A stretch of DNA of 64,000 bases from an uncultured Actinomycetes bacterium (GTDB taxonomy: Bacteria > Actinomycetota > Thermoleophilia > Solirubrobacterales > Solirubrobacteraceae). The notes under the pieces were generated by a model that had not been told where the DNA came from, did not search any database, and saw only the letters and a program-made list of their open reading frames with translations. Where the stretch lies: contig CAWFMM010000003.1 of the NCBI GenBank assembly GCA_963817035.1, positions 759,910-823,909 on the forward strand. The letters run 5' to 3'. The translations under genes were made by a program, and so were the position numbers. Within the stretch, counting starts at the first letter, position 1. The number at the start of each line of letters is the position of its first letter. Positions 1 to 64,000 of this stretch are shown piece by piece.

Positions 1-752
1 AACTCAAGCCCGATCAACTGAGGCTCGAAGCGGTGGCCGAGAACACCGGCGCGGCGGCCCCCGGCCGCGAGCGGACCGGTCAGCGAGATGCCGGCATGGC
101 TCGTGTCGCCGACGCCGACCGGCACGACGAGCGGGAAGCCGTCGGCCTCGGGGTACGCGGCAAGGACATGGGGCTGCGCCCGGAGCCGCTTGGCGGCGCG
201 CTCGACATCGACGCGCGGGCCGGTGCCGTTCTTTGGCGGCGCCTGCACGGCGGGCTGCTGCGGCGACCACGGGGCGCCGGCGACCGTCGGCTCACCGACG
301 CAGCCCAGATCGGGCCATGAGACGACGCGCTCGACGTTCACGGTGACGACGACGCGGTCGGCGTAGTACGCGCTCAGCCAGCGATCCCAGAACGGACCGG
401 TCTTCTGCTTGCCCATGAACCTCTCGGCCGCCGGCCCGATCGTGTTGGTCAGCAGATCAACGTCCGGATGGGCGTCGTAGGTCGCGGTTCCCTGCACGAG
501 CACGAAGCGCGGCTCGGTGGCGAACCCGTGCTCGCGTGCGTGGTAGGCCAGTGCGACGCGCGGGTTGGCCTTCATGCGATCGAGCTTGCGCCCGAAGCCG
601 AGCGAGGTCGTGAAGCTGACCGTTGCAGCTTCACGATCGCGCAGGCCGACCGGCGCGACCGGCGTCAGCACCGCACCGCCCGCCGGAGTCACGTACGCGA
701 GGGCCGCGGTGAGATCGCCGCCGATGATCCGATCTTCGCTGGCTGACCACAT
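1..752 (-). CDS. PPOX-class (pyridoxamine 5'-phosphate oxidase-like split-barrel) family protein; C-terminus lies outside the window
   Basis: Not in the ORF track because there is no stop inside the window. My translation of the minus strand from ATG 752..750 gives MWSASEDRIIGGDLTAALAYVTPAGG..GRKLDRMKANPRVALAYHAREHGFATEPRFVLVQGTATYD. Codon position 3 is almost uniformly G/C in this frame only. Confidence 0.55.
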   Translation of the reverse strand, partial: MWSASEDRIIGGDLTAALAYVTPAGGAVLTPVAPVGLRDREAATVSFTTSLGFGRKLDRMKANPRVALAYHAREHGFATEPRFVLVQGTATYDAHPDVDLLTNTIGPAAERFMGKQKTGPFWDRWLSAYYADRVVVTVNVERVVSWPDLGCVGEPTVAGAPWSPQQPAVQAPPKNGTGPRVDVERAAKRLRAQPHVLAAYPEADGFPLVVPVGVGDTSHAGISLTGPLAAGGRRAGVLGHRFEPQLIGLE

Positions 753-797
753 ATCCCAACCCTACGGCCAATCCTTCGCTCGTGGACGGTCCGCGGA

Positions 798-3065
798 CTA
801 TCTGACGAGCACCGTCATCTGCATCCCGGGCGCATGAAGCTCGCACACGAGGTGGTAGGTGCCGGCCGTGTGGAACGTGTAATCGAACGAGCCGCGGTTG
901 CGTTCGTTGGCGGTGAAGCGCTTGGGGCCCGAGCGGACCTCGATCGAGTGCGACTCACGCGACTGCCAGTGCCAGGCGACCTTCGTCCCGGTGGTGATGC
1001 GCACGGTCGGCCGGGCGCTCCCGTCGAAGAACTGGTTGTCCTGGATGAAGACGTCGTCGGGACCGGCGTTGGGGACGGTCGGCAGCGGCGCGGCGGCCGG
1101 CGCGGGCACCGGCTTGGGCTTGCCGGCCAGGACGGCCAGCGCACCCGGCGGATAGGCGGCCTTGGGGTTGCTGATCAGGCGCACGGTCTTCGTTGTGAGG
1201 TTGCGGACGTAGATCGCGCGCGCCGGGTCGGTCTTGGACGGCGCGAGGTTGGTCGCAGCCGAGACAAAGGCGACACGGGTACCGTCGTCGGAGATCGACG
1301 GGCTGTCGGATACGCCGTCAGCCGTCCCGCTGACCGAGGTCACCGCGGCGCCGTGACGCGTCCACGCCATCACGGCCGTCTTGGTGCCGTTGACGACGGT
1401 GAACGCGACGACGCGCCCGTCCTTCGAGACGACCGGATCGAGCGGGTTCCCGGTCGGGGTCGGGATGTTCACCGTGCGGTTGTGGAGCAGGTCACGCAGG
1501 AACAGGCCCGGGTGCCCGGTGCTCCGGCCGAGGTCGGTGGCGTCGGAGGTGAACGCGACCCAGCGGCCGTCCGGGGAGATCGACGGATCCGACGAGAAGC
1601 CGTCGGCCGGCGTACCGCCGGCGGTCCTGCTGATCAGCGTCTGCGCCCCGGTCGCGACGTCGCGGACGAAGACCTCGCTGCCCGCCCGGCCGGGATCGGT
1701 GACGCGCCCGGTGGCCATCGTGTAGACGAGCCTCGAGCCATCGCCCGACAGGCCGGGCTCGTAGGGATCGGCGAACGCCGCGCCGCCGACCGTCGCACCG
1801 CGCACGACCTGGCGCTGGTGGCCGGTGCGCAGGTCCGCGACGAGCACGACGGTGCGACCGTCGCGCACCGCCTCGTAGGCCGAGTGCGAGCCGTCGGCCG
1901 AGATCGTCGGGTTGTAGGCCGACTGCGAGTCGGGCACGTCCTTGACCGGCGTGTCGAGGCGCTTCGTCGTGCCGGAGTGCGAGAGCAGGACGCCGATGCG
2001 CCCGTAGCGCTTGGCGAAGTTCTGGTTGCCGGCCGCCGACTCGTAGGTGATCAGCTTGCCGTTGCCGGAGATCGCCGAGTTGTAGGCCGACCGCGGGTCG
2101 GGCCCCGAAGCGTCGCCCTTGGGCAGGCGGCTGACGATCGTGTCCCTGCCGGACTCAAGGTCGGCGCGCATGACCGCAATCTCACCGAGCTTGATCGCCA
2201 GCGGCAGCTTCTGGCGGTAGGCCTCGTAGGAGACGTAGCGCCCGTCGGCCGAGATGTCGGGGTTCGTCGCGTAGTCCTGGGGCAGGGCGACGAGCGCACC
2301 GCGATAGGTCGGCGGCGGTCCGTTGTAGCGCGCCTGGTCAAGCCAGCGCGGGAGCTGGCTGATCTGGCGGCTGAGCAGCCGCTGGGCCTGCGCGGCCGGT
2401 GTCGCCTTACCGTGGACGCCGGTGTCCGCGCGCTCGTGGAGCACCGCGATCGACATCGCCTCGACCTGCCCCGGCGAGCGTCCGTGGAGCGCGGCGATGG
2501 CCAGTGGGCTGAGCTCGGCGCGGCGCAGCGCGCGGAACTCGATGTCCGTCACGCCGAAGATGTCCGGGGCCTCGCTGGCGATCGCGAACTGGTGCAGCGA
2601 ATGGAAGAACAGGTGCTGGGCGAGGTGACCCTGGGTGATCGTCAGCAGCGCGCGCTGCTCCATCGCATCGGTCCGCTGCGGCCCGAGGCTCCCGGCCAGC
2701 GGAGCGACGAGTGCGACCGCGAGCTTCTGCGGGTCGGGCCAACCGTGCTTGGCCGCAAGCTGCGCGAGGGTGTTGTGATCGTTGCGCAGCTGGTCCCACA
2801 GCTCGTTGCGCGTGATGTGGACGAGGCGGTAAAGCCTCGCCTCGTCATAGGGCAGCCAATGGTTGTAGACCCACGCCTCGGGCGGCAGCCAGTGCGCGGC
2901 GGCGTTCGTCGGCGCGCCGGAGTCGGGCGAATGGGTGGTGATCGGTAGGCCGGCCTTCTGGACGGCGCCCGTCGCCGTCGTCGCCGCGCCGGGGCTCGGT
3001 TTGCTCGATCCGCAACCCGCGAGCGCGATGGTCCCGACGACCAACAGCCCCCCGAGCATCCGCAT
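798..3065 (-). CDS. lipoprotein with PD40/TolB-like beta-propeller repeats and a C-terminal cupredoxin (plastocyanin-like) domain
   Basis: ORF 798..3146 trimmed to M28 (MRMLGGLLVVGTIALAGCGSS, signal plus lipobox). Repeats seen: ISADGRYVSYEA, ISGNGKLITYES, ISADGSHSAYEA, LSGDGSRLVYTM, ISPDGRWVAFTS, VSKDGRVVAFTV, ISDDGTRVAFVS. The C-terminal end reads HSIEV...YHLVCELHAPGMQM, which looks like type-1 Cu ligands. Confidence 0.8.
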   Translation of the reverse strand: MRMLGGLLVVGTIALAGCGSSKPSPGAATTATGAVQKAGLPITTHSPDSGAPTNAAAHWLPPEAWVYNHWLPYDEARLYRLVHITRNELWDQLRNDHNTLAQLAAKHGWPDPQKLAVALVAPLAGSLGPQRTDAMEQRALLTITQGHLAQHLFFHSLHQFAIASEAPDIFGVTDIEFRALRRAELSPLAIAALHGRSPGQVEAMSIAVLHERADTGVHGKATPAAQAQRLLSRQISQLPRWLDQARYNGPPPTYRGALVALPQDYATNPDISADGRYVSYEAYRQKLPLAIKLGEIAVMRADLESGRDTIVSRLPKGDASGPDPRSAYNSAISGNGKLITYESAAGNQNFAKRYGRIGVLLSHSGTTKRLDTPVKDVPDSQSAYNPTISADGSHSAYEAVRDGRTVVLVADLRTGHQRQVVRGATVGGAAFADPYEPGLSGDGSRLVYTMATGRVTDPGRAGSEVFVRDVATGAQTLISRTAGGTPADGFSSDPSISPDGRWVAFTSDATDLGRSTGHPGLFLRDLLHNRTVNIPTPTGNPLDPVVSKDGRVVAFTVVNGTKTAVMAWTRHGAAVTSVSGTADGVSDSPSISDDGTRVAFVSAATNLAPSKTDPARAIYVRNLTTKTVRLISNPKAAYPPGALAVLAGKPKPVPAPAAAPLPTVPNAGPDDVFIQDNQFFDGSARPTVRITTGTKVAWHWQSRESHSIEVRSGPKRFTANERNRGSFDYTFHTAGTYHLVCELHAPGMQMTVLVR

Positions 3066-3075
3066 CGGCTCGACG

Positions 3076-3702
3076 TTACCCGATCGGACGCGCGGCGCCG
3101 AAGACCAGCGGCCGGACGATCGGCGGCGCGCGGCGCAACTCACCATGCTCGAGCTCGAAGACGTCGAACCCTGCGCCCTCGATGTTGGCCACCGTCGAAC
3201 GGTTGCAGTTGCAGCCGTGGCCGATGCGCAGCTGGACGAAGTTCAGGCGATCCTGCCAGCGCGCGAGCCCCGGCTCGTCGGAGCGCACGTGCTCGAGGAA
3301 GATCAGCTGACCGTCGGGCTTGAGGAGGCGCTTGATCTCGCCGAGCGCCTTGGCGGGAGCGGATACCGTGCACAGCACGAGCGTCGAGACGACGAAATCG
3401 AAGCTGTGATCTTCGAACGGCAGCTGCTCGGCCGGGACCTCCATAACCCGTGCGGGGAGTGAATGGTGAACGAGCTTGGCGCGCAGCCGACGGGCCATCG
3501 GCTCCTCCGGTTCGGTGATGACAAGCTCGGTCACCGCCTTGCCGTAGTAGGGCAGGTTGGCGCCCGTTCCGCCGCCGATCTCAAGGACGCGCCCGCTCGT
3601 GCGCGCGAGAAGCTCACGGCGATGCGGGCCGAAGACGGCCTTCTCCTGTGGGGCCATGAGCCGGTCATAGCCCGCCGCGAAGATCTGCCCCCAAAGGCTC
3701 AT
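3076..3702 (-). CDS. class I SAM-dependent methyltransferase
   Basis: ORF 3076..4203 trimmed to M168 (MSLWGQIFAAGYDRL). Motif I is VLEIGGGTGANL; also FDFVVSTLVLC and LKPDGQLIFLEH. The upstream ORF part is Arg-rich and antisense to the AraC gene. Confidence 0.85.
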   Translation of the reverse strand: MSLWGQIFAAGYDRLMAPQEKAVFGPHRRELLARTSGRVLEIGGGTGANLPYYGKAVTELVITEPEEPMARRLRAKLVHHSLPARVMEVPAEQLPFEDHSFDFVVSTLVLCTVSAPAKALGEIKRLLKPDGQLIFLEHVRSDEPGLARWQDRLNFVQLRIGHGCNCNRSTVANIEGAGFDVFELEHGELRRAPPIVRPLVFGAARPIG

Positions 3703-3750
3703 GGGAACACAGTAGCGCGCTCCCCGACCGTCGCGGTACCGTGGTCTGCC

Positions 3751-4185
3751 ATGGCCTACGTCCCGGCCCCTCGCCACCTGCTCCGCGCCAAGGACCTCGC
3801 CGACGCGCGCTACTTCGAGCCGTTGACCGTCGATGACCTCGCGCGCGCGGCGCGACTGTCGCGAGCGCACTTCAGCCGCGAGTTCCGCGCCACGTTCGGC
3901 GAGTCGCCGCACGCCTACCTGCTGACCCGGCGCCTCGAGCGCGCGGCCGCGCTGCTGCGCAACACCGACCGCTCGGTCTCCGACATCTGCTTCTCGGTCG
4001 GCCTGCGCAGCGTCGGCTCGTTCACGACGAGCTTCTCGCGGACGTTCGGCCGCTCGCCGACTGCCTACCGCACGGCGTTCCCACCCGCGGCCGAGCACGC
4101 GATGGTCCCGACCTGCGTGCTGCGCGCGTACGGTCGCCCGCAACGCAGCACGTTTCGAGAAGACAGGGCCGCCGTCGCGGGCTAG
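3751..4185 (+). CDS. AraC-family HTH transcriptional regulator (DNA-binding domain only)
   Basis: ORF 3463..4185 trimmed to M97 (MAYVPAPRHLL). AraC HTH signature: LTVDDLARAARLSRAHFSREFRATFGESPHAYLLTRRLERAAALLRNTDRSVSDICFSVGLRSVGSFTTSFSRTFGRSP. Confidence 0.8.
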   Translation: MAYVPAPRHLLRAKDLADARYFEPLTVDDLARAARLSRAHFSREFRATFGESPHAYLLTRRLERAAALLRNTDRSVSDICFSVGLRSVGSFTTSFSRTFGRSPTAYRTAFPPAAEHAMVPTCVLRAYGRPQRSTFREDRAAVAG

Positions 4186-4229
4186 CGTGGTCTCCCGAAA
4201 CACGAACCCTTGACGTTCAGGAGCACACG

Positions 4230-4688
4230 ATGATCAAGATCGCCACCGCACAGCTGTGGGTCCACGACCAGGACGAGGCACTCGCGTTCTACACGCAGAA
4301 GCTCGGCATGGAGGTCCGGATGGACGTGACGTTCGCCGAGATGGGCAACTTCCGCTGGCTCTCGGTCGGGCCGGTCGGCCAGGACGACGTCTCGATCGTC
4401 CTGATGGCAATCCCCGGCCCGCCGATGATCGACCCCGAGACCGGCGAGCAGATCAAGAACCTGATGGCCAAGGGCTTCGCCGGCACCGTCTTCCTCTCGA
4501 CCGACGACGCGCAGGCGTCCTACGAGGAGCTCAAGGGACGCGGGGTCGAGTTCTCCGAGGAGCCCGAGGAGCGCGTCTACGGAATCGACACCGGATTCCA
4601 CGACCCGTCGGGCAACAGCTTCCGGCTGACCCAGCTGCGTGACTCGGGCGAGATCGAGCAGGCGGCCGCGGCAAGCGTCAGCGCCTGA
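4230..4688 (+). CDS. VOC (glyoxalase/bleomycin-resistance/dioxygenase) family protein
   Basis: 152-aa ORF starting MIKIATAQLWVHDQDEALAFYTQKLGMEV, with FHDPSGNSFRLTQ near the end. It sits directly downstream of the AraC gene, which is a common pairing. Confidence 0.85.
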   Translation: MIKIATAQLWVHDQDEALAFYTQKLGMEVRMDVTFAEMGNFRWLSVGPVGQDDVSIVLMAIPGPPMIDPETGEQIKNLMAKGFAGTVFLSTDDAQASYEELKGRGVEFSEEPEERVYGIDTGFHDPSGNSFRLTQLRDSGEIEQAAAASVSA

Positions 4689-4691
4689 GGC

Positions 4692-5879
4692 TCAGCACTG
4701 CGGGTACTCGTTCGACGGGACGTACTCCAGCGCGCCCGTGTCGGTGACCTGCAGGAGCACCGGGTTGGGATCGACGCTCTTGGTGTAGAAGCGGGTGCCC
4801 GAGAACGACAGCGTGCCGAGGTAGTAGTGGTTGCTGGGGAGGCGGTTGATCGTGACCGCCTCCCGGCCCTTGGCGTCGAAGCGGCCCTTGAACGTGCCGG
4901 CCGCCGCGAGGACGTAGTTGTGGCGACGGCAGCGGGCCAGTCGCTTGATCTTCAGCGTGCCGATCCCACCGGGCGCGGCCTCGGGGAACTCGGCGGTGAA
5001 GGTCAGCACCGGGTGCGAGGAGTGGGGCTTGCTGAGCACGCCGTGAGCGCGGCGGAAGTCGCTGCGGACGTCGACGTGCAGCGGCGCCGACCACGGCGTC
5101 GCGAAGATCAGGTCGTCGAGCGCGTCGTTGCGACCTTCGATCGATCCGCGCGACACGCAGGTCCAGTCGCCGGGGCGTTTGAACGCGTCCTCGGGAATCT
5201 GGGCGAGCGGGATGGAGATGGCCTGGGGCGCCATCAGCTTTCCGCTGACCGAGCCGTCGGCATTGACCTTCGCGTCGCGCGCGCAACGGGTGTCGCCGTC
5301 GCCGCCGGGCGGGATCGGCGCGCGCACGCCGGCGAACGCGTTGGCCCCCTTCAGCGGCTTGTCGCGGTAGACGAGCGGGCCGCCGACCGCGGCGGGGGCG
5401 ACCGAGCCGTCGGCGAAGAACGAGCCGGTCGATGTGGCCGAGCCCGCGCCGCCCATGCAGTCGTTGCGCCCACCGGTCGCCGGACCGACCGAGACGCTGA
5501 CGCTGTAGGTGCCCGTTCCCTCGAACTGGATCTCGACGCCGACCGGCGTGATCGTCCCGACGGTGCCGGGGCCGCCGAGGCAGTAGGGCGTGTTCTGCGG
5601 CTGGGTCGGCTGGCCATCGGGCACGCCGGTGATCTGGAGCGCGGCGTGCTGCGAGGCGCCGGCAGCGGGCGAGTCCTCGAACACGTAGCCGATCTCGTAG
5701 CCGCCGAGCCAGTTCAGGTGCGGCGTGTCAGCGAGCGGCAGCCAGTCGCCCGCGGGCGAGTGGTCGATCGAGTTCGCGTGGGCCAGACGAACGTAGAGCG
5801 TCGGCGGCGTGAACGCATTCGCGGGAACCGCCCACAGCAGGCCGGCCAGCAGGCCGAGCAGCACGGCGCGCTTGCACAT
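4692..5879 (-). CDS. secreted hypothetical protein
   Basis: ORF 4692..6857 trimmed to M327 (MCKRAVLLGLLAGLLWAVPANA, a signal peptide). The rest of the ORF upstream is Arg/Gly-rich antisense of the neighbouring gene. Confidence 0.75.
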   Translation of the reverse strand: MCKRAVLLGLLAGLLWAVPANAFTPPTLYVRLAHANSIDHSPAGDWLPLADTPHLNWLGGYEIGYVFEDSPAAGASQHAALQITGVPDGQPTQPQNTPYCLGGPGTVGTITPVGVEIQFEGTGTYSVSVSVGPATGGRNDCMGGAGSATSTGSFFADGSVAPAAVGGPLVYRDKPLKGANAFAGVRAPIPPGGDGDTRCARDAKVNADGSVSGKLMAPQAISIPLAQIPEDAFKRPGDWTCVSRGSIEGRNDALDDLIFATPWSAPLHVDVRSDFRRAHGVLSKPHSSHPVLTFTAEFPEAAPGGIGTLKIKRLARCRRHNYVLAAAGTFKGRFDAKGREAVTINRLPSNHYYLGTLSFSGTRFYTKSVDPNPVLLQVTDTGALEYVPSNEYPQC

Positions 5880-5914
5880 CTCCGCGACGCTACCGCAACG
5901 AGCGACCGCCGCTC

Positions 5915-5956
5915 CCACCGGAGGGGTCAGACCCCTTGAGTGGAGGCGACTCAGAT
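5915..5956. repeat. REP-like intergenic palindromic element, copy 1
   Basis: CCACCGGAGGGGTCAGACCCCTTGAGTGG plus a tail. It shares the core AGGGGTCAGACCCCTTGAGTGG exactly with 48387..48409 and can fold as CCAC/GTGG plus AGGGG/CCCCT stems. Confidence 0.6.
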
Positions 5957-8900
5957 CCTGGCCGTCGCCGTGCGAACGACCGGCGTGCCCTTGCGGCCGT
6001 TCGCGGCGTACGCGGTGACGGTGACGGTCGCCACGGCGCGCGGGCCGATGTCGGTCACCCGCGCCGAGCGGTGCGTGGCCGTCGTCAGGAACAGGCGGTG
6101 CTTGCCGTCGGTGCTGCGCACGGCGATCCGGTAGGTCCGTGCGTTGCGCGCTGCGCCGAACGAGACGGTCAGCGTATGGCGGACGACCGCGACCTTCAGC
6201 CGCGCCGCGCGCCCGGGGCGCAGCGGCCCGGGCGCGGTGAAGTGCGCCAGCACGACACGCGGTCGCGGCAGGCCGTCCTGCTCGATCAGGGCGACGATCG
6301 CGCGCCGGCCGGCCGGACCGTCGGCCGGGGCGAACGCGAGCGTGCCGCTCGAGCCGCTGGCCTTGCCGATCGCGTGCAGGAGCTTGCCGCCGAGCTCGGC
6401 GAACGTGACCGTCATCCCCGGGCGCGGCTTCAGGCGGTAGGCCAGGCTCAGCGTGCGCCCGTGGCCGGTGACCCGCCCACTCAGCGCCGGCTTCGGGAGC
6501 GGGTGGGACTCGGCCACCGAGGCGAGCGCGGGCGAGCCGGGCAGGGCCTCGACGTGCCACGTGCCGGCGGCCGGGCTGCGCAGGGCGACGACCGTCGTGT
6601 CGGTTCCCGGAACCGGGAAGGCGGCAGCGAGCGGGTGCCCGGGCGCCGCCATCGCCGCCGTCGCGGCGGCCAGGTCGCCGACCGCCGGGACGAACCGCTG
6701 GCCGTCCGGCCCGGTCAAGGCGACCGACGGTGCGCCCCCGGCGCCCTCGACCGCCACGTCGACCGTCGTCGCGTGCGACAGGACGATCGGCAGCCCCGGC
6801 CCGGCCGCGCGCGCCCCCCGCGGAGGAGCCGACGCCCGGTAGCTCGAGAGGTCGCACTCATCGGTTGGGTCGAAGTCGGGCGAGGGCACGAGGTCGGTGT
6901 AGGAGTGCCCGAAGTGATGGCCGGCGGTGATGAGCGGGAACGGGAAGATCGGATCGCGGCCGCACAACCCGAACCCGTTCGTCGAGACCGCGACCTCGAC
7001 CGACGAGAGGTGGAGCACGTCGGCGAGCACGACGTCGGCCCGGAAGTCCGCCGAGAACAGCCTGTGCGGCAGGTCGAACGTCGCGTTGATCGCCGCCGAC
7101 ATGTGGATGATCGGGTCGAAGTCGAGGTCGAACGACCCGTCGAGCGACACGAAGCCGGTGCTGATGAACAGCAGATGCGCCGTGTCGACCGGCACGCCGG
7201 CGAGCAGCGCGGTCCCGGTGACCTCGATCTTGAACGGGTCGGCGAACGTCACCGCGATGTCGCCGTTGATCTGCATTGTGTTGATGAAGTTCGTGATCGT
7301 CCCGACCGGGATCACGCCGATGCCGACGCCGGCGGTGATCTTCGTCTCGGGCTCCAGCTCGACGCCGCCCTTGATGTCGTTGATGTAGACGTCGGTGAAG
7401 ACCGGCAGCCCGAACCCCGGCGGCTTGATGTCGATCATCCCCTGAACGAAGTGGCCCTTGGCGAACGAGACGCTCGCGCTGAGGACCAGCCCCGCCGGCG
7501 GCGGGAACTTCAGCGTGCCACTCCCGTCCCAGATGTCGTACTTCGCGTCGTAGCTGATGGCGAAATCGCACAGCAGCGGGCCGATCGGCGCGTTGGAGAT
7601 CGCGATGTTCAGCGAGTTGAGGCGCAGGCCTTCGGCGGTTGTGACGGTCAACTCGGCGTGCCCGGTGATGCCGCCGAACACCGCGGGCAGCTTGAGATCG
7701 ATCGGGATCCGCACGCCGTCGGCGGTCAGCTTGACGTCGAGCTTGGCGTTGATCGGGAAGCCGTCGAGCGCCGACGCGTACTGGCTCATGTCGAAGTTGA
7801 AGAGGTCCGTCTCGGCGCCGGCGGTCGGCAGCTTGATGTGGATCGGGCCGTGCCAGAGCGTGAAGCTGAACCCGCTGGACTCGGCGATCACGCTGACCGC
7901 GCCGGTCGTGTCGAGCGAGTGCTCGTGGGGGTCGAGGATGATCTGCACGCCCGGGTCGGGCACGATCCGCAGGCCGTTGAGGTCGAACTCGCCGTCGGAG
8001 ACGACCTTGGTCGCGAACTCGCCCGTCCCGTGCAGGAAGCAGCCGAGCTCGCCCTGGATGTGGACGTCGCCGAAGCCGACGGTCGAGCAGGTCGTCGTCG
8101 CCTTGGGATCGCCGCCGCCCGGGACGCCGGCGATGCCGGGGACGCCGGTCGGCCGTTGCGATCCATAGGCCATCGCGACGATCTGACCGTTCTGATTGAT
8201 GCCGCCCGTGTGGTTGAGGACCGCGATCCCGCCGCCGTCATCGGCGGCGCCGACCGAGATCTGTCCGTTCTGGTCGCCGCCGATCAGGCGGTCGGTCTGC
8301 GACCAGCCGGCGCCGTCGGGCGACGTGCGCACGCTCACGCCCGGCGTCTTGCCGCCGCGCGACTCCCAGCCGACGACGAGCCGGCCGTTGGGGGTCTCGG
8401 ACATATCGCGGTACTGCGCGTCGTTGGCGTCGGAGACGGTCAGCGGCGCGCCGACAACTCCGCCGGTGACCGAGCGCACGGCGTACGGGCCGTTGGCCGC
8501 CGGGCGGTTGATCAGGAACAACCCAGACGGGCCGCCGGCGAGCTGGGGCTCATCGCCGGGCAGCACCGACGCCGGAGCCCAGTTCGCGACGTCGTTGGCC
8601 GAGCCGGCCCCGGTGAAGCGCCGGATCAGCGTCTGGCGGTGCAGGTCGGAGAACGCCGCGACCGGCGAGCCGCCGTCCAGCGCGACGCTGCCCGAGTAGG
8701 CCTCGTCGACGCTGGCGCCGGCGAGGTTGGCGAACGCCTTCGTGTACCTGCCGGGTGAGAGCGACTGGACGTAGGTGCCGCCGGTGACCGTGTCGGTCGT
8801 GGTGAGGATCTGCGGGTCGTTGGCCGGCCCGAACTCGACGACGCCGCCGCCGATTGGCTCGTCGCCGACGATGCCCGGCCCGGTGAAGCTCGCGCCGCCG

Positions 8901-9424
8901 TCCTCGGAGACCCATTCGAGCACGGTGGTCGACGGGCTCGAGGCGTCAGGGGTCGCGGCGTCGGGCTTGGTGAAGTTGGTCGGATAGCGGTAGTCGAGGA
9001 TCACGATCTGCTGGCCGACCTGGACGATCCGCGCGCCATCGGTGGATGTGTTGAACGCCGGGCTGTCGCCGTCGCCGTAGGCCTTGTCGGGGACGAGCAC
9101 CGAGCTCGCGCTGCATGCACTCGCGCGGCGCGGCAGGCGGCAATAGTGGATCGCGTCGGCGCTGACGCCGTCGGAGGTGATCCAGACGATGTGCGACGTG
9201 CCCGCGCCGTCGACGAGCACGTCGGGGAACTTGCCCGAGGGCGACAGCGTGACCGGGGCCGGCAGGGCGGCCGGCTTGGTCGCGATCGCCTTCGTGATGC
9301 CCTTGTAGCCGGGGGTGCTGTAGCCCGCCGAGGGCCTGGCGATCGCGGACGACGGGGCAACGACGCAGAAGAGCAGCGCAACGGCGAAGGCCAAGCCATG
9401 CCGGAAACCGCCGATCGGCACCAT
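5951..9424 (-). CDS. large secreted protein with BNR/Asp-box-like motifs and a C-terminal Ig/Fn3-like region
   Basis: Uninterrupted 1157-aa ORF with signal peptide MVPIGGFRHGLAFAVALLFCVVAPSSAIA. Asp-box-like motifs are WVSEDGGASF and RTSPDGAGWS. High GC3 throughout. Confidence 0.8.
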   Translation of the reverse strand: MVPIGGFRHGLAFAVALLFCVVAPSSAIARPSAGYSTPGYKGITKAIATKPAALPAPVTLSPSGKFPDVLVDGAGTSHIVWITSDGVSADAIHYCRLPRRASACSASSVLVPDKAYGDGDSPAFNTSTDGARIVQVGQQIVILDYRYPTNFTKPDAATPDASSPSTTVLEWVSEDGGASFTGPGIVGDEPIGGGVVEFGPANDPQILTTTDTVTGGTYVQSLSPGRYTKAFANLAGASVDEAYSGSVALDGGSPVAAFSDLHRQTLIRRFTGAGSANDVANWAPASVLPGDEPQLAGGPSGLFLINRPAANGPYAVRSVTGGVVGAPLTVSDANDAQYRDMSETPNGRLVVGWESRGGKTPGVSVRTSPDGAGWSQTDRLIGGDQNGQISVGAADDGGGIAVLNHTGGINQNGQIVAMAYGSQRPTGVPGIAGVPGGGDPKATTTCSTVGFGDVHIQGELGCFLHGTGEFATKVVSDGEFDLNGLRIVPDPGVQIILDPHEHSLDTTGAVSVIAESSGFSFTLWHGPIHIKLPTAGAETDLFNFDMSQYASALDGFPINAKLDVKLTADGVRIPIDLKLPAVFGGITGHAELTVTTAEGLRLNSLNIAISNAPIGPLLCDFAISYDAKYDIWDGSGTLKFPPPAGLVLSASVSFAKGHFVQGMIDIKPPGFGLPVFTDVYINDIKGGVELEPETKITAGVGIGVIPVGTITNFINTMQINGDIAVTFADPFKIEVTGTALLAGVPVDTAHLLFISTGFVSLDGSFDLDFDPIIHMSAAINATFDLPHRLFSADFRADVVLADVLHLSSVEVAVSTNGFGLCGRDPIFPFPLITAGHHFGHSYTDLVPSPDFDPTDECDLSSYRASAPPRGARAAGPGLPIVLSHATTVDVAVEGAGGAPSVALTGPDGQRFVPAVGDLAAATAAMAAPGHPLAAAFPVPGTDTTVVALRSPAAGTWHVEALPGSPALASVAESHPLPKPALSGRVTGHGRTLSLAYRLKPRPGMTVTFAELGGKLLHAIGKASGSSGTLAFAPADGPAGRRAIVALIEQDGLPRPRVVLAHFTAPGPLRPGRAARLKVAVVRHTLTVSFGAARNARTYRIAVRSTDGKHRLFLTTATHRSARVTDIGPRAVATVTVTAYAANGRKGTPVVRTATARI

Positions 9425-9562
9425 CCGTGTTCGCCTCGGTCCCGGTCCTCACGACCGGGCGGGCTGCCCGGCACGTCTGCGAGGTCGAGCCTATACCCGC
9501 GCAACCGAGGCGTTGCCGGCGCGTAACCGTTTGCCAATGTGGTGGTCGGGAGCGCGCGTGGT

Positions 9563-10489
9563 CTACCAAACGGGACGCGAGCCACTCGGCGAGACGCGCA
9601 GCAGACGATCGCCCGTCAGCAGCGCGGTGAAGGAGACCGGCGTCTTGCGCGCGGTGATCCTCCAGCCCGCGAGATCTCCGGCCAGCCCGGTGCGCAGGGC
9701 CATGCGATCGATCGCGCTGAGCGGGACACCACCGTGGTGGGCGATCCTCGTGACCAGCAGCTGCGGCACCGACGGCCTGATCTGCGCCAGGTTCACGGCG
9801 TCGCGGGTTCCCGAGAACTCGTGGTTGTCGCTGACGTCGACACGGCCCGCGATGTCGGCGCGCACGACGAGCGCACCGCTCGGCTTGGCGACGACGAGAT
9901 CCATCTCGCCTGGATAGATCGCCGCCTGGACGACGGCGATATCCGCGCCGTAGCGCCGGGTCAGCGCCGCGAGCATTAGCTTGAGGTTCGTCGCGTGAAA
10001 GAGCGAGCGCGGGTTGCTCGCCTTCATCGCGGCGAAGACGCCGAGCGGGCGCGCCGGCAGGGTGCGCGTGACGTCGGCGGTGTCGGCCTGCGCCGGGCTG
10101 GTCGCGGTAGCGGCCGGGGTCGTCGCGCCGTCCGCCGAGGCAGAGCTCGGCGACGAGGTCGTCCCCGATCCGGTCGCCGGCGGCGCGTCCCACGCGTAGT
10201 GGTCAGGCAGGTTGTGCGCGCCGCCGCTGTTCTCGTTGATGATCTCGGCGCTTGCCGTATAGGACGTTCCGTCCGTGAACAGCACAAGGCAGCGCAGGTG
10301 GGCGGTCTCCTCGCGCACCGTGCCGTGCACGTGGGGGACGCAGCCGACCGAGTCGACCGGGCGATGGTCGATCTGCGTGATGTGCTTCTTCATCACGCGC
10401 TGCAGGTCCTGATAGGCCTCGGTGCTGCCACCGCAGCCGGCGGCGACGAGCGCCACCACACCGCAGCCGATGGCGAGCGCCGCGCGCAT
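9563..10489 (-). CDS. lipoprotein, function unknown
   Basis: 308-aa ORF starting MRAALAIGCGVVALVAAGCGGS (lipobox). Its start abuts the stop of the upstream HhH-GPD gene, with a 0-nt gap. Confidence 0.75.
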   Translation of the reverse strand: MRAALAIGCGVVALVAAGCGGSTEAYQDLQRVMKKHITQIDHRPVDSVGCVPHVHGTVREETAHLRCLVLFTDGTSYTASAEIINENSGGAHNLPDHYAWDAPPATGSGTTSSPSSASADGATTPAATATSPAQADTADVTRTLPARPLGVFAAMKASNPRSLFHATNLKLMLAALTRRYGADIAVVQAAIYPGEMDLVVAKPSGALVVRADIAGRVDVSDNHEFSGTRDAVNLAQIRPSVPQLLVTRIAHHGGVPLSAIDRMALRTGLAGDLAGWRITARKTPVSFTALLTGDRLLRVSPSGSRPVW

Positions 10490-11035
10490 TCAGGCCGGCG
10501 ACTTCGACCACTCGCGCTTGTGGATGCGCTTGGCCGCCTGGTAGTCGACCAGCGCCTGCGGCGAGTCGACGTCTCCGAGCGTCGGATGCCACGGGACGAG
10601 CTCGCTCGCCGCCGCGACATCGAAGCGCTTGGCCAGCACCGAGCCCAGCGACTTGACCTTCATCTCGCCGTAGCCGGGCAGCGCGCTGAGATTCGCGCGC
10701 AGCTGCGCTGCGTCGGCGGCTTCGGTCCACACACGCGCGGCGTCGCCGTCGTAGGTGTCACGTACGTGGACCGCGAGATCGTGGACGCGCTTGGCCATCG
10801 CGCCGGGGTAGCGGTGAACGGCGGGCTTGTCGCGAAAGACGGTGTCGAGATCGGCGTCGGCCAGCGTGGCGGCGTCGAGTGCGCCGACCCGCTCGCGGAT
10901 GACAAGCGGACCCGAGAACGCCTTCTGCACGGTCACCTGCTGATCGAGGGCGAAGCCGACGAGCAGCGCCATCGGGTCGCTGGCGATCAACGCGTTGGCC
11001 TCGTCGGACTCGGTGAAATACAGGCGGTCGGGCAT
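10490..11035 (-). CDS. HhH-GPD family (base-excision-repair glycosylase-like) protein
   Basis: ORF 10490..11416 trimmed to M128 (MPDRLYFTESDEANALIASDPMALLVGFALDQQVTVQKAF). Also LSALPGYGEMKVKSLGSVLAKRF, which is helix-hairpin-helix-like. Confidence 0.75.
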   Translation of the reverse strand: MPDRLYFTESDEANALIASDPMALLVGFALDQQVTVQKAFSGPLVIRERVGALDAATLADADLDTVFRDKPAVHRYPGAMAKRVHDLAVHVRDTYDGDAARVWTEAADAAQLRANLSALPGYGEMKVKSLGSVLAKRFDVAAASELVPWHPTLGDVDSPQALVDYQAAKRIHKREWSKSPA

Positions 11036-11143
11036 CGGTCGATCGTAACCTCCCGGCGCACGCGGCAGTAGGGTCGATCGACGCTCAGCCAGCGCCGACC
11101 GCTCCCCCGGGCAGCGTTGCCGCCGCCTGACAGAATTGCCGTC

Positions 11144-11347
11144 ATGTCCCAACCACCGCCCATCGTCCTGCACGGCCACCCGATGTCGCATCCGTGCCGC
11201 GCCGTTCAGGAGGCGCTGAATATCAAGCGGCTCGAGCGGATGCTCGACGGCCGCCCGGGCGCGGCGCTCGCCCACCGCTGGTCTGCGACGTGGGACGGAC
11301 ACGTGGGCGCCGGCGCCTCCCCCGCGTCGTGGCTGCCCGCGCCGTGA
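11144..11347 (+). other. short ORF resembling only the N-terminus of a GST/glutaredoxin-2-type thioredoxin-fold protein (possible gene remnant)
   Basis: MSQPPPIVLHGHPMSHPCRAVQEALNIKRLE is followed by unrelated Gly/Ala/Trp-rich sequence up to the stop at 11347. Confidence 0.25.
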
Positions 11348-13110
11348 CCGCGGACGGCAACGGCGCCGCCGCCGTCCGGGTGTACGACCCCAACGACCGC
11401 TACAAGTGGATCGCACTGTCCAACACGACGCTCGGCGTCCTGCTCGCGACGCTCGACGCCTCGATCACGCTGATCGCGATGCCGGACATCTTCCGCGGCA
11501 TCAAGCTCGACCCACTCGTCCCGTCCAACAGCTTCTACCTGCTGTGGATGATCCTCGGCTTCCTCGTCGCCTCGAGCGTCCTGATCGCCTCCTTCGGCCG
11601 CCTCGGCGACATCTTCGGGCGGGTGAAGATGTACAACTTCGGCTTCGTCATCTACACCGTCGCCTCGCTGCTGCTGGCGATCGACTGGCTGACCGGGCGC
11701 GAGGGGGCGATGTACCTGATCGTCTTTCGCATCGTCCAGGGCGTCGGCTCGGCCTTCCTGCTCGCCAACGCCGCGCCGATCATCACCGACGCGTTCCCGC
11801 CCAACCAGCGCGGGCTGGCTCTGGGGATCAACAACATCGTCAGCGTCAGCGGGCTGTTCATCGGGCTGGTGCTCGGCGGCTTCCTCGCCCCGATCGACTG
11901 GCGCCTGGTCTTCCTGATCTCCGTCCCGGTCGGCCTCTTCGGGACGGTCTGGGCCTACCTCAAGCTCGAGGAGCGATCGACGCCCAAGCGGGTGTCGATC
12001 GACTGGTGGGGCAACGTCACGTTCGCACTCGGCCTGATCCTGATCATGGTCTCGACGACGTACGGGATTCGGCCCTACGGCGACAGTCCGACGGGCTGGG
12101 GCAGCCCGCGGGTCATCGTGCTGCTCAGCGCCGGCGTGCTGTCGCTCGTGACCTTCGTCCTGATCGAGAAACGCGTGCGCGACCCGATGTTCCGCCTGCC
12201 GCTGTTTGGAATCCGCGCGTTCAGCTTCGGCACGATCTCGACCTTCCTGGCCTCGGTCGCCCGCGGCGGCCTGATGTTCATGCTGATCATCTGGCTGCAG
12301 GGGATCTGGCTGCCCGAACACGGCTACAGCTTCCAGTCGACGCCCCTGTGGGCGGCGATCTACATGCTGCCGCTGACCTTCGGGATGTTGATCGCCGGGC
12401 CGACGTCGGGCTACCTGTCGGACCGTTTCGGCGCGCGCGGGTTCGCGAGCGGCGGCATGCTGATCGCGGCGTCCAGCTTCCTGATCCTGATCGAGCTGCC
12501 GACGAACTTCGCCTATCCGTGGTTCGCGACGGCCCTGGCCCTGAACGGCATCGGGATGGGGATGTTCGCGTCGCCGAACCGGGCCGCGGTGATGAACAGC
12601 CTGCCAATCGCCGATCGCGGCGCGGGCGGCGGCATGAATCAGACGTTCCAGAACTCGGCCCAGGTGATCTCGGTCGGGATCTTCTTCACGCTGATGATCA
12701 TCGGCCTCTCCTCGACGCTGCCCGTGACGATGTCGGCCGGCCTTCAGGCCCATGGCATCTCCGCCCCGGTCGCCCACCACATCGCGACGCTGCCACCGGT
12801 GTCGATCCTGTTCGCGGCGTTCCTGGGCTACAACCCGATCCAGCACCTCGTCGGCCCGCACACGCTCAGCGCGCTCTCGGCCCACAACCAGACGGTGATC
12901 ACCGGCCACACCTTCTTCCCGCAGCTGATCTCCGCGCCGTTTCGCGCCGGGCTGCACGAGGCGTTCACGTTCGCGGCGATCGTGTGCCTGGTCGCCGCCG
13001 GCGCGTCACTGATGCGCGGCGGTCGCTACGTTGATCCCGAGCCCACGCCGACGCATGGGCCAACGGGCGTAGAGTCCGGCCAATGGCCGCTTTCACACTC
13101 AAGAACCTGA
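11344..13110 (+). CDS. MFS transporter (DHA2/EmrB-like, 14-TM type)
   Basis: ORF 11194..13110. Start placed at the in-frame GTG at 11344 (VTADGNG..RYKWIALSNTTLGVLLATLDASITLIAMPDIFRG). Many TM segments. The Arg-rich first 50 residues of the ORF are rejected. Confidence 0.85.
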   Translation: MTADGNGAAAVRVYDPNDRYKWIALSNTTLGVLLATLDASITLIAMPDIFRGIKLDPLVPSNSFYLLWMILGFLVASSVLIASFGRLGDIFGRVKMYNFGFVIYTVASLLLAIDWLTGREGAMYLIVFRIVQGVGSAFLLANAAPIITDAFPPNQRGLALGINNIVSVSGLFIGLVLGGFLAPIDWRLVFLISVPVGLFGTVWAYLKLEERSTPKRVSIDWWGNVTFALGLILIMVSTTYGIRPYGDSPTGWGSPRVIVLLSAGVLSLVTFVLIEKRVRDPMFRLPLFGIRAFSFGTISTFLASVARGGLMFMLIIWLQGIWLPEHGYSFQSTPLWAAIYMLPLTFGMLIAGPTSGYLSDRFGARGFASGGMLIAASSFLILIELPTNFAYPWFATALALNGIGMGMFASPNRAAVMNSLPIADRGAGGGMNQTFQNSAQVISVGIFFTLMIIGLSSTLPVTMSAGLQAHGISAPVAHHIATLPPVSILFAAFLGYNPIQHLVGPHTLSALSAHNQTVITGHTFFPQLISAPFRAGLHEAFTFAAIVCLVAAGASLMRGGRYVDPEPTPTHGPTGVESGQWPLSHSRT

Positions 13111-13469
13111 TGGACATCGATGACCTCGCGGCCGATCGCGAGGGCATCGAGGCACGCTTCGCCCGCAGCCACATCGACTCCGACCACCTCGGGGTCAGCC
13201 TGCTCCGCTACGACGAAGGCGTGCGCCCCCCGTTCGGTCACCGCCACGCGTCGCAGGAGGAGGTCTACGTCGTGATCGGCGGCTCAGGGCGCATCCGCGT
13301 CGATGACGAGATCATCGACCTCAAGCAGTGGGACGTGGTGCGCGTCGCGCCTGAGGCGATCCGCGGCTTCGAGGGCGGGACCGGCGGCCTGGAGATCATC
13401 GCCGTGGGCAACGATCGGCCCGAGGGCGGCGACGGCGAGATCATCCAGAACTTCTGGCCCGCCGACTGA
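13083..13469 (+). CDS. cupin domain protein
   Basis: 128 aa with metal-cupin motif PFGHRHASQEEVYVVIGGSG. Paralogous to 54651..55034. Confidence 0.85.
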   Translation: MAAFTLKNLMDIDDLAADREGIEARFARSHIDSDHLGVSLLRYDEGVRPPFGHRHASQEEVYVVIGGSGRIRVDDEIIDLKQWDVVRVAPEAIRGFEGGTGGLEIIAVGNDRPEGGDGEIIQNFWPAD

Positions 13470-13471
13470 CC

Positions 13472-14602
13472 GTGGCCACGACCGACAACGGCTCGCCGCC
13501 GTTTCGCTTCTACGACAACCGCCAGAAATACCTGGCGTTCGTCAATACCTGCAACGAGAAGGCGATGATCGCCCGGCGGGCCGCGACGAAGCTCGACACG
13601 CTCGTCCCCAAGCCACCGGCGCTGCGGATGTTCGACGCCGGCATGGGCGACGGCACGGTCCTGACGCGCCTGATGAGCGCCGCGTCACGACGCTTCCCGA
13701 CCGTGCCGCTCGTCGCCGTGGCCAAGGAGATCAGCCTCGAGGACATCCGCCTCGGGCTGGAGAAGATGCCCGACCGCTTCTACGAGCACCCGCACATGGT
13801 GCTCGCGCTGACCAACCTCAACTATGCCGACGCGCCACGCCTGATCTCGAGCAAGGAGGGCGACGCGGAGATCAACCGGCAGGTCGTCAAGCTCACGGGC
13901 AGCTCGACCTACGGCTACCTCGAGCAGATCGAGGCGCTCGGCGACGTGCTCGAGCACGGCTGGGAGACGAAGGCGAGCCCGGAAAGCGGCAATCCGATCT
14001 ACGCGCGGCCGACCGTGCTCGTCTTATATCGCGAGGACCACGAGTTCCTGCTCGACGGAGCGATCCCGCAGCCCGGAGACCCGTCGCTGGCCTATGACTT
14101 CATCCTCGCCTCGCAGCCCTGGCGGGCCAAGACGAGCGCCGACTTCAAGGCCCAGAAGATCCTTGCGCCGCTCGCGCGCACGCTGGCCCCGGGCGGGTCG
14201 ATGCTGACCGTCCAGTCGGCGGGTCACGACCCGGCGCAGGAGATCATCGAGCGCCTGTGGCCCGGCGAGCGCCCGTTCCCGGTCGACCGCCACGCGCTGC
14301 TCAAGGCGACCGCCGTCGCGCTCGGGGACGAGGCCGCCCAGTTCGATCTGACCGACCCTTCCGACGCCGACGCGCTGTGCGGCTACCAGATGCACACGCT
14401 GCCGTCGGAGATCGGCAACCGGATCGGCACGTCGACCCTGTTCGCCGCCTGGAACGCCGCGATCTACGTCAACCAGATCGAGGACGAGCGGCTCGAGTCC
14501 GTCGTCGCCACCGGCGCGTACCTCGAGGCGACACAGACCGTGCTCAAGGAGTACGGCGGCCTGTGGTTCAACGACGAGGCGTTCACGATCACGCGCCGAT
14601 GA
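13472..14602 (+). CDS. hypothetical protein, possibly a SAM-dependent methyltransferase fold
   Basis: 376-aa ORF (GTG start) 2 nt after the cupin stop. MFDAGMGDGTVL resembles motif I, and VAVAKEISLEDI resembles the acidic post-I loop. Confidence 0.7.
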   Translation: MATTDNGSPPFRFYDNRQKYLAFVNTCNEKAMIARRAATKLDTLVPKPPALRMFDAGMGDGTVLTRLMSAASRRFPTVPLVAVAKEISLEDIRLGLEKMPDRFYEHPHMVLALTNLNYADAPRLISSKEGDAEINRQVVKLTGSSTYGYLEQIEALGDVLEHGWETKASPESGNPIYARPTVLVLYREDHEFLLDGAIPQPGDPSLAYDFILASQPWRAKTSADFKAQKILAPLARTLAPGGSMLTVQSAGHDPAQEIIERLWPGERPFPVDRHALLKATAVALGDEAAQFDLTDPSDADALCGYQMHTLPSEIGNRIGTSTLFAAWNAAIYVNQIEDERLESVVATGAYLEATQTVLKEYGGLWFNDEAFTITRR

Positions 14603-14638
14603 GCGGGCCGACGTCGGCGGTCCTGTAGACCTTTGGGT

Positions 14639-15427
14639 ATGTCTCTTTCGACCGGCACCGGTCCTCTCTCCGGCGCGCCCGCGGGCGCATTCAACTTCGA
14701 CATCGCCGCGGCGTCGCCCGCGCACCGAATCTTCTTCGCCGCCGAGCAGCGCCGCCTCCGCGCGCTGATCGACGACGTCGTCGTCCTCGACACGACGCGC
14801 GCGCAGCTGCTCTACGAGACCGGCATCGGTCCGCGGGTCTACGCGCCGCTCGCTGACTACACGGCCGAGCTGCTGACCCCGACCGACGCGACCTCACACT
14901 GCCCATTCAAGGGCGACGCGTCGTACTGGACGATCACCGTCGGCCAGAACAAGCAGGTCGACATCCTGTGGGCCTACGAGGAGCCACTGCCCGAAGCGGC
15001 GTTCCTCGCCGGCCACGCGGCGCTGTATCCCAACCGCGTCGACGCGTGGCTGGTCGAGGACGAGCGCGTGTTCGGCCACCTGCGCGATCCGTTTCACCGC
15101 GTCGACGTCCATGACAGCTCGCGCCCGGTCGTTGTGCGGGTCGGCGGCGAGGAGGTCGTGCGAACCACGCGGGCCAAGCTGCTCTTCGAGACCGGGCTGC
15201 CGGTGCGGGCCTACGTCTCGCGGATGGAGATCGCGCCGGGTGCGGTGGCCGACGGATCGGGCAAGCGCACGGTCTGCCCGTACAAGGGCCAGGCGTCGTA
15301 CTGGACCGTCGCCGGTGTCGAGGATGCGGCGTGGAGCTATGAGGCGCCGCTGTCAGACGCCGCGCGCGCTCAGGGCCTGCTCAGCTTCGACTCCGGGATC
15401 GACGGCGTCGAGATCGAGATCGGCTGA
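14639..15427 (+). CDS. DUF427 domain-containing protein (two DUF427 repeats)
   Basis: ORF 14633..15427, with ATG at 14639 preferred. The hallmark occurs twice: HCPFKGDASYWT and VCPYKGQASYWT. Confidence 0.85.
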   Translation: MSLSTGTGPLSGAPAGAFNFDIAAASPAHRIFFAAEQRRLRALIDDVVVLDTTRAQLLYETGIGPRVYAPLADYTAELLTPTDATSHCPFKGDASYWTITVGQNKQVDILWAYEEPLPEAAFLAGHAALYPNRVDAWLVEDERVFGHLRDPFHRVDVHDSSRPVVVRVGGEEVVRTTRAKLLFETGLPVRAYVSRMEIAPGAVADGSGKRTVCPYKGQASYWTVAGVEDAAWSYEAPLSDAARAQGLLSFDSGIDGVEIEIG

Positions 15428-16291
15428 CGCACCGCTGCCTCGGGTGGCGAGCAACGATCCGCCGATGATCGCGATGAGGCCGACCAGGGCGCCCGGTCCC
15501 GGCCGCTCGCCGAGGACGATGACGCCGAGCGTCACCGCGACCACCGGGTTGACGTAGGTGATGACCGATGCCCGCGAGGGGCCGACCTCGACGATCAGGA
15601 TCGTGAAGACGACGAACGCCGCCGCCGTGCACACGACGGCGAGCACGACGATCGAGATCAGCGCGCTCGTACTCGGTGCGTGGGCCGGCCGGTCGAGGGC
15701 GGCCAGCGGCAGCAGCACGACCGCGGCGATCGCGAGGCTCGCGCCCATCGTTGCCCGCGGATCGGCGTGCAGCAGGTGGCGATTGACCACCAACGGCCCG
15801 ATCGAATAGCCGAGCGCGGTGACCATGATCGCGGCGGCGCCGATCAGCTCCGACGAGCTGCCGGCGATGTCGACGCCCATCAGCACGACCACGCCGGCCA
15901 GCCCGATGAACAGCCCGACGAGCCGGCGCCCACCGACCCGCTCGGACGGTACGAAGCGGATCGCGATCGCCGCGACCATCAGCGGCACCGTCGCGATCAG
16001 GATCGCCGCCAGCGAGGAGGCGACGCGCTGCTCGCCGAACGCGAGCATCGGGAGCGGAATCGCGAGCTCGCAGATCGCGTACACGGCCAGCCAGCGGCCG
16101 AGCCCATGCAGCGGCGCGAGCACACCGGCACGCCGGGCCAGCGTGAGCAGGATCGCCGCGGCGATCGTCACCCGCACCCATGACAGGAACAGCGGCGTGA
16201 ACCCGCCGTCGACCGCGACCTTGATGAACATGTACGGGATCCCCCACAGGACGGCCATCGTGGCGAACGCGATGCGGCCGCGGGAGGTCAT
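15353..16291 (-). CDS. EamA/DMT-family transporter
   Basis: Only the C-terminal 312 aa of the 948-aa track ORF are used, from MTSRGRIAFATMAVLWGIPYMFIKVAV. About 10 TM segments. The start overlaps the stop of the methyltransferase gene (ATGA at 16288..16291). Confidence 0.85.
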   Translation of the reverse strand: MTSRGRIAFATMAVLWGIPYMFIKVAVDGGFTPLFLSWVRVTIAAAILLTLARRAGVLAPLHGLGRWLAVYAICELAIPLPMLAFGEQRVASSLAAILIATVPLMVAAIAIRFVPSERVGGRRLVGLFIGLAGVVVLMGVDIAGSSSELIGAAAIMVTALGYSIGPLVVNRHLLHADPRATMGASLAIAAVVLLPLAALDRPAHAPSTSALISIVVLAVVCTAAAFVVFTILIVEVGPSRASVITYVNPVVAVTLGVIVLGERPGPGALVGLIAIIGGSLLATRGSGASADLDLDAVDPGVEAEQALSARGV

Positions 16292-17070
16292 CCCTCGATG
16301 GTAGGAGTCAGGCGGTGCCGGGTGATCGCGATCGCGTCGGCGTTTGAGTCGATGAGGACGAAGTGGCGGTCGAGCGCGCGGGCGACCGCGCCGAGGGTTC
16401 CCGAGCCGGCGAACGGGTCCAGACACCAGCCTCCGGGCTTCGAGGAGGCGGCGACCATGCGCCGGACGATGCCCTCGGGCTTCTGGGTCGGGTAGCCGGT
16501 CTTCTCGGCCCCCATCGTCGGGACGATCGTGTGCCACCACACGGAGGTCGGGCGCTTCCCGCGCGCCGCCTTCTCGGGACCGACGAGGCTGGGGGCCATG
16601 TACGGCTCGCGATCGACTTCGGCGTCGTCGAACCAGTAGTTCGCCGGCTCCTTGACGTAGACGAGGATCGTGTCGTGCTTGGGCGGCCAGCGGCGCTTGG
16701 GCTTGCCGCCGTAGTCGTAGGCCCAGATCAGCTCGTTGAGGAAGCACTCGCGGCCGAACAGGCGGTCGAGCTCGATCTTGACGTAGTGCACCTCGCGCTG
16801 GTCGAGGTGGACGTAGAGCGTGCCGTGGGCGGCGAGCGCGTCGCGGACCGTGGCGAGGCGGGGCATGAGGAACCCGAGGTAGTCGTCGGTCGTGTCCGCG
16901 TAGGCGAGCTGCGCGCGGCGCTGCTCGTTGCCGGTGTTGAACGGCGGGTCGGCGTAGGCCATGTCGAAGCGGCCCGACGGCAGCCGCGCCAGCGCGTCTG
17001 CGTTGTCGGCGTGCACGAGCAGGTCGTCGTCCAGCTCCAGCCGCACCGGCAGCTTCTCGATCACCCTCAT
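16288..17070 (-). CDS. site-specific DNA methyltransferase, beta-class (DPPF motif IV before FxGxG motif I); probably N6-adenine or N4-cytosine
   Basis: ORF 16288..17160 trimmed to M31 (MRVIEKLPV). Motifs seen: FDMAYADPPFNTG, TGYPTQKPEGIVRRMV and WCLDPFAGSGTLGAVA. No nuclease gene is adjacent. Confidence 0.85.
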   Translation of the reverse strand: MRVIEKLPVRLELDDDLLVHADNADALARLPSGRFDMAYADPPFNTGNEQRRAQLAYADTTDDYLGFLMPRLATVRDALAAHGTLYVHLDQREVHYVKIELDRLFGRECFLNELIWAYDYGGKPKRRWPPKHDTILVYVKEPANYWFDDAEVDREPYMAPSLVGPEKAARGKRPTSVWWHTIVPTMGAEKTGYPTQKPEGIVRRMVAASSKPGGWCLDPFAGSGTLGAVARALDRHFVLIDSNADAIAITRHRLTPTIEG

Positions 17071-17140
17071 CGCCCCGATGCTCCCAGCGCGTCCGGCGGT
17101 TGTGGCGTGTGTCGAGGGGCGCGACAGATACGGTGAGAGC

Positions 17141-18599
17141 GTGCGACGTGTTCTCCTCATCGGGGGCGCGGCGGCGGTTGTCGTCGTGCTCGCGTTGGTT
17201 CTGCTGTCCAGCGGTGGCGGAGGGTCTGACCCCGTGCGCCGGCTGATTCCGGCGGCCGGAAACGGCGACGCGAGCTATGACCCCTACGGCTACGAAGCCT
17301 CCAAGCGGGCGCTGTTCGAGCAGCGCGCGCAGGCCGGGCTGGCCCACGTGCTCTACGCCCACAGCCCCGGCGGCGTGACCGGGACGGCGGAGCGGGTCAA
17401 TGCGTTTCGCCCGCAGATCGAGCAGGCGGCCGAGGCGGGCGGCGTCGACCCCGACATGCTCGAGGCGATCGTCTTTCTCGAGAGCGCGGGGCGCCCCGAC
17501 GCGCAGGCGTCGAACTCGCTGCAGGGCGCGGTCGGCCTGACCCAGATCCTCGCCGAGACGGGCACCGACCTGCTCGGCATGCACATCGATCTGCCGGCGA
17601 GCAAGCGCCTGAGCACGCTGATCGCCCGCGGCGGACCCCGGACCCTCGAGCGCTATCGCGAGCGCCGCCGCGTCGACGAGCGCTTCGATCCGCAGAAGTC
17701 GCTCGCCGCCACGGTGCGCTACCTGACCTTCGCCAAGGGAAAGCTGGGCCGCGATGACCTCGCCGTCGAGAGCTACCACATGGGCGTCGGCAATCTCCAG
17801 CACGCCCTCGACGCCTACGGCGAGAGCGACATCCCCTACGCCCAGCTCTATTTCGATTCGAGCCCGCTGCGCCACAGCGCCGCCTGGAACGTCATCTCGT
17901 CGCTCGGCGACGACTCGTCGACCTACTACTGGAAGGTGCTCGCGGCCAAGGCGATCATGCGCGAGTGGCGCGCCGATCCGGCCACGCTGTTCGCGCACGC
18001 GGTGCTCCAGGTCGAGAAGGCCTCGGCCGAGGACGTCATGCATCCGCCCAGCTCGACGACCGCGTTCGCGGACCCGGCCGCGCTGGCGCGTGCCGAGCAG
18101 GAGGGCGTCATCCAGCCGCTGAGCCGCGGCGCTGCTGCGCCGCCACGGATTCGTCGTCGACCCCGGCATGGGCGAGCTCGCGCCGAAGGTCGGCGCCAAG
18201 CCGGCGCTCTACCGCGGCCTGCGACCCGAGGCGCTCGCGCTGGCGCTCTACCTCGGCACCGGCGTGCAGGCGATCTCCCACACCGCGCCGCTCGTGATGA
18301 CGAGCGCGGTGCGCGACGAGCGCTACCAGGTGGTCCTCGCCGCGCAGGACATCGAAGCGACGAACGCCTTCTCCCAGCACACCGCCGGCTTCGCGTTCGA
18401 CATCTCGCGCAGCTACCGCAGCGCCGCTCAGGCCCAGGCGCTCCAGTTCATGCTCGACCGCCTCACCGCGCTGCACCTGATCTCGTGGGTCCGCGAGCCG
18501 GGGGCGATCCACGTGACCGCTTCGAGCTCAGCGCGTGCGCTGGTGCCGATCATCGGACTGAAGCCGGCAGTGGTGGCGCACGGAGTTGCCGGTTCGTGA
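17141..18599 (+). pseudogene. cell-wall hydrolase with a lytic transglycosylase (SLT) domain and an M15/VanY-like peptidase domain; frame broken near 18119-18131
   Basis: Frame A runs from GTG 17141: VRRVLLIGGAAAVVVVLALVLL..EAIVFLESAGRPDAQASNSLQGAVGLTQI (SLT) up to ..GVIQPLS. The sensible sequence then continues in the +1 frame: AAALLRRHGFVVDPGMGELAPK..SQHTAGFAFDIS (an SxHxxGxAxD M15 motif), ending at 18599. Frame A beyond 18125 becomes Arg/Pro-rich nonsense. Confidence 0.7.
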
Positions 18600-18624
18600 A
18601 CAGCGCGCCACCACCGCCCGCGCC

Positions 18625-20617
18625 TCAGACCAGCAACGCCTTCACCCGCTCGACAACCGCCGCCGGTGTGATCCCGAGCTTCTCGAGCACCACCTCGCCC
18701 GGCGCCGACGCCCCGAAGCGGTCAATCGCGACGCTCGAGTCGACCCATTCGCTCCAGCCCATCGACACGCCGGCCTCGACCGAGACCGACGCCAGCACCG
18801 GCGGCAGCACCGACTCGCGGTAGTCGTCGTCCTGCGCGCGGAAGAGCTCCCACGACGGCATTGAGACGACACGGCAGCCGATGCCCTCGGCTTCCAGGGC
18901 CTCCGCGGCCGCGACCGCGACCCACAGCTCGCCGCCGGTCCCGACGACGACCGCGCGCTCGGGCAGCGAATCACCGGCCGCGCGCAGCACGTACGCCCCC
19001 CGCGCCACGCCCTCGACGCTCGCCGACGCCTGCACCGGCAGGTCCTGGCGCGACAGCGCCATCAGCGCCGGCCCTTCGATGTCGTTCAGGATCGTCAGCC
19101 ACGCGTATGCGGTCTCGTTCGGGTCGCCTGGGCGCAGCACGACGAGCCCCGGGATCGCCCGCATCGCCGCCAGGTGCTCGACCGGCTGGTGCGTCGGGCC
19201 CGTCCTCCCCCAGCGCGACCGAGTCATGTGTGTACACCCATGCCACGTCAAGTTCGCTCAGCGCACTCAGCCGGATCGCGCCGCGCATGTAGTCGGTGAA
19301 CTGCATGAACGTCGACCCATAGGGCCGCACGATCCCGCCGTGGGCGGCCATGCCGTTGACGATCCCGCCCATGCCGTGCTCGCGCACGCCGAAGAAGACG
19401 TTGCGCCCGGTCTTGGCGCGTGTGTAGCGCTCGGCGTCGCCGCCCGGGAACTCGGTCTTCGTCGACTCGCTGAGATCCGCCGCGCCGCCGACCATCGTCG
19501 GGACGAACGGCCCGAACGCGGCCATCGACTTCTGGCCCGCCACGCGCGTCGCCAGCTTGTCCTTGGCCCAGTCAATCGTGGTCAGCGCCTCGACGACACC
19601 GTCAGCCGGCTTGCCGCTCCACGCGCGGTCCCACTCGGCCGCCGCGTCCGGCGACGCCGTGCGCCACGTCGCCACGCGCGCATCCCAGTCGTGGTGTGCC
19701 GCCGGGCCGGTGTTGTGACGGCGAAAGTGCTCGTAGACGCCGTCGGGCACGAAGAAGTGCTGGTCGGGATCCCAGCCCATCGCCTCCTTGGTCAGGCGGA
19801 CCTCGTCCTCACCGAGCGCCGCGCCGTGGGCCTTCGAGGTGCCCATCTTGTTCGGCGACGGGTAGCCGATGATCGACTTGACCCGGATCAGCGACGGGCG
19901 GTCGTGCTCCAGCGTCGCGACCTGGACCGCGGCACTCAGCGCGGCGAGATCGTTGGCGTCGTGGACCGCGCTGACGTGCCAGCCATAAGCCTCGAAGCGC
20001 TTGTCGACGTCCTCGGTCTCGAAGCTCAGCGACGTCGGCCCATCCAGCGAGATGTCGTTGTCGTCGTACAGGTACACGAGCCGCCCGAGCCCGAGATGGC
20101 CGGCCAGCGAGGCCGCCTCCGAGGCGATGCCCTCCATCAGGTCGCCGTCGGAGACGATCGCGAAGACGCGGTGATCGACGATGTCGGCGCCGTAGCGCTC
20201 GCGCAGGAAGTGCTCGGCGATCGCCATGCCGACGCCGTTGGCGAACCCCTGCCCCAGCGGCCCGGTCGTCACCTCGACCCCCGGCGTGACATGGACCCGA
20301 TCGCGCTCGGGATGCCCCGGCGTCTTGGATCCCCACTGACGGAACTGCTGCAGGTCGCCGATCGACAGGTCATAGCCGGAGAGATGCAGGACCGCGTAGA
20401 GCAGCATCGAGCCGTGGCCGGCCGACAGGACGAAGCGGTCACGGTCGGGCCACAGCGGATCCTCGGGGTCGTGCTCCATCGCCTGGGCGAAGAGATGGAA
20501 CGCGACGGGCGCCATCGCCATCGGCAGCCCCGGATGGCCGCTGTTGGCCTTCTGGACACCGTCCATGGCCAGGGTGCGGATCGTGTCGATGCAGAGCTGG
20601 TCGAGGTCTTCGGTCAT
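18625..20617 (-). pseudogene. tkt: transketolase; reading frame broken by one extra base in the GGGCCC run at 19196..19201 (pseudogene or assembly indel)
   Basis: N-terminal part starts at M109 of ORF 18971..20941 ([42 protein letters not shown]). The C-terminal part continues in ORF 18625..19251 ([25 protein letters not shown]). Removing one C restores the conserved [12 protein letters not shown]. Confidence 0.9.
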
Positions 20618-20638
20618 GGGAGGCGATACTACGTGGCG

Positions 20639-21142
20639 ATGCCCGAAGGCAAACTGCATGTGCTCATCGAGATCCCGAAGGGATCTCGCAACAAGTACGA
20701 GTGGGACGAGGAGCTCCAGGCGATCAAGCTGGATCGCTTCCTGTTCAGCTCCGTCGTCTACCCCACCGACTACGGATTCATCCCCGACACGCTGGCCGAG
20801 GACGACGACCCGCTCGACGTCATGGTCTGCGTCTCCGAGCCCACGTTCCCGGGCTGCGTCATCGAGGTGAAGGTGATCGCCGTGCTGCGAATGCGCGACG
20901 ACAAGGGCGTCGACGACAAGGTTCTGTGCGTTCCCCTGCACGACCCGAACTGGAACACGGTCGAGGAGCTCGAGGACATCCCGCAGTCACTGCGCGACGA
21001 GATCTCGCACTTCTTCGCGATCTACAAACAGCCCGAGGGCAAGATCGTCAAGGTCGACGGCTGGTTCCCGCGCGACGAGGCGATGGCGGCGATCGACGCC
21101 GCGCGCCAGCGTCACTTGGACTCGGTCAGCTCCGGCGTCTGA
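20639..21142 (+). CDS. ppa: inorganic pyrophosphatase (family I)
   Basis: The last 167 aa of the 753-aa track ORF: [48 protein letters not shown]. Confidence 0.95.
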
Positions 21143-22005
21143 GCACCCGGCTCGAGCCCCGGCTCGGAGCGCGCGGCGCGCAGCTCGTAGGCCCGGCGCG
21201 CCTCGGGGTCGGCGGTCGCCAGCACGCGGTCGGCCTTCAGCGCGTGGGCGAGACTCTCGGCGGCGCGGCGCGGCAGCAGCCGCGACAAGCGCGAGATCCC
21301 CTTGACCGACTTCGGGACCCAGATGTCGACCGCACCGGTGCGCAGGCCGTCGACGATCGCCTCGGCGACGTCGGTCGGCTCGAGCTGCTTGACACCCGGG
21401 TTGCGCTGGAGTCCTGAGCCGAGCTCGGTGTTGACGACGGCGGGCAGGACGTAGCTGAGGCGAACGTTGAGGCCCTGGAGACGCATCTCGCCGCGGACCG
21501 CCTCGGTCAGTCCGACGACGGCGTGCTTGGTCGCCGAGTACGTCGCGCCCCCCGGCGTGCCGTAGGTCCCGGCCTGCGAGGCGATGTTGACGATGTGGCC
21601 GTGGTTGCGGGGCGCCATCCGGTCAAGCGCCGCCTTGGTTCCGTTGATCACGCCGTGCAGGTTGATGTCGATCATCCGCTGGGCGGTGGCGTCGTCCTCG
21701 TCGGAGAACCAGCCGAGCTGCATGATCCCCGCGTTGTTGACGACGACGTCGAGCGGGCCGAGCTGCTCCTCGGCGGCGGCGAGGAACGCATCGACCGACG
21801 CGCGCTTGGTCACGTCGACCTCGAGCGCGACCGCGCGATCGCCGAGCTCCGCCGCGGCCTCCTCGGCGGCCTCGAGATCGAGATCGCCGATCGCGACCTT
21901 CATCCCCTCGCGCACGAACGCGCGGGCGGTCTCGCGGCCGATACCACGGCCGGCGCCGGTGATGGCCGCGACGCGGCCGGTGATGATCGTGGGGGACTTG
22001 GCCAT
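21112..22005 (-). CDS. SDR-family oxidoreductase
   Basis: 297 aa with TGAGRGIG cofactor motif, NNAG, and a YSATKHAV catalytic site. Confidence 0.9.
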   Translation of the reverse strand: MAKSPTIITGRVAAITGAGRGIGRETARAFVREGMKVAIGDLDLEAAEEAAAELGDRAVALEVDVTKRASVDAFLAAAEEQLGPLDVVVNNAGIMQLGWFSDEDDATAQRMIDINLHGVINGTKAALDRMAPRNHGHIVNIASQAGTYGTPGGATYSATKHAVVGLTEAVRGEMRLQGLNVRLSYVLPAVVNTELGSGLQRNPGVKQLEPTDVAEAIVDGLRTGAVDIWVPKSVKGISRLSRLLPRRAAESLAHALKADRVLATADPEARRAYELRAARSEPGLEPGAQTPELTESK

Positions 22006-22017
22006 GGGCCGCGAACG

Positions 22018-23511
22018 TTAGCCGGTCGGTCTCGCCACCCGATCGCGGCGATTGGGGACTGCACCGGCAGGGATCGGCTCGCCGCCCGCCGGCACGCGCA
22101 CGTCGCGGATCATCACCAACGCGACGATCACCCCCGCCGCCGCGAAGCCCGCGCCGACCATGAACGCGTCGCGGAAGCCGGCGGCCAGCGCGGCGCTGAC
22201 GTCGGGCCGGGCGTGCAGCGAACGCGCGGCATCGAGCGCCGAGGTCGTGGTCGCGTTGGCGATCGTCGAGAGGATCGCCACGCCGAGCGCCGCGCCGACC
22301 TGCTGCGCCGTCGTCAGCAGCCCCGAGGCCAGGCCGGTCTCCTTCATCGCCACGCCCGACACGGCGATGATCGTCACCGTCACGAAGACGCAGCCGACCC
22401 CGAAGGCGGCGAGCAGCGACGGCAGCAGCACGTCCGAGCCGAACGAGCCGTGGGCGTCGACGTGGCCGAACAGGTACAGGCCGAGGCACATCGAGATCAG
22501 TCCCGAGACGGTGACCGGCTTGACCCCGATGCGCGTCACGAGCTGCCCGACCGACCCCGCGGTGACGATGATCACGATGCACAGCGGCACCCAACAGACG
22601 CCCGTCGTGAGAGCCGAGTAGCCGAGCACCTGCTGCAGGTAGAGCGAGGTGAAGAAGAACATCGAGGTCAGGCACACCCCGTTGAGGAAGCCGATGATGT
22701 TCGCGGTCGCGACGTTGCGGTTGCGGTAGATACCGAGGCGGATCAGCGGGTCACGCTGGGCGAGCTCGATGATCACGAACGCGACGAGCAGCGCCGCGGC
22801 GAGCGCGAGCGTGCCGATCGTGCGGGCCGAGCCCCAGCCGTAGACGTCGGTCTTGACCATGCCGTAGACGAGCACCACGAGCCCGGCGGTCACGCTGACC
22901 GCGCCGAGCACGTCGATGTGGCGGCGCTGGTCGGCGCGGCTCTCGGGCAGCAGGCCGGGCGACAGCGAGATCGCCACGACCGCGACCGGCACGTTGACGA
23001 ACAGCACCCAGCGCCAGCTCAGCCACGTCGTCAGCATCCCGCCGAGCAGGACGCCGACCGCGCCGCCGGCGCCGGCCACCGCGCCCCAGATGCCCAGCGC
23101 CTTGTTGCGTTCCGACCCCTCCTTGAACAGGTTGGCGACGATCGACAGCGCCGCGGGCGAGATGATCGCGGCGCCGAGACCCTGGGCGGCGCGCGCGGCG
23201 AGCAGCCAGCCCTCGCTCGTCGCGAAGCCGCCGGCCAGTGACGCGACGGCGAACAGCGCCATGCCGAACATGAACACGCGCCGGCGCCCGAGCAGGTCGG
23301 CGGCACGACCGCCGAGCAGCAGGAAGCCGCCGAAGGTCAGCGTGTAGGCGTTGACGACCCAGAACAGGTTGAGCTGCGAGAAATGCAGCGCAGCCTTGAT
23401 CGATGGCAGCGCCACGTTGACGATCGACGCGTCGAGCACGACCACGAACTGCGCCGCGGCGAGCAGGATCAGGGCGGTCCAGCGGCGGGGATACGGGGCG
23501 TCGTCGGTCAT
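22018..23511 (-). CDS. MFS transporter (DHA2/EmrB-QacA type)
   Basis: ORF 22018..23892 trimmed to M128 (MTDDAPYPRRWTALILLAAAQFVVVLDASIVNVALPSI). About 14 TM segments. Confidence 0.9.
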   Translation of the reverse strand: MTDDAPYPRRWTALILLAAAQFVVVLDASIVNVALPSIKAALHFSQLNLFWVVNAYTLTFGGFLLLGGRAADLLGRRRVFMFGMALFAVASLAGGFATSEGWLLAARAAQGLGAAIISPAALSIVANLFKEGSERNKALGIWGAVAGAGGAVGVLLGGMLTTWLSWRWVLFVNVPVAVVAISLSPGLLPESRADQRRHIDVLGAVSVTAGLVVLVYGMVKTDVYGWGSARTIGTLALAAALLVAFVIIELAQRDPLIRLGIYRNRNVATANIIGFLNGVCLTSMFFFTSLYLQQVLGYSALTTGVCWVPLCIVIIVTAGSVGQLVTRIGVKPVTVSGLISMCLGLYLFGHVDAHGSFGSDVLLPSLLAAFGVGCVFVTVTIIAVSGVAMKETGLASGLLTTAQQVGAALGVAILSTIANATTTSALDAARSLHARPDVSAALAAGFRDAFMVGAGFAAAGVIVALVMIRDVRVPAGGEPIPAGAVPNRRDRVARPTG

Positions 23512-23587
23512 CGGGCGGCTCCCATCGACCCTAGCGATCCGGGTTTGGTGGCGAACCCCGCCTGGTCTCTCGCTACGCTTGCGCCCG

Positions 23588-24325
23588 ATGGCGAGCCGGA
23601 TCGAGGAGAAGAAGAAGCGCCGCGAGGAGCGAGAGGCCAAGGAGGCCGCGGCCCGCGCCGCCCACAAGCGCACGCGCACGATGCAGATCGGCGGCGGCGT
23701 GCTGCTGGCGATCGTCGCCGTCGTCGCGATCATCTTCGTCGCCACGAACTCGTCGAGCTCGTCGTCCAGCGCGGGGACCGGGAGCGCCTCGGGCCCGCAG
23801 GCTCCGACCGACCCGATCGCCGAGATCCCGGCGATCAAGAACACGAACCTCGTGGCGGCGGCCAGGGCGGCCGGCTGCGTGGTCAAGACCACGCCCAGCG
23901 AGGGGCGCAGTCACGTCGAGACGCCGGTGAAATACCACACCAACCCGCCGACGTCGGGCAACCACAACCCGGTGCCGGCGCTCGACGGGGTCTACGCCCC
24001 AGGCAACACCCCGACGCCTGAGCACTTCGTCCACGCCCTCGAGCATGGCCGGATCGAGCTGCAGTACAAGAAGGGCTCATCACGCAAGACCCGCCTCCAG
24101 ATGCAGTCGCTGCTGGCCGAGTCCTTCAACGACCACCCCGGCGGCTACAAGATGCTGCTGTTCGAGAACAACACGAACATGCCCTACGCGGTCGCGGCGA
24201 CGGCCTGGACGCACCTCATCGGCTGCCCGACGGTTACCGACAAGACATGGGACGCCCTGCGCGACTTCCGCAACACGTACGTGGACAAGGGCCCCGAGCC
24301 CGGCATCCCGCCGAACGACCTGTAG
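23588..24325 (+). CDS. DUF3105 domain-containing membrane-anchored protein
   Basis: ORF 23351..24325 trimmed to M80 (MASRIEEKKKRREERE). One TM segment, then YHTNPPTSGNHNP and VHALEHGRIELQY. Confidence 0.75.
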   Translation: MASRIEEKKKRREEREAKEAAARAAHKRTRTMQIGGGVLLAIVAVVAIIFVATNSSSSSSSAGTGSASGPQAPTDPIAEIPAIKNTNLVAAARAAGCVVKTTPSEGRSHVETPVKYHTNPPTSGNHNPVPALDGVYAPGNTPTPEHFVHALEHGRIELQYKKGSSRKTRLQMQSLLAESFNDHPGGYKMLLFENNTNMPYAVAATAWTHLIGCPTVTDKTWDALRDFRNTYVDKGPEPGIPPNDL

Positions 24326-24383
24326 GCCCGCGGCCGGAGCGAGGGACGGGCCCCGAAAGGTCTAATTATTCGGGCGGGCACGC

Positions 24384-25379
24384 TCAGCGCGGGGCCGGCG
24401 GGCCGGGTGGGGCGACGATGTCACGGCCGGTCGGATGCATCTCCTCGTCGAGCTCGAGCTGCCAGAAGTAGCGCGTGAAGGTGACGCCGGCGCGGTAGTC
24501 GCCGACGTGCGGCGCGATCGACTCGCCGCGGGCCATGCGGGCGATCAGCTCGGGGTAGGTCCGGCCGGGGAGGGCGGCGTACATCGGCGCCGGGAACGCG
24601 CCGCCGAAGCGGGTGTTGACGTCGGTGATGCCGAGGCCGATCTCGCGGTCGCGGAAGACCTGGACCGTGCACGGCCCGCGCGTGCCGAGCGCCTCGACGA
24701 CCGTGCGCCCGAGCTCCACCAGCTCCGGGTCGTCGAGCACCGTGCCCTTGATCGACTCGCCCCCGCGCGACTCGAGCATCGAGCGCGGGATCGCGTTGAG
24801 GCACACGCCGTCGCGGTCGCTCAGCGTGTCGATCGAGAACTCCGGCCCGTCCATGCGGCGCTGCACCATCACCTCGCCTTCGACGTAGTCACAGAAGAAC
24901 CGCGCCTGCTCGGCGTCGTGGGCGAGATGGATCGACTCGGCCCCCGACCCGCGACGCAGCTTGACCATCACCGGGTAGGAGTCGACCTCCTCGCCGGGCA
25001 GCACGGTCGGCGGCGAGGGCAGCCCGAGACGGCCGAGCAGCAGGTGGCATTCGTACTTGTCGAAGGTCGCGCTGGCGATCTCAGGGTCGGGCACGAGCGC
25101 CTGGGGCAGGCGCCCGTCGAACCGCGCCACGGCCAGCGTTTCGATGTCGAGATCGGTCAGCGGGACGATCGCCCCGACGTCGTGTTGCGCACAGAGCTCG
25201 GCCAGCGCCGGCACGTAGCCCGGATCGTCGATCCGCGGCACGCTCGTTCGCACCGTCGCGGCGTACTGCGCCGGCGCCAGCGGGTTGGGGTCGGCGGCCA
25301 CGAGCGTCGTGTGCTGGGCAAACGCCGAGACGATGTCGTAGCGCTTGCCGACGCCGGTGAGCAGGACCGCGGAGGGCAT
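24384..25379 (-). CDS. ATP-grasp domain protein
   Basis: 331 aa with FDKYECHLLLGRLGLPSP, YPVMVKLRRGSG and GITDVNTRFGG, an ATP-grasp ligase pattern. Confidence 0.8.
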   Translation of the reverse strand: MPSAVLLTGVGKRYDIVSAFAQHTTLVAADPNPLAPAQYAATVRTSVPRIDDPGYVPALAELCAQHDVGAIVPLTDLDIETLAVARFDGRLPQALVPDPEIASATFDKYECHLLLGRLGLPSPPTVLPGEEVDSYPVMVKLRRGSGAESIHLAHDAEQARFFCDYVEGEVMVQRRMDGPEFSIDTLSDRDGVCLNAIPRSMLESRGGESIKGTVLDDPELVELGRTVVEALGTRGPCTVQVFRDREIGLGITDVNTRFGGAFPAPMYAALPGRTYPELIARMARGESIAPHVGDYRAGVTFTRYFWQLELDEEMHPTGRDIVAPPGPPAPR

Positions 25380-25388
25380 GAGGCAACC

Positions 25389-25814
25389 CTATGCGAAGGG
25401 ATTGACCACGCGGACGCTGCCGTAGGCGCGGTCATGCTGAAAGTCCTCCGAGAGCAGCACGTCAAGTCCGTAGTGCTCGGCGCACGCCCAGATGCAGGCG
25501 TCGAACCAGGCGAGCTGGTACGTCGCAGCGCCGCGTAGCGCGAGCCGGACGATCTGCTCGTTGGGGTAGAGCACATCGAATTGGAGCAGCAGCTCCTCCA
25601 TGTCCCGGGTCGCATCCGGGACGCTCCGCAGGGGCGGGCCCTTCGCGATCGGTCGCGTGACCGCGGCGTAGAACTCGACGAGCGATTGGTGCGCGAGGAG
25701 CAGTTCGCCGCTCTCGATGCCGCTTCGCAGGACGTCTGTCGCAACCCGCTGCTTCGCGGGATCGCGCGGGTCGACGCGATAGACGAGGACGTTGGTGTCA
25801 ACGAGCGCGGGCAC
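25389..25814 (-). CDS. vapC: PIN-domain toxin (VapC family)
   Basis: ORF 25389..25919, with the start placed at in-frame GTG 25814 (VPALVDTNVLVYRVDPRD). The later part reads LLSEDFQHDRAYGSVRVVNPF. It overlaps the antitoxin 3' end by 17 nt. Confidence 0.8.
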   Translation of the reverse strand: MPALVDTNVLVYRVDPRDPAKQRVATDVLRSGIESGELLLAHQSLVEFYAAVTRPIAKGPPLRSVPDATRDMEELLLQFDVLYPNEQIVRLALRGAATYQLAWFDACIWACAEHYGLDVLLSEDFQHDRAYGSVRVVNPFA

Positions 25815-26082
25815 GCTCGTGGAGCTCGTCGCGCTGCCATCCGCGGTCCGACGAGGCCGGCCGGCGAGCTCTCTTCTGCTGTGCGCGCAGACGTTCGGTT
25901 GTGCGATCGAACAGCTCAAGACGCTGCTCGCGGCTGAGTTGGCGCGGGGCGTCCGCCGATCGCTGGACGCGGATCGCCGCGCCGGCGGGCAGGAACTCGA
26001 GCTCGTCGCCGGAGACGATGCCGTAGCGGTCGGCGATCACCTTGGGAATCGTGACCTGCCGCTTGCTCGTGACGCGGGCCAT
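25798..26082 (-). CDS. vapB: AbrB/MazE/SpoVT-type antitoxin (VapB-like)
   Basis: 94 aa starting MARVTSKRQVTIPKVIADRYGIVSGDELEF, a typical swapped-hairpin antitoxin N-terminus. It lies immediately upstream of the PIN gene. Confidence 0.8.
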   Translation of the reverse strand: MARVTSKRQVTIPKVIADRYGIVSGDELEFLPAGAAIRVQRSADAPRQLSREQRLELFDRTTERLRAQQKRARRPASSDRGWQRDELHERARAR

Positions 26083-26084
26083 CG

Positions 26085-26116
26085 CCTTACTCTAGCAAGG
26101 ACACCGTCCTTACTCT
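26085..26116 (-). promoter_or_regulatory. direct repeat CCTTACTCT (x2) in the low-GC stretch upstream of the AbrB-type antitoxin; candidate operator/promoter
   Basis: CCTTACTCT occurs at 26085..26093 and 26108..26116. This is locally the only AT-rich segment. The second copy spans the stop codon of the sugar transferase gene. Confidence 0.3.
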
Positions 26117-26703
26117 GGGTCGACCCAGCCGCCGGTCTCGCCCTTGTAGGTCCCCTCACCGCCAAGGACCATCCGCACGGTCCGCAGCAGGATCTGAACA
26201 TCCAGACGCCACGAGCGGTGCTCGATGTACCAGAGGTCGAGCTCGATTCGCTGCGACCACGGAAGCGACGCGCGGCCGTTGACCTGGGCCCAGCCGGTGA
26301 TCCCCGGGCGGATCGCCAGGCGCCCGCGCTGGCGCTCGGTGTACTGCTCCACCTGGATCGGGATCGTCGGGCGGGGGCCGATGATCGCCATGTCGCCGCG
26401 CAGGACGTTGAAGAGGTTCGGGATCTCATCCAACGACGTCCGACGCAGGAACGCGCCGACGCGGGTGATCCGGCTGTCGCCGGCGTTGACCGCCATCCCC
26501 GCCCCCATGTGCTCGGCCCCGCTGACCATCGTGCGCAGCTTGAGCACGTCGAACTCGCGGCCGTGCAGGCCGACACGGCGCTGGCGGTAGATCGCCCCGC
26601 CGCGCGACTCGAGCTTCACCGCGATCGCGGCCACGGCCAGCACCGGGCTGAGCACGATCAACGCTGACCCCGCGACGACGATGTCGAACGCGCGCCGGAT
26701 CAC
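26110..26703 (-). CDS. small monotopic phosphoglycosyl transferase (bacterial sugar transferase, PglC/WbaP-C-terminal type)
   Basis: ORF 26110..27048 trimmed to GTG 26703 (VIRRAFDIVVAGSALIVLSPVLAVAAIAVKLESRGGAIYRQRRVGLHGREFDVLKLRTM). Also SLDEIPNLFNVLRGDMAIIGPRP. GTGA overlap with the upstream GT2. Confidence 0.9.
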   Translation of the reverse strand: MIRRAFDIVVAGSALIVLSPVLAVAAIAVKLESRGGAIYRQRRVGLHGREFDVLKLRTMVSGAEHMGAGMAVNAGDSRITRVGAFLRRTSLDEIPNLFNVLRGDMAIIGPRPTIPIQVEQYTERQRGRLAIRPGITGWAQVNGRASLPWSQRIELDLWYIEHRSWRLDVQILLRTVRMVLGGEGTYKGETGGWVDPE

Positions 26704-27839
26704 CGTGTCCCCTCCGCCGCGTCCCAGCCCGCCGTGGTCCCGTGGCGCAGCCAGTCGTAGAGGCCCGCGGCGATCGAGGCGGTCGTCAGCACGTAGTAGC
26801 GCGCGATCAGCAGCGGTCGTGCGCGCACGCTGCGCGCCGCAAGGGCCGCGGCGATCACGGCCACCTGAACCGCGAACGTCGCGATGTAGACCCAGCCCTC
26901 GCCGAGCAGGAACGCGTTGGCGATCAGCGCGACGAGATGCAGGAACGGCGACGCGTAGCGCAGCACGCGATGCGAAGCGATCATCAGCGCGTAGGTCGGT
27001 GAGTAGCCGCGCGGCGACAGCAGCCCGCCGCGCAGGACGATCGGCCACGTGTGGCTCATCATCCGCCGCTTGCGCGCGAACTCGCCCTCGATCGACGGCA
27101 CCATCCGCTCGCTCGCTCGCGCCGCCGGCGCGTAGACCGCGCGCCAGCCGCGCTTGACCATGTTGAACGGGAACGACAGATCGTGGCCCATCACCGGGTC
27201 GACCTCGATGTAGGCCTCGCGGCGGGTCGCATAGATCGCGCCGTTGCCGGCGGTCACCGAGGCCAGCCGCGACTCGAGCGCGCGGATCTTCATCTCATAG
27301 CGCCAGTAGACGCCCTCCTGATTGGTCCCGCCGTCGTTGACGAACGCGACCTGGCCGCACACGTAGCCGATCTTCGGATCGTCGAACGCCGCGGTCAGGG
27401 CCCGCAGCGCGCCCGGCTCCCACAGCGCGTTGGCGTCGGAGAACGCCAGCAGCGTGCCGCGGGCGTGGGCGACCGCCGCGTCCTGGGCGCGGATCTTGCC
27501 GCCGCGCGGAAGCTCGAGGACGTCGTCGGCACCGGCCGCGCGGGCGAGCGTCGCCGTGTCGTCGGGCGAGCCGTCGCAGGCGACGATCAGCTGCAACCGC
27601 TCACGTGGCCAGTCGAGCGCCAGCGCGTTGCGAACCTTCGCCTCGATCACCGCCGCCTCGGCGTGCGCGGCGACGACCAGCGTGACGTGCGGCAGGTCAG
27701 CCGCCGGGCCCGCAGCGGTCACGGCAGGCCGCGAACGACGCAGCGCGCCGAGGACGACGAGCACCAGCCCGTAGCCGATCTGCGTATAGACGAGCAGGGC
27801 CGCGCTGACCCAGAAGACCGCCTCGAGCGCCGTGGTCAC
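26700..27839 (-). CDS. glycosyltransferase family 2 (membrane-associated)
   Basis: 379 aa (GTG start) with VTLVVAAHAE, LIVACDGSPDDT, FSDANAL and C-terminal TM helices. Confidence 0.9.
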   Translation of the reverse strand: MTTALEAVFWVSAALLVYTQIGYGLVLVVLGALRRSRPAVTAAGPAADLPHVTLVVAAHAEAAVIEAKVRNALALDWPRERLQLIVACDGSPDDTATLARAAGADDVLELPRGGKIRAQDAAVAHARGTLLAFSDANALWEPGALRALTAAFDDPKIGYVCGQVAFVNDGGTNQEGVYWRYEMKIRALESRLASVTAGNGAIYATRREAYIEVDPVMGHDLSFPFNMVKRGWRAVYAPAARASERMVPSIEGEFARKRRMMSHTWPIVLRGGLLSPRGYSPTYALMIASHRVLRYASPFLHLVALIANAFLLGEGWVYIATFAVQVAVIAAALAARSVRARPLLIARYYVLTTASIAAGLYDWLRHGTTAGWDAAEGTR

Positions 27840-27875
27840 CGGCGGGATTGTCGCCCATCGCCCGCCGACCGCGGG

Positions 27876-29072
27876 CTACGGACAGCTGCTCGGCGGGGTC
27901 TTGTGGTGAAAGCGGTCGTCGATCCAGCGGGCGACCGCGGGCGCGCTCTGGGCCCCGATCGCGTCGTGATTCACGCCCGGATAGACGACGAAGTCGATCG
28001 TGTTCAGCAGCTCGCACAGCGAGCGCACGTAGTCGGTCGTGACGCCCGGGGAGACGATCGCATCGGCTGCGCCCTGGGTGATGAGCATCGGCGTCCCGGT
28101 GCGAAACGAGGGTGCGCTGTTGCGCTTGAGCAGCCGCTTCCAGACCTTCATGCGCGTCGGGTTCTTGTGCAGGTAGGTGATCCGCAGGGCGAGCGCGTGG
28201 GGCACGACGCTCTTGGGCTGGGAGTCGTCGGCAATGCAGTAGTCGTCGATCGCCCGCACCGCAGATTGCGTCGTGATGACCTTGCCGAGGCGTTTCTTGT
28301 CGTAGATCTTCACCCACGACGACAGCGTGAACGCGGCGAGGACGTTGCCGGCGACCGTGCCCTTGGAGTGCGCGAACAGCTGCGTGAGCTTGGTCGGCGG
28401 CGCCGCGGCGGCGACGCCGACGAGCTTCAGTCGCTTGCCGTAGCGGCGCGAGAGCTGGGCGACCGACAGCGCGGCCTGGCCGCCCTGGGACTCGCCGAAC
28501 ACCGCATAGGTCGACCCGATGTGCGCGCCCGGGAGCTGGCCGGCGGCGCGGACGGCGTCGATCACCGTGCGCGCGGTGGCGCCGCCGAGCAGGAGGGGAT
28601 GCGGGCCCGGCGTGCCGAGGCCCTGGTAGTCGGGGACCACGACGGCGTCGCCCGCGTTGATGAACGCCCGCAGGCCGTCGATCTGGTGCGCGGCGGCCCC
28701 GCCGAGGACCGACGGGCCACAGCGTTGGGCGACCCCCGCGACCGGGTGCGCGAAGGCGACGATGTGGCGGCGCGCCTCGGGCGCCTTGCCACTGGGCACG
28801 ATGACCAGCCCGCTGACAACTGCGGGCTTGGCGTCGTAGCCGTGGGTGAGGTACAGAACCCGCCAGCCCTTCTCGCCGAGCGGCAGGCCATGGACCCGTT
28901 GGATGCGCAGCAGCGTGCCCGGTTTCTTGTGCGGCACCGTCGCTCCGAAGTGATAGAAGGCACCCGCGCGAACCGGTACGGGGATGGGCTTGTCGTCGCT
29001 GGCGAACAGCACAACCGCCGCCGCCGCGAGGACGATCAGGGTCACCAGTCCGACGACGAGCCAGCGGAGCAT
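27876..29072 (-). CDS. secretory-lipase-family alpha/beta hydrolase with an N-terminal membrane anchor
   Basis: 398 aa starting MLRWLVVGLVTLIVLAAAAVVLF, with nucleophile elbow FGESQGG and a PDYQGLG pattern. Confidence 0.75.
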   Translation of the reverse strand: MLRWLVVGLVTLIVLAAAAVVLFASDDKPIPVPVRAGAFYHFGATVPHKKPGTLLRIQRVHGLPLGEKGWRVLYLTHGYDAKPAVVSGLVIVPSGKAPEARRHIVAFAHPVAGVAQRCGPSVLGGAAAHQIDGLRAFINAGDAVVVPDYQGLGTPGPHPLLLGGATARTVIDAVRAAGQLPGAHIGSTYAVFGESQGGQAALSVAQLSRRYGKRLKLVGVAAAAPPTKLTQLFAHSKGTVAGNVLAAFTLSSWVKIYDKKRLGKVITTQSAVRAIDDYCIADDSQPKSVVPHALALRITYLHKNPTRMKVWKRLLKRNSAPSFRTGTPMLITQGAADAIVSPGVTTDYVRSLCELLNTIDFVVYPGVNHDAIGAQSAPAVARWIDDRFHHKTPPSSCP

Positions 29073-29136
29073 CCGCGCAAGCTATCCGCAGCGGCGGCTG
29101 CGCGCGTCGGACCATCGGTCGAGTCGTGTCGGGTGC

Positions 29137-30072
29137 TCAGAGACGCGGGCCGCGGTTGTGCTCCTGCGCGGCCTCGCGCAACCCCTCCCCGCGGCGCGGC
29201 CACAGCGTCGCGCTGACGTGGCGCCAGTAGCGCCGCGGGTCATGTCCGGGAGCGATGATCGCCACGAGCGCGCGCACGGCGTAGGTCCACGCGGTGAGCA
29301 GCCGCACGGCGAGCGCCGCGGCCGCGGAGTGGTGCTTGCGCATGTAGCGGTCGCGGTTTCGCGACAGCTCGACGATCCGGCGCTCGGGGACCGGGCCGGT
29401 CGAGAGCTGCTCGTGGTGGACGCAGCGCGCGCTCGGGACGTAGAGCGTGTGCCAGCCGACGTCGGCGAGGCGCCGGCAGAAGTCGACCTCGTCGCTGTAG
29501 ACGAAGAACGCCGGGTCGAACCAGTCGACCGCCTCGGCGGCCTCGCGGCGTACGAGCAGCGCGGCGGACTGAGCCCAGTCGACGCGTCGCGTGGCCGTGC
29601 CCCTGCTCTGGACGGTGAAGCGCCTGTGCAGGAACAGGGCGCCGGCGAGCGCGGTGAGCGGCGTCGGGAAGCGCCAGGCCGAGGGTTGCGGCGTGCCGTC
29701 CGGGCGCAGCAGCGCGGCGCCGGCGGCGGCGGCCTGCGGGTCGTGCTGGAGTGCCTCGTAGAGCGCGAGGGTCGCGCCGGGACGCAGCTCGGAGTCCTCG
29801 TTGAGCAGCAGCCCATAGCGACCCTTGGCGCGCTTGAGCAGCTCGGTGTCGTTCTCGGCCTTGCCATGGCGGCGCGGCAGGGCGATCAGCTCGTCGACCG
29901 TCTCGTGGGCTCGGGCGGCGCCGACGGAGCCGTCCTTCGAGGCGTTGTCGAGGACCAGGACCTCGGTCGTGAACGGCAGCGTCGATCGCTCGCGCGCGAT
30001 CGCGTCGAGCCCGCGCAGGAGCAGCTCGCGCTGCTGCGTGTTGACGACCAGGAACGAGAGCTCGATGTCCAC
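29137..30072 (-). CDS. glycosyltransferase family 2
   Basis: ORF 29137..30126 trimmed to GTG 30072 (VDIELSFLVVNTQQRELL). Also VLVLDNASKDGS, LLLNEDSEL and FFVYSDEVDFCRR. Confidence 0.85.
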   Translation of the reverse strand: MDIELSFLVVNTQQRELLLRGLDAIARERSTLPFTTEVLVLDNASKDGSVGAARAHETVDELIALPRRHGKAENDTELLKRAKGRYGLLLNEDSELRPGATLALYEALQHDPQAAAAGAALLRPDGTPQPSAWRFPTPLTALAGALFLHRRFTVQSRGTATRRVDWAQSAALLVRREAAEAVDWFDPAFFVYSDEVDFCRRLADVGWHTLYVPSARCVHHEQLSTGPVPERRIVELSRNRDRYMRKHHSAAAALAVRLLTAWTYAVRALVAIIAPGHDPRRYWRHVSATLWPRRGEGLREAAQEHNRGPRL

Positions 30073-30091
30073 GACGCCTATTCTCGCCGCT

Positions 30092-31204
30092 GTGCGAGTC
30101 CACCTGGTCGACCCCAGCGCGTTCACGCCGCCCTACGACCACGCGCTGGCCGGCGCGCTGGCCGCTCGCGGCGTCGAGGTCTCGCTGGTCACGAGCCGCT
30201 TTGCCTACGGCGCGACCCCGGCCGCTTCGGGCTACGCGGTGCGCGAGCGCTTCTATCGCTGGGCGCCGGGTGCGCCGGGTTCGTCGCTGCGCCGGGGCGC
30301 GAAGCTGCTCCAGCACGCGCCCGACATGCTGGCCGAGCGCCGCGCGGTGCGAGCCGGCGTCGACCTCGTCCATTTCCAGTGGCTGGACGTCCAGGTGCTC
30401 GACCGCTGGCTGTTGCCGAGCGGGCCGACCGTGCTGACCGCGCACGACGTGCTGCCGCGCGAGGGGGGCGCGGCACAGCGACGCGCGCAGGCGCGACTGT
30501 ATTCGCGCGTCGACGCGGTGGTCGTGCATACGGGACACGGCGCGCAGCGGCTGGTCGACGAGGTCGGCGTCGACCCGTCGGCGGTCAACGTGATCCCCCA
30601 TGCGGCGTTCACCGGGTTGCGCTCGGTTGAAGGCGCGCTGCCCGCCGAGCTCGCCGCGGTCGACGACGGCCGCCCCGTCGCGCTGTTCTTCGGCCTGCTG
30701 CGTCCGTACAAGGGATTGGACGTCCTGCTCGCCGCGTGGGAGGGCATCCGCGACGCGCAGCTGTGGGTCGTCGGGATGCCGAGGATGGACATCTCGGCGC
30801 TGCAGGCGGCAGCGCCCGAGGGCGTGCGGTTCGTCCCGCGCTTCGTCGGCGACGAGGAGGCGGTCGGGGTGCTGCGCCGCGCCGAGATCGTGGTGCTGCC
30901 CTACCGCGAGATCGACCAGTCGGGCGTGCTGGCCTCGGCGTTGGGGCTCGGGCGGCCGTTGGTCCTGTCCGACGTCGGCGGCTTTCCTGAGGTCGCGCGA
31001 GCGGGCGCCGCGCGGACGGTCCCGGCCGGCGACGCCAGCGCCCTGCACGACGAGCTCGCCGTGCTCCTGGGTGACGCGGGCGCTCGCCACGAGCTGTCGG
31101 CCGCCGCGACGAAGCTCGCCGACGGGGCGTGGTCGTGGGGCGCGGTGGCCCAGGCTCATGTGGAGCTGTACGAGCGGGTGCTCAGTTCCCGCAGACCGGC
31201 GTGA
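30092..31204 (+). CDS. glycosyltransferase family 4 (GT-B)
   Basis: ORF 29825..31204, with the start at in-frame GTG 30092 (VRVHLVDPSAFTPPYDHALAGALAARG). The ATG at 30065 is possible but would overlap the divergent gene start. C-terminal pattern: VLPYREIDQSGVLASALGLGRPLVLSDVGG. Confidence 0.85.
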   Translation: MRVHLVDPSAFTPPYDHALAGALAARGVEVSLVTSRFAYGATPAASGYAVRERFYRWAPGAPGSSLRRGAKLLQHAPDMLAERRAVRAGVDLVHFQWLDVQVLDRWLLPSGPTVLTAHDVLPREGGAAQRRAQARLYSRVDAVVVHTGHGAQRLVDEVGVDPSAVNVIPHAAFTGLRSVEGALPAELAAVDDGRPVALFFGLLRPYKGLDVLLAAWEGIRDAQLWVVGMPRMDISALQAAAPEGVRFVPRFVGDEEAVGVLRRAEIVVLPYREIDQSGVLASALGLGRPLVLSDVGGFPEVARAGAARTVPAGDASALHDELAVLLGDAGARHELSAAATKLADGAWSWGAVAQAHVELYERVLSSRRPA

Positions 31205-31526
31205 GCGCCGGCAGCCAGACGAAGACCGCGAGCAGCCAGAGGACGAAGATCGCCACGACGGCGAGGTGGTGCTTGGCGAAGCGGGCGTCGGGGTCCTGCA
31301 GCCACAGCACGATCAGGCCCGCCCCGGCGAGCGCGATCCCGACAGTGATCCACGCGGCGGTCGTCGGCGCGCGGCAGTCGGCGAAGAAGCCGATCGCCTG
31401 CGTCTCGCTGTGGGCCCGAAAGGCGACCGGCACCGACGCCAGCGCCCAGACCAGCGCGCCGAGCCACAGGCACGCCCGCACCGCCGATCGTCGGGGCGTC
31501 TCCCACCATGCGGGCCGCTCGGTCAT
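31182..31526 (-). CDS. small integral membrane protein, unknown function
   Basis: 114 aa with about 4 TM segments and almost pure G/C at codon position 3. It starts 9 nt after the flippase stop. Confidence 0.65.
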   Translation of the reverse strand: MTERPAWWETPRRSAVRACLWLGALVWALASVPVAFRAHSETQAIGFFADCRAPTTAAWITVGIALAGAGLIVLWLQDPDARFAKHHLAVVAIFVLWLLAVFVWLPALTPVCGN

Positions 31527-31535
31527 CGCCGCAGC

Positions 31536-33006
31536 CTATGGCGCGCCGCGCGCCGGGCGCCGCCAGCGCGCCATCTCGCGCAGCCGTTCCTTCTCGACGT
31601 CGTGCAGGAAGCCCGAGGCCAGGAGCACCACCGGGATCACCGCCAGCGCGATCGATCGCGTCACGAAGCCGACCACGCCCGTGACCGGTAGCAGCAGGTC
31701 GCCGGCCACCGAGACGCCGGCCATCACCGTCACCGCCAGCGCCAGCCGCTGCCACTCGAACGGCACGACGAACAGCCGCCGCGTCAGGAGATGGATCGCC
31801 ACGAGCATGACCACGTAGGCGCCGCACAGCGAGATGCCCGCGCCCTTGATCCCCAGCGGCCCGACGAGCGTCACCAGCAGCACCGCGTTGGCCGCCAGCC
31901 CCAGCATCGCGGCGGGGAACGTCCGCGTCGTGATCTTCGCCCGCCCCGCGATCGTCACGAAGACGAGGAACAGCCCGTACAGCGACCAGCCCAAGCGCGA
32001 CCCACGGCAGCGACGCCGCGGCGCCGTAGAACCGCGGCGCCGCCAACAGCCGGATCCCCCAGTCGCCGAGCAGGACGACGGCCGAGACGACGATCCCGGT
32101 GACCAGCACGTAGGCGGTCGTCACGAACGCGTACAGCCGCCCGGCCTCCTCGTCGTCGCCGACGGAGTACGCCAGCGGCGGCCACGCGGCCTGGAAGCCG
32201 CGCACGGCGAGGATCACGATCGTCGCCATCTTCACCGACAGCGCGTAGAGCCCGGCCGCGGCCGGCGACTCGACCCGCAACAGGTAGGCGCGGTCGAGGA
32301 CGTTCAGGGCGAAGACGGCGGCGTCGGCGGGGACGGTCGGCGCGCCGAAGCGCATCAGCGGGTCGAGCGCGCGGCGGCCGCCGGCCGGCCAGAACCCGAC
32401 GCGGCGGCGCTCGAAGACCCACAGCCCGAGCAGGACGACGGTCGACGAGCCGTAGTTGCCCAGCAGGTAGCCGCGCGCTCCCTGCCCGAGGATGACGACG
32501 AGCACGATCGTCGAGGAGACCGTCAGCACGACGTTGGTCAGCGACGCGGTCATGTACACGCGCCGGCGCTCCTCGCAGCGCAGCAGCGTGTACATCAGGT
32601 CAAGGTTGGTGAACGCCCACAGGCCGAGGACACCGAGCGAGAACAGGGTGCCGTCGTCGGTGGCGAGGATCAGCCGCGACAGCGACTCGGCAAAGACCAG
32701 GGCCAGCGCGGCGACGATCGTCGTCGTCACGAACGTGAAGCCGCTCGCCGTGCGCGCGAGGCGATCGCGGCGCTCGGCGTCGTCGTCGTCGAACCAGAAC
32801 CGCAGCAGCGCCTCGCCGATCCCGAAGCGCAGGACGATGCTCGCGAGGATGATGAACGTCAGCAGCGTCTCGGCGTAGCCGTACTGCGCCTGGGTCAGAT
32901 GGCGCGTGTAGAGCGGCAGCGTGATCAGCGCCAGCGCAGCCGACAGGAAGCTCGCCGCCTGGTAGGCCGCCGACGATGCGGCCAGGCGTTTCAGGTAGCC
33001 GAGCAC
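31536..33006 (-). pseudogene. Wzx-like polysaccharide flippase (MOP superfamily); frame broken by one extra base in the CCC/GGG run at 31990..31992
   Basis: The N-terminal 338 aa come from GTG 33006 (MLGYLKRLAASSAAYQAASFLSAALALITLPLYTRHL..AASLPWVALG). The sequence continues in ORF 31536..31994 (GWSLYGLFLVFVTIAGRAKITTRTFP..). The original frame becomes Arg/Asp-rich nonsense. Confidence 0.8.
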
Positions 33007-33067
33007 GCGTGCAGGCTAACTTGCGTCCAGAGGGGGAATGCACGACGGGTGGCGAAGGTACCCTCCG

Positions 33068-35042
33068 ATGATGCGCGCCCCGCTGCGGCTGACGTTCGCG
33101 ATGCTCGTCGCTGCGCTGTGCGTGCCGGCGGTGGCGAGCGGCGGACACGACGTTCTGCGTGCACCAGGGCACCGGAGGCTGCGGCGCCCGGACAGAATCG
33201 ACGAGGGCAACGATCTCCAGATGGCGCTCGACGCAGGCCGGGATCCTGTCCGGCGAACGCCAACACGATCCTCATCGGGCAGGGCACGTTTACTCGCCAA
33301 GTCGCCCGCGACCCAGTTCACCTGGACCGGGACCTCGCACGGCTTGACGATCACTGGCGACCGAGCATCGCGGACACGACCCTGACCGGCGTTCCCGGGT
33401 CGACCACGGTCCTGAATCTCGGCGCAAGCGCCGCCCATCCGGCGACGATCTCGAGCCTGACGATCAAGGCCGCGGACGTCACGAGCAACGGCGCCTCGCT
33501 CGCCAACACGACGGCGAGCAACCATCGCAGTCACACTGCCGGCGAACTCGACCGGCGCCGGCCTGACCCTCCAGGACTCCTCGCTGACCGACGGCACGGT
33601 CACCGCCGCAACGCCGCTCTCGAACGCCTCGCGTGCGATCCAGGCCGACGGCAGTCACCAGCCTTCGCCGCGTCACCACCACCGCGCAGCGCGGTGTCAC
33701 CTCCAGTAGCGGCACGCTGACCGCTAGCAACCTTCGCGTCTCGTCGACCGGCTTTGGGCTTGTCGCCGAATTCAACGCGGCGGTCACGGTCAACGAGGGG
33801 TTGTTCACGATGCCCACCGGTACTCCGGGCGGCAATATCGCCCTGGTGTCGCAAGGCGGCGCGACGCTGAACGCGCGCTCGCTGACGATCATCGGCACCG
33901 GAACCGGCGCGATCGGCATCGATGTCCTGGGCAGTGCGGGCACTCAGTCCCACGCCACCGTCGCGGACTCGATCTTCTCGGGCTTCACCACCGATGTCCG
34001 CCGTGAGGTCAACGGCGCGGTCACCGCGTCAGCCGATCTGACGCTCGACCACGACATCGTCAACCTCGGCGTCGACTCCGGTGTGCCAGGCATACAGCCG
34101 AGCGCCGTGACGAACGTCAACCTCAGCCCGCTGTTCGTCGACGCCTCCCACGGCGACTACCGGCCAAAGTTCAACTCGCCGGCTGTCGACAGTGGTGGTG
34201 ACTGCCCGGCGCTGTCGATCTGCGCGACGACGCCCGACATGGCCGGGCGGACGCGGCCGATCAACGGCGTCCTCGACCGCGGCGCGTTTGAGTACGCACA
34301 CCAGGCACCGACGGTCAGTGCTGTCGCGGGCGAGACGATTCGCTTCATCGGCGCGGCCTCGAGCTTCACCGCGTCGGGCGCCGACGCCGACGCCGACCCG
34401 CTGACCTACGCGTGGACGTTCGATGACGGCGGGGTCGCGACCGGCGCGGTCGTCAGCCACATGTTCACGACATTGGGCGTGCACACCGCCCATGTCACGG
34501 CGACCGACGCCACCGGCCTGACCGCAACCGCCAGCGCGACGACGAACATCACCGTCCCGCCCGTGCTGGGGCCGCCGGTCACCGCGCCCCCGCCCTCGAC
34601 ACCCGACAAGACGCCGCCGGTGCTCAGCAAGCTCGCGCTCAGCCACCCGACGTTCGCCGTCAGCTCGGCCTCGAACGCCGTGGTCGCCAAGGCCAAGGCC
34701 AAGAAGAAGAAGCCGGTCAAGGGCACGACGATCACGTTCACCCTGTCAGAGCTCGCGGGGGTCACGCTGAAGTTCGAGCTCGAGACCCCCGGCGTGATCT
34801 CCGGGGGCAAGTGCGTCGCCAGGAGCAAGGCTCACGCCCACGGGAAGAAATGCACGGTGTTCGTCCGCAAGGTCACCCTGAGCCGCCGCAACCTCCCCGC
34901 CGGCCACGTCTCGATCGCGTTCTCGGGCCGGATCGGGACCAAGCCGCTGGGCAAGGGCAAGTACCGCCTGACCGCCTCGGCGACCGACCCCGCCGGCAAC
35001 CACTCCAAGACCCCGGCCCAGGTCGAGCTCCAGATCGTCTGA
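33068..35042 (+). pseudogene. secreted right-handed beta-helix protein with PKD and Ig-like C-terminal domains; 5' 0.6 kb needs multiple frame changes
   Basis: Signal peptide MMRAPLRLTFAMLVAALCVPAVAS at 33068. An intact 469-aa ORF spans 33633..35042 (PLTYAWTFDDGGVATGAVVSHMFTTLGVHTAHVTATDATG is a PKD domain). Between 33140 and 33655 the protein-like, GC3-rich reading hops between all three frames. Confidence 0.7.
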
Positions 35043-35055
35043 TCGCGACCGGCTA

Positions 35056-35095
35056 CTTCATGTTCTGCACATGATAATCTGTGCGACACATGAAG
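35056..35095 (+). promoter_or_regulatory. imperfect palindrome overlapping an extended -10-like TGATAAT; candidate promoter/operator of the vapBC-2 operon
   Basis: CTTCATGTTCTGCACA-TGATAATC-TGTGCGACACATGAAG, with 16-nt arms and 3 mismatches. It is the most AT-rich spot locally and ends at the antitoxin start codons (35090/35096), which suggests a leaderless or very short leader mRNA. Confidence 0.45.
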
Positions 35096-35314
35096 ATGCT
35101 CCAGGTTCGCAACGTGCCCGATGACCTCCACCGTGCGCTGAAGGAGCGGGCGGCTCGTGAGGGCACCACCATGTCCGACATCGTCCTGCGCGAACTGCCG
35201 CGACTCGCGAACCGGCCATCGCCTGAACAGGTGCTGGCGCGGATCAGGCAGCGGTCGGCGGTCGGCGGCGCGCCCGCCTCGGAGCTCATCGACGAGGAAC
35301 GCAAACAGCGCTGA
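35090..35314 (+). CDS. vapB: ribbon-helix-helix (Arc/FitA-like) antitoxin
   Basis: ORF 35081..35314. ATG 35090 is preferred (MKMLQVRNVPDDLHRALKERAAREGTTMSDIVLREL). Confidence 0.8.
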   Translation: MKMLQVRNVPDDLHRALKERAAREGTTMSDIVLRELPRLANRPSPEQVLARIRQRSAVGGAPASELIDEERKQR

Positions 35315-35724
35315 TGCTCGTCGTCGACGCGAGCGCCGTCGCGGAGCTGCTGCTCGGAAGGCCCGCCGCCGAGCAGATCGAGCGCCAGTTCGAGGCACAT
35401 GACTACGCGCTTCACGCACCACATCTGCTGGACGTCGAGGTCTTGAGCGCGCTGAGGCACGTGGTAGCCGCGGGCGAGGCGTCGCCGGCCCGCGCCGACG
35501 AGGCCATTGCGGACCTGCTCGATCTCCCGGTCGAGCGCTACCCGCATGACATCTTCGTGCGCAGGATCTGGGAGATGAGAGACAACCTCTCCGCGTACGA
35601 CGCCACCTATCTGGCGCTCGCGGAGACCGTCGCCGAGCGCGGGGCGCCTCTACTGACCGCCGACGGTCGCTTCGCGCGGGCGGCCCGCGCGCACAGCTCG
35701 GTCGACGTCCTGCTCGTCCGCTGA
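35314..35724 (+). CDS. vapC: PIN-domain toxin (VapC family)
   Basis: 136 aa starting MLVVDASAVAELLLG, then SAYDATYLALAE and LLTADGRFARAA. TGATG overlap with the antitoxin stop. Confidence 0.85.
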   Translation: MLVVDASAVAELLLGRPAAEQIERQFEAHDYALHAPHLLDVEVLSALRHVVAAGEASPARADEAIADLLDLPVERYPHDIFVRRIWEMRDNLSAYDATYLALAETVAERGAPLLTADGRFARAARAHSSVDVLLVR

Positions 35725-35733
35725 CCGATGCCG

Positions 35734-35780
35734 TCGAGGGCCGAATCGACCGGAAATAGCGCGGTCGATTCGGCCCTCGA
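35734..35780 (+). terminator. perfect 19-bp stem / 9-nt loop hairpin just after vapC-2 (putative terminator or insulator)
   Basis: TCGAGGGCCGAATCGACCG-GAAATAGCG-CGGTCGATTCGGCCCTCGA. There is no clear U-tract after it. Confidence 0.5.
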
Positions 35781-35862
35781 TGAACGGTTGGCCCCGGACG
35801 CCGATCCGCGACCCCCTCGCACGCCACCCGCCGTGGAGCTTCCCACTGGCTAGGGTCTGCCC

Positions 35863-36933
35863 GTGGCCGACGACGGGATCTGCGCCCTCCTGCTCCCGCG
35901 CACGCTCGAGCGCTTCATCCTGCGCGATCAGGCGGAGGATCTGCTGCGGGCGATCGGGGTCGTCGCGGTCGAGCCGCCGCGGCTGCCCTACGGGGCGATG
36001 GGACGGATGCCGGCGTGGCTGGCCGAGACGATCGCGACGCGGCAGGGCCGGCGGTTGGCCAAGGCGCTGCCCGGCGACCCGAAGGCGATCGTCATCTTCC
36101 ACCCGCTTCAGTACCCGCTCGCCCGCGGGCTGCTGACCGCGGCCCCGGGCTGCGAGCTCTGGTACGGGCGCTGGGATCGCTACGAAGAGGCCTACGACGC
36201 CCCGCCGAAGATGCGCGAGCGCCTGGCCGAGCTGCATGAGCTCGCGGCCGCGCGCAGCACGCTGACCTTCGTCGCCTCCGACGAGCTGAAGCGCCTCGAG
36301 ACCGAAGCGGGGCGCGAGGCGACCGTCGTCGCGCTCGCCGCCGACTCGTTCCCCGCCCCCGACCCGACGGCGCCGGTGATCGCCGTCTCGCTCGGCCATC
36401 TCGGCTGGCGCACCGACTGGTCGCTGCTGCGCGCGGTCGCCGAGCAGATGGAGGAACTGACGCTGCTGCTGATCGGCGCCTGGCATGACGACGAATGCAA
36501 GGACGACCCCGACTACGCGTGGTGTCGCGCGCACCCCGGTTTCGTCTGGCTGGGCGAGCGAAGCGACGAGGAGGCCGCGCGGCTGATCCTGTGCGCCGAC
36601 GTCGGCATCGTCCCGTTCAAGCGAGAGCCGTTCAACGAGTCGGCGCTGCCCTACCGGATCCTCAAGTACGCGCTGCTCGGCCGCGCAACCGTCTCGCCCG
36701 AGCTGGCCGGCGTCCATACGTGGGATCGCGCGGTGACCACGGCGCCCGACGCGCCCGCGTTCGCCGCCGCGCTGCGCACCCACGCGGGCGCCCGCACGAA
36801 GCCCGACGCGGAGCTGCGGGCCTGGGCGTTCGCGCAGACGGCGCGCGCTCAGAACGCGCCGTTGTGGGAGCGCCTCGAGGAGATCGGCGTCGACATCAGG
36901 GCTTCCCCCGGGCGCACGCCTCGTACGCCGTGA
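35863..36933 (+). CDS. glycosyltransferase (GT-B, TuaH/GT4-like)
   Basis: 356 aa (GTG start). C-terminal half reads IGAWHDDE..VGIVPFKREPFNESALPYRILKYALLGRATVSP, which resembles the GT1/GT4 nucleotide-sugar pocket. Confidence 0.6.
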   Translation: MADDGICALLLPRTLERFILRDQAEDLLRAIGVVAVEPPRLPYGAMGRMPAWLAETIATRQGRRLAKALPGDPKAIVIFHPLQYPLARGLLTAAPGCELWYGRWDRYEEAYDAPPKMRERLAELHELAAARSTLTFVASDELKRLETEAGREATVVALAADSFPAPDPTAPVIAVSLGHLGWRTDWSLLRAVAEQMEELTLLLIGAWHDDECKDDPDYAWCRAHPGFVWLGERSDEEAARLILCADVGIVPFKREPFNESALPYRILKYALLGRATVSPELAGVHTWDRAVTTAPDAPAFAAALRTHAGARTKPDAELRAWAFAQTARAQNAPLWERLEEIGVDIRASPGRTPRTP

Positions 36934-38328
36934 ACGTCTGATTGGACGCGACCTCGGTGAACCCGGACGGCGCGGTGTTGTCAACCGCCGAGGCGCCGGC
37001 CGCGCGACCAAACCGATTCACCGCCTTGTCACCCGAGATCACCAGCGCAACGCCGCGGGTGAATGCGTGGTTGCTGCGGGATCCCACCTCGTGCGGCGTC
37101 GCATCCAGGATCCAGCGCGTGTCGGGCACGAGCCGGTAGTTGGGCAGCGTCAGCGCGCCGCAGCGCCGCGCGGCGACGACGGCCGGCCGGCGGAGGATCG
37201 CCTCGAGTCGCCGATGGGACTGATGGACGAAGCGCAGCTCGTTGACCGCGCGGCGGATCGAGCCGCTGTGGACGACGAAGACGGCACCTACGGCGACGAT
37301 GAAGACGGCGGCGACCGCGGCGACGCGGGGGCCGAGCTCGCGACCCACCCATTGCACGAGCTCGACCGCGACCCAGCCGGCGAACAGGCACAGCGCGACC
37401 GCGGGGACGGTCAGATAGCGCGGCAGTAGCGAGAGCCCCGCCGCTCCGAACGCGACGAACGCCAGCGCCCCGGCGCCGAGCAGGGCGAGCGGAACCTCGA
37501 CCGCGCCGCGCGGCTTGCGTCCGCGTCGCCCACCGCAGGACACACAGCCACGCCGCGCCGATCGACGCCCGCCACCACCACCGGCGCGCGGACCGTCGAG
37601 TCCAGCGCGCTGACCAGCGCGTGCGGCACCGCCCCGAGCCCCGTCACCCGATGCAGCTGATCGGCCTGTCCGCTCGTCGCGTGCAGCGAGTACAGCGGGT
37701 CGCCGGTCGACGCGGCGTCGACGATCACCCAGACCAGCGGCGCCGCGACGACCATCGCGAACAGGTCCCAGCGCCGCCGGCCGACCCACAGCCAGTAGAC
37801 CCCGGCCAGCAGCCACGCCTCGGGGCGCAGCAGCCCGGCCGCCAGCAGCAGCCCCATGACGACACGCGGTCGCCCGCGCGGCGTGCGCGCCTCGACCGCC
37901 GCCGCCCACATCACGCAGGCGACGAACGGAACGTCGACGTACGCCCGCGCCGCGTAGAGCAGCAGGGCGGGCGAGCCGAGGACGATCAGCGCCGCGACCA
38001 GCCCCGACCACGGCCCGAAGACCGCCGCGCCGGTGCGAAACGTCGCCCACACCAGCATCACGAACGCGATCACGCAGACCGCGACGAGCAGGCGGTCGGC
38101 GTCGGCGCCGACCGGCGTCAGCAGCGCGCTGACGCCGAGGAACAGCGGGTGGTGCGTCGGTGCCTGGTACGCCGTGAACGTCGGCGCGATCCCGTGCATC
38201 AGCTCGCGCCCCCAGACGAGCGAGTAGTAGCTGTCGTAGCCCGGGACGCTGGGGATCGCGAAGAACAGCACCGCGGCCGTGAACGCGAGCAGTCCGACGG
38301 CGCCCAGCTCCGCGCGCCGGGCGCTCAT
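36896..38328 (-). pseudogene. polytopic membrane protein, GT-C-like (ArnT/PMT_2-type) glycosyltransferase; one or two frame changes between about 37500 and 37590
   Basis: N-terminal part is ORF 37411..38328 (MSARRAELGAVGLLAFTAAVLFFAIPSVPGYDSYYSLVWGRELMHG..). The C-terminal part is only readable in the frame of ORF 36896..38341 (..AVEVPLALLGAGALAFVAFGAAGLSLLPRYLTVPAVALCLFAGW..TAYEACARGKP). Confidence 0.6.
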
Positions 38329-39767
38329 GGCAGGCCGACACCGAGCCCGAGCAGCGCCCAGGTCAGCGGGTCCTCCAGGAACGCCGCATAGAGCAGCGTG
38401 TGGAAGACGAGCGCCGTGAACGACGCGGCGACCACGGCCCGCACCGGCGACCCGCGGGCGCGGCGGAACAGCACCATGAACGCCGACCCGAGCAGCAGCA
38501 GGTACAGCGCGATGCCGAAGATCCCCTGCTCGGCGGCGACGGTCAGCGGGATCGTGTGCGACGCCGAGACCGCCTTCTCGCTCGAGGACTTGTCGTGGCG
38601 GCGAAACTCGCGCGAGAACGACCCGGCGCCGTAGCCCTGCAGCGGCCGGTCGGCGAACAGGTTGGCTCCGCCCTTGATCAGGTCATAGCGCCCGCTCGTC
38701 GCGGTGTCGGCGGACTTCGAGTCGCCGAGATGCAACCGCACGGTCGACGGCGCGCCGACGGCCAGGATCACGCCGACGAGCAACGTCGCCGCGGCGCCGA
38801 TCAGCGCCCAGCGCACGCTCCAGCGCAGCGCCCCGAGCACCGCCAAGCCCACGAGCAGCGCGCCGAAGCTCGACTGCGACAGCGTCAGCACGAGCCCGGC
38901 CCACAGCAGCACGAGCACCGCGGCGCCGCCGAGCACGACACGCCGCTCCTTCGTCCACAGCACGACGCCGGTCACGCCGAGCATCACGATGACGAGGAAG
39001 CGCCCGAAGATGTTCGGGTCGAAGAACAGCGAGTTGACGCGGAAGTACGGCGCGAACTGATTGTCGGCGATCACCTTCGGGTTCAGCAGCAGGTGGCGCG
39101 TGTGGTACTCCCAGAACCCGATTCCGACGAAGACGACGGCCAGCGCGACGAGCACCCCGAGGCACTGCACGGCGAGCCGCGTCGTCCACGCCACGCGGCG
39201 CATGAGCACGAACATGATCGAGAACGGGACGTAGAAGAAGACGACCTGCTGCAGCGCCCGCGTGAAGTCCGAGGAGTACGACGCCTGGACCGCGTAGAGC
39301 GTGACGAGACCCATCAGCGACCACTCGAGCCACCCGGCCGGCTTCTCGGCGCTGTCATCTCGCTCGTGGCCGAGCAGACGCGGAACCGCGAAGGCCAGCG
39401 CGCCGGCGCCGACGACGACGTAGAGCGGCACGAGCAGGTTCGAGGTCGACCCGCCGGCGGTGATCGGGATCCGGAACGGCAGCGCGGCGGCCAGTGCGAG
39501 CGGCAGCAGGATCGGCTTGCGGTCGATCAGCCACGCGAAGATCCCCAGCCCGACGAGGCCGACGACCGCGCCGCCGAACAGCAGCGGCGGGTGGTGGCGC
39601 AGGACCGCGAACTGCGACGAGTCGTAGATCGAGCTGATCAGGATGACCAGCGCGAGCGCGAGCGTCGCGAGCATCGCGGCGGCGCGCACGCGCGCGTGAA
39701 CGGGCGTCACGAGCACCGTGGCGGCGGCGAGGAGCGCGCAGGCGATCAGCGGGACAGGAGCGTCCAT
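38325..39767 (-). CDS. O-antigen ligase / Wzy-type polymerase family membrane protein
   Basis: 480 aa with about 11 TM segments and a large loop. The Wzy_C-like stretch is LLWAGLVLTLSQSSFGALLVGLAV and HTIPLTVAAEQGIFG. ATGA overlap with the downstream gene. Confidence 0.8.
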   Translation of the reverse strand: MDAPVPLIACALLAAATVLVTPVHARVRAAAMLATLALALVILISSIYDSSQFAVLRHHPPLLFGGAVVGLVGLGIFAWLIDRKPILLPLALAAALPFRIPITAGGSTSNLLVPLYVVVGAGALAFAVPRLLGHERDDSAEKPAGWLEWSLMGLVTLYAVQASYSSDFTRALQQVVFFYVPFSIMFVLMRRVAWTTRLAVQCLGVLVALAVVFVGIGFWEYHTRHLLLNPKVIADNQFAPYFRVNSLFFDPNIFGRFLVIVMLGVTGVVLWTKERRVVLGGAAVLVLLWAGLVLTLSQSSFGALLVGLAVLGALRWSVRWALIGAAATLLVGVILAVGAPSTVRLHLGDSKSADTATSGRYDLIKGGANLFADRPLQGYGAGSFSREFRRHDKSSSEKAVSASHTIPLTVAAEQGIFGIALYLLLLGSAFMVLFRRARGSPVRAVVAASFTALVFHTLLYAAFLEDPLTWALLGLGVGLP

Positions 39768-41579
39768 ATCCGTTCGTACAGCTGCGCGCTGTCGCGGTCG
39801 GTGAGCAGTTTCGAGGAGAAGTCGGGCAGGCCGACGCGGATCACGAGGCCGCGGCCGTAGCGGGCGGCGACGATGACGATCCGCCCGCGCTCGTCGACCG
39901 CGTCGGTGGCCAGGCGCAGACGCGTGCCGAGCGACGTCGTCGGCTCGTAGCGCGTGTAGCCGGTGAACTCGCCGTCGGTGCCGACGAACAGCGGCACCGC
40001 CGCGCTCAGCGTCAGGTTGGTCAGCGTCACCGGGCGGTTGACGATCGGCAGGATCCGCGAGCCGAAGAGGTCGGCGGGCGCGCGGCGGGTCGGCGCGTGC
40101 AGGCGGCCGGTCCTCGGCGAGATCTCGACGCTGCGCATCAGCGAGTCGGTGCCCAGGGACGCGAGCACGCCGCCCTCGCGGACGAACGACCGCATCTGGT
40201 CGGCGAGCCGGGCGGTGATCCAGCGCTCGTCACCGGCCAGCAGCACGCCGTGATGGCCCGCCAGCTGCGGCCCGACGCCGGCGGCGAGCGCGAGGTCGGT
40301 CGTGATGTCGTAGCCGTGCTTGTTGCGATCGAGTGCGGCGACCGCGTTGGCCTCGTTGGCTCCGAAGCCGATCGGCAGGCCGTCGCCCGCGAACGGCCGC
40401 GTCTGTGGGACCGAGACGCCCGCGTCGAGCGTGTCGGGCTCGCCGTCGCCGTCGCTGTCGACCAGGTTGCGCCCCTGCCAGGTGATGGCCGGCAGGACGA
40501 CGAGCACGCCGCGCGGCGCGGTCAGCGTGCCGACCCCCGAGCCGCTGACCACGAACGGCACGCGCTTGGTCGTGTGCCCGCGGTGGACGCTGAGCAGGTA
40601 GACGCCGGCCGGGCCGTGGGGCGCCGGGATCGTCAGCTTGACGTCGCGCGAGATGCCCGAGCGCAGCGGCTTCTGCGGCCCGCCGACGCGGCGCACCGAC
40701 CACGCGTAGGCGTGCTTGCGCGCGCCGACGAAGAACATCACCGGCGCGCCCTGGGTCGTCGGCGTCAGTGGCGTCTGGACGACGAGATCGGAGACCGTGA
40801 TGCCGCCGTGGCCGCGCAGGCGATGGCCGTGGCGCGTGCGCGGCAGGCCGTCGGCGTCGAGCGCGGGCGTCGCACCGCGGTTGCCGGCCTTGTCGCGCGC
40901 CTGGACGCCGACGAGGTAGACGCCCTCGGGCACCGGGCGGCCCTGGTCGTCGCGGCCGTCCCACTGCGACGCTGGTCAGCGGCGGGGCACTGTCGGGCAC
41001 GTCGAGCGTGCGCACGACGAGCGCCGGGCTGACGTCGGTGCGGTAGATCGTGACGACGCGATGGAGACCGGGCGCGGCGAGGTGGATCGTCGTCGGCGTC
41101 CCGCCGGACGGGATGATCTCGGGGCCCGCCCCCCGGCCCTTCTTCGACCCGACGCCGGTGACGACCGGGGCCGGGGCCGTCGTGTCGAGCCGGAACGTGC
41201 GCGGGAAGATGAACGAGCGGCCCTGGCTGCGCAGGATCACCCGCGCACGGTAGGGGCCGTCGGGGGCGATCTTGCCGCCGTCGGTCCTGCCGTTCCAGGT
41301 CAGGTGCAGCTTGCGAAACGCGCCGATGTGCCGGTCGGCGATCAGGCGGCGGACGCGATCGCCGGCGTGGTTGACGATGTCGACGGTGACGTCGTCGGCC
41401 TTCTTGACCGCGAAGGAGATGGGCACGTCCTCGTAGCGCCCCACGTGGCCGTTCAGGTAGGGCCCGCTGCGGAACTCCTGCACCGCCGCGGTCCCGTGCT
41501 TGAGGCGCTGGGCGACGAAGAACGCGGCGAACGTCGCGATGGCGAGCACGGCGAACACGCCGGCGGCCAGCCGGTTCAC
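39746..41579 (-). pseudogene. membrane-anchored protein with FlgD-Ig-like domains and a large C-terminal domain of unknown function; +1 frame break near 40963..40975
   Basis: GTG 41579 with GGAG 10 nt upstream (VNRLAAGVFAVLAIATFAAFFVAQRL..LTWNGRTDGGKIAPDGPYRARV..DVPDSAPPLTS). It continues in ORF 39746..40933 with a second FlgD-Ig motif, WDGRDDQGRPVPEGVYLVGVQARDKAGN. Confidence 0.65.
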
Positions 41580-42112
41580 GGACCGAGCTCCACCAGTTCG
41601 GCGTTCGGCAACGGGGCGCCGCGCAGCGCCGGGTCGCCGCGTTCGTGAGCGAGGATCAGCCGCATCGTCCCGCGATGAGACACGACGAGCGCGGGACGGG
41701 CGCCGGCACGGACGTCGGCGATCGCGGCCAGCGCGCGCTGCTCCTGCTCCTCGAACGACTCGCCGCCGGGGAAGCGGAAGCCGGCGCGGCCTGCCGCGAA
41801 GCCGGCGAAGCCGTCGGGATCGGCGGCGATGACCTGCTCGAACGAGAGGTCGGTCCAGTCGCCACAGTCGGTCTCGGCCAGGCGCATGTCGGGCACGGGA
41901 TCCAGGCCGATCGCCGCGCCGACGATCGTCGCGGTCTCGAGCGCGCGGGCGAGCGGGCTGCAGACCAGGACCGCCCATTCCTTCTCGGCCGCCGCCTCGG
42001 CGAGCACGTGCGCCTGGGCCCGGCCGGTGTCGTTGAGCGGAACCGGGAGATGGCCCTGGAAGCGGCGCTCGTGGTTGTAGGCCGTCTGGCCGTGGCGCGC
42101 GAGCCAGATCAC
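41576..42112 (-). CDS. histidine phosphatase (phosphoglycerate-mutase-like) family protein
   Basis: GTG 42112 (VIWLARHGQTAYNHERRFQG..LVVSHRGTMRLIL), with RHG and H catalytic motifs. GTGA overlaps with both neighbours. Confidence 0.85.
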   Translation of the reverse strand: MIWLARHGQTAYNHERRFQGHLPVPLNDTGRAQAHVLAEAAAEKEWAVLVCSPLARALETATIVGAAIGLDPVPDMRLAETDCGDWTDLSFEQVIAADPDGFAGFAAGRAGFRFPGGESFEEQEQRALAAIADVRAGARPALVVSHRGTMRLILAHERGDPALRGAPLPNAELVELGP

Positions 42113-42864
42113 GACATGTGCCCGACGGTGTCGGCGCGCAGGCCGAGGCGCAGGGTCTCGAGGCTCAGGACGTCGTCGGGGGCGATGTTGCCGAGGTTGA
42201 CCTCGGCCCCGAAGCGGCGCAGGAACCAGACCTGCTGATCCTTCTGGGGCGCCTCGAACAGGACGCGGCTGATGTCGATCGCGTGGGCGATCTCGTCGAT
42301 CAGTCCCATGCGCACCTCGCCGTCGGGGCGGTAGATCCCGGCCGTCCCGGTCTCGCGCGCCTCGGCGATGACCTTGAACGCCCCGGCCTCGAGCTCGGCC
42401 TCGATCTGCTCGACCCAGCGGTAGGGGGCCATGATCTCCTCGGCGTCCTTGGAGCCGACCTCGCTGAAGACGGTGAACCCCTCGCCGGCCAGCCGCGTGA
42501 TCAGCGCGAGCTTCTCCTCGCGGGCCAGGGCGATCGTCCCGTCGGAGATCTCGATGTGCGCCAGGCCGAGCTCGCGCAGCCACGCGACCAGGTCGTCGCC
42601 GCGATCCTGGCTCAGCGCGACCTCGGTCAGCGTGCCGCCGAGGACGACCGAGATCCCGTGCGCGCGGTAGCGCTCGAGCTTGGCCTCGAGGTTGGCGGTG
42701 ACCAGGGCCGTCCCCCAGCCGAGCTTGACGATGTCGATGTACGGCCCGGCGACCTCGACCAGACCATCGACGGCGGCGACCGACAGGCCGCGATCGAGGA
42801 CGTGGGTGAGTCCCGCCGAGCGCGGCTTGACGCTGCGCGGCGGGAGGTCGAGGAGGCTGGTCAT
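42109..42864 (-). CDS. comA: (2R)-phospho-3-sulfolactate synthase (ComA family)
   Basis: 251 aa: MTSLLDLPPRSVKPRSAGLTHVLDRGL..YIDIVKLGWGTALV..LGLAHIEISDGTIAL..FTVFSEVGSKD..VIAEARETGTAGIY. Full-length family-like pattern. Confidence 0.8.
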   Translation of the reverse strand: MTSLLDLPPRSVKPRSAGLTHVLDRGLSVAAVDGLVEVAGPYIDIVKLGWGTALVTANLEAKLERYRAHGISVVLGGTLTEVALSQDRGDDLVAWLRELGLAHIEISDGTIALAREEKLALITRLAGEGFTVFSEVGSKDAEEIMAPYRWVEQIEAELEAGAFKVIAEARETGTAGIYRPDGEVRMGLIDEIAHAIDISRVLFEAPQKDQQVWFLRRFGAEVNLGNIAPDDVLSLETLRLGLRADTVGHMS

Positions 42865-42882
42865 GACGCCCGGGCGGGGCGA

Positions 42883-44052
42883 CTACCCGAGGTCGGCGCC
42901 GACGGTCACGACGACGCTCAGATTCTCGCCGGACGGCAACGCCGATTGAGCCACGACCTTGGTGTCCGCGTCGAGCGGAACGATCGCATCGCGGCCGAGC
43001 GCGAGCGTCTTCGCCACGGCGAGCGCCGAGCTCTTCTGGCCCGGCGCGTAGGCGACGGTCGTCGCAGAGTGGGTCTGGTCGCTGGCGTTCGTCTCGGCCT
43101 CCTTCGGGACGGTGAAGCCCGCGCCCGAGAGCTTGTCGCCGGTCGTCTTGGCCAGGCCGAAGACCAGCGTGCCGTTGAGCACGCCGACCGTGATCTGGTT
43201 GCGCGGCGGCGCATTGCTCGCGCTCCCGCCCGTGACCCCGCCCGAGGTCACCGCGGTCGGCGTCTTGGTCGTCGTGACGATCTTGTTCGGTGCGGCGGCG
43301 TTCTTGGAGTCGCCGCCGAACGGGTTGATCAGGACGAGGGCGATGATGACGAGCGCGAGCACGCCGCCACCGATCAGCAGCCGGTTGCGCCATGGCGAGT
43401 GCTCGTCCTCGGGCTCCTCGGGCGGCGGCGTCCCGTTGCGCGGGCGCCGCGCGGGCGTCGGGCTGGCCGAGGCGCGGGCGCGAGCCGACGCGGGGATCGG
43501 GGCCATCGCCACGCTGGTCTGGCCGATGTCGTCCTCGGTGTCACCGGAGCTCTCGGCGGGTGTGTCGTCGCTCGGCGCGTCGGGCTTGATGATGCTCGTC
43601 GCCTCGGCGTCGGCGTCGGGTGTCTCCTCGCCGGTCGCGGCCTCGGCGTCGGTCGCGGCCTCGGCGTCGGGCTTCTCGCCGTTGTCGTCCGTGCCGTCGG
43701 TCGCCGCAGCGACCCCCGCGGCTCGCGCAACCCCCAGCGCGGCGAGCGCCGCCGGCTTGGCCGCCGCCGGCGGCGGCGACGACTGCGCGGCGACCGTCGC
43801 GGGCTCGGGCCGGGCGATCGGCTCGGCGACGATCCGCTTGTTCGGGTCGGCCATCGCCCGCGCGCCAACCTCGGCGGCGCGCTCGGGGCCTCGCCCCGCC
43901 CACTCGCGCAGGCGCTTGACCTCGCGGGCCTGGGCGAAGTACAGGACGCTCAGGACCGCGAGCCCGATGATCGCCGCGAAGCCGGCGTAGGCACCGTAGG
44001 TCTTGATCTGATGCGTGAGGTTGAGCGTGTCAGCGAGGATTGCTGGCGTCAT
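42883..44052 (-). CDS. membrane-anchored protein with an acidic/Pro-rich linker and a LytR_C-like C-terminal domain
   Basis: 389 aa with an N-terminal TM (YAGFAAIIGLAVLSVLYFA) and a second TM. C-terminal region: ITVGVLNGTLVFGLAKTTGDKLSGAGFTV..TTVAYAPG. Confidence 0.7.
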   Translation of the reverse strand: MTPAILADTLNLTHQIKTYGAYAGFAAIIGLAVLSVLYFAQAREVKRLREWAGRGPERAAEVGARAMADPNKRIVAEPIARPEPATVAAQSSPPPAAAKPAALAALGVARAAGVAAATDGTDDNGEKPDAEAATDAEAATGEETPDADAEATSIIKPDAPSDDTPAESSGDTEDDIGQTSVAMAPIPASARARASASPTPARRPRNGTPPPEEPEDEHSPWRNRLLIGGGVLALVIIALVLINPFGGDSKNAAAPNKIVTTTKTPTAVTSGGVTGGSASNAPPRNQITVGVLNGTLVFGLAKTTGDKLSGAGFTVPKEAETNASDQTHSATTVAYAPGQKSSALAVAKTLALGRDAIVPLDADTKVVAQSALPSGENLSVVVTVGADLG

Positions 44053-44064
44053 TGCCGGGGCAGT

Positions 44065-45990
44065 CTAGGGCGCTTCGCGGAGCGCTGGCGCCGTCCGGAC
44101 CGCCGACAGCTCGGCCACCCGGGCCGCCAGACCCGCCGCATCGCCCTCGAGAACCAGCAGTCCGATCTGATCGAACATCTCCGCCACCGCGCCCGAATCG
44201 AGCGGTTCACGCTCGGCGCGGACGATCTTCTCGGCGGGCGTGAGCTGCGGGCGCTCGTAGTCGTTGAACAGCTCCTCGTGGAGCTTTTCGCCCGGCCGGC
44301 GACCGACGATCTCGATCGCGATGTCGGTGTCGGGCTTGAGCCCGGAGAGCTCGATCATGTCGCGCGCCAGGGCCATGATCGAGACCGGCTCGCCCATCTC
44401 GAGCACGTAGACCTCGCCGCCGTCGCCCAGCGATCCGGCGCGAATGACGAGCTGCACGGCCTCCGGAATCGTCATGAAGTAGCGCGTCATCCGCTCGTCG
44501 GTCACCGTGACGGGCCCGCCGAGCGCGATCTGACGACGGAAGATCGGGACGACCGAGCCGGAGGAGCCGAGCACGTTGCCGAAGCGCACGGTCGAGAAGC
44601 GCGTGGAAGGCCAGCGCCCCTGGGCCTCCTCGACCGCCCATTCGGCCAGCGCCTTGGACGCGCCCATGACCGTCGCCGGCGAGACCGCCTTGTCGGTCGA
44701 GACGAGAACGAAGCGCTTGACGCCCGTCTCGCCGCAGATGCGGGCCATCAGCCGCGTGGCGATCGCGTTGTTGCGCACCGCCTCGACCGGGTTTCGCTCC
44801 ATCAGCCCGACGTGCTTGTAGGCCGCCGCATGGAAGACGACGGTCGGGCGATGCTCGGCCAGCACCTCGCGCATCCGTTCGCCCTCCTTGCAGTCGGCAA
44901 GCACCGGCTGGAGCGTCGAGGGATGGACGTGGCGGTCGTCCTCGAGCTCGCGCTGGATGCGGAACAGGTGCTCCTCCGCGTGGTCGATGAGGATCATCTG
45001 GCGCGGCGCGACACGCGCGATCTGGCGACAGAGCTCCGAGCCGATCGAGCCGCCCGCGCCCGTGACCATGACGACCTCGCCGCTGAGGTAGGCGCCGACG
45101 CGATCGAGCTCCATGCGCACCGGCTCGCGCCCGAGGATGTCCTCGACCTCGACGCCACGGACCTGGCGCACGAAGTTGCCACCGCTCCCGGCCAGCAGCT
45201 CGAAGACCGTCGGCAGGGTGCGCACCGGGACGCCGCGCTCGCGGCACGCGCGCACGACGTCGCCCCGCAGCGCCCCGGACGCGGACGGGATCGCGATCAT
45301 CACCTCGTCGGGCTCGACCTCGTCGAGGATCCGATCGAGCTCGCGGCGCGGTCCGAGGACCTTCACGCCGTCGACGCGCTGGCCATGCAGGCGCGCGTCG
45401 TCGTCGACGAAGCCGACCGGATTCAGCCTGAGGTCGGGGTTGCGCATCACCTCACGCAGGACGAGGCGGCCGCCGTCGCCGGCGCCGACGATCAACACGC
45501 GCCGCGCATCACTGCGGGGCCTGAACCCGCGCAGTGGGCGTTCGTAGATCGTGCGCGCGATGAACCGCGCACCGCCGACCAGGCCGAGGGTGATGAGGAA
45601 GAAGAAGGCGAGAACACCCGGCGGGACGTTGACGCTCGCGCGCCCACCGGGGGGACCGGCGATCAGCGGATGCGTGACGACAACGAAGCCGGCGATCGAC
45701 AGCGTCGCCACGCTCACCGCTTCGATGATCGCGACGTAGTCGCGCTGGCCCACATAGCGCCACCACTTCTGGTAGAGCCCGAAGAGCGTGAAGATGATCA
45801 GGCTCGAGACGACCGTCCACGCGATCGTGCTCTCGAACAGCTGCTCGTAGCGCGCCGGGACGTGGCGGAAGTCAAACCGCAGGCGGTAGGCGAGGAAATA
45901 GGCCGCGGCGACCAGCACCGCATCGAGCACGACCTGCCCAAACGAGTGCCGGTGCAGCGGGACGGTCGCCGATCTCATGCGTCGGCGCAT
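44065..45990 (-). CDS. membrane-bound nucleotide-sugar 4,6-dehydratase (CapD/PglF/WbpM family)
   Basis: The last 641 aa of the 1051-aa track ORF: MRRRMRSATVPLHRHSFGQVVLDAVLVAAAYFLAYRL, 4 TM segments, VLIVGAGDGG, VMVTGAGGSIGSEL, FHAAAYKHV and STDKAVSPATVMGASK. Confidence 0.9.
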   Translation of the reverse strand: MRRRMRSATVPLHRHSFGQVVLDAVLVAAAYFLAYRLRFDFRHVPARYEQLFESTIAWTVVSSLIIFTLFGLYQKWWRYVGQRDYVAIIEAVSVATLSIAGFVVVTHPLIAGPPGGRASVNVPPGVLAFFFLITLGLVGGARFIARTIYERPLRGFRPRSDARRVLIVGAGDGGRLVLREVMRNPDLRLNPVGFVDDDARLHGQRVDGVKVLGPRRELDRILDEVEPDEVMIAIPSASGALRGDVVRACRERGVPVRTLPTVFELLAGSGGNFVRQVRGVEVEDILGREPVRMELDRVGAYLSGEVVMVTGAGGSIGSELCRQIARVAPRQMILIDHAEEHLFRIQRELEDDRHVHPSTLQPVLADCKEGERMREVLAEHRPTVVFHAAAYKHVGLMERNPVEAVRNNAIATRLMARICGETGVKRFVLVSTDKAVSPATVMGASKALAEWAVEEAQGRWPSTRFSTVRFGNVLGSSGSVVPIFRRQIALGGPVTVTDERMTRYFMTIPEAVQLVIRAGSLGDGGEVYVLEMGEPVSIMALARDMIELSGLKPDTDIAIEIVGRRPGEKLHEELFNDYERPQLTPAEKIVRAEREPLDSGAVAEMFDQIGLLVLEGDAAGLAARVAELSAVRTAPALREAP

Positions 45991-46053
45991 CCGCGGAAGT
46001 GTAGAGCCCGCATCAGGCCTCAAGCGAGCCTGAATTCGGCCGACCATCGGGGA

Positions 46054-47094
46054 GTGAGCGTTGCCGCCACAGTCTCGCCCGGTCGGCCCCTGCGCGCCGG
46101 CGTCGTCGGCGCCGGGTCGATGGGCGCCCACCATGCCCGCGCGTACGCACTGCTCGGCGGTGCGGAGCTTGTCGGCGTCTATGACCTCGACCCGCGCCGC
46201 GCGTTGGACGTCGCCCAGCCGTTCGGCGCTCGCGCCTACCAGGAGCTCGAGGCGATGCTCGTCGACGTCGACGTCGTCACGATCGCCTCGCCGTCGCACC
46301 TGCACGTCGAGCACGCGCTGCTCGCGCTGCATCACCGCTGCGACGTCCTGATCGAGAAGCCGGTCGCGCTGACCGCGGCCAAGGTCCGGCTCTTGAAGCG
46401 CGCCGCCGCCCGCGATCCGCGCGGCCCGGTCGTCGCCGCCGGCCACATCGAGCACTTCAACCCCGCCGTCCGCGAGCTGCGCAAGCTGCTCGAGGGCCGC
46501 GAGATCCTCGGCATCGACTGCCGCCGTCTCGGCCCGGCGAGCACGCGCAATCAGGACATCGACGTCGTCCAGGATCTGATGCTCCACGACCTCCACATCG
46601 CGCTCGACCTCGCGGGGGCCTCGACCCCGGTACAGGTGCACGGGGCGGGGGTCGGCCTCGGCTCCAGCCCGACGCTCGAGTACGCAGTCGCGACCGTCGT
46701 CTTCGGTGGCGGGCTGGTCGGCACGTTCGGCGCGAGCCGCGCGACCGAGGAGCGCGTGCGCCGGATGAGCATCACCGCGACCGACGTGCACGTGACGGTG
46801 GACCTCGCGGCGCGCACGCTCGAGACCTGCCGTTCGACCGACCTTCACCCCGCCGGCGTGTCCGGTTCGGGCGTGCGCCAGGAGAGCCTGGTCGAGCGGA
46901 TCCACGTGCCCAGCGAGGAGCCGCTGCTGCTCCAGACCGCGGCGTTCCTCGAGGCCTGCGCTGAGCGGCACCCGCCGGTCGTCGGCCTCGACATCGCCGC
47001 GCGCTGCATGGATCTGGTCGATGACATCCGCGCCTGCGCACGCGGTGGCCGGGCGGTCGTCCCACGTCCGCAGTCCGTCGTCGTCGCGGCCTGA
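46054..47094 (+). CDS. Gfo/Idh/MocA-family oxidoreductase
   Basis: The 3' end of the spurious 1658-aa ORF. GTG 46054, with LRAGVVGAGSMGAHHARAY, VTIASPSHLHVEHAL and DVLIEKPVAL. Confidence 0.8.
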   Translation: MSVAATVSPGRPLRAGVVGAGSMGAHHARAYALLGGAELVGVYDLDPRRALDVAQPFGARAYQELEAMLVDVDVVTIASPSHLHVEHALLALHHRCDVLIEKPVALTAAKVRLLKRAAARDPRGPVVAAGHIEHFNPAVRELRKLLEGREILGIDCRRLGPASTRNQDIDVVQDLMLHDLHIALDLAGASTPVQVHGAGVGLGSSPTLEYAVATVVFGGGLVGTFGASRATEERVRRMSITATDVHVTVDLAARTLETCRSTDLHPAGVSGSGVRQESLVERIHVPSEEPLLLQTAAFLEACAERHPPVVGLDIAARCMDLVDDIRACARGGRAVVPRPQSVVVAA

Positions 47095-47095
47095 G

Positions 47096-48370
47096 ATGTC
47101 CGAGCTCCCGCTCGTCACGGTGGCGATCGTGACCCACCAGTTCGAGCAGTTCATCGAGCGTGCGATCGATTCGGCGTTGGCGATGGACTGGCCGGCGGAT
47201 CGGCTCGACGTGCTGATCATCGACGACGGCTCGACCGACTCGACGTCTGCGCTGGTTGCGGGGTACGGCGACCGCGTTCGCTACGTGCACAAGCCCAACG
47301 AGGGCGTCGTGGCAAGCGTGGCGCTGTCGTTTTCGATGTCGCGCGGGGATTTCATCGCGCCGCTGGCGGGTGACGACGAGTGCACGGTCGACCGGCTGCG
47401 CCGCCAGGTTCCGGTGCTGTTGGAGCGGCCCGAGGTCGGGCTGGTCTACGGCGACATGGAGCTGATCGATGCCGCGTCTCGCACGATCGCTCCATCATTT
47501 CGTGAGGCGATGGGTCTGGTCTGCCAGCAGGGCCGCTGCCTCGGTCCGCTGCTGAGCCGCAACTCGGTCTCGGGCGGGGCAGCGCTGATTCGTTCTTCGA
47601 TGCTTGCTCATGTGCTGCCGATGCCGCCCGAGGCGGTGTGGGAGGACTGGTGGACGGCGCTGAAGGTTGCCGAGGTGGCGGAGATCGCCTACCTCGACGA
47701 GCCGATCTACCGCTACCGCCATCACGGGCGCAACATGAATCTCGGTGCGCCGCCGGAGAAGGTCGTCGGGTTGCTGCGCCGCGAGCTGCCGTTCCGGCGC
47801 TGGCTGATGCGCGGCGAGGCGGTGTCGTTGACGACCGTACCCCGCTCGGACCTGCGCGCTGCGGTGATGACCTTCGACGACCAGGCCGCAAGCGTCGCGA
47901 CGTCGACCGGCGAGTGGCTGCACGACCTGCTCGAGATCACCGACCGCGACCGCCATCGCGCGGACGCGGCGTTCGCCGCCGACGACCCGCTGCGCGCACT
48001 GTCGTTCGATCCCGGCCACGCCGGTGCTCGGGCGGCGTTCGACATCGTCCAGGCGACGCCGCCTCCGATCGCCGCGCCCGGCGTCGTGACCGTCGCACTG
48101 GTGAACGACGTCATCGCGCAGCCCGATCTGTTCGCCTCCTACGAACGCTCGGGCTGTCGCGACGGCGCCGCGACACTCGTGCTGTACGCGCCGGGACGGC
48201 GTGCCGCGGACGTCCAGGCCGAGCTCCTCGCCGCCATCCCCCGCCTGGCCGACGACGACGCCCCCGACGTCCTGCTCTACGCCGTCCCGCCAATGTGGGC
48301 GACCGAACGGGCGCTGCTCGACCGCGCCACGCGCGTCCTGCGCGCCGAGCCCATCGCGCTCGCGGCGTAG
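47096..48370 (+). CDS. glycosyltransferase family 2 with a roughly 200-aa C-terminal extension of unknown function
   Basis: ATG 47096, 1 nt after the oxidoreductase stop: MSELPLVTVAIVTHQFEQFIERAIDSALAMDW..LIIDDGSTDST..PLAGDDE. Confidence 0.85.
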   Translation: MSELPLVTVAIVTHQFEQFIERAIDSALAMDWPADRLDVLIIDDGSTDSTSALVAGYGDRVRYVHKPNEGVVASVALSFSMSRGDFIAPLAGDDECTVDRLRRQVPVLLERPEVGLVYGDMELIDAASRTIAPSFREAMGLVCQQGRCLGPLLSRNSVSGGAALIRSSMLAHVLPMPPEAVWEDWWTALKVAEVAEIAYLDEPIYRYRHHGRNMNLGAPPEKVVGLLRRELPFRRWLMRGEAVSLTTVPRSDLRAAVMTFDDQAASVATSTGEWLHDLLEITDRDRHRADAAFAADDPLRALSFDPGHAGARAAFDIVQATPPPIAAPGVVTVALVNDVIAQPDLFASYERSGCRDGAATLVLYAPGRRAADVQAELLAAIPRLADDDAPDVLLYAVPPMWATERALLDRATRVLRAEPIALAA

Positions 48371-48380
48371 CACCGAGTGT

Positions 48381-48422
48381 CCACCACAGGGGTCAGACCC
48401 CTTGAGTGGTGCGCACTGAGAT
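48381..48422. repeat. REP-like intergenic palindromic element, copy 2
   Basis: CCACCACAGGGGTCAGACCCCTTGAGTGG plus a tail. About 85% identical over about 42 nt to 5915..5956. Confidence 0.6.
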
Positions 48423-48436
48423 TTGTTGCGTCCGCG

Positions 48437-48464
48437 CGCAGGAAGGGGTCTGACCCCTTGTGCG
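48437..48464. repeat. REP-like palindromic element, copy 3 (same core, different outer stem)
   Basis: CGCAGGAAGGGGTCTGACCCCTTGTGCG. The core AAGGGGTC(A/T)GACCCCTT is shared. Confidence 0.5.
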
Positions 48465-48466
48465 GC

Positions 48467-49252
48467 TCAGGCGGCGGCGCGGCGCGGCTGGCGGGCGGGG
48501 CGCAGTTCGCGCGCGGCGGCCATGACGCGGAAGTGCAGCCGGGCGATGCGCTGCTGGGCTTCAGGCGGGAAGACGTCGGCGAAGTGGGACATCCAGGGGT
48601 GACCGGTGGAGGAGTCGAGGTGGATCAAGTGGGTGACCGGGCCGCCGACGCGGCCGTCGGCGAGGACGACGGCGGCGGGCGGGATGGTGCCCTTGGGCTT
48701 GGCGCCCGAGGCGACGAACGCCCCGTAGCCAATGTCGCAGCCGGGCATGACGATCGTGTTCGTGCAGATCACGGCGCCGTCGCCGACGATCGCCGGCTCA
48801 CAGACGCGGCTCGGCGGCAGCGGGTCGTTGGTGAAGACGCATTTGGGGAAGATCCAGACGAAGTCGCCGATCTCGGTCCCGCAGCCGAAGACCGAATAGC
48901 CCTGGATGCGCGCGTAGTCGCCGATCGTCAGGTCACCCTCGAGCGCGGTCTGGGTCCCGATCCGGGCGTTGACCCCGATCCGGCACCCCGCGCGGATCAG
49001 CACCTGATGGCCGGTCTCCAGACCGGCGCCGATCGTCGATCCCTCGTAGAGGACGCTGTGCGAGCGGATCGTCGAGTTCGCGCCGATGACCAGCGGCCGA
49101 TCGTGCCCGCACGACTGCCCGACGACACAGTGGTCGCCGATCTTCGTGCCGTCCTCGATGACGACGTTGGGCCCGACGACGCTGAAGCGCCCGATCTCTA
49201 CATTGGCGGCAATCCGCGCCGCCGGGTCGATGTACGACTCGCCCGGTGGCAT
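48467..49252 (-). CDS. left-handed beta-helix (hexapeptide-repeat) acyltransferase
   Basis: 261 aa with repeated [LIV]-G-x4 hexapeptides (IAANVEIGRFSVVGPNVVIEDGTKIGDHCVVG..). The C-terminal 60 aa are non-repeat. Confidence 0.85.
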   Translation of the reverse strand: MPPGESYIDPAARIAANVEIGRFSVVGPNVVIEDGTKIGDHCVVGQSCGHDRPLVIGANSTIRSHSVLYEGSTIGAGLETGHQVLIRAGCRIGVNARIGTQTALEGDLTIGDYARIQGYSVFGCGTEIGDFVWIFPKCVFTNDPLPPSRVCEPAIVGDGAVICTNTIVMPGCDIGYGAFVASGAKPKGTIPPAAVVLADGRVGGPVTHLIHLDSSTGHPWMSHFADVFPPEAQQRIARLHFRVMAAARELRPARQPRRAAA

Positions 49253-49298
49253 GTAGTCCAGTGGTCGGCGTCACGGCGATCGACTTGAGTTGTGGAGC

Positions 49299-50522
49299 TC
49301 AGGCGACGGCTTCGACGGTGACCGCCCGCGTCAACTCGTCGAGCAGGTCCATGCCGTCCCAGCGGTGGGAGAAGCGCAGGGCTCCTCCGAGCGCGACGAT
49401 GCGATCGAGGCCGCGGCCGGCGGCGGCGGCGAGTAGCGCATCGATCTCTGCAGTCCCGAAGCCGTGGACGACGAGCGTCTGGTCGTGGCGGCAGAGAAGC
49501 GGGCCGAGAGCGGCGAGCGTCGGAAGCGAGGCTTCGAGCAGAAGGCCGGGGGCGCTGATATCGCGCGGCAGCGGCTCCAGCGACGACAGCGAGACGACGT
49601 GCAGCTCGTTGGAGAGCCGGCGCACGCGGCGCACCGGACGATCGACGGCGACCCCGGCGACGGTGGCGAACTTGCCCGTCACCGCGGCGGTCGGCAGCTC
49701 ATACCCGCGGCGCTCGACCGCGGCCTGCAAACGCTCCATGAGGTCGTCCGACGCCGCGTCGGCTTCGTCGCCGCACCAGACGATCAGCCGTGGCGACGAG
49801 CAGCCCTGCTGGTCGAAGAAGAAGACGTCGGCGAACAGGCGCTCGGCGAGGCCCGTGCGGTCCGCCGCGGTGGTCGCCAGCCACGCGCCGGAGTCGATCG
49901 CCGCGAGCGAGAAGCGATCGCCGAACCCGATGTCGCGGGCGTGCGGCGCCAACGGCGCCTGGCGGATGGCGGCCACCGTGGCGTCGCCGCCCCAGACCAT
50001 TCGCACGTCGCACGCGGCCGACAGCTCAAGCGTCGGCTCGGGCTCGTGGCCGTAGGCGACGACGGCCAACCCAGTCCGCAGCGCATCGAACCGTGGCTCC
50101 GAAGCAACGGCGTCGCCGAGCGCTTCCCAGAGGATCTCGGCCACCGGCCCGCGTGTCGGCGAGACCCGCACGACGTTCGTGTTGCCCGACAGCAGCGACA
50201 GCGCCAGCGAGTACATCGCCATCGTCTCGACGTTCGACGGCGGGACATGGAAGGCGAGGCCGCGAGCGACGCGACGCACCCCCACCGACGGCGACGGAGC
50301 CAGGCGCCGCAGCGACGCCGGCCGCAGCCAGAACGCCAGCGCCCCGAGCTCGGGATGCGCGCGGGCGTGCGGCGTCAGGCGCTTGGCCAGCGCGTCGCAC
50401 AGGGCCAGCGCGTCGTCGGAGAACGGCGCACGGCGCGGCGCAGCGGCGAGCGCGGTGAGCACGTCGGCGATCACGACGGACGACGCGGGCTCGGGCAACA
50501 GCTGTTCTCCGCGTGCGCTCAC
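49299..50522 (-). CDS. LuxC-like acyl-CoA/acyl-ACP reductase
   Basis: ORF 49299..50621 trimmed to GTG 50522, with GTGA overlap to the LuxE-like stop. FFFDQQGCSSPRLIVW contains the catalytic Cys context. HVPPSNVETMAMYSLALSLLSGNTNVVRVS also seen. Confidence 0.75.
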   Translation of the reverse strand: MSARGEQLLPEPASSVVIADVLTALAAAPRRAPFSDDALALCDALAKRLTPHARAHPELGALAFWLRPASLRRLAPSPSVGVRRVARGLAFHVPPSNVETMAMYSLALSLLSGNTNVVRVSPTRGPVAEILWEALGDAVASEPRFDALRTGLAVVAYGHEPEPTLELSAACDVRMVWGGDATVAAIRQAPLAPHARDIGFGDRFSLAAIDSGAWLATTAADRTGLAERLFADVFFFDQQGCSSPRLIVWCGDEADAASDDLMERLQAAVERRGYELPTAAVTGKFATVAGVAVDRPVRRVRRLSNELHVVSLSSLEPLPRDISAPGLLLEASLPTLAALGPLLCRHDQTLVVHGFGTAEIDALLAAAAGRGLDRIVALGGALRFSHRWDGMDLLDELTRAVTVEAVA

Positions 50523-51583
50523 GCCGCCACCGCCGCGGCGACGTCGCTGCACCCGCGCAGCTCCGCCTGCGCCAGGCGTCCGTGCACCGCAATCCCAGCC
50601 CCGCGCCAACCACACGCGCACCCGTCGCGCACGACGACGGTGCCGCGGTCCTCGGTCAGGATCGCGTGGCCCGGATACGACGTCGGCAGCGCGCTCAGCA
50701 CCTCGATCACGCCCTCGAATCCGTCGGGCACAGCCGCCCAGGTCACCGGGTCACGAACGATCACGTCAGCGTGGTTCGGCGCGTGCAGGAGCCCACATTC
50801 GCCCTGCGGAAAGACCGAGCCGATCTGCTCGACCATGCCGTAGTAGTCACACACGCGCTCGATCCCGCACGACGCGCGCAGCGTCCCGGCGAACACCTCG
50901 CGCGACACCGCCTGCGCGGCGAGCGACTTCCAGCCGCCGCCGTGAACGAGCACCGCGCCGGGCAGCGAGATGCCGAGCGTACGCAGGTGCGCCCAGACCA
51001 TGAACGTGAAGCCGAACACGAACAGCGGCTCGCCGGAGTGCTTCGCCAGCCACTCGGCCAACTCAGCCGAGCGCACCTGCATATCGGCATCGAGCAGATA
51101 GAAGTGATCGCGCCCGAAGATCGACATCCCGAGGATCCCCGCGGCCCGTGCGTTGAGGCGCCGCCGGTCGGCGACGGTCTCGCGCGCGTCGACGATCAGC
51201 ATCGGTCGGCGTTGCTTGCCGAGCACGGCGCCCATCGTCGCGGCGAGGGCCCGCGTCTGGCGCGCGGTCGACTCCGAGTCGAGCAGGATCCGGCTTGGCG
51301 ACTGGCCGCTCGTCCCGCTCGAGGTCAGCGTCTTGACGACCGCGTCGGCGGGAACCGAGACAAGCTCGTGGGTCTTGAACAGGCCGACCGGCAGCCACGG
51401 CACGTCGACCGCCCGCGACGGCACGCCGGCCCGGGGCCACAGCGCGTCGAGGACCCGCGCGTAGGGCGGGCACGCGGCGCGGTGGTGCTCGACCAGTCCG
51501 CCCAGCGCCCGGCCCAGCAGCAGCTCCTTCTCCTCACCGCCGAGCGAGAACGGCTCGGCGCGCAGGAGCTCGTCAGGCGGCAT
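50519..51583 (-). CDS. LuxE-like acyl-protein synthetase / adenylate-forming enzyme
   Basis: ORF 50519..51676 trimmed to M32 (MPPDELLRAEPFSLGGEEKELLL). Also LTSSGTSGQSPSRILLD and VLVHGGGWKSL. Confidence 0.75.
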   Translation of the reverse strand: MPPDELLRAEPFSLGGEEKELLLGRALGGLVEHHRAACPPYARVLDALWPRAGVPSRAVDVPWLPVGLFKTHELVSVPADAVVKTLTSSGTSGQSPSRILLDSESTARQTRALAATMGAVLGKQRRPMLIVDARETVADRRRLNARAAGILGMSIFGRDHFYLLDADMQVRSAELAEWLAKHSGEPLFVFGFTFMVWAHLRTLGISLPGAVLVHGGGWKSLAAQAVSREVFAGTLRASCGIERVCDYYGMVEQIGSVFPQGECGLLHAPNHADVIVRDPVTWAAVPDGFEGVIEVLSALPTSYPGHAILTEDRGTVVVRDGCACGWRGAGIAVHGRLAQAELRGCSDVAAAVAA

Positions 51584-52922
51584 CTCGCAGGTCCTCGGTC
51601 CGATCGTCGTCCTCGAGCTCGAGTGCCAGCGCCGCGTAGTCGATCTTGCCCGCCGCCGTCGTCGGCAGACGGTCAATCCCGCGCACGACGAACGAGCGGC
51701 CGCGCAGCGTCAGGCCGCCGGCCAACGCGGCCCGGGCGTCGACCTCGGCGCCTTCGACGAACACGATGATCTGATCCTCGCCGTGCTCCAGCGCGGCCGC
51801 CGGGCCGACCGACCGCACCAGCGCCTCGACCTCGTCGAGGTTCACGCGCAGGCCGTTGATCTTGGCGATCCGCTTGAGGCGCCCGGTGACGAAGAAGCAG
51901 CCATCGTCGTCGATGCGCCCGAGGTCGCCGGTCCGCAGGACGCCGCCGAGATCGTCGCCGCGCGCGAGATCCTCAGCCGTGTCGGCGTAGCCCATCATCA
52001 CGTTGGGTCCGGTGTAGACCAGCTCGCCGTCGTCGACCGACAGCGCGCCACCGGGGATCGCCACGCCGATCGCGCCCGGCTTGTCCCCGAGCTCCTCGGG
52101 CGGCACATAGGCGATCCGCGCGCACGCTTCGGTCTGGCCGTACATGACGACCAGCCGCGCGCCGCGCCCGTCGAGCTCGTCGGCGACCGACCGCACGAGC
52201 TCGGGGTCCATTCGCCCGCCCGCCTGGGTCATCGTCCGCAGGCCGCGCAGCCGGCGTGAACGCCAGTCGACGCGCTCCATCAGCGAGTACGAATAGGGAA
52301 CGCCGGACAGTGAGGTGCAGCCGTGGCGCTCGAACGCGTCCCAGAACTCGGGGCGCAGCACGCCGGCGCGGGGCAGGACGACGGAGCCACCGGCGACGAG
52401 GTGCGAGTTGAGGATCGAGAGCCCGTACGAGTAACCGAAGGGCAGCGAGACGAGGGCGCGCTCGCCTTCGTCGAGCGCGAGGTACTCAGCAATCGAGCGC
52501 GCGTTGGCGAGCATCGCCGCGGCCGACAGGCGCACGAGCTTCGGCGAGCCGGTGGTGCCCGAGGTCGAGAGCAGGACCGAGAGGTCAGGGTGGATCGGCG
52601 GGCGCGCGGCGGAATGCGACTCACCGGCGTCGACGAGCTCGTTGTCGAACATCACGAAGCGCGGCACGTAGCGGCGTTCGATCTCGGCCGTGTCGCCGTC
52701 GGCGAGCAGGACCGCGTGGCCGGCGGCAAGCGCGGCGAGGTAGGCGGTGACGGTCGCCGGGGTCAGCGCGGCGCGGACGAGGACGAGCTCCTTGTGGTCG
52801 GAGTGCAGCAGCTCGGCCGTCTCGCGGGCGCCGGAATGCAACTGGGCGTGCGTCCAGACGTTGGCGGTCGCGTCGTCGATCAGCGCAGGCGTCGTACGGG
52901 TCGGGTCGATCAGTTCGAGCAT
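51573..52922 (-). CDS. AMP-dependent synthetase/ligase (adenylation enzyme)
   Basis: 449 aa with LLSTSGTTGSPKLV, MYGQTEA, LRTGDLG and AGKIDY. Confidence 0.9.
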   Translation of the reverse strand: MLELIDPTRTTPALIDDATANVWTHAQLHSGARETAELLHSDHKELVLVRAALTPATVTAYLAALAAGHAVLLADGDTAEIERRYVPRFVMFDNELVDAGESHSAARPPIHPDLSVLLSTSGTTGSPKLVRLSAAAMLANARSIAEYLALDEGERALVSLPFGYSYGLSILNSHLVAGGSVVLPRAGVLRPEFWDAFERHGCTSLSGVPYSYSLMERVDWRSRRLRGLRTMTQAGGRMDPELVRSVADELDGRGARLVVMYGQTEACARIAYVPPEELGDKPGAIGVAIPGGALSVDDGELVYTGPNVMMGYADTAEDLARGDDLGGVLRTGDLGRIDDDGCFFVTGRLKRIAKINGLRVNLDEVEALVRSVGPAAALEHGEDQIIVFVEGAEVDARAALAGGLTLRGRSFVVRGIDRLPTTAAGKIDYAALALELEDDDRTEDLRDAA

Positions 52923-52925
52923 CGC

Positions 52926-53666
52926 TCAGACCACCATCCCGCCATCGACGCCGAGGATCTGCCCCGTTACATAGGACGAGCGGTCGGAAGCCAGCCACAC
53001 GATCGCCTCGGCGACCTCGGCTGGGTCGGCCAGGCGCCCGAGGCCGACGGCGGCGACGCGGGCCGCCAGCACGTCGGCCGGGAGCCCTGCGAGCAGTTCG
53101 GTGTCGACCAGCCCCGGAGCGACGGCGTTGACGCGCACGGCCGGCGCGAGCTCCTGGGCCGCGGCGCGGGTCATGCCGATCACCGACGCCTTGGCCGCGG
53201 CGTAGGCAGTCTGGCCGGGCGCCCCGGCGACGCCGACGATCGAGGAGACGTTGACGATCGCGCCACTGTCGGAGCGCTTCATCAGCCGCGACGCGCCCTG
53301 GAGGACGTTGAGCGCCCCGATCGCGTTGACCGCAAAGGTGTGCTGGAGCGCGTCGGCGGCGATCATGCCGAGCAGGCCCTGGTCCATGACGCCGGCGTTG
53401 TTGACGAGCACGTCGAGGCGCTTGTGGCGATCGAAGATCTCACGCATCGCGGTGGCGACCGCCGCCGCGTCGGCGACGTCGAAGGCCAGCGCCTCATGCG
53501 CGGCGCCCGACGGCGACGGCAGCTCGAGCGCGCGGGCCTCGGCGCGCGCGGTGTCGCGGCCATTGACGATCACGATCGCGCCCCGCTCGGCGAGCTGCTG
53601 CGCGACGGCCCAGCCGATTCCCCGAGTCGAACCGGTCACGAGCGCGACGCGCCCGTCGAAGCTCAT
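52926..53666 (-). CDS. SDR, 3-oxoacyl-ACP reductase (FabG)-like
   Basis: 246 aa with TGSTRGIG, NNAG, YAAAKASV and a C-terminal GQILGVDGGM. Confidence 0.9.
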   Translation of the reverse strand: MSFDGRVALVTGSTRGIGWAVAQQLAERGAIVIVNGRDTARAEARALELPSPSGAAHEALAFDVADAAAVATAMREIFDRHKRLDVLVNNAGVMDQGLLGMIAADALQHTFAVNAIGALNVLQGASRLMKRSDSGAIVNVSSIVGVAGAPGQTAYAAAKASVIGMTRAAAQELAPAVRVNAVAPGLVDTELLAGLPADVLAARVAAVGLGRLADPAEVAEAIVWLASDRSSYVTGQILGVDGGMVV

Positions 53667-53896
53667 GGGGTGACGCCGTGGCGCGCCAGGATCTCGACCG
53701 CAGCGTCGTAGCTCGAGAGCCCGATGATGTCGTCGGTGTCGAGCATCAGCCCGTAGGCGTCCTCGATCTCGGCGACGAGCGCCATGTGACCGACCGAATC
53801 CCAGTGCTCGTGCGCACCGTAGGCGAGCACGCGAACGTCGAGGTCGGTCGGCAGCTCGAGCGCGCTCGAGAAAGCGGTGGTGAGGGTGTCGGACAT
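53663..53896 (-). CDS. acyl carrier protein
   Basis: ORF 53663..53959 trimmed to M22 (MSDTLTTAFSSALELP..HWDSVGHMALVAEIEDAYG). A DS(V/L) phosphopantetheine site is present. ATGA overlap with the FabG-like gene. Confidence 0.8.
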   Translation of the reverse strand: MSDTLTTAFSSALELPTDLDVRVLAYGAHEHWDSVGHMALVAEIEDAYGLMLDTDDIIGLSSYDAAVEILARHGVTP

Positions 53897-54012
53897 GGCG
53901 GCGGGGAAAACGCGGGCGGACGCAGGGACGCCCACACCCCGGGTAGTCGGTCGCGTCAAGCGGTTGCTTTAGGGCGATTCAACCGCGGCGTCACCCCGCC
54001 GATTGAACGGGT

Positions 54013-54654
54013 GTGATCGGGTTTGCCGCCTGCGTGGGATCGCCGGACAAGCTGGCCGCCTTTGGCGCGCCGGGGCTCAAGCTCGCCATGGAGCCCGACT
54101 CGGTCTTCGCGGAGCTGACGACGACCACGTCGATCCACAAGGCCTACAACGAGGCGCTCGAGCACTTCGCCGCCTACGACGACCTCGAGGCGCTCGTCCT
54201 CCTGCACGAGGACACCGAGATCCTCGACGCCGGCTTCTGCGACAAGGTCCGCGAGGCGCTCAGCGACCCCGACGTCGCGATCGTCGGCCCGGTCGGTGCG
54301 CGCAACGTGCCCTCACTCGCCTGGTGGGAGGGCGAGATCGCCGGTTCGGTCGCCGAGACCCGCGGCACGATCGCCGGCGACGCGTCAAACCCTGACGTCG
54401 ACGCCCTCGACGGGCTGATGCTCGTCCTCTCCCCGTGGGCCGTGCGCAACCTGCGCTGCGACACCGCCGCCTTCTCCGGCTTCCACGCCTACGACCTCGA
54501 CCTCTGCTTCCAGGCCCGCGCCGCCGGCCGCGCGGTCCGCATCGCCCCGCTCACCGTCTTTCACCACACCAAGGGCGGCTTCGGCGACGAGACGCTGTGG
54601 CGAAACGCCGACGCGGCGTTTCGCGCGAAGTGGCCGCTCGCCGAAGCAGCCTAG
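54013..54654 (+). CDS. glycosyltransferase-like protein (GT-A, Glyco_tranf_2_5-like)
   Basis: 213 aa (GTG start) with LVLLHEDTEILD, DALDGLMLVLSPWAV and FSGFHAYDLDLCFQARAAG. Confidence 0.6.
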   Translation: MIGFAACVGSPDKLAAFGAPGLKLAMEPDSVFAELTTTTSIHKAYNEALEHFAAYDDLEALVLLHEDTEILDAGFCDKVREALSDPDVAIVGPVGARNVPSLAWWEGEIAGSVAETRGTIAGDASNPDVDALDGLMLVLSPWAVRNLRCDTAAFSGFHAYDLDLCFQARAAGRAVRIAPLTVFHHTKGGFGDETLWRNADAAFRAKWPLAEAA

Positions 54655-55034
54655 TCGGTCCAGAAGTCGTGCACGAGCTCCCCGTCGCCCTTGTGACGCG
54701 GGCCGAAGACGAGCCACTCGAGTCCCTCGGGGCCGGCCTCGAAGCAGCGCGTGACCTTGGGGGCGATGCGGATCGCGTCCATCGTGTCGATGTCGCGGAT
54801 CTCGTCGTCGAGGCGCACCTTGCCGCTGCCCGAGAGGATGACGTTGATCTCCTCGGCATCCTGGTGGCGGTGGCCGAACCCCTGGCGCTTTCCGGGGCGC
54901 AGCACGTGGTAGGCGAGGCCGGTGTCCTGCGCATCGACGTCCTCGCCGGCGAAGCGCGCGGACCCCTTGTCGCCGAAGCCGTACTTCGGGGCCGAGTCCT
55001 CGACGTTGTTGAGATTGGTGATCGTGTAGCTCAT
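54651..55034 (-). CDS. cupin domain protein (paralog of 13083..13469)
   Basis: ORF 54651..55403 trimmed to M124 (MSYTITNLNNVEDSAPKYGF). Also GFGHRHQDAEEINVILSGSG and GDGELVHDFWTD. Confidence 0.85.
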   Translation of the reverse strand: MSYTITNLNNVEDSAPKYGFGDKGSARFAGEDVDAQDTGLAYHVLRPGKRQGFGHRHQDAEEINVILSGSGKVRLDDEIRDIDTMDAIRIAPKVTRCFEAGPEGLEWLVFGPRHKGDGELVHDFWTD

Positions 55035-55051
55035 GGGTGGCACGCTACCCA

Positions 55052-56134
55052 CTACACGGCGGCGGCTACCGCGCCCACGACTTCCTCGACCTGCTCGCGC
55101 GTGATCGCGGCGCTGATCGGCAGGGCGAAGTGGGTCCGCGCGACCTCGGCGGTGCCCGGCAGGTCGACGGTCGGCTGGTAGGCGGACATCGACTGCTGGC
55201 GGTGGATCGGTACGCGGTAGTAGGCACGCGACTGGATGCCGGCCGCGCTGAGCGCGTCGATGATCGCGTCGGCCTTCGGGTGGCGCACGACGTAGAGATG
55301 CCACGCCGGCCGCGAACCCTCGGTCGCCACCGGCAGCGCGACGTGATCGCCCAAGCCGCAGTCCGCGTACCACTCCCCGGCCGCGCGGCGATGGTCGGCC
55401 CACGCGTCGAGATGCGGCAACTGCACCCGCAGGATCGCCGCCTGGATCTCGTCGAGGCGGCTGTTGTAGCCGATCTCCTTGTACGTGACCTTGTCGTGGG
55501 AGCCGTGGAACCGCAGCACGCGCACGCGCTCGGCCAGCGAGCGGTTCTCGGTGACGATCGCGCCGCCGTCGCCGAACGCGCCGAGGTTCTTGGACGGGTA
55601 GAACGAGAACGTCGAGATCCGCCCGACGGTCCCCGGCCGCCCGTGGGAGCTCAGCGTGCCGGCAGCCTGCGCGGTGTCCTCGAGCACCGAGACGCCCATC
55701 GCCTCGATCTCGGTCACCGGCGCGACGTTGCCGAACAGATGGACCGCGATCACCGCCTTCGTCCTCGGCGTCAGGGCCGCGCGCACCGTCTCGGGCGTGA
55801 CCATCATCGTCTGCGGATCGACGTCGCAGAACACCGGGCGCGCGCCGGTCGGCGGGATCGCCTCGGCGCTGGCGTAGAACGAGAACGACGGGACGACGAC
55901 ATCGTCGCCCGGCCCGACGCCGAGCGCGCGCAGGGCAATCGTGATCGCCTCGGTGCCGTTGGCCACGCCCATCACCTCACGCGCGCCGAGGTAGCGGGCG
56001 AACTCCGACTCGAACGCCGCGACCTCCTCGCCGAGGATGTACTGCTCGCGATCGAGGACCCGGCCGACGGCCGCGCGCAGCTCGTCGCGCAGCGGGTGCA
56101 GCGGTGTCGCGGGATCGAACAGTGGGACGGCCAT
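55052..56134 (-). CDS. DegT/DnrJ/EryC1/StrS-family PLP-dependent sugar aminotransferase
   Basis: ORF 55052..56353 trimmed to M74 (MAVPLFDPATPLHPLRDEL). Also VANGTEAITIAL, FSFYPSKNLGAFGDGGAI and GYNSRLDEIQAAIL. Confidence 0.9.
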   Translation of the reverse strand: MAVPLFDPATPLHPLRDELRAAVGRVLDREQYILGEEVAAFESEFARYLGAREVMGVANGTEAITIALRALGVGPGDDVVVPSFSFYASAEAIPPTGARPVFCDVDPQTMMVTPETVRAALTPRTKAVIAVHLFGNVAPVTEIEAMGVSVLEDTAQAAGTLSSHGRPGTVGRISTFSFYPSKNLGAFGDGGAIVTENRSLAERVRVLRFHGSHDKVTYKEIGYNSRLDEIQAAILRVQLPHLDAWADHRRAAGEWYADCGLGDHVALPVATEGSRPAWHLYVVRHPKADAIIDALSAAGIQSRAYYRVPIHRQQSMSAYQPTVDLPGTAEVARTHFALPISAAITREQVEEVVGAVAAAV

Positions 56135-56831
56135 GGCGAGAGCAACGCTACCCTTCGACGGCTCCGTGCCGATCGACGCCTCCATCACCGACTCCCTGAT
56201 CACGTTCGCGACGAACGTGATCGACCATCTCGGCCTGCCCGGCGTCGTGCTGCTCTGCGCCCTGGATTCGATGGGCGTCCCGATCGCCGCCGCGGTGATC
56301 CTGCTGTTCGCCGGGTTCAACATCTCCGACCCCCAGTCGCACCATGACTTCACCCTGTTCGGGGTCGTCGCGGCCGGCGTGATCGGCGACGTGATCGGCT
56401 CCTCGATCGCCTATGCGATCGGCTATTTCGGGCGCAGCGAGCTGCTCGAGAAGCACGGGCGCAAGCTCCACGTGACGCCGGAACGGCTGGCGCTCGTCGA
56501 GCGCTGGTTCGATCGCTACGGCCTGATCGTGATCCCGGTCAGCCGCTTCATCCCCGTTGTGCGGACGTTCATCGCCTACCCGGCGGGCGCGGCGCGGATG
56601 CCCTACGGACGGTTCATCGCGCTGACCGCGCTCGGCGCCTTCGCGCTGTCGCTGCTGTTCGCCTCGATCGGCAAGGCGGTGGGGACGAACTGGACGCACT
56701 GGCGCCATGCGATCGGCTACGTCGACTACGTGGTCGTGGTGGCCATCGTCATCGGCGTGATCTGGCTGATCGTGCGCCGCCGCCGGGGCGGCGGCGCTGA
56801 CGGCGAGCCGGCCGTCGATGCCGGCGTCTGA
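56133..56831 (+). CDS. DedA-family membrane protein
   Basis: ORF 56037..56831 trimmed to ATG 56133 (alternative GTG at 56166). LGLPGVVLLCALDSMGVPIAAAV, ERWFDRYGLIVIPVSRFIPVVRTFIAYPAG. Confidence 0.8.
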   Translation: MARATLPFDGSVPIDASITDSLITFATNVIDHLGLPGVVLLCALDSMGVPIAAAVILLFAGFNISDPQSHHDFTLFGVVAAGVIGDVIGSSIAYAIGYFGRSELLEKHGRKLHVTPERLALVERWFDRYGLIVIPVSRFIPVVRTFIAYPAGAARMPYGRFIALTALGAFALSLLFASIGKAVGTNWTHWRHAIGYVDYVVVVAIVIGVIWLIVRRRRGGGADGEPAVDAGV

Positions 56832-57633
56832 GCCCGAGCTCCCGCTGCGCCACGCGCTGGCCCTCGGCGCGCTTCACGGACCCGCGGAGCTGCTGCCGAT
56901 CTCCTCGAGCGGGCACACCGAGCTCATTCCGTGGTTGCTCGATTGGCCGTACGCGGAGCTGGACGACGAGCTGCGCAAGGCGTTCGAGGTGGCGCTGCAT
57001 GCCGGGACGGCGGCGGCGCTGCTGATCGGGCTGCGCGACGAGGTCGGCGAGGCGGCGCGGGGAATGGACCGCCGACGCATCATTCTCATCATGGGCTCGT
57101 TCGTGCCGCCGGCGATCGCGGGGCTGTCGCTCGAACGGGTGATCGAGGAGCGCCTCGGGACTCCGGGCTCGATCGCGTTCGGGCTGGCGGCGGGCGCGCT
57201 GGTGCTCCTGGTGGCGGACGCGTACGCGACCGGCGACCGTCCGCGCGAGGAGGCCGGCGTCGTCGACGCGCTCGTCCTCGGCGCCGCGCAGGTGCTGGCG
57301 CTGGCGCCCGGGATGTCGCGTAACGGGATGACGCTCGCCGCCGCGCGCTGGCGAGGGTTCGGTCGCCGCGACGCCAACGCACTGTCGCGCCACGTCGCGC
57401 TGCCGGTGATCGTCGGCGCGACGGTACTGAAGGGGACACGGCTGGCGCGCCGCGGTCTGACGCCGCCGCTGCGCCGGGCGTTCGCCGCGGGCGCGTGCGC
57501 ATCGTTCGTCTCGACGCTGGCCAGCACCTGGATCATCCGCGCGCTCGAGCGCGGGCGGCCGCCGTTGCCTTACGTGGTCTATCGGCTCGGCTTCGCGGCG
57601 GTGGTGTTCCGCGCGCTGCGGGCGCGGCGGTAG
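56818..57633 (+). CDS. uppP: undecaprenyl-diphosphate phosphatase (UppP/BacA)
   Basis: 271 aa with LLPISSSGHTEL, AQVLALAPGMSRNGMTL and 8 TM segments. 14-nt overlap with the DedA end. Confidence 0.9.
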   Translation: MPASEPELPLRHALALGALHGPAELLPISSSGHTELIPWLLDWPYAELDDELRKAFEVALHAGTAAALLIGLRDEVGEAARGMDRRRIILIMGSFVPPAIAGLSLERVIEERLGTPGSIAFGLAAGALVLLVADAYATGDRPREEAGVVDALVLGAAQVLALAPGMSRNGMTLAAARWRGFGRRDANALSRHVALPVIVGATVLKGTRLARRGLTPPLRRAFAAGACASFVSTLASTWIIRALERGRPPLPYVVYRLGFAAVVFRALRARR

Positions 57634-57692
57634 CGCGCACAACGCAGCGTGTCAGCCGTCCGGCGAGGCGTCAAACCGGGCGCCCTCCTCGG

Positions 57693-58355
57693 TCAGGGCG
57701 CCAGGCGCTCGACGAGCCATCCCGCACCGCCACGGCGGAACCGCAGCCGGTCGTGTAGGCGACTCGCGCGCCCGCACCAGAACTCGACCGCATCGGGCTC
57801 GACGCGGAGACCACCCCAGTGCGGCGGTCGCGGGACCGCCACGCCCTCGTGGTAGCGCACCGCCACTGCCGCCAGCGCGTCGTCCAGCACCGCGCGCCCC
57901 GCGACGACCGTCGACTGCGGGCTCGCCCACGCGCCGAGCTGGGCGCCACGCGGGCGTGACGCGAAGTAGGCGTCCGCCTCCTCGTCGCTGACCACGCCCA
58001 CGGCGCCCTCGACGATCACCTGGCGGCGCATCGCGATCCACGGAAACACGAGAGTGGCGCGCGGGTTGGCCAGCGCCTCGCTGCCCTTGCGCGACTCGAG
58101 GTTCGTGTAGATGACCAAGCCGCGCTCGTCGACCCCCTTGAGCAGGACGGTGCGCGCGCTCGGGCGCCCGGTCGCGGTCGCGGTGGTCAGGATCGTCGCG
58201 TTGGCCTCGGGAATCCCGGCGGCGACCGCCTCGTCGAACCAGCGCTGAAACTGCGCCAGCCACGTCGCGGCGAGATCGGCCTCGTCGAGGCCCTCACCAC
58301 GGTAGGCACGCCGCATCCCGGGGAGATCGGTCACACGGCGCAACATAGTCGTCAC
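57693..58355 (-). CDS. pdxH: pyridoxamine 5'-phosphate oxidase
   Basis: 220 aa with GRPSARTVLLKGVDERGLVIYTNLESRKG, FWCGRASRLHDRLRF and a C-terminal ERLAP. Confidence 0.9.
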   Translation of the reverse strand: MTTMLRRVTDLPGMRRAYRGEGLDEADLAATWLAQFQRWFDEAVAAGIPEANATILTTATATGRPSARTVLLKGVDERGLVIYTNLESRKGSEALANPRATLVFPWIAMRRQVIVEGAVGVVSDEEADAYFASRPRGAQLGAWASPQSTVVAGRAVLDDALAAVAVRYHEGVAVPRPPHWGGLRVEPDAVEFWCGRASRLHDRLRFRRGGAGWLVERLAP

Positions 58356-58393
58356 GGGGTCCGTCGCGAACGTCGCGGGATGCGCGCTGATCG

Positions 58394-59089
58394 TTACGAG
58401 AGACGAACGAAGCCCGTGGCGCCGTTGCCGTCGGATCCGTAGGCGTGGCGCGTGACGGCGTTGCCGGAGTTGCCCTCGATCGTGTGGATCGAGCCGTCGG
58501 CATCGACCGAATCGACGATCCCGATGTGCTCCGAGCCCCAGACGATCAGGTCGCCGGCGGCGGGCACGACGCCCGGCCCGGCCGCTACCGCGCGGCCCGT
58601 GCGTTGCGCCCAGTCATACAGCGCGGAGACCGATTGGAAGCCCTGGCCCTGTTCTCCGACCGGCTCGCCGGCCTGCTTGGCCGCCCAGCTGACGAACTGC
58701 GCGCACCACGGGCCGATGCCGGCGCCCGACACCGCGCCGCGATAGGCCGCGATCTCGGCGGAGTCGTTGGATCCGGGCGGCTGCTCGGTGACGCCCACCT
58801 GGCTCGCCGCGGCCGCGACGATCGCCGCGCCGCCGGTCTGGGCGGGCGTGGTCGCGACCGCTGCGGCCGGGAGAAGCAGCGAGCGGGTCGTGCTCGTCGT
58901 CACCGGGTTGGCGACCGTCGACGTGGCCGTCGGCAGCGCCGCGGTGCTCGAAGCCTGGGACTCGTTGCTCAGCACGTCGGCGAACGCGCCGCCGGTCGAC
59001 GTCGCGGTGGACGTGCTCTGCTTGGGGGGGGTCGGGGCCAGCATCGTCTCGATCTGAGCGATGCGGGCAACGGCGGCGTCGATGCTCAC
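58394..59089 (-). CDS. CHAP-domain peptidoglycan hydrolase without a recognisable Sec signal
   Basis: ORF 58394..59245. The first 50 codons coincide with the fliC terminator and a long inverted repeat, so the start is placed at GTG 59089 (VSIDAAVARIAQIETML); ATG 59044 is also possible. CHAP Cys context: GIGPWCAQFVSW, then EHIGIV. Confidence 0.7.
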   Translation of the reverse strand: MSIDAAVARIAQIETMLAPTPPKQSTSTATSTGGAFADVLSNESQASSTAALPTATSTVANPVTTSTTRSLLLPAAAVATTPAQTGGAAIVAAAASQVGVTEQPPGSNDSAEIAAYRGAVSGAGIGPWCAQFVSWAAKQAGEPVGEQGQGFQSVSALYDWAQRTGRAVAAGPGVVPAAGDLIVWGSEHIGIVDSVDADGSIHTIEGNSGNAVTRHAYGSDGNGATGFVRLS

Positions 59090-59210
59090 ACCAAGGTGGT
59101 CGGCGGTCGTGAACCGCCCTTTAACCTGGATCCACCGATCGACCGTGAGTGCGAGGACGTTCTGAGGCGTCCACGCGCCGCGGGAATCGGTGGATCCGGG
59201 TTTAACGCCA

Positions 59211-59234
59211 ACGAGGGGCCCGCGGGCCCCTCGT
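59211..59234 (-). terminator. GC-rich hairpin about 60 nt downstream of fliC (putative intrinsic terminator)
   Basis: On the minus strand: ACGAGGGGCC-CGCG-GGCCCCTCGT followed by TGGCGTTAAA, a weak U-tract. Confidence 0.55.
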
Positions 59235-59293
59235 CGACGATCCATCCCCCGGAGGCGTCATGCCCCTGGAGCGTTGGTGCGTGTTGCTCGTGA

Positions 59294-60094
59294 CTAGCGC
59301 AGCAGCGACAGGACCGACTGCGGCGCCTGGTTGGCCTGCGACAACATCGCGATGCCCGCCTGAGACAGGATCTGGTTGTTGGTCAGCTTGACCGTCTCCG
59401 ACGCCATGTCCACATCGACGATGCGGGAGTTGGCGGCGGTCAGGTTCTGCTGGTAGGTCGCCGCGGCGTTCAGCGCGTGATCGAGGCGGCCGGAGACCGC
59501 ACCGAACGTTGCGCGCTGGGCGCTGATCGCGTCGATCGCCGTGTCGATGCTCGAGATCACGGTCGCGGAACCGAGCGACGTGAACGCGGTGCCGACGGTG
59601 GAGCCCAGCGAGATCGTGCTCGCCGAGATCGTCTCGCCGTCGTTGGCGCCGACCTGGAAGGTCACCGAACCGGCGGTCGCCAGCAGCTTGATGCCGTTGA
59701 ACGAAGCGGCGGAACCGAGGCGCTCGATCTCCGACGCGAGCTGGTTGACCTCGGTCTGGATCGCCGACTGATCGGTTGTGTCGAGCGTGCCGTTCTTGTA
59801 CTGCACGGCGAGCTCACGGACGCGCTGCAGCATCGAGTGCACCTCGTCGAGGTTGCCCTCGGCGGTCTGCACCAGCGACTGGCCGTCCTGGATGTTGGCC
59901 TGAGCCTGCGCGAGGCCGCTGATCTGACCCTGCATCTTCTCCGAGATGGTCAGGCCGGCAGCGTCGTCGGCGGCCGAGTTGATGCGCTTGCCGGTTGACA
60001 GACGCTCCATCGACTTCGACAGCGCGCTCGTCGTGCGAGCGAGGTTGTTGGCGGCGCCCATGGCGTCGACGTTCGTGTTGATGCGAAGGGACAT
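59294..60094 (-). CDS. fliC: flagellin (short form, D0/D1 domains only)
   Basis: The last 266 aa of the 781-aa track ORF: MSLRINTNVDAMGAANNLARTTSALSKSMERLSTGKRINSAADDAAGLTISEKM...LTNNQILSQAGIAMLSQANQAPQSVLSLLR. AGGAG lies 8 nt upstream of the ATG. Confidence 0.95.
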   Translation of the reverse strand: MSLRINTNVDAMGAANNLARTTSALSKSMERLSTGKRINSAADDAAGLTISEKMQGQISGLAQAQANIQDGQSLVQTAEGNLDEVHSMLQRVRELAVQYKNGTLDTTDQSAIQTEVNQLASEIERLGSAASFNGIKLLATAGSVTFQVGANDGETISASTISLGSTVGTAFTSLGSATVISSIDTAIDAISAQRATFGAVSGRLDHALNAAATYQQNLTAANSRIVDVDMASETVKLTNNQILSQAGIAMLSQANQAPQSVLSLLR

Positions 60095-60159
60095 CGATTC
60101 ATCTCCTTGATGACGGTGTGTAGTCCCGGAGCGACTCCTTGTCACTCCTACTGCTCCCA

Positions 60160-60187
60160 TGATCGGCGGGCGGCCCCCGGGGCTTGA
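60160..60187 (-). promoter_or_regulatory. sigma-28 (FliA)-like promoter upstream of fliC
   Basis: The minus strand reads TCAA-N16-GCCGATCA, compared with the enteric/Bacillus consensus TAAA-N15-GCCGATAA. It lies about 65 nt upstream of the fliC ATG. Confidence 0.45.
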
Positions 60188-60226
60188 ACCGCTGTCCACA
60201 TAATCTGGACGCTTGATCTTGACGCC

Positions 60227-61492
60227 ATGAGTAGGATCGCGCCGATGCACGACTGTGATGTCCTCATCGTGGGTTGTGGGATCGGAGGCGGCTCGCTCGC
60301 GACCACGCTCGCACGCGCCGGCCTGCGCGTCGTGGTCCTCGAGGCCAGGAACGAGTACGTCGATCGCGTTCGCGGTGAGTCCCTCCTCCCGTGGGGCGTG
60401 GCCGAAGCGCGGTCGATCGGCGTCGAATCCGACCTGCTGGCCGCCGGCGCGCACGTCTGCTCGTCGATGGTCTTCTACGCGCACGGCGTTCCGCCCGAGC
60501 TCGCCGAGCAGAACCCCCGCCCGCTTCGCGGGGTGATCCCGGGGATTCCCGGCTCGCTGAACCTCCCGCACGCCGAGGCGTGCGCGGCGCTGGCCTCGGC
60601 CGCCGCCGGTGCCGGCGCGGACCTGCGGCGCGGCGTTCGCGAGGTGCGCGTCGAGAGCGGGCCCCGGCCGCGCGTGCGCTGGGTGCAGGACGGCAACCCG
60701 ATCGAGATGGAGGCGCGGATCGTCGTCGGCGCGGACGGGCGCAACTCGGTCGTCAGGCGCGACGCTGGGATCGAGCTGCACCAGCGGCCGGAGACGCACA
60801 TGATCGCCGGCGTCCTCGTCGGAGGGCTGGACGGCGACGTCGCCAAGGCGGACATCATCGCCGCTGGCCTCGAGATGATCATGATCGGCTTTTCGCAGTC
60901 GGACGGCCGGATGCGGCTCTACCTCGGTCTCGGCGTCCACGATCGCCGCCGATTCGCCGGGGACGGCGGGTTCGACAAGTTCCGGCGCGTTATCCGCAGC
61001 CTTGACTTCATGCGCTTCCACGAGGAGCTCGCCGAAGCGCCCGCCGTCGGGCCGTTGGCCACGATGGCGGGCCTCGACACCTGGACAGACGAGCCCTTCG
61101 CGCCCGGTGTGGTGCTCGTCGGCGACGCTGCGGGTTACTGCTCGCCGATCACCGGCCAGGGCCTCTCGACCACGATGCGGGACGCCAGGACCGTGCGCGA
61201 CGTGCTCGTCGGCAACGACTGGACGACGTCGGCGTTCGCCGAGTACGCGGCCGAGCGAGCCGAGCGGATGCGGCGCCTGCGCACAGGCACGGCGACGTTC
61301 GCGGCCGCCTTCGCGGACGAGTGCGACGACCGCGAGGCGCGTCTCCAGCGTTACTTCGGCAGTCTCGCGGATCCCCTCGTCGGCGCGTTCGCAGCGTCGA
61401 CGTTCATCGGGCCCGAGACGGCTCCGGAGCACGCGTTCGACGGGCGGATCTACGACGTCGTCGTCGGGCGTCAAACCGTTGCCGGTCCCTAG
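60227..61492 (+). CDS. FAD-dependent oxidoreductase/monooxygenase (UbiH / geranylgeranyl-reductase-like)
   Basis: 421 aa with a DVLIVGCGIGGGSLATTLARAG dinucleotide fold, IVVGADGRNSVVRR and LVGDAAGYCSPITGQGLS. ATG 60245 is an alternative start. Confidence 0.85.
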   Translation: MSRIAPMHDCDVLIVGCGIGGGSLATTLARAGLRVVVLEARNEYVDRVRGESLLPWGVAEARSIGVESDLLAAGAHVCSSMVFYAHGVPPELAEQNPRPLRGVIPGIPGSLNLPHAEACAALASAAAGAGADLRRGVREVRVESGPRPRVRWVQDGNPIEMEARIVVGADGRNSVVRRDAGIELHQRPETHMIAGVLVGGLDGDVAKADIIAAGLEMIMIGFSQSDGRMRLYLGLGVHDRRRFAGDGGFDKFRRVIRSLDFMRFHEELAEAPAVGPLATMAGLDTWTDEPFAPGVVLVGDAAGYCSPITGQGLSTTMRDARTVRDVLVGNDWTTSAFAEYAAERAERMRRLRTGTATFAAAFADECDDREARLQRYFGSLADPLVGAFAASTFIGPETAPEHAFDGRIYDVVVGRQTVAGP

Positions 61493-61529
61493 TCTAGGAG
61501 TGCGCTGGTAGGTGGTGCTGCGGATGTGA

Positions 61530-62693
61530 CTAGGCGGCGTTTCGTGCCTGGTGCAGCTCCTCGAAGCGCTGCTTGTCGCGCCGGATCTGACCCTTGATCC
61601 ACTCGCGCAGCTGCGGATCGTCGCTGTCGACGGTCTCACTCAGGCCGTGACGGATGCGCGATTGCTCGACGCACACCGGCGGCCGGCCGGCCGCGCGCAG
61701 GCGCTCGAGCAGGTCTGTGTCCTGGAACCAGACGACGAGCTCGGGGTGCAGGAACTCGCCTGGGACGATCGAGAACTCGTTGATCGTCGCGCGGCCGATC
61801 GCGAAGCACCAGGCGGCGAAGTCGCGGCGCATCTGGCCGTCGACGGTCAGCGGAAACGCGACCGCCTCGCCCCCGTCGAGCGCCGCGCGCAGCGGCCCCC
61901 ACCAGCCGGCGAGCGGTTCGACGTCGTCGTTCATGACGACCGCGTAGGCGCCGCGGGCCGCGCGCAGCCCGGCGTTGACCGGCGCGCTGAAGCCCTGCGG
62001 CGGCGCGCCGTTGTCGATCACGAGGATCTCGTGGGCGCACTCGGTTGTCGCCTGGACGGCGGCGACGCAGCGGCGCACACGGTCGGATGCCGCGTCGAGG
62101 GTCGGGATGACGATGCTCAGCTCGATCGGCTCGCCGGGGAAGCGGCGGGCGCCGCCGCTGAGGGTGCCGGGCGCATTGACAACACTCGTATCGACGCATC
62201 GCACCTCGCCGAGACGCGCCAGCGCGGTACACAGCGCGGCGATCTCGAGGCCGGCGGGCGCGGCGGGGACGCCGCCGATCGTCACGAGGTCGGTGCGGCG
62301 CAAAGCGACGGCATGGGCGGCGACCGCGGGAGCGCCGAGCGCCTGGGCGGTGACGCTCGCGGCCAGGGCGACGTCCGGATTCTCCAGCGCTCCGACGAGG
62401 CCGCCGAGCCAGTCGCCGCACGGCTCGGCCGCGCCGCGGACGAAGGCGATGACCTCGCCCCGAGCGTGCTCGAGCCCCGCGGCGGCGGCGGCGGAGAACC
62501 CGAGTCGGCGCGGCGTGCGGACGATCTCGACGTCGCCGTCGAGACGCGCGAGCAGCGCGGCGAGCCCGACGCTCGCGTCGTCGACGACCACGACCTCGAA
62601 CGATGGCAGCGCGGGCAGCGCGGCGAGCCCCGCGAGGCAGCGCAGAACCTGCTCGGCGCCGCCCTGCACAGGCGCCACGACGGTGACGCTCAT
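61530..62693 (-). CDS. protein with two tandem GT2-like (GT-A) glycosyltransferase domains
   Basis: 387 aa. Domain 1: VTVVAPVQGG..FEVVVVDDASVG. Domain 2: LSIVIPTLDAASD..ILVIDNGAPP..VVMNDDVEP. Confidence 0.8.
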   Translation of the reverse strand: MSVTVVAPVQGGAEQVLRCLAGLAALPALPSFEVVVVDDASVGLAALLARLDGDVEIVRTPRRLGFSAAAAAGLEHARGEVIAFVRGAAEPCGDWLGGLVGALENPDVALAASVTAQALGAPAVAAHAVALRRTDLVTIGGVPAAPAGLEIAALCTALARLGEVRCVDTSVVNAPGTLSGGARRFPGEPIELSIVIPTLDAASDRVRRCVAAVQATTECAHEILVIDNGAPPQGFSAPVNAGLRAARGAYAVVMNDDVEPLAGWWGPLRAALDGGEAVAFPLTVDGQMRRDFAAWCFAIGRATINEFSIVPGEFLHPELVVWFQDTDLLERLRAAGRPPVCVEQSRIRHGLSETVDSDDPQLREWIKGQIRRDKQRFEELHQARNAA

Positions 62694-62896
62694 GCCCGCA
62701 CGTCCACGTGGGGCAGACCGTCGTCGGGCAGCGCGGGCGCGGGCCGCGGCTGCGGCGCGCGGTCGCGCGGGGCCGGGCCCTCGCCGGGCGGGTGATCGCG
62801 GCGCGAGCCGTCGGGGTCGGTGCGCTCATCGCGGATGACGGCGGAGACCGGCTGCGCCATCCCCGAGGTTCCGTCGATGCGTTCGATGCGGTCCAT
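62690..62896 (-). CDS. small hypothetical protein (68 aa)
   Basis: MDRIERIDGTSGMAQPVSAVIRDERTDPDG.., with almost pure G/C at codon position 3. ATGA overlap with the tandem-GT2 start. Confidence 0.5.
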   Translation of the reverse strand: MDRIERIDGTSGMAQPVSAVIRDERTDPDGSRRDHPPGEGPAPRDRAPQPRPAPALPDDGLPHVDVRA

Positions 62897-62907
62897 GGCT
62901 CAGATGG

Positions 62908-63246
62908 CTACTGCTGAGTCGGGTTGTGGTCGGCCATCGCCTGCATCCGGGCCGCCTCGACCTGCGCGACGAGCAGCTGGCGCCACGCGGTGACCGCGCA
63001 CGCCCAGACCACGACGTAGCCGATCGCTCCGCCGAGGACCGCGCGCAGCGCCGACCAGTAGAACGGCACGCCCGAGTTCCACGACAGCCAGAAGGTCACG
63101 AGGAAGGCGACCAGCCCGCCCCAGCCCTTGAGCGTGCGGATCGAGCGCGCGGCGCGGGGGTGGCTCGCGACGCGTAGGACGTCGTCGGAGGCCGCGCCGG
63201 CCTTGCCCTTCTTGCCTGCGTCCTTGCCCTTCGTCTTGTCCGCCAT
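62908..63246 (-). CDS. small membrane protein (2 TM), Lys-rich N-terminus
   Basis: ORF 62908..63540 trimmed to M99 (MADKTKGKDAGKKGKAGAASDD..GWGGLVAFLVTFWLSW..GGAIGYVVVWACAVTAW). TGATG overlap with the PilZ gene stop. Confidence 0.65.
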   Translation of the reverse strand: MADKTKGKDAGKKGKAGAASDDVLRVASHPRAARSIRTLKGWGGLVAFLVTFWLSWNSGVPFYWSALRAVLGGAIGYVVVWACAVTAWRQLLVAQVEAARMQAMADHNPTQQ

Positions 63247-63890
63247 CAGGTTGTCCTCGTGTCTTTCTCGGCGCGGCCGATGCCGAACGCCCAGCGGATG
63301 ATCCGGTCCTGCTCGACCGATTCGATCTCGGTGAACATGACGCCGGCCAGGCCGTCGCCGGTGATGCGCATGACGCGGCAGGTGCCGGAGATCGGCGGCT
63401 CGCCGCGGAACAGCGCCAGTTCGAACGTGTAGAGGTCGCCGACCTGCGCGGAGGACAGGCCCCGGACCAGGACGCCGCCGCCGGAGACGTTGACCGTCTT
63501 GCCCGCGATCGCGATCGCGTTGGTCGACGACAGCAGACACAGCGTGATGTCACAGACGAAGTCGGTCCGGATGAACTCACGGCGCTGGAGCAACTGCGGC
63601 GAGTGGGTGAACGCGAAGCGCACGGTGTCGACGACGCCGTACTCCCGCGATCGTGGCCGTGTCGCGCCGGGCGCGGGCTTCTCGAGCGAGCCGAGCAGCC
63701 GGCAGACGCCGTCGTCGTTGACGTATTCGACGAACATCCGCATCCGCTCGAGCTGGCGCATCGGCGTCCGCGCGGACTGCAGCAGGTCGAGCTCGAGCCA
63801 GCCCGTGCCGGCGCCGCTGACCTTCGCGGCGACACGCTCTCGCTGAGGGACCTGGAGCGTCACTTCGGTTCCGGACTCGGGCGGCTTCAT
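63246..63890 (-). CDS. PilZ-domain c-di-GMP receptor (YcgR-like architecture)
   Basis: 214 aa. PilZ signatures are QRREFIRTDF (RxxxR) and VNVSGGGVLV (D/NxSxxG). ATGA overlap with the upstream gene stop. Confidence 0.85.
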   Translation of the reverse strand: MKPPESGTEVTLQVPQRERVAAKVSGAGTGWLELDLLQSARTPMRQLERMRMFVEYVNDDGVCRLLGSLEKPAPGATRPRSREYGVVDTVRFAFTHSPQLLQRREFIRTDFVCDITLCLLSSTNAIAIAGKTVNVSGGGVLVRGLSSAQVGDLYTFELALFRGEPPISGTCRVMRITGDGLAGVMFTEIESVEQDRIIRWAFGIGRAEKDTRTT

Positions 63891-64000
63891 CCCACCACCG
63901 CCAGGGCAAGCTCCCGGGCGACCGCGGGACGCAGCCCGCCGGTCGGGTTCGTGCCGCGCGAGACGAACGACAGCGGCAGCTCGGTCTCCATCGCCAGCGC
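63887..64000 (-). CDS. 3' end of an SRP-type GTPase gene, probably flagellar FlhF (N-terminus outside the window)
   Basis: My translation gives ALAMETELPLSFVSRGTNPTGGLRPAVARELALAVVG*. This resembles the FlhF/FtsY C-terminal pattern LP(I/L)s(Y/F)v..G..vp.dl..a. Flagellar context. Confidence 0.4.
   Translation of the reverse strand, partial: ALAMETELPLSFVSRGTNPTGGLRPAVARELALAVVG

What the first reader, a model, noticed from the sequence alone, without database searches (positions are those of the whole stretch)
41576..42864. Phosphosulfolactate synthase (ComA) coupled to a histidine phosphatase inside a Wzy/GT-C surface-glycan operon
The 251-aa ORF matches the ComA family along its whole length by eye. 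Its stop overlaps the GTG start of a PGM-type histidine phosphatase (RHGQT...SHRG) at 42109-42112, and that gene's stop overlaps the next gene at 41576-41579. ComA condenses sulfite with PEP to phosphosulfolactate, and a phosphatase would release sulfolactate. The canonical partners ComB, ComC and ComDE are not nearby, so coenzyme M synthesis is unlikely, and the phosphatase here is not ComB-type. The pair sits in one co-directional chain: CapD/PglF-like dehydratase, LytR_C protein, ComA, phosphatase, FlgD-Ig protein, O-antigen-ligase-like and GT-C-like genes (45990 down to 36896). The simplest reading is that a C3 sulfonate (sulfolactate or a derivative) is made for, or attached to, a cell-surface glycan. 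I am not aware of that being described.
Basis: partly seen in the sequence, partly recalled or inferred. Interest (0 to 1): 0.65.

Follow-up and report, generated by a model that had tools for sequence, protein, structure and literature searches.

The report
Sulfolactate-making gene pair inside glycan operon
A soil actinobacterium (order Solirubrobacterales) carries a sulfite-plus-PEP enzyme (ComA) and an unusual partner phosphatase inside its cell-envelope sugar-polymer operon; the layout recurs across the whole class, which suggests, without proving, that a small sulfonated acid is made for the cell surface.

Summary
ComA (42109-42864, minus strand; Pfam PF02679, E 3e-89, full length) has a stop codon overlapping the GTG start of a 178-aa branch-1 histidine phosphatase (41576-42112; PF00300, E 1e-46). 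That gene's stop overlaps the next gene. Both lie in a tightly packed minus-strand operon: CapD, LytR_C, ComA, phosphatase, FlgD_ig/DMFA2_C, Wzy_C, GT-C. No ComB, ComC, ComDE or sulfate-activation gene lies in the 64 kb.

- **Pairing in the order:** of 80 Solirubrobacterales species, 55 have ComA followed by the phosphatase. One nested clade of 25 has lost it.
- **Pairing elsewhere:** in an unrelated metagenomic clade with a different context, 56 of 57 loci have the pair. This supports the phosphatase as a non-homologous stand-in for ComB.
- **Glycan link:** ComA stays next to CapD and FlgD_ig/Wzy genes in all 80 species. It does so again in Gaiellaceae-like and Miltoncostaeaceae-like relatives, where it sits with sulfate-to-sulfite genes and other "second enzymes".

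So sulfolactate synthesis is well supported. Use of the product in an envelope glycan is plausible but unproven: no transferase was identified and no chemistry is known. I rate it a new variant of a known kind, with interest about 0.6.

The parts
42109..42864 (-). ComA, phosphosulfolactate synthase homolog (251 aa)
   Evidence: PF02679 E 3e-89, full length. TIGR03849 259.9 bits, below the 280 cut-off. PDB 1u83 (B. subtilis YitD) E 8e-57 and 1qwg E 3.5e-51. All invariant columns of 36 homologs are kept.
41576..42112 (-). Branch-1 histidine phosphatase (178 aa), proposed phosphosulfolactate phosphatase
   Evidence: PF00300 E 1.3e-46. No NCBIfam equivalog cut-off is reached. Catalytic R6/H7/N13/R56/E80/H146 are invariant in 57+50 ComA-linked orthologs. 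The GTGA overlap with the ComA stop is verified, and a start overlap occurs in 31 of 42 related loci.
39746..41579 (-). Membrane-anchored FlgD_ig + DMFA2_C protein, start overlapping the phosphatase stop; split by a frameshift between 40966 and 41025
   Evidence: FlgD_ig E 3.7e-5 (below the Pfam cut-off) and DMFA2_C E 3.9e-13. tblastn of the 596-aa single ORF of L001 hits two frames.
42883..44052 (-). LytR_C-domain membrane protein with a long Ala/Pro/Asp/Glu-rich linker, 18 nt upstream of ComA
   Evidence: PF13399 E 3.4e-11. Found upstream of ComA in 54 of 60 loci by tblastn.
44065..45990 (-). CapD/PglF-like membrane nucleotide-sugar 4,6-dehydratase
   Evidence: PF02719 E 7.8e-109. Upstream of ComA in 60 of 60 loci with enough flank.
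38325..39767 (-). Wzy_C family polymerase/ligase-like membrane protein
   Evidence: PF04932 E 7.8e-19, 68.4 bits against a cut-off of 31.7.
36896..38352 (-). GT-C (PMT_2-like) glycosyltransferase, split by a frameshift between 37501 and 37579
   Evidence: PMT_2 E 3.3e-4. tblastn of the L002 492-aa homolog hits two frames.
31566..33006 (-). Wzx-type flippase (Polysacc_synt homolog), split by a frameshift near 31990
   Evidence: tblastn with the L001, L002 and L036 flippases, E down to 6e-137, in two frames.
26110..26700 (-). Small PglC-like phosphoglycosyl transferase (Bac_transf), the initiating enzyme
   Evidence: PF02397 E 1.2e-63 on residues 118-295 of ORF 26110-27048.
24384..25379 (-). PylC-like ATP-grasp ligase that recurs in the cluster; a candidate carboxylate-activating enzyme (speculative)
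   Evidence: PF21360, PF15632 and PF02655. A homolog at 66-81% identity lies 5-10.5 kb from ComA in 37 of the 80 loci.
55052..56353 (-). DegT/PseC-like sugar aminotransferase of the wider cluster
   Evidence: PF01041 E 1.2e-100. Recurs upstream of CapD in many loci.
56037..57633 (+). DedA/VTT protein and BacA undecaprenyl-pyrophosphate phosphatase (lipid-carrier recycling)
   Evidence: PF09335 and PF02673. Recur 4-10 kb upstream of ComA in most loci.

Best explanation
A two-gene sulfolactate module sits inside a Wzx/Wzy-type envelope-glycan operon.

- Step 1 (family-level inference, strong): ComA adds sulfite to phosphoenolpyruvate, giving (2R)-2-O-phospho-3-sulfolactate.
- Step 2 (inferred from conserved pairing): the translationally coupled 178-aa histidine phosphatase removes the 2-phosphate through a phospho-histidine intermediate and releases (R)-3-sulfolactate. 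It would do the job of ComB without being related to it. Phosphosulfolactate is a close analog of 2-phosphoglycerate and 2,3-bisphosphoglycerate, the classic ligands of this superfamily.
- Step 3 (inferred from operon membership and deep synteny only): the C3 sulfonate is consumed by the envelope-glycan pathway encoded around it. That pathway includes a PglC-like initiating transferase, a CapD/DegT amino-sugar route, glycosyltransferases, a Wzx flippase, a Wzy_C protein and a GT-C. The sulfonate could serve as a substituent or as an aglycone. The attaching enzyme and the linkage are unknown.

My sub-probabilities: step 1 about 0.9, step 2 about 0.65-0.7, step 3 about 0.45-0.5.
For: **Step 1**
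- Full-length ComA HMM match and 46-50%-level similarity to solved ComA/YitD structures.
- All invariant and near-invariant columns of 36 diverse homologs are retained.
- In relatives at 57-61% identity, ComA is operonic with PAPS reductase, APS kinase, ATP sulfurylase and a TauE permease. An ATP-sulfurylase-ComA fusion exists.

**Step 2**
- GTGA start/stop overlap in the window.
- 55 of 80 Solirubrobacterales species have the phosphatase directly after ComA. The start overlaps the ComA stop in 31 of 42 evaluable loci.
- In an independent metagenomic clade (ComA 58% identical; neighbours LysR-TauE; no glycan genes seen), 56 of 57 loci have a His_Phos_1 gene directly after ComA.
- Catalytic residues are invariant in both sets.
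- ComB is the common fusion or neighbour of ComA elsewhere but is absent from the window and all 170+ loci.

**Step 3**
- Gaps of at most 18 nt or overlaps from CapD to GT-C, with no credible terminator inside.
- CapD lies upstream in 60 of 60 loci and the FlgD_ig protein downstream in 78 of 80, although the outer genes are shuffled.
- In the phosphatase-less clade, the ComA stop overlaps the FlgD_ig start, followed by Wzy_C and the flippase.
- Outside the order, the ComA module again abuts Bac_transf, DUF354, CapD, DegT, FlgD_ig, Wzy_C, Polysacc_synt, DMFA2_C or PIG-L genes in L084, L085, L086, L171 and L173.
Against: - No enzyme that would activate or transfer sulfolactate was identified. 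The glycosyltransferases, ATP-grasp and acyltransferases give only generic, sub-threshold family matches.
- A monophyletic clade of 25 species keeps ComA in the operon but has no phosphatase within 10 kb. The phosphatase is therefore dispensable at the locus, or the phosphorylated product is used there.
- Conserved synteny within one class can reflect descent rather than function. One outgroup locus (L090) shows the sulfonate module without glycan genes within 9 kb, and the second ComA-phosphatase clade is not in a glycan context.
- The phosphatase reaches no equivalog cut-off, and its best family scores are CobC-like and PhoE-like. Its substrate is therefore not shown.
- No sulfite-supply genes lie in the window.
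- No sulfolactate-bearing glycan is described in the searchable literature.
Confidence: 0.5

Rival explanations
1. The pair makes free sulfolactate that is not attached to anything. It would be a cytoplasmic or exported anionic solute, a sulfur store or a stress metabolite, like the sulfolactate that makes up about 5% of B. subtilis spore dry weight. On this view its position in the glycan operon is inherited synteny or mere co-regulation with envelope growth.
For: - The B. subtilis precedent: yitCD plus yitBA-yisZ, and sulfolactate in spores (PMC517825).
- The second ComA-phosphatase clade lies next to a LysR regulator and a TauE-type permease rather than glycan genes.
- L090 has the sulfonate module without glycan genes nearby.
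- No attaching enzyme was found.
Against: - ComA is kept between CapD/LytR_C and FlgD_ig/Wzy in 80 species while the surrounding genes are rearranged.
- It is translationally coupled to membrane proteins of the glycan machinery.
- The same association recurs in two further Thermoleophilia lineages that use different accessory enzymes.
Confidence: 0.22
2. The histidine phosphatase does not act on free phosphosulfolactate. Either it dephosphorylates a later conjugate or a sugar-phosphate intermediate of the glycan pathway, as GpgP does for glucosyl-3-phosphoglycerate. Or phosphosulfolactate itself is the building block, for example as a phosphodiester-linked substituent, and other unlinked enzymes process it.
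For: - The 25-species clade has ComA but no local phosphatase.
- Outgroups replace the phosphatase with a fumarate-reductase/aspartate-oxidase-like flavoprotein and a class-I fumarase-like hydro-lyase. So phosphosulfolactate has several fates in this class.
- M. tuberculosis GpgP is among the best structural-sequence matches (E 3e-16).
Against: - The pair is conserved in a non-glycan context in 56 of 57 loci of another clade. This is most simply explained by consecutive steps on the same small molecule.
- Loss of the phosphatase is a single event on the ComA tree.
Confidence: 0.15
3. The pair supplies the first steps of a longer sulfonate pathway whose remaining genes lie elsewhere in the genome: sulfopyruvate, cysteate, taurine, sulfoacetaldehyde or coenzyme M.
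For: ComA and ComB are steps 1-2 of the methanogen coenzyme M pathway, and ComA (XcbB) starts the bacterial one (PMC9457059). Only 64 kb of a genome larger than 1 Mb could be inspected.
Against: - No ComC, ComDE, XcbC/D/E-like, cysteate or sulfolyase genes lie in the window or in the Pfam-annotated neighbourhoods of relatives.
- No known coenzyme M-dependent metabolism is encoded nearby.
- The operon partners are envelope proteins.
Confidence: 0.08
4. ComA acts mainly as a sulfite scavenger, detoxifying sulfite by trapping it on PEP, and the product is simply dephosphorylated and discarded.
For: TauE-family permeases (sulfite/sulfonate exporters) accompany ComA in other clades.
Against: - In those clades the operon also encodes the enzymes that make sulfite from sulfate. 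That is biosynthesis, not detoxification.
- ComA is more conserved (70-88% identity) than its neighbours across the order.
- Spending PEP for detoxification is costly.
Confidence: 0.03

Closest known systems
Methanogen coenzyme M pathway, steps 1-2 (ComA phosphosulfolactate synthase, ComB 2-phosphosulfolactate phosphatase)
   Same: The same first enzyme family (PF02679; E 3.5e-51 to M. jannaschii ComA, 1qwg) and the same proposed two-step chemistry: PEP + sulfite to phosphosulfolactate to sulfolactate.
   Different: The phosphatase is a branch-1 histidine phosphatase (PF00300), not the Mg-dependent ComB family (PF04029). No ComC or ComDE lies nearby. The organism is an aerobic-type soil actinobacterium, and the context is an envelope-glycan operon.
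Bacillus subtilis yitCD / yitBA-yisZ sporulation operons (sulfolactate, about 5% of spore dry weight; PMC517825)
   Same: A bacterial, non-coenzyme-M use of ComA. YitD is the best solved-structure match (1u83, E 8e-57). The outgroup operons here also carry PAPS reductase, APS kinase and ATP sulfurylase, like yitBA-yisZ.
   Different: B. subtilis uses ComB (YitC), and its product is a free spore solute. Here ComB is replaced, sulfate-activation genes are not local, and the genes are co-operonic with Wzx/Wzy glycan machinery.
Bacterial coenzyme M pathway of Xanthobacter (XcbB-XcbE; PMC9457059)
   Same: It starts with a ComA homolog, and it shows that bacteria route phosphosulfolactate into pathways without ComB.
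   Different: There, phosphate is eliminated by an aspartase/fumarase-superfamily lyase to give sulfoacrylate, followed by cysteine addition. None of those enzymes is present here. The hydrolytic histidine phosphatase implies sulfolactate as the product.
GpgS/GpgP of mycobacteria (glucosyl-3-phosphoglycerate phosphatase Rv2419c, a histidine phosphatase that finishes the glucosylglycerate primer of methylglucose lipopolysaccharide)
   Same: A small branch-1 histidine phosphatase acting on a phosphorylated C3 hydroxy-acid in a glycan-related pathway. GpgP is among the best PDB sequence matches (4pz9, E 3e-16).
   Different: No GpgS (GT81) is present. The NCBIfam and PDB scores do not single out GpgP over PhoE, PspA or CobC. 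The partner enzyme is ComA.
Pgl-type and Wzx/Wzy-dependent glycan systems (PglF/PglE/PglC-like sugar route; Wzy_C family polymerases or PglL-type O-oligosaccharyltransferases)
   Same: A CapD/PglF-like dehydratase, a DegT aminotransferase, a small Bac_transf initiating enzyme, a Wzx flippase, a Wzy_C protein, and BacA/DedA carrier recycling are all present in the window.
   Different: No such system is known to contain a sulfonate-forming enzyme. The conserved LytR_C and FlgD_ig/DMFA2_C membrane proteins have no assigned role in the model systems.

Membership tests
ComA / phosphosulfolactate synthase (PF02679, EC 4.4.1.19) | Full-length match to the family profile above the curated threshold | tested here: met
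   E 3e-89, 299.1 bits against a cut-off of 25.2; profile positions 2-243 of 243.
ComA / phosphosulfolactate synthase (PF02679, EC 4.4.1.19) | NCBIfam equivalog model TIGR03849 (arch_ComA) cut-off | tested here: not met
   259.9 bits against a cut-off of 280. The model is built on archaeal ComA; even the bacterial fusion proteins score 229-280.
ComA / phosphosulfolactate synthase (PF02679, EC 4.4.1.19) | Conserved acidic, Lys and Arg active-site columns of the TIM-barrel enzyme | tested here: met
   All 12 invariant and 24 near-invariant columns of 36 homologs (35-59% identical) are retained, including D44, K47, E81, E105, E135, K139, E168, E204 and R239. Gap-poor alignment to 1u83 and 1qwg. 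Residue roles from the crystal-structure paper could not be read.
ComA / phosphosulfolactate synthase (PF02679, EC 4.4.1.19) | Catalysis of sulfite addition to PEP | not testable with these tools
   Indirect only: relatives are operonic with sulfate-to-sulfite genes, and one is fused to ATP sulfurylase.
ComB / 2-phosphosulfolactate phosphatase (PF04029) | Homology of the partner phosphatase to the ComB family | tested here: not met
   The partner is PF00300 only. tblastn with three ComB domains finds nothing in the window or any locus. It may work like ComB but is not a member.
Histidine phosphatase superfamily, branch 1 (PF00300) | Profile match plus the catalytic RHG His, two Arg, the Glu proton donor and the second His | tested here: met
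   E 1.3e-46. R6, H7, R56, E80 and H146 align with PhoE catalytic residues and are invariant in 107 ComA-linked orthologs.
Histidine phosphatase superfamily, branch 1 (PF00300) | Assignment to a characterised subfamily (CobC, GpmB, PspA, dPGM, RNase H/acid phosphatase) | tested here: not met
   The best is TIGR03162 CobC, 117.7 bits against a cut-off of 162.9. All others are far below their cut-offs.
Coenzyme M biosynthesis (ComABCDE or XcbABCDE) | Presence of the downstream enzymes (ComC, ComDE, or XcbC/D/E) with ComA | tested here: not met
   None appears among the Pfam-scanned ORFs of the 64-kb window or in the annotated neighbourhoods of relatives. The rest of the genome could not be searched.
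Wzx/Wzy-dependent envelope glycan assembly | Initiating phosphoglycosyl transferase, Wzx flippase, Wzy-family protein and glycosyltransferases in one cluster | tested here: met
   Bac_transf E 1.2e-63. A flippase homolog at 31566-33006, frameshifted. Wzy_C at 68.4 bits. GT2, GT4, GT1 and GT-C genes.
Sulfonated glycan (proposed) | A transferase or ligase that attaches the sulfonate, and a sulfonate found in the polymer | not testable with these tools
   No specific candidate emerged. The cluster ATP-grasp is only 23% identical to the ATP-grasp fused to ComA in P0247. No literature report was found.

The most novel reading that the evidence does not exclude
Thermoleophilia are abundant soil actinobacteria that include Solirubrobacterales, Gaiellaceae-like and Miltoncostaeaceae-like lineages. 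On this reading they decorate or prime a Wzx/Wzy-assembled envelope glycan or glycoprotein with a C3 sulfonate made de novo from PEP and sulfite: sulfolactate here, and sulfoacrylate- or sulfopropionate-type derivatives in sister lineages. A histidine phosphatase would serve as a previously unrecognised phosphosulfolactate phosphatase. This would be the first ComA-derived sulfonated cell-surface polymer.
Probability: 0.4. Interest if true: 0.78.

Novelty: new variant of a known kind. Interest (0 to 1): 0.6.

Why it matters
ComA chemistry is known from coenzyme M synthesis and from Bacillus spore sulfolactate. Most bacterial ComA homologs, however, have no assigned role.

This finding gives two testable leads:
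- A histidine phosphatase that appears to replace ComB. This would be a non-orthologous displacement, and it would fix an annotation gap for hundreds of genomes.
- A class-wide physical link between de novo sulfonate synthesis and the main envelope-glycan cluster of Thermoleophilia.

From my own knowledge (not tested here), carbon-bonded sulfur, including sulfonates, is a large share of soil organic sulfur, and its microbial sources are poorly mapped. A sulfonated wall polymer in one of the commonest soil actinobacterial groups would be a new source term. It would also be a new type of anionic glycan substituent.

Tried and rejected
- **Coenzyme M pathway:** rejected as the local explanation. 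No ComB, ComC, ComDE or Xcb-type genes lie in the 64 kb or in the neighbourhoods of relatives.
- **Obligatory phosphatase:** I expected the phosphatase to accompany ComA everywhere. That is not so. 25 of 80 species lack it at the locus, although the ComA tree shows this as one loss event.
- **Substitute phosphatase:** I looked for one in a phosphatase-less locus (L036) and found none.
- **Cluster ATP-grasp as consumer:** I tested whether it is the same kind as the ATP-grasp fused to ComA in P0247. Identity is only 23% (E 7e-4), which is not informative.
- **NCBIfam naming:** naming of the cluster's glycosyltransferases, aminotransferase and acyltransferase gave only generic sub-threshold hits, with no BshA- or MshA-type assignment.
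- **Conserved unknown genes:** PDB sequence searches with genes next to the second ComA-phosphatase clade, and with the DMFA2_C part, found nothing.
- **Alignment query:** the first alignment (A1) was too diverse for the search for related loci. The genome scan then returned only Solirubrobacterales, the best 80 of at least 593 hits. Wider sampling had to come from the look-up of encoding contigs and one metagenome scan.
- **Literature:** searches for sulfolactyl or sulfolactate-containing glycans, for ComA plus histidine phosphatase, and for Solirubrobacterales plus sulfonate found nothing relevant. The ComA crystal-structure paper is not held.
- **Terminators:** the scan gave only chance-level matches inside coding sequence.
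- **Untested recollection:** in other Actinobacteria, a LytR_C protein and a histidine phosphatase flank rsfS near nadD. I did not test this here.

Full report
**1. The observation**

The window has about 71% G+C. Names attached to close homologs place it in the actinobacterial order Solirubrobacterales.

The ORF at 42109-42864 (minus strand, 251 aa) matches Pfam ComA over the whole profile (E 3e-89). It is most similar to the solved structures of B. subtilis YitD (1u83, E 8e-57) and M. jannaschii ComA (1qwg, E 3.5e-51). It scores 259.9 bits on the archaeal equivalog model TIGR03849, just under the 280 cut-off.

In an alignment with 35 homologs of 35-59% identity, it keeps all 12 invariant and 24 near-invariant columns.

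The next ORF, 41576-42112 (178 aa), is a branch-1 histidine phosphatase (PF00300, E 1.3e-46). It has the RHG histidine, both arginines, the glutamate and the second histidine, all aligned to PhoE. It reaches none of the curated subfamily cut-offs; the best is CobC at 117.7 against 162.9.

The flanking genes are also as described: CapD, LytR_C, FlgD_ig, Wzy_C and a PMT_2-like GT-C. Gaps are at most 18 nt or are overlaps. No credible terminator lies inside the operon.

**2. The wider window**

Almost the whole 64 kb was Pfam-scanned. It is a large envelope-glycan region containing:
- BacA and a DedA/VTT protein;
- a DegT aminotransferase and a UDP-GlcNAc-3-dehydrogenase-like oxidoreductase;
- a hexapeptide acyltransferase;
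- an SDR/AMP-binding/LuxE/LuxC block;
- several GT2, GT4 and GT1 enzymes;
- a small Bac_transf initiating enzyme and a PylC-like ATP-grasp;
- a Wzx flippase.

No ComB, ComC, ComDE, Xcb-type, TauE or sulfate-activation gene is present.

Four genes are each split into two frames relative to intact homologs: Wzx, GT-C, FlgD_ig/DMFA2_C and transketolase. This looks like indel error in the assembly rather than biology. ComA and the phosphatase are intact.

**3. Is the ComA-phosphatase pairing meaningful?**

A scan of one genome per species returned at least 593 ComA relatives. The best 80 are all separate Solirubrobacterales species with 70-88% identity.

By tblastn, 55 of these have the phosphatase directly after ComA. 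The predicted start overlaps the ComA stop in 31 of 42 evaluable loci. The other 25 have ComA followed directly by a short FlgD_ig protein and Wzy_C, with no phosphatase within 10 kb. On a ComA tree these 25 form one clade nested among the others, which indicates a single loss. A fully annotated example (L036) shows no substitute phosphatase.

Independent support comes from a more distant ComA (P0489, 58% identical) that is also followed by a His_Phos_1 gene. A metagenome scan seeded with it gave 80 loci, and 56 of the 57 with enough downstream sequence have the phosphatase right after ComA. The usual neighbours there are a LysR regulator and a TauE permease, not glycan genes. The two phosphatase sets are about 40% identical and share all catalytic residues.

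Elsewhere, ComA is commonly fused to ComB. No ComB-like sequence occurs in the window or in any fetched locus.

The simplest reading is that this histidine phosphatase performs the ComB step. This is chemically reasonable, because phosphosulfolactate resembles 2-phosphoglycerate and 2,3-bisphosphoglycerate. At 178 aa the protein is of the short phosphatase type rather than the mutase type. Both of those last points rest on established knowledge of the superfamily and are inference.

**4. Does ComA really use sulfite?**

In relatives with 57-61% identity, ComA sits in the operon order LysR, flavoprotein, two-subunit class-I fumarase-like hydro-lyase, ComA, PAPS reductase, APS kinase, ATP sulfurylase, TauE (L084, L085, L090, L173). 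Hits in the same score range are named Gaiellaceae.

An ATP-sulfurylase-ComA fusion also exists. This mirrors the B. subtilis yitCD / yitBA-yisZ arrangement for sulfolactate (PMC517825) and strongly supports sulfite as the substrate.

**5. Is it linked to the glycan?**

Within the order:
- CapD lies upstream of ComA in 60 of 60 loci with enough flank.
- LytR_C is detectable in 54 of those 60.
- The FlgD_ig protein lies downstream in 78 of 80, while the outer genes (DegT, DUF354, Wzy, GT-C, GT1, flippase, GT2/GT4, ATP-grasp) change position.

Outside the order the association returns with different accessory genes:
- L085 and L173 run ...ComA-CysH-CysC-Sat-TauE-FlgD_ig-Wzy_C, then PIG-L or flippase, epimerase and FlgD_ig/DMFA2_C. 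Bac_transf, and in L085 also DUF354, lie upstream.
- L086 and L171 (Miltoncostaeaceae-like, 62-63% identity) run DegT-DUF354-CapD-LysR-flavoprotein-ComA.
- L090 is the exception, with no glycan genes within 9 kb.

This argues for a functional tie between the sulfonate module and the Wzx/Wzy glycan, but it is contextual evidence only. I could not identify the enzyme that would use sulfolactate. The candidates are a glycosyltransferase using its free 2-OH, or the ATP-grasp or an adenylating enzyme using its carboxylate. ComA fusions to ATP-grasp and to AMP-binding/ACP modules in other lineages show that such activation exists somewhere. All of these candidates remain speculative.

**6. Comparison with what is known**

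The chemistry matches steps 1-2 of methanogen coenzyme M synthesis and the B. subtilis sulfolactate pathway. It differs from the bacterial Xcb pathway, which eliminates phosphate instead (PMC9457059).

Two things appear to be new:
- the histidine phosphatase in place of ComB;
- the class-wide embedding of the module in an envelope-glycan operon.

I found no paper describing either.

**7. Verdict**

The sulfolactate-synthesis reading is well supported. The glycan destination is plausible, at about 0.45-0.5, but unproven. The main rival is a free-sulfolactate role.

I rate the finding a new variant of a known kind, with interest 0.6.

Noticed in passing
window 31566-33006, 36896-38352, 39746-41579, 18625-20941 (all minus strand): Four genes are each split into two reading frames compared with intact homologs: the Wzx flippase, GT-C, FlgD_ig/DMFA2_C and transketolase. 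The breaks lie near 31990, at 37501-37579, at 40966-41025 and around 18971-19251. Four in 64 kb suggests assembly indel errors (a long-read MAG) rather than pseudogenes.
   Followed up: partly
L084, L085, L090, L173, L174 (around locus position 5300-13100 in L173): Sister lineages carry an uncharacterised operon: a truncated L-aspartate-oxidase/fumarate-reductase-like flavoprotein, a two-subunit class-I fumarase/tartrate-dehydratase-like hydro-lyase, ComA, PAPS reductase, APS kinase, ATP sulfurylase and TauE. Fumerase_C overlaps ComA, and the two are fused in P0266. Sulfolactate, sulfoacrylate, sulfopropionate and cysteate are sulfonate analogs of malate, fumarate, succinate and aspartate. This may therefore be a new sulfonate pathway.
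   Followed up: partly
proteins P0247, P0267, P0279, P0317, P0326, P0273, P0361 (not in the window): ComA occurs fused to an ATP-grasp/L-amino-acid-ligase module, to AMP-binding (fatty-acyl-AMP-ligase-like) plus carrier-protein modules, to a carrier protein alone, and to ATP sulfurylase. One AMP-binding fusion is named from a Legionella sp. MAG. This hints at sulfolactate-containing lipids or natural products.
   Followed up: partly
window 48467-53959 (minus strand): A block of SDR, a 98-aa ORF with no Pfam hit (possibly a carrier protein), an AMP-binding enzyme, LuxE acyl-protein synthetase, LuxC acyl-CoA reductase and a hexapeptide acyltransferase sits in the glycan region. It resembles acyl-modification modules of some O-antigen clusters. 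It is not conserved next to ComA in relatives.
   Followed up: no
window 35081-35724 (+) and 25389-25919 (-); L001 17463-18130: PIN-domain (VapC-like) genes lie inside the glycan cluster. One is preceded by a 77-aa ORF, a likely antitoxin. A PIN gene with a small upstream ORF sits at a comparable place in L001.
   Followed up: no
loci L004-L083: Presence of the phosphatase tracks with the DMFA2_C domain on the FlgD_ig protein: 37 of 43 loci with the phosphatase have it, against 0 of 23 without. Both were lost in the same single clade, so this counts as one event, not 25.
   Followed up: partly
window 42883-44052 (minus strand): The LytR_C protein has an N-terminal membrane helix and a linker of about 200 aa rich in Ala, Pro, Asp, Glu and Thr. 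Such low-complexity stretches are typical targets of PglL-type (Wzy_C family) O-glycosylation, so it could be a substrate of the adjacent machinery. This is an idea only.
   Followed up: no
window 5951-9424 (-), 9563-10489 (-), 13472-14602 (+): Large high-GC3 ORFs of 1157, 308 and 376 aa have no Pfam match.
   Followed up: no
window 61530-62693 (-) and 63246-63890 (-): A GT2 glycosyltransferase lies next to a PilZ-domain protein. This may be a c-di-GMP-controlled polysaccharide synthase separate from the main cluster.
   Followed up: no

Follow-up and report, generated by a model that had tools for sequence, protein, structure and literature searches.

A five-gene unit in the genome of an uncultured member of the Solirubrobacteraceae probably serves to assemble an unusual small acyl group on a dedicated carrier protein and to transfer it to an amino sugar. 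The genes encode, in order, an acyl carrier protein (ACP), a FabG-like short-chain dehydrogenase/reductase (SDR), an AMP-ligase, a LuxE-like protein and a LuxC-like protein, and are followed by the gene of a left-handed beta-helix (LbH) acyltransferase. All six lie on the minus strand at positions 48467-53896 of the 64,000-nucleotide stretch analyzed (the window). The complete pathway that we favor, in which the LbH protein would N-acylate UDP-GlcNAc3N at N-3 with a short acyl group from the module-made acyl-ACP to give a surface glycoconjugate, is one that we consider modestly probable as a whole.

Gene coupling and catalytic residues of the cassette

The six co-directional genes, with the overlaps and motifs described in the first-pass annotation, match the sequence in coordinates and boundaries. 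Read from the sequence, the ACP stop and the SDR start share an ATGA (53666-53663), 3 nt separate the SDR and AMP-ligase genes, LuxE begins with an ATG at 51583 and so overlaps by 11 nt the AMP-ligase gene, whose stop is at 51575-51573, and the LuxE stop and the LuxC start share a GTGA (50522-50519). LuxC could also start at an in-frame TTG (50498), the one chosen by a public gene call, and 46 nt lie between the LuxC and LbH genes. With four of the five junctions overlapping or near-abutting, the cassette genes are tightly coupled and, judged by their residues, catalytically intact: LuxE has its P-loop-like motif and acyl-cysteine, LuxC its cysteine, the SDR its motifs and the ACP its serine.

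The profiles suggested in the first-pass annotation gave significant matches for LuxC, LuxE, AMP-binding and adh_short_C2, but the ACP scored 19.1 bits against Pfam PP-binding (cut-off 20.8) and was regained only by a family profile, which was made from 25 syntenic homologues and matched 42 solved ACPs. This dedicated carrier (53663..53896, minus strand, 77 residues) has its pantetheine serine, Ser34, in a WDSVGHM motif, in which W32, D33 and S34 are invariant. Syntenic homologues were found at 64 loci. The SDR (52926..53666, minus strand, 246 residues; adh_short_C2, 7.6e-60) has TGSTRGIG and YAAAK motifs and reached 222 bits against FabG models, under their equivalog cut-offs; its role could be either aldehyde reduction or 3-oxo reduction. 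The short adenylate-forming ligase (51573..52922, minus strand, 449 residues; AMP-binding, 3.3e-40) has as its best solved relatives oxalate-CoA ligase, the stand-alone NRPS-type adenylation enzyme 3wvn, malonyl-CoA synthetase and DltA, all of which activate small acids or load carrier proteins. Its NCBIfam matches include the 2-oxoglutaryl-ACP ligase AmcH, and the ligase would load an acid onto the ACP.

The LuxE-type acyl-protein synthetase (50519..51583, minus strand, 354 residues; PF04443, 1.5e-49) and the LuxC-type acyl-thioester reductase (49299..50522, minus strand, 407 residues, or 399 from the TTG; PF05893, 1.4e-34) were aligned with the solved LuxC-LuxE complex, 7xc6. Both LuxE proteins have TSSGTSG and, towards the C-terminus, an RGCS with the acyl-cysteine, and FDQQGCSS of the cassette LuxC aligned with YDQQACFS such that the cysteines coincide (DQQ[G/A]C). 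The NCBIfam equivalog scores were only 50 bits for LuxE (cut-off 550) and 46 bits for LuxC (cut-off 750), no luciferase family match was found among the scanned ORFs (part of those of the window) and no luxAB was seen. Hence, the cassette is not for bioluminescence, as had been concluded earlier.

We propose that LuxE would adenylate a carboxylate and keep the acyl group on its C-terminal cysteine, LuxC would convert the LuxE-held thioester to an aldehyde, the SDR would form an alcohol from this aldehyde (or from a keto group) and the ANL ligase would adenylate the remaining carboxyl group and load the ACP, although the ligase might instead act before LuxE and LuxC. The net result would be conversion of a small dicarboxylic or oxo-acid to a hydroxyacyl-ACP. 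Alternatively, the module could make a long-chain fatty aldehyde, alcohol or acyl group and the glycan would be a "liposugar". The LuxC and LuxE proteins of luminous bacteria use C14 fatty acids, 7xc6 is the sole solved relative and lipid incorporation was proposed for the Aeromonas and enterobacterial flagellin glycosylation islands by the authors of PMC7874193 and PMC4875605. However, no ketosynthase, dehydratase or enoyl reductase was found in the module across 80 loci, the proteins share little identity with true LuxC and LuxE and score far under the equivalog cut-offs, and the ligase is closest to activators of small acids. Moreover, the product of the Vibrio cholerae counterpart is a C4 acid. 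The non-standard masses of module-bearing Aeromonas piscicola AH-3 (+60 Da and 102 Da) are also not lipid-sized (PMC7874193). We therefore consider a long-chain product very unlikely and a small hydroxyacyl group the better reading.

Distribution of the module and its LbH partner

In a sample of 80 genomes or loci, the order ACP-SDR-AMP-LuxE-LuxC was conserved in 49, and LuxE was flanked by both the AMP-ligase and LuxC in about 75. These loci span at least seven phyla (Actinomycetota, Acidobacteriota, Bacteroidota, Bacillota, Pseudomonadota, Spirochaetota and others), and the five genes are thus a portable, conserved module. The first-pass annotation knew of no characterized counterpart in high-GC Gram-positive bacteria. 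This holds for biochemistry (we found no assay of any module enzyme in the literature), but the module as such is frequent in Actinomycetota, which account for 19 of the 80 loci. The module usually adjoins amino-sugar or nonulosonic-acid genes, its neighbors across the 80 loci being DegT (28), NeuB (14), a PseB-like dehydratase (13), a CMP-transferase (10), a PseG-like protein (7) and GNAT (7). Malate/lactate-dehydrogenase genes adjoin LuxC in five loci, a hint of a C4 hydroxy-acid, as are the A. piscicola AH-3 masses.

The LbH protein (48467..49252, minus strand, 261 residues; Hexapep, 4.1e-24) has QdtC (3fs8) as its best solved relative (1.7e-30 over residues 7-199), followed by FdtD and WlbB, and would move the ACP-borne acyl group onto a sugar amine. 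In all close relatives an LbH gene stands directly behind LuxC, overlapping it by 4 nt in three of these (L082, L084 and L087), where the LbH protein is of the NeuD/PglD type. In the window and in a Brevibacillus locus (L046) it is of the QdtC type and a GnnA-like gene is adjacent. The LbH partner keeps its place but differs in type from one sugar pathway to another, which argues that the LbH protein is the outlet of the module, matched to the sugar.

QdtC, WlbB and FdtD all use acetyl-CoA, and by analogy the LbH protein could be an ordinary N-acetyltransferase, the module product leaving by another route. Possible routes are an O-acyl or amide substituent attached by another enzyme, or an amino-acyl or amino-alcohol substituent formed by transamination of the LuxC aldehyde; aldehydes can be substrates of DegT-family enzymes, and a Kdo8N transaminase is among the matches of the DegT protein encoded nearby. 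Furthermore, of the 80 distant loci only about 12 have an LbH gene next to the module, and there must be other outlets (GNAT, MBOAT) or other acceptors; the module is paired with MBOAT genes in Bacteroidota loci and with GNAT genes in Bacillota loci. Weighing against a plain acetyltransferase are the fixed position of the gene behind LuxC, irrespective of LbH type, its translational coupling in several close relatives and the V. cholerae tetronate set, which presumably also terminates in an LbH acetyltransferase homologue. We regard this alternative as unlikely and retain the LbH protein as the predicted acyl-ACP-dependent enzyme.

The accessory segment, the conserved core and the amino sugar

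The cassette is part of an accessory segment of 8,584 bp and nine genes (46069..54652) that is missing from a colinear relative, L088. In blastn comparisons homology with L088 extended to position 54653 and restarted at 46068, with about 28 nt between in L088, and the flanking proteins were 72-89% identical. Hence, the cassette is inserted into a conserved core. The dehydratase and aminotransferase genes that the first-pass annotation took as cassette flanks are real and correctly placed, but they belong to this core and not to one cassette. The core encodes a membrane-anchored PglF/WbpM/CapD-type UDP-GlcNAc 4,6-dehydratase (44065..45990, minus strand; Polysacc_synt_2, 7.8e-109, plus CoA_binding_3) with N-terminal hydrophobic segments and 89% identity to the L088 protein, and a DegT-family aminotransferase (55052..56134, minus strand; PF01041, 1e-100). 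The gene of a conserved metal-type cupin (54651..55034, minus strand, 127 residues; Cupin_2, 1e-5), absent from the first-pass annotation, lies 17 nt downstream of DegT and also adjoins DegT in L086, L088 and L092. A Foldseek search with its AlphaFold model (pLDDT 96) gave generic cupins, with neither FdtA nor QdtA among them.

Besides the six cassette genes, the segment carries a Gfo/Idh/MocA oxidoreductase and two glycosyltransferases. The oxidoreductase (46054..47094, plus strand), also new to the annotation, is a candidate UDP-GlcNAc 3-dehydrogenase: its best solved relative is GnnA (7bvj, 3e-36, full length) and it matched NCBIfam NF040723 (UDP-GlcNAc 3-dehydrogenase) at 5.6e-44, under the cut-off of that model. 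A homologue follows the QdtC-like LbH gene in the Brevibacillus locus. One nucleotide past its stop begins the gene of a soluble GT2 glycosyltransferase (47096..48370, plus strand, 424 residues; Glycos_transf_2, 5.4e-20) with no predicted membrane segment, which is convergent with the LbH gene. A small GT2-like glycosyltransferase gene (54013..54654, plus strand, 213 residues; Glyco_tranf_2_5, PF13712, 1.3e-12) is divergent from the ACP gene, as in L086, L090 and L091.

Three independent homologies, of the aminotransferase (DesV/QdtB/WbpE), the LbH protein (QdtC) and the dehydrogenase (GnnA), point to a 3-amino sugar as the acylated substrate. The DegT protein matched C3 aminotransferases (DesV, 2.3e-79, 270 bits; QdtB, 1.7e-72; WbpE, 1e-61) far better than C4 aminotransferases (PglE, 1.5e-24, 90 bits; PseC, 5e-22), although overall similarity is an unsafe guide to the regiospecificity of these enzymes; no second aminotransferase or DegT paralogue was found in the window. 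In our proposal the GnnA-like dehydrogenase would oxidize UDP-GlcNAc to UDP-3-oxo-GlcNAc, the core aminotransferase would convert this to UDP-GlcNAc3N, the LbH protein would acylate N-3 from the ACP and the two soluble glycosyltransferases would attach the decorated sugar to the surface glycoconjugate. A precedent is LpxA, which acts after GnnA/GnnB and uses acyl-ACP to N-acylate UDP-GlcNAc3N.

These homologies run counter to the bacillosamine-like sugar first suggested, in which PglF and DegT would give a UDP-4-amino-4,6-dideoxy-HexNAc and the LbH protein would acylate N-4. That pathway has the PglF-type dehydratase and DegT together in the core, even in L088, where no GnnA-like gene occurs in the 16 kb read; in the core, DegT may thus have the product of PglF as its substrate. 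Likewise, a PglD-type LbH gene lies beside the module in L084-type relatives and in L072, where PglF, DegT, LbH, module and PglC fall within 9 kb. The PglC-size transferase noted earlier (26110-26703; Bac_transf, 197 residues, 3e-64) was also confirmed in the window, but 22 kb away. Given this distance, the much closer similarity of DegT to DesV than to PglE, a QdtC-like LbH protein that lacks the PglD-type N-terminal domain and a GnnA-like dehydrogenase in the same accessory block, we consider N-4 acylation possible but doubtful, and N-3 remains the predicted position.

Comparison with known systems

The V. cholerae O1 tetronate genes VC0248-VC0252 have the same parts list as the cassette, in agreement with the analogy drawn earlier. 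In a 1995 proposal an ACP, a ligase, LuxC/LuxE-like proteins, an alcohol dehydrogenase and an acetyltransferase reportedly give the tetronate N-acyl group. By this analogy, and from a mass coincidence in another genus given below, our best guess for the acyl group is a C4 hydroxy-acid, either tetronate-like (2,4-dihydroxybutanoyl) or of the 4-hydroxybutanoyl kind.

A short flagellin with a Ser/Thr-rich center (59294..60094, minus strand, 266 residues; Flagellin_N, 4.7e-42; Flagellin_C, 9.6e-26) is encoded near the cassette. The first-pass annotation saw a link in this proximity, which arises here because the conserved core locus is positioned there, but the cassette is directly beside fliC in more distant relatives, and the literature is consistent with a role in glycan decoration in which flagellin may be the acceptor. 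Aeromonas Group II flagellin glycosylation islands are characterized by these five genes in this order, and the islands of Enterobacteriaceae contain homologues of all five; in both groups the module was recorded with no function assigned (PMC7874193, PMC4875605). The cassette is thus a further copy of a recognized kind of module. The flagellin of A. piscicola AH-3 carries a 376.14-Da pseudaminic acid derivative (+60 Da) and an unexplained 102-Da moiety (PMC7874193). A C4H6O3 dihydroxybutanoyl group would account for both, the computed masses being 376.148 and 102.032.

The cassette and the segment that carries it

Six ORFs were read on the minus strand at 48467-53896, encoding in turn an ACP, an SDR, an AMP-ligase, LuxE- and LuxC-like proteins and an LbH acyltransferase. 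The ACP and SDR genes share an ATGA (53666-53663), 3 nt separate the SDR and ligase genes, the ligase and LuxE genes overlap by 11 nt (51583-51573), LuxE and LuxC meet at a GTGA (50522-50519) and 46 nt lie between LuxC and LbH. All three overlaps listed by the first-pass annotation were present when read directly from the sequence. An in-frame TTG at 50498, the start chosen by a public gene call, is an alternative for LuxC. Five of the products gave strong Pfam matches (adh_short_C2, 7.6e-60; AMP-binding, 3.3e-40; LuxE, 1.5e-49; LuxC, 1.4e-34; Hexapep, 4.1e-24). The ACP scored 19.1 bits, just under the 20.8 cut-off, but was recovered by a family profile built from 25 syntenic homologues, which matched 42 solved ACPs end to end. 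The Trp-Asp-Ser of the pantetheine site, Asp-Ser pair included, was invariant in this profile, and the small protein of the cassette is predicted to be a four-helix acyl carrier protein having a conserved phosphopantetheine serine. Alignment with 7xc6 (chains E and A) placed the LuxE TSSGTSG motif, the C-terminal acyl-cysteine and the LuxC cysteine all in register. Hence, the parts list originally given for the six genes was correct in its ORFs, junctions, motifs and aligned residues. The earlier exclusion of bioluminescence also held, in that the NCBIfam equivalog models scored LuxE at 50 bits against a cut-off of 550 and LuxC at 45.7 against 750 (ten-fold below), and no member of the luciferase luxA/luxB or luxD families was found among the ~60 window ORFs scanned. 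A promoter and terminator scan was uninformative at the 71% G+C of the window.

The cassette is part of a larger segment. A 469-kb metagenomic contig (L088) that lacks the cassette is colinear with the window and carries the genes for PNPOx, BacA, DedA, DegT, cupin, PglF, LytR_C, ComA, a DMFA2_C-like protein and Wzy_C in that order, with protein identities to the window of ~48-89% (72-89% on either side of the breakpoint) and DNA identity of 78-85%. Homology to L088 reaches window position 54653 and resumes at 46068, with ~28 nt between these points in L088, and because of this break 46069-54652 (8,584 bp) is taken as an accessory block. Its nine genes encode a Gfo/Idh/MocA oxidoreductase (46054-47094), a GT2, LbH, LuxC, LuxE, the ligase, the SDR, the ACP and a small divergent GT2-like protein. 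The block junction of the window is common to four closer relatives (L086, L090, L091 and L092), and no convincing direct or terminal repeats were found at the edges of the segment. The DegT aminotransferase (55052-56134), a cupin (54651-55034) overlooked in the first-pass annotation and the PglF dehydratase (44065-45990) are conserved core genes. The cassette had been described as flanked by PglF and DegT; both are present, but both belong to the core, being found also in L088, and the cassette is inserted between them, so that it should better be drawn as part of the nine-gene accessory block. The cassette here is a presence/absence polymorphism within a conserved envelope-glycan locus, as is typical of surface-antigen diversification.

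Three further features of the window were recorded. A ComA-type phosphosulfolactate synthase gene (42109-42882, minus strand; 3.3e-89) lies inside the conserved envelope-glycan core, where it adjoins the LytR_C protein gene, and its L088 counterpart (12072-12824) encodes a protein 88% identical to that of the window; the gene may point to a substituent derived from sulfolactate, or ComA may be an unrelated conserved neighbour. A transketolase at 18625-20986 (minus strand) is split into two overlapping ORFs (18625-19257 and 18971-20986), one of which encodes the N-terminal and pyrimidine-binding domains and the other the C-terminal domain, a split that suggests a frameshift or sequencing error. 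A 1165-residue ORF at 5951-9448 (minus strand) has strong coding bias (GC3 0.95) and no Pfam match.

The amino group that would be acylated

The window contains a single aminotransferase gene, a single LbH gene and a single Gfo gene, and each was compared with its solved relatives. DegT ranked the C3 aminotransferases (DesV, 2.3e-79; QdtB, 1.7e-72; WbpE, 1e-61) ahead of the C4 enzymes (perosamine synthase, 4e-49; ArnB, 2e-44; PglE, 1.5e-24; PseC, 5e-22). LbH was closest to QdtC (1.7e-30 over residues 7-199), followed by FdtD and WlbB, all three of which are 3-N-acetyltransferases. Its repeats begin at residue 4 and it gave no match to PglD_N, the N-terminal nucleotide-binding domain of PglD/NeuD, while LpxA and LpxD matched only a short N-terminal stretch of repeats. 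By similarity ranking, therefore, a C3-type DegT and a QdtC/WlbB-class LbH are both present. The Gfo protein was closest to the UDP-GlcNAc 3-dehydrogenase GnnA (7bvj, 3e-36 over the full length; the identity of the entry was confirmed), and its best NCBIfam model was NF040723, also a UDP-GlcNAc 3-dehydrogenase, at 150.9 bits, under the cut-off of 450.

The type of LbH varies among relative loci from other genomes. A NeuD/PglD-type LbH follows LuxC in L082, L084 and L087 and lies upstream of the module (the five-gene core ACP-SDR-ligase-LuxE-LuxC) in L072. The LbH is of the QdtC type in the window and in the Brevibacillus locus L046, and a GnnA-like gene adjoins in both. In L046 (Brevibacillus ginsengisoli, 4901-14056) the module lies between two LbH genes; its other neighbours are the GnnA-like gene and one for a CgeB-like glycosyltransferase with DUF3880 and Glyco_trans_1_2 domains. 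A search of the surrounding 10 kb found no aminotransferase, and the locus may be a spore-surface glycan island.

The three lines of homology and the pattern of LbH types agree in favouring a predicted route in which UDP-GlcNAc would be oxidized to the 3-oxo form, aminated to GlcNAc3N and acylated at N-3. The bacillosamine-like 4-amino model put forward earlier is accordingly revised towards a probable 3-amino sugar, as DegT, LbH and Gfo are all closest to C3 enzymes. The rival that must still be reckoned with is C4 chemistry, or a 6-deoxy-3-amino sugar, instead of GlcNAc3N. In its favour DegT is a core gene beside PglF also in L088, and the 16 kb read of that contig contained no GnnA-like gene; against C4 chemistry stand the homologies that favour the N-3 route, and it is the GlcNAc3N reading that we carry forward.

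A cupin of the QdtA/FdtA 3,4-ketoisomerase type, joining PglF to the C3 aminotransferase, was considered and not supported, as the matches were generic. Pfam and NCBIfam gave a weak generic Cupin_2 match, a PDB sequence search returned nothing specific, a confident model (pLDDT 96) resembled only generic metal cupins and the homologue in locus L089 sits in an unrelated context. The protein itself (minus strand, 127 residues) is a metal-type cupin whose gene is coupled to DegT, and it is a member of a highly conserved family, with 871 relatives found, the best 120 of which are 60-95% identical.

Distribution of the module, its product and its acceptor

Relatives of the LuxE-like protein number in the thousands. 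When species-representative genomes were scanned, at least 600 matches were obtained, 554 of which were confirmed; of the more than 550 genomes having a confirmed LuxE relative, the best 80 were examined for the complete module. The search for synteny suggested by the first-pass annotation was productive: the five-gene core was found on one strand and in the order of the window in 49 of these 80 loci, contig ends interrupted it in 9 others and LuxE was flanked by both ligase and LuxC in ~75. By record titles the 80 loci came from Bacillota (22), Actinomycetota (19, including Nonomuraea, Actinoplanes, Micromonospora, Mycobacterium and Solirubrobacterales), Acidobacteriota (13) and Bacteroidota and allies (13), with the rest from Pseudomonadota, Desulfobacterota, Spirochaetota and GN15. 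Hence, the module is of a kind well known from genomes and common in Actinomycetota, and the window copy is a new member. The best named relatives were from Solirubrobacteraceae, Capillimicrobium and Thermoleophilaceae, which makes Thermoleophilia a likely placement of the host. When the neighbouring genes of the 80 loci were clustered and the cluster representatives annotated, we found DegT (28), NeuB (14), a PseB-like dehydratase (13), a CMP-sugar synthetase (10), PseG-like proteins (7), GNAT (7), MBOAT (7) and numerous glycosyltransferases, and in Clostridia loci also split transketolases, TPP enzymes and malate/lactate dehydrogenases. Because of these neighbours we assign the module to amino-sugar and nonulosonic-acid glycan loci.

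Two elaborations were seen. Five Clostridia loci (L031, L036, L043, L045 and L068) have two LuxE-LuxC-SDR sets, to which are added further SDRs, a TPP enzyme resembling acetolactate synthase and a split transketolase; in these loci C-C bond formation may lengthen the LuxC aldehyde. Five loci of Bacteroidota and Ignavibacteria (L022, L030, L035, L047 and L065) have two MBOAT-family genes just past LuxC on the opposite strand, a pairing that recalls DltA/DltC/DltB and suggests, by analogy, that in these lineages the acyl group may be exported to an extracytoplasmic polymer.

The same five genes occur in identical order in 98 Aeromonas strains, in which they mark the flagellin glycosylation islands of Group II (PMC7874193), and homologues are present in ~70-80 strains of Enterobacteriaceae (PMC4875605). 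Both papers put forward a lipid component as a guess, and our literature search found no biochemical study of the module enzymes. The Shewanella sfmABCDE genes were rejected as an instance of the module, as their paper shows a different gene set without LuxE or LuxC.

The products of the module comprise two enzymes that activate carboxylates, one reductase for thioesters, another that forms alcohols and a carrier protein, and no chain-extending enzyme is encoded. Because of this composition we propose a scheme in which a hydroxyacyl-ACP would be made from a small dicarboxylic acid or an oxo-acid. One carboxyl group would be brought to the aldehyde level by LuxE and LuxC and then to the alcohol by the SDR, the ligase would load the second carboxyl group onto the ACP and LbH would transfer the acyl group to the sugar amine. 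A 1995 proposal for V. cholerae tetronate reportedly follows the same logic. The best solved relatives of the ligase are enzymes of small-acid activation or carrier-protein loading, namely those for oxalate and malonate, DltA and 3wvn, an adenylation enzyme of the NRPS type that stands alone; its NCBIfam matches include 2-oxoglutaryl-ACP ligase, and malate/lactate dehydrogenase genes abut LuxC in 5 of the 80 loci. In A. piscicola AH-3, which carries the module, a pseudaminic acid derivative of 376.14 Da and a moiety of 102 Da without explanation have been reported (PMC7874193). A dihydroxybutanoyl group (C4H6O3) predicts computed masses of 376.148 and 102.032, which fit both, and our own inference is that the AH-3 masses could be due to dihydroxybutanoyl; a literature search on dihydroxybutanoyl sugar substituents gave nothing useful. 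The ligase relatives, the dehydrogenase neighbours and the AH-3 masses together hint, by analogy, that the acyl product may be a C4 hydroxy-acid. It seems unlikely to us that the full extension of this idea holds, namely that the module is a universal, horizontally traded pathway from a C4 dicarboxylic acid (malate or succinate) to (di)hydroxybutanoyl-ACP, which here would feed a QdtC-like N-3 acylation of UDP-GlcNAc3N; if true, the window would hold the equivalent, in a Gram-positive, of what GnnA-GnnB-LpxA do in lipid A synthesis, with a private carrier protein.

As to the acceptor, the extended locus encodes a PglC-size transferase, a Wzy_C protein, LytR_C, an undecaprenyl-pyrophosphate phosphatase and DedA, a set that is, by predicted function, lipid-linked envelope glycan machinery. 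Flagellin had also been proposed, on the proximity of fliC. In the window 5.4 kb separate fliC from the ACP gene, an interval taken up by housekeeping envelope genes (for DegT, DedA, BacA, PNPOx and a CHAP hydrolase); most of these genes flank the same site in cassette-less L088, the 16 kb read of which contained no fliC, and the proximity says little about the acceptor. Elsewhere the placement is closer. In L002, L082 and L087 (LuxE ~59-62% identical) the cassette with LbH directly follows a flagellin gene, in company with two large soluble glycosyltransferases, DegT and a methyltransferase, and fliC is nearby in the Ornithinibacillus locus L071. Because of these four loci flagellin must be counted as a genuine candidate acceptor where the module as a whole is concerned, although not on the grounds of the window's own fliC. 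Both glycosyltransferases of the window cassette are predicted to be soluble, which does not discriminate between acceptors. The CHAP-domain peptidoglycan hydrolase gene (58394-59257, minus strand) starts ~36 nt downstream of the fliC stop and may encode a flagellum-associated wall hydrolase. A PIN-domain ORF (25389-26036, minus strand) lies between an ATP-grasp gene and that of the PglC-size phosphoglycosyl transferase.

Non-acetyl N-acyl groups on amino sugars affect antigenicity, phage recognition and flagellar assembly, and for most of these groups the genes responsible still lack an assignment; the module has been seen repeatedly in flagellin glycosylation islands without explanation. The main value of the finding is a sharper hypothesis on a very widespread orphan module, testable in any tractable host that carries it: that it is a separable unit, that the acyltransferase at its outlet is exchanged according to the sugar pathway and that a small, reduced hydroxy-acid may be what it makes.

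Comparison with known systems

The V. cholerae O1 genes rfbK-O/wbeK-O (VC0248-VC0252), assigned to tetronate synthesis by homology only (PMC3441752), resemble the window set in their functional parts, which would serve to put a non-acetyl N-acyl group on an amino sugar: an ACP, an adenylate-forming ligase, a synthetase-reductase of the LuxE/LuxC type, a reductase that forms an alcohol and a homologue of LbH acetyltransferases. The product of the V. cholerae set would be 2,4-dihydroxybutanoyl on a sugar amine. The analogy drawn in the first-pass annotation stands for ACP, ligase, LuxE/LuxC-like proteins and LbH in one operon, but does not extend to an iron alcohol dehydrogenase or a LuxE-LuxC fusion, nor to the sugar, which is GDP-perosamine (4-amino) in V. 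cholerae and probably a UDP-linked 3-amino sugar here. In V. cholerae LuxE and LuxC are fused (RfbN) and the reductase is an iron-containing alcohol dehydrogenase (RfbM), whereas the window has a gene each for LuxE and LuxC and an SDR in place of the alcohol dehydrogenase.

The Aeromonas Group II genes orf1-orf2-orf3-luxE-luxC (ACP, 3-oxoacyl-ACP reductase, AMP-dependent synthetase, LuxE and LuxC) have the order of the window, with a glycosyltransferase gene nearby downstream, and the Enterobacteriaceae islands (Acp/FabG/CaiC/LuxE/LuxC) contain the same five families, the likeness there being of content. Both blocks lie between pseudaminic acid genes and beside flagellar regions, whereas the window block lies in an undecaprenyl-type envelope glycan locus, adds LbH and a GnnA-like gene and has no NeuB, CMP-transferase or PseG gene in the window. 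The LuxC-LuxE proteins of luminous bacteria (7xc6) share the folds and catalytic residues (the adenylation motif, the LuxE acyl-cysteine and the LuxC cysteine), but the window LuxC is ~70 residues shorter, luxA, luxB and luxD were not found among the ~60 window ORFs scanned and the module substrate is probably a short functionalised acid. The Campylobacter Pgl system (PglF, PglE, PglD and PglC) is matched by the PglF-type membrane dehydratase and the PglC-size phosphoglycosyl transferase, but the window acyltransferase is not of the PglD type and by similarity the aminotransferase is closest to C3 enzymes (PglE, 1.5e-24).

By homology there are also parallels with the GnnA-GnnB-LpxA route to N-acylated UDP-GlcNAc3N and with the related pathways WbpB-WbpE-WbpD and QdtB-QdtC, in that the window is predicted to combine an N-acyltransferase of the LbH class with a C3 aminotransferase and a 3-dehydrogenase. 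That acyl-ACP can serve as donor at N-3 has its precedent in LpxA. In contrast to the GnnA-GnnB-LpxA pathway, the window acyltransferase is QdtC-like rather than LpxA-like, the host is probably an actinobacterium without lipid A and the donor would be supplied by a private ACP module.
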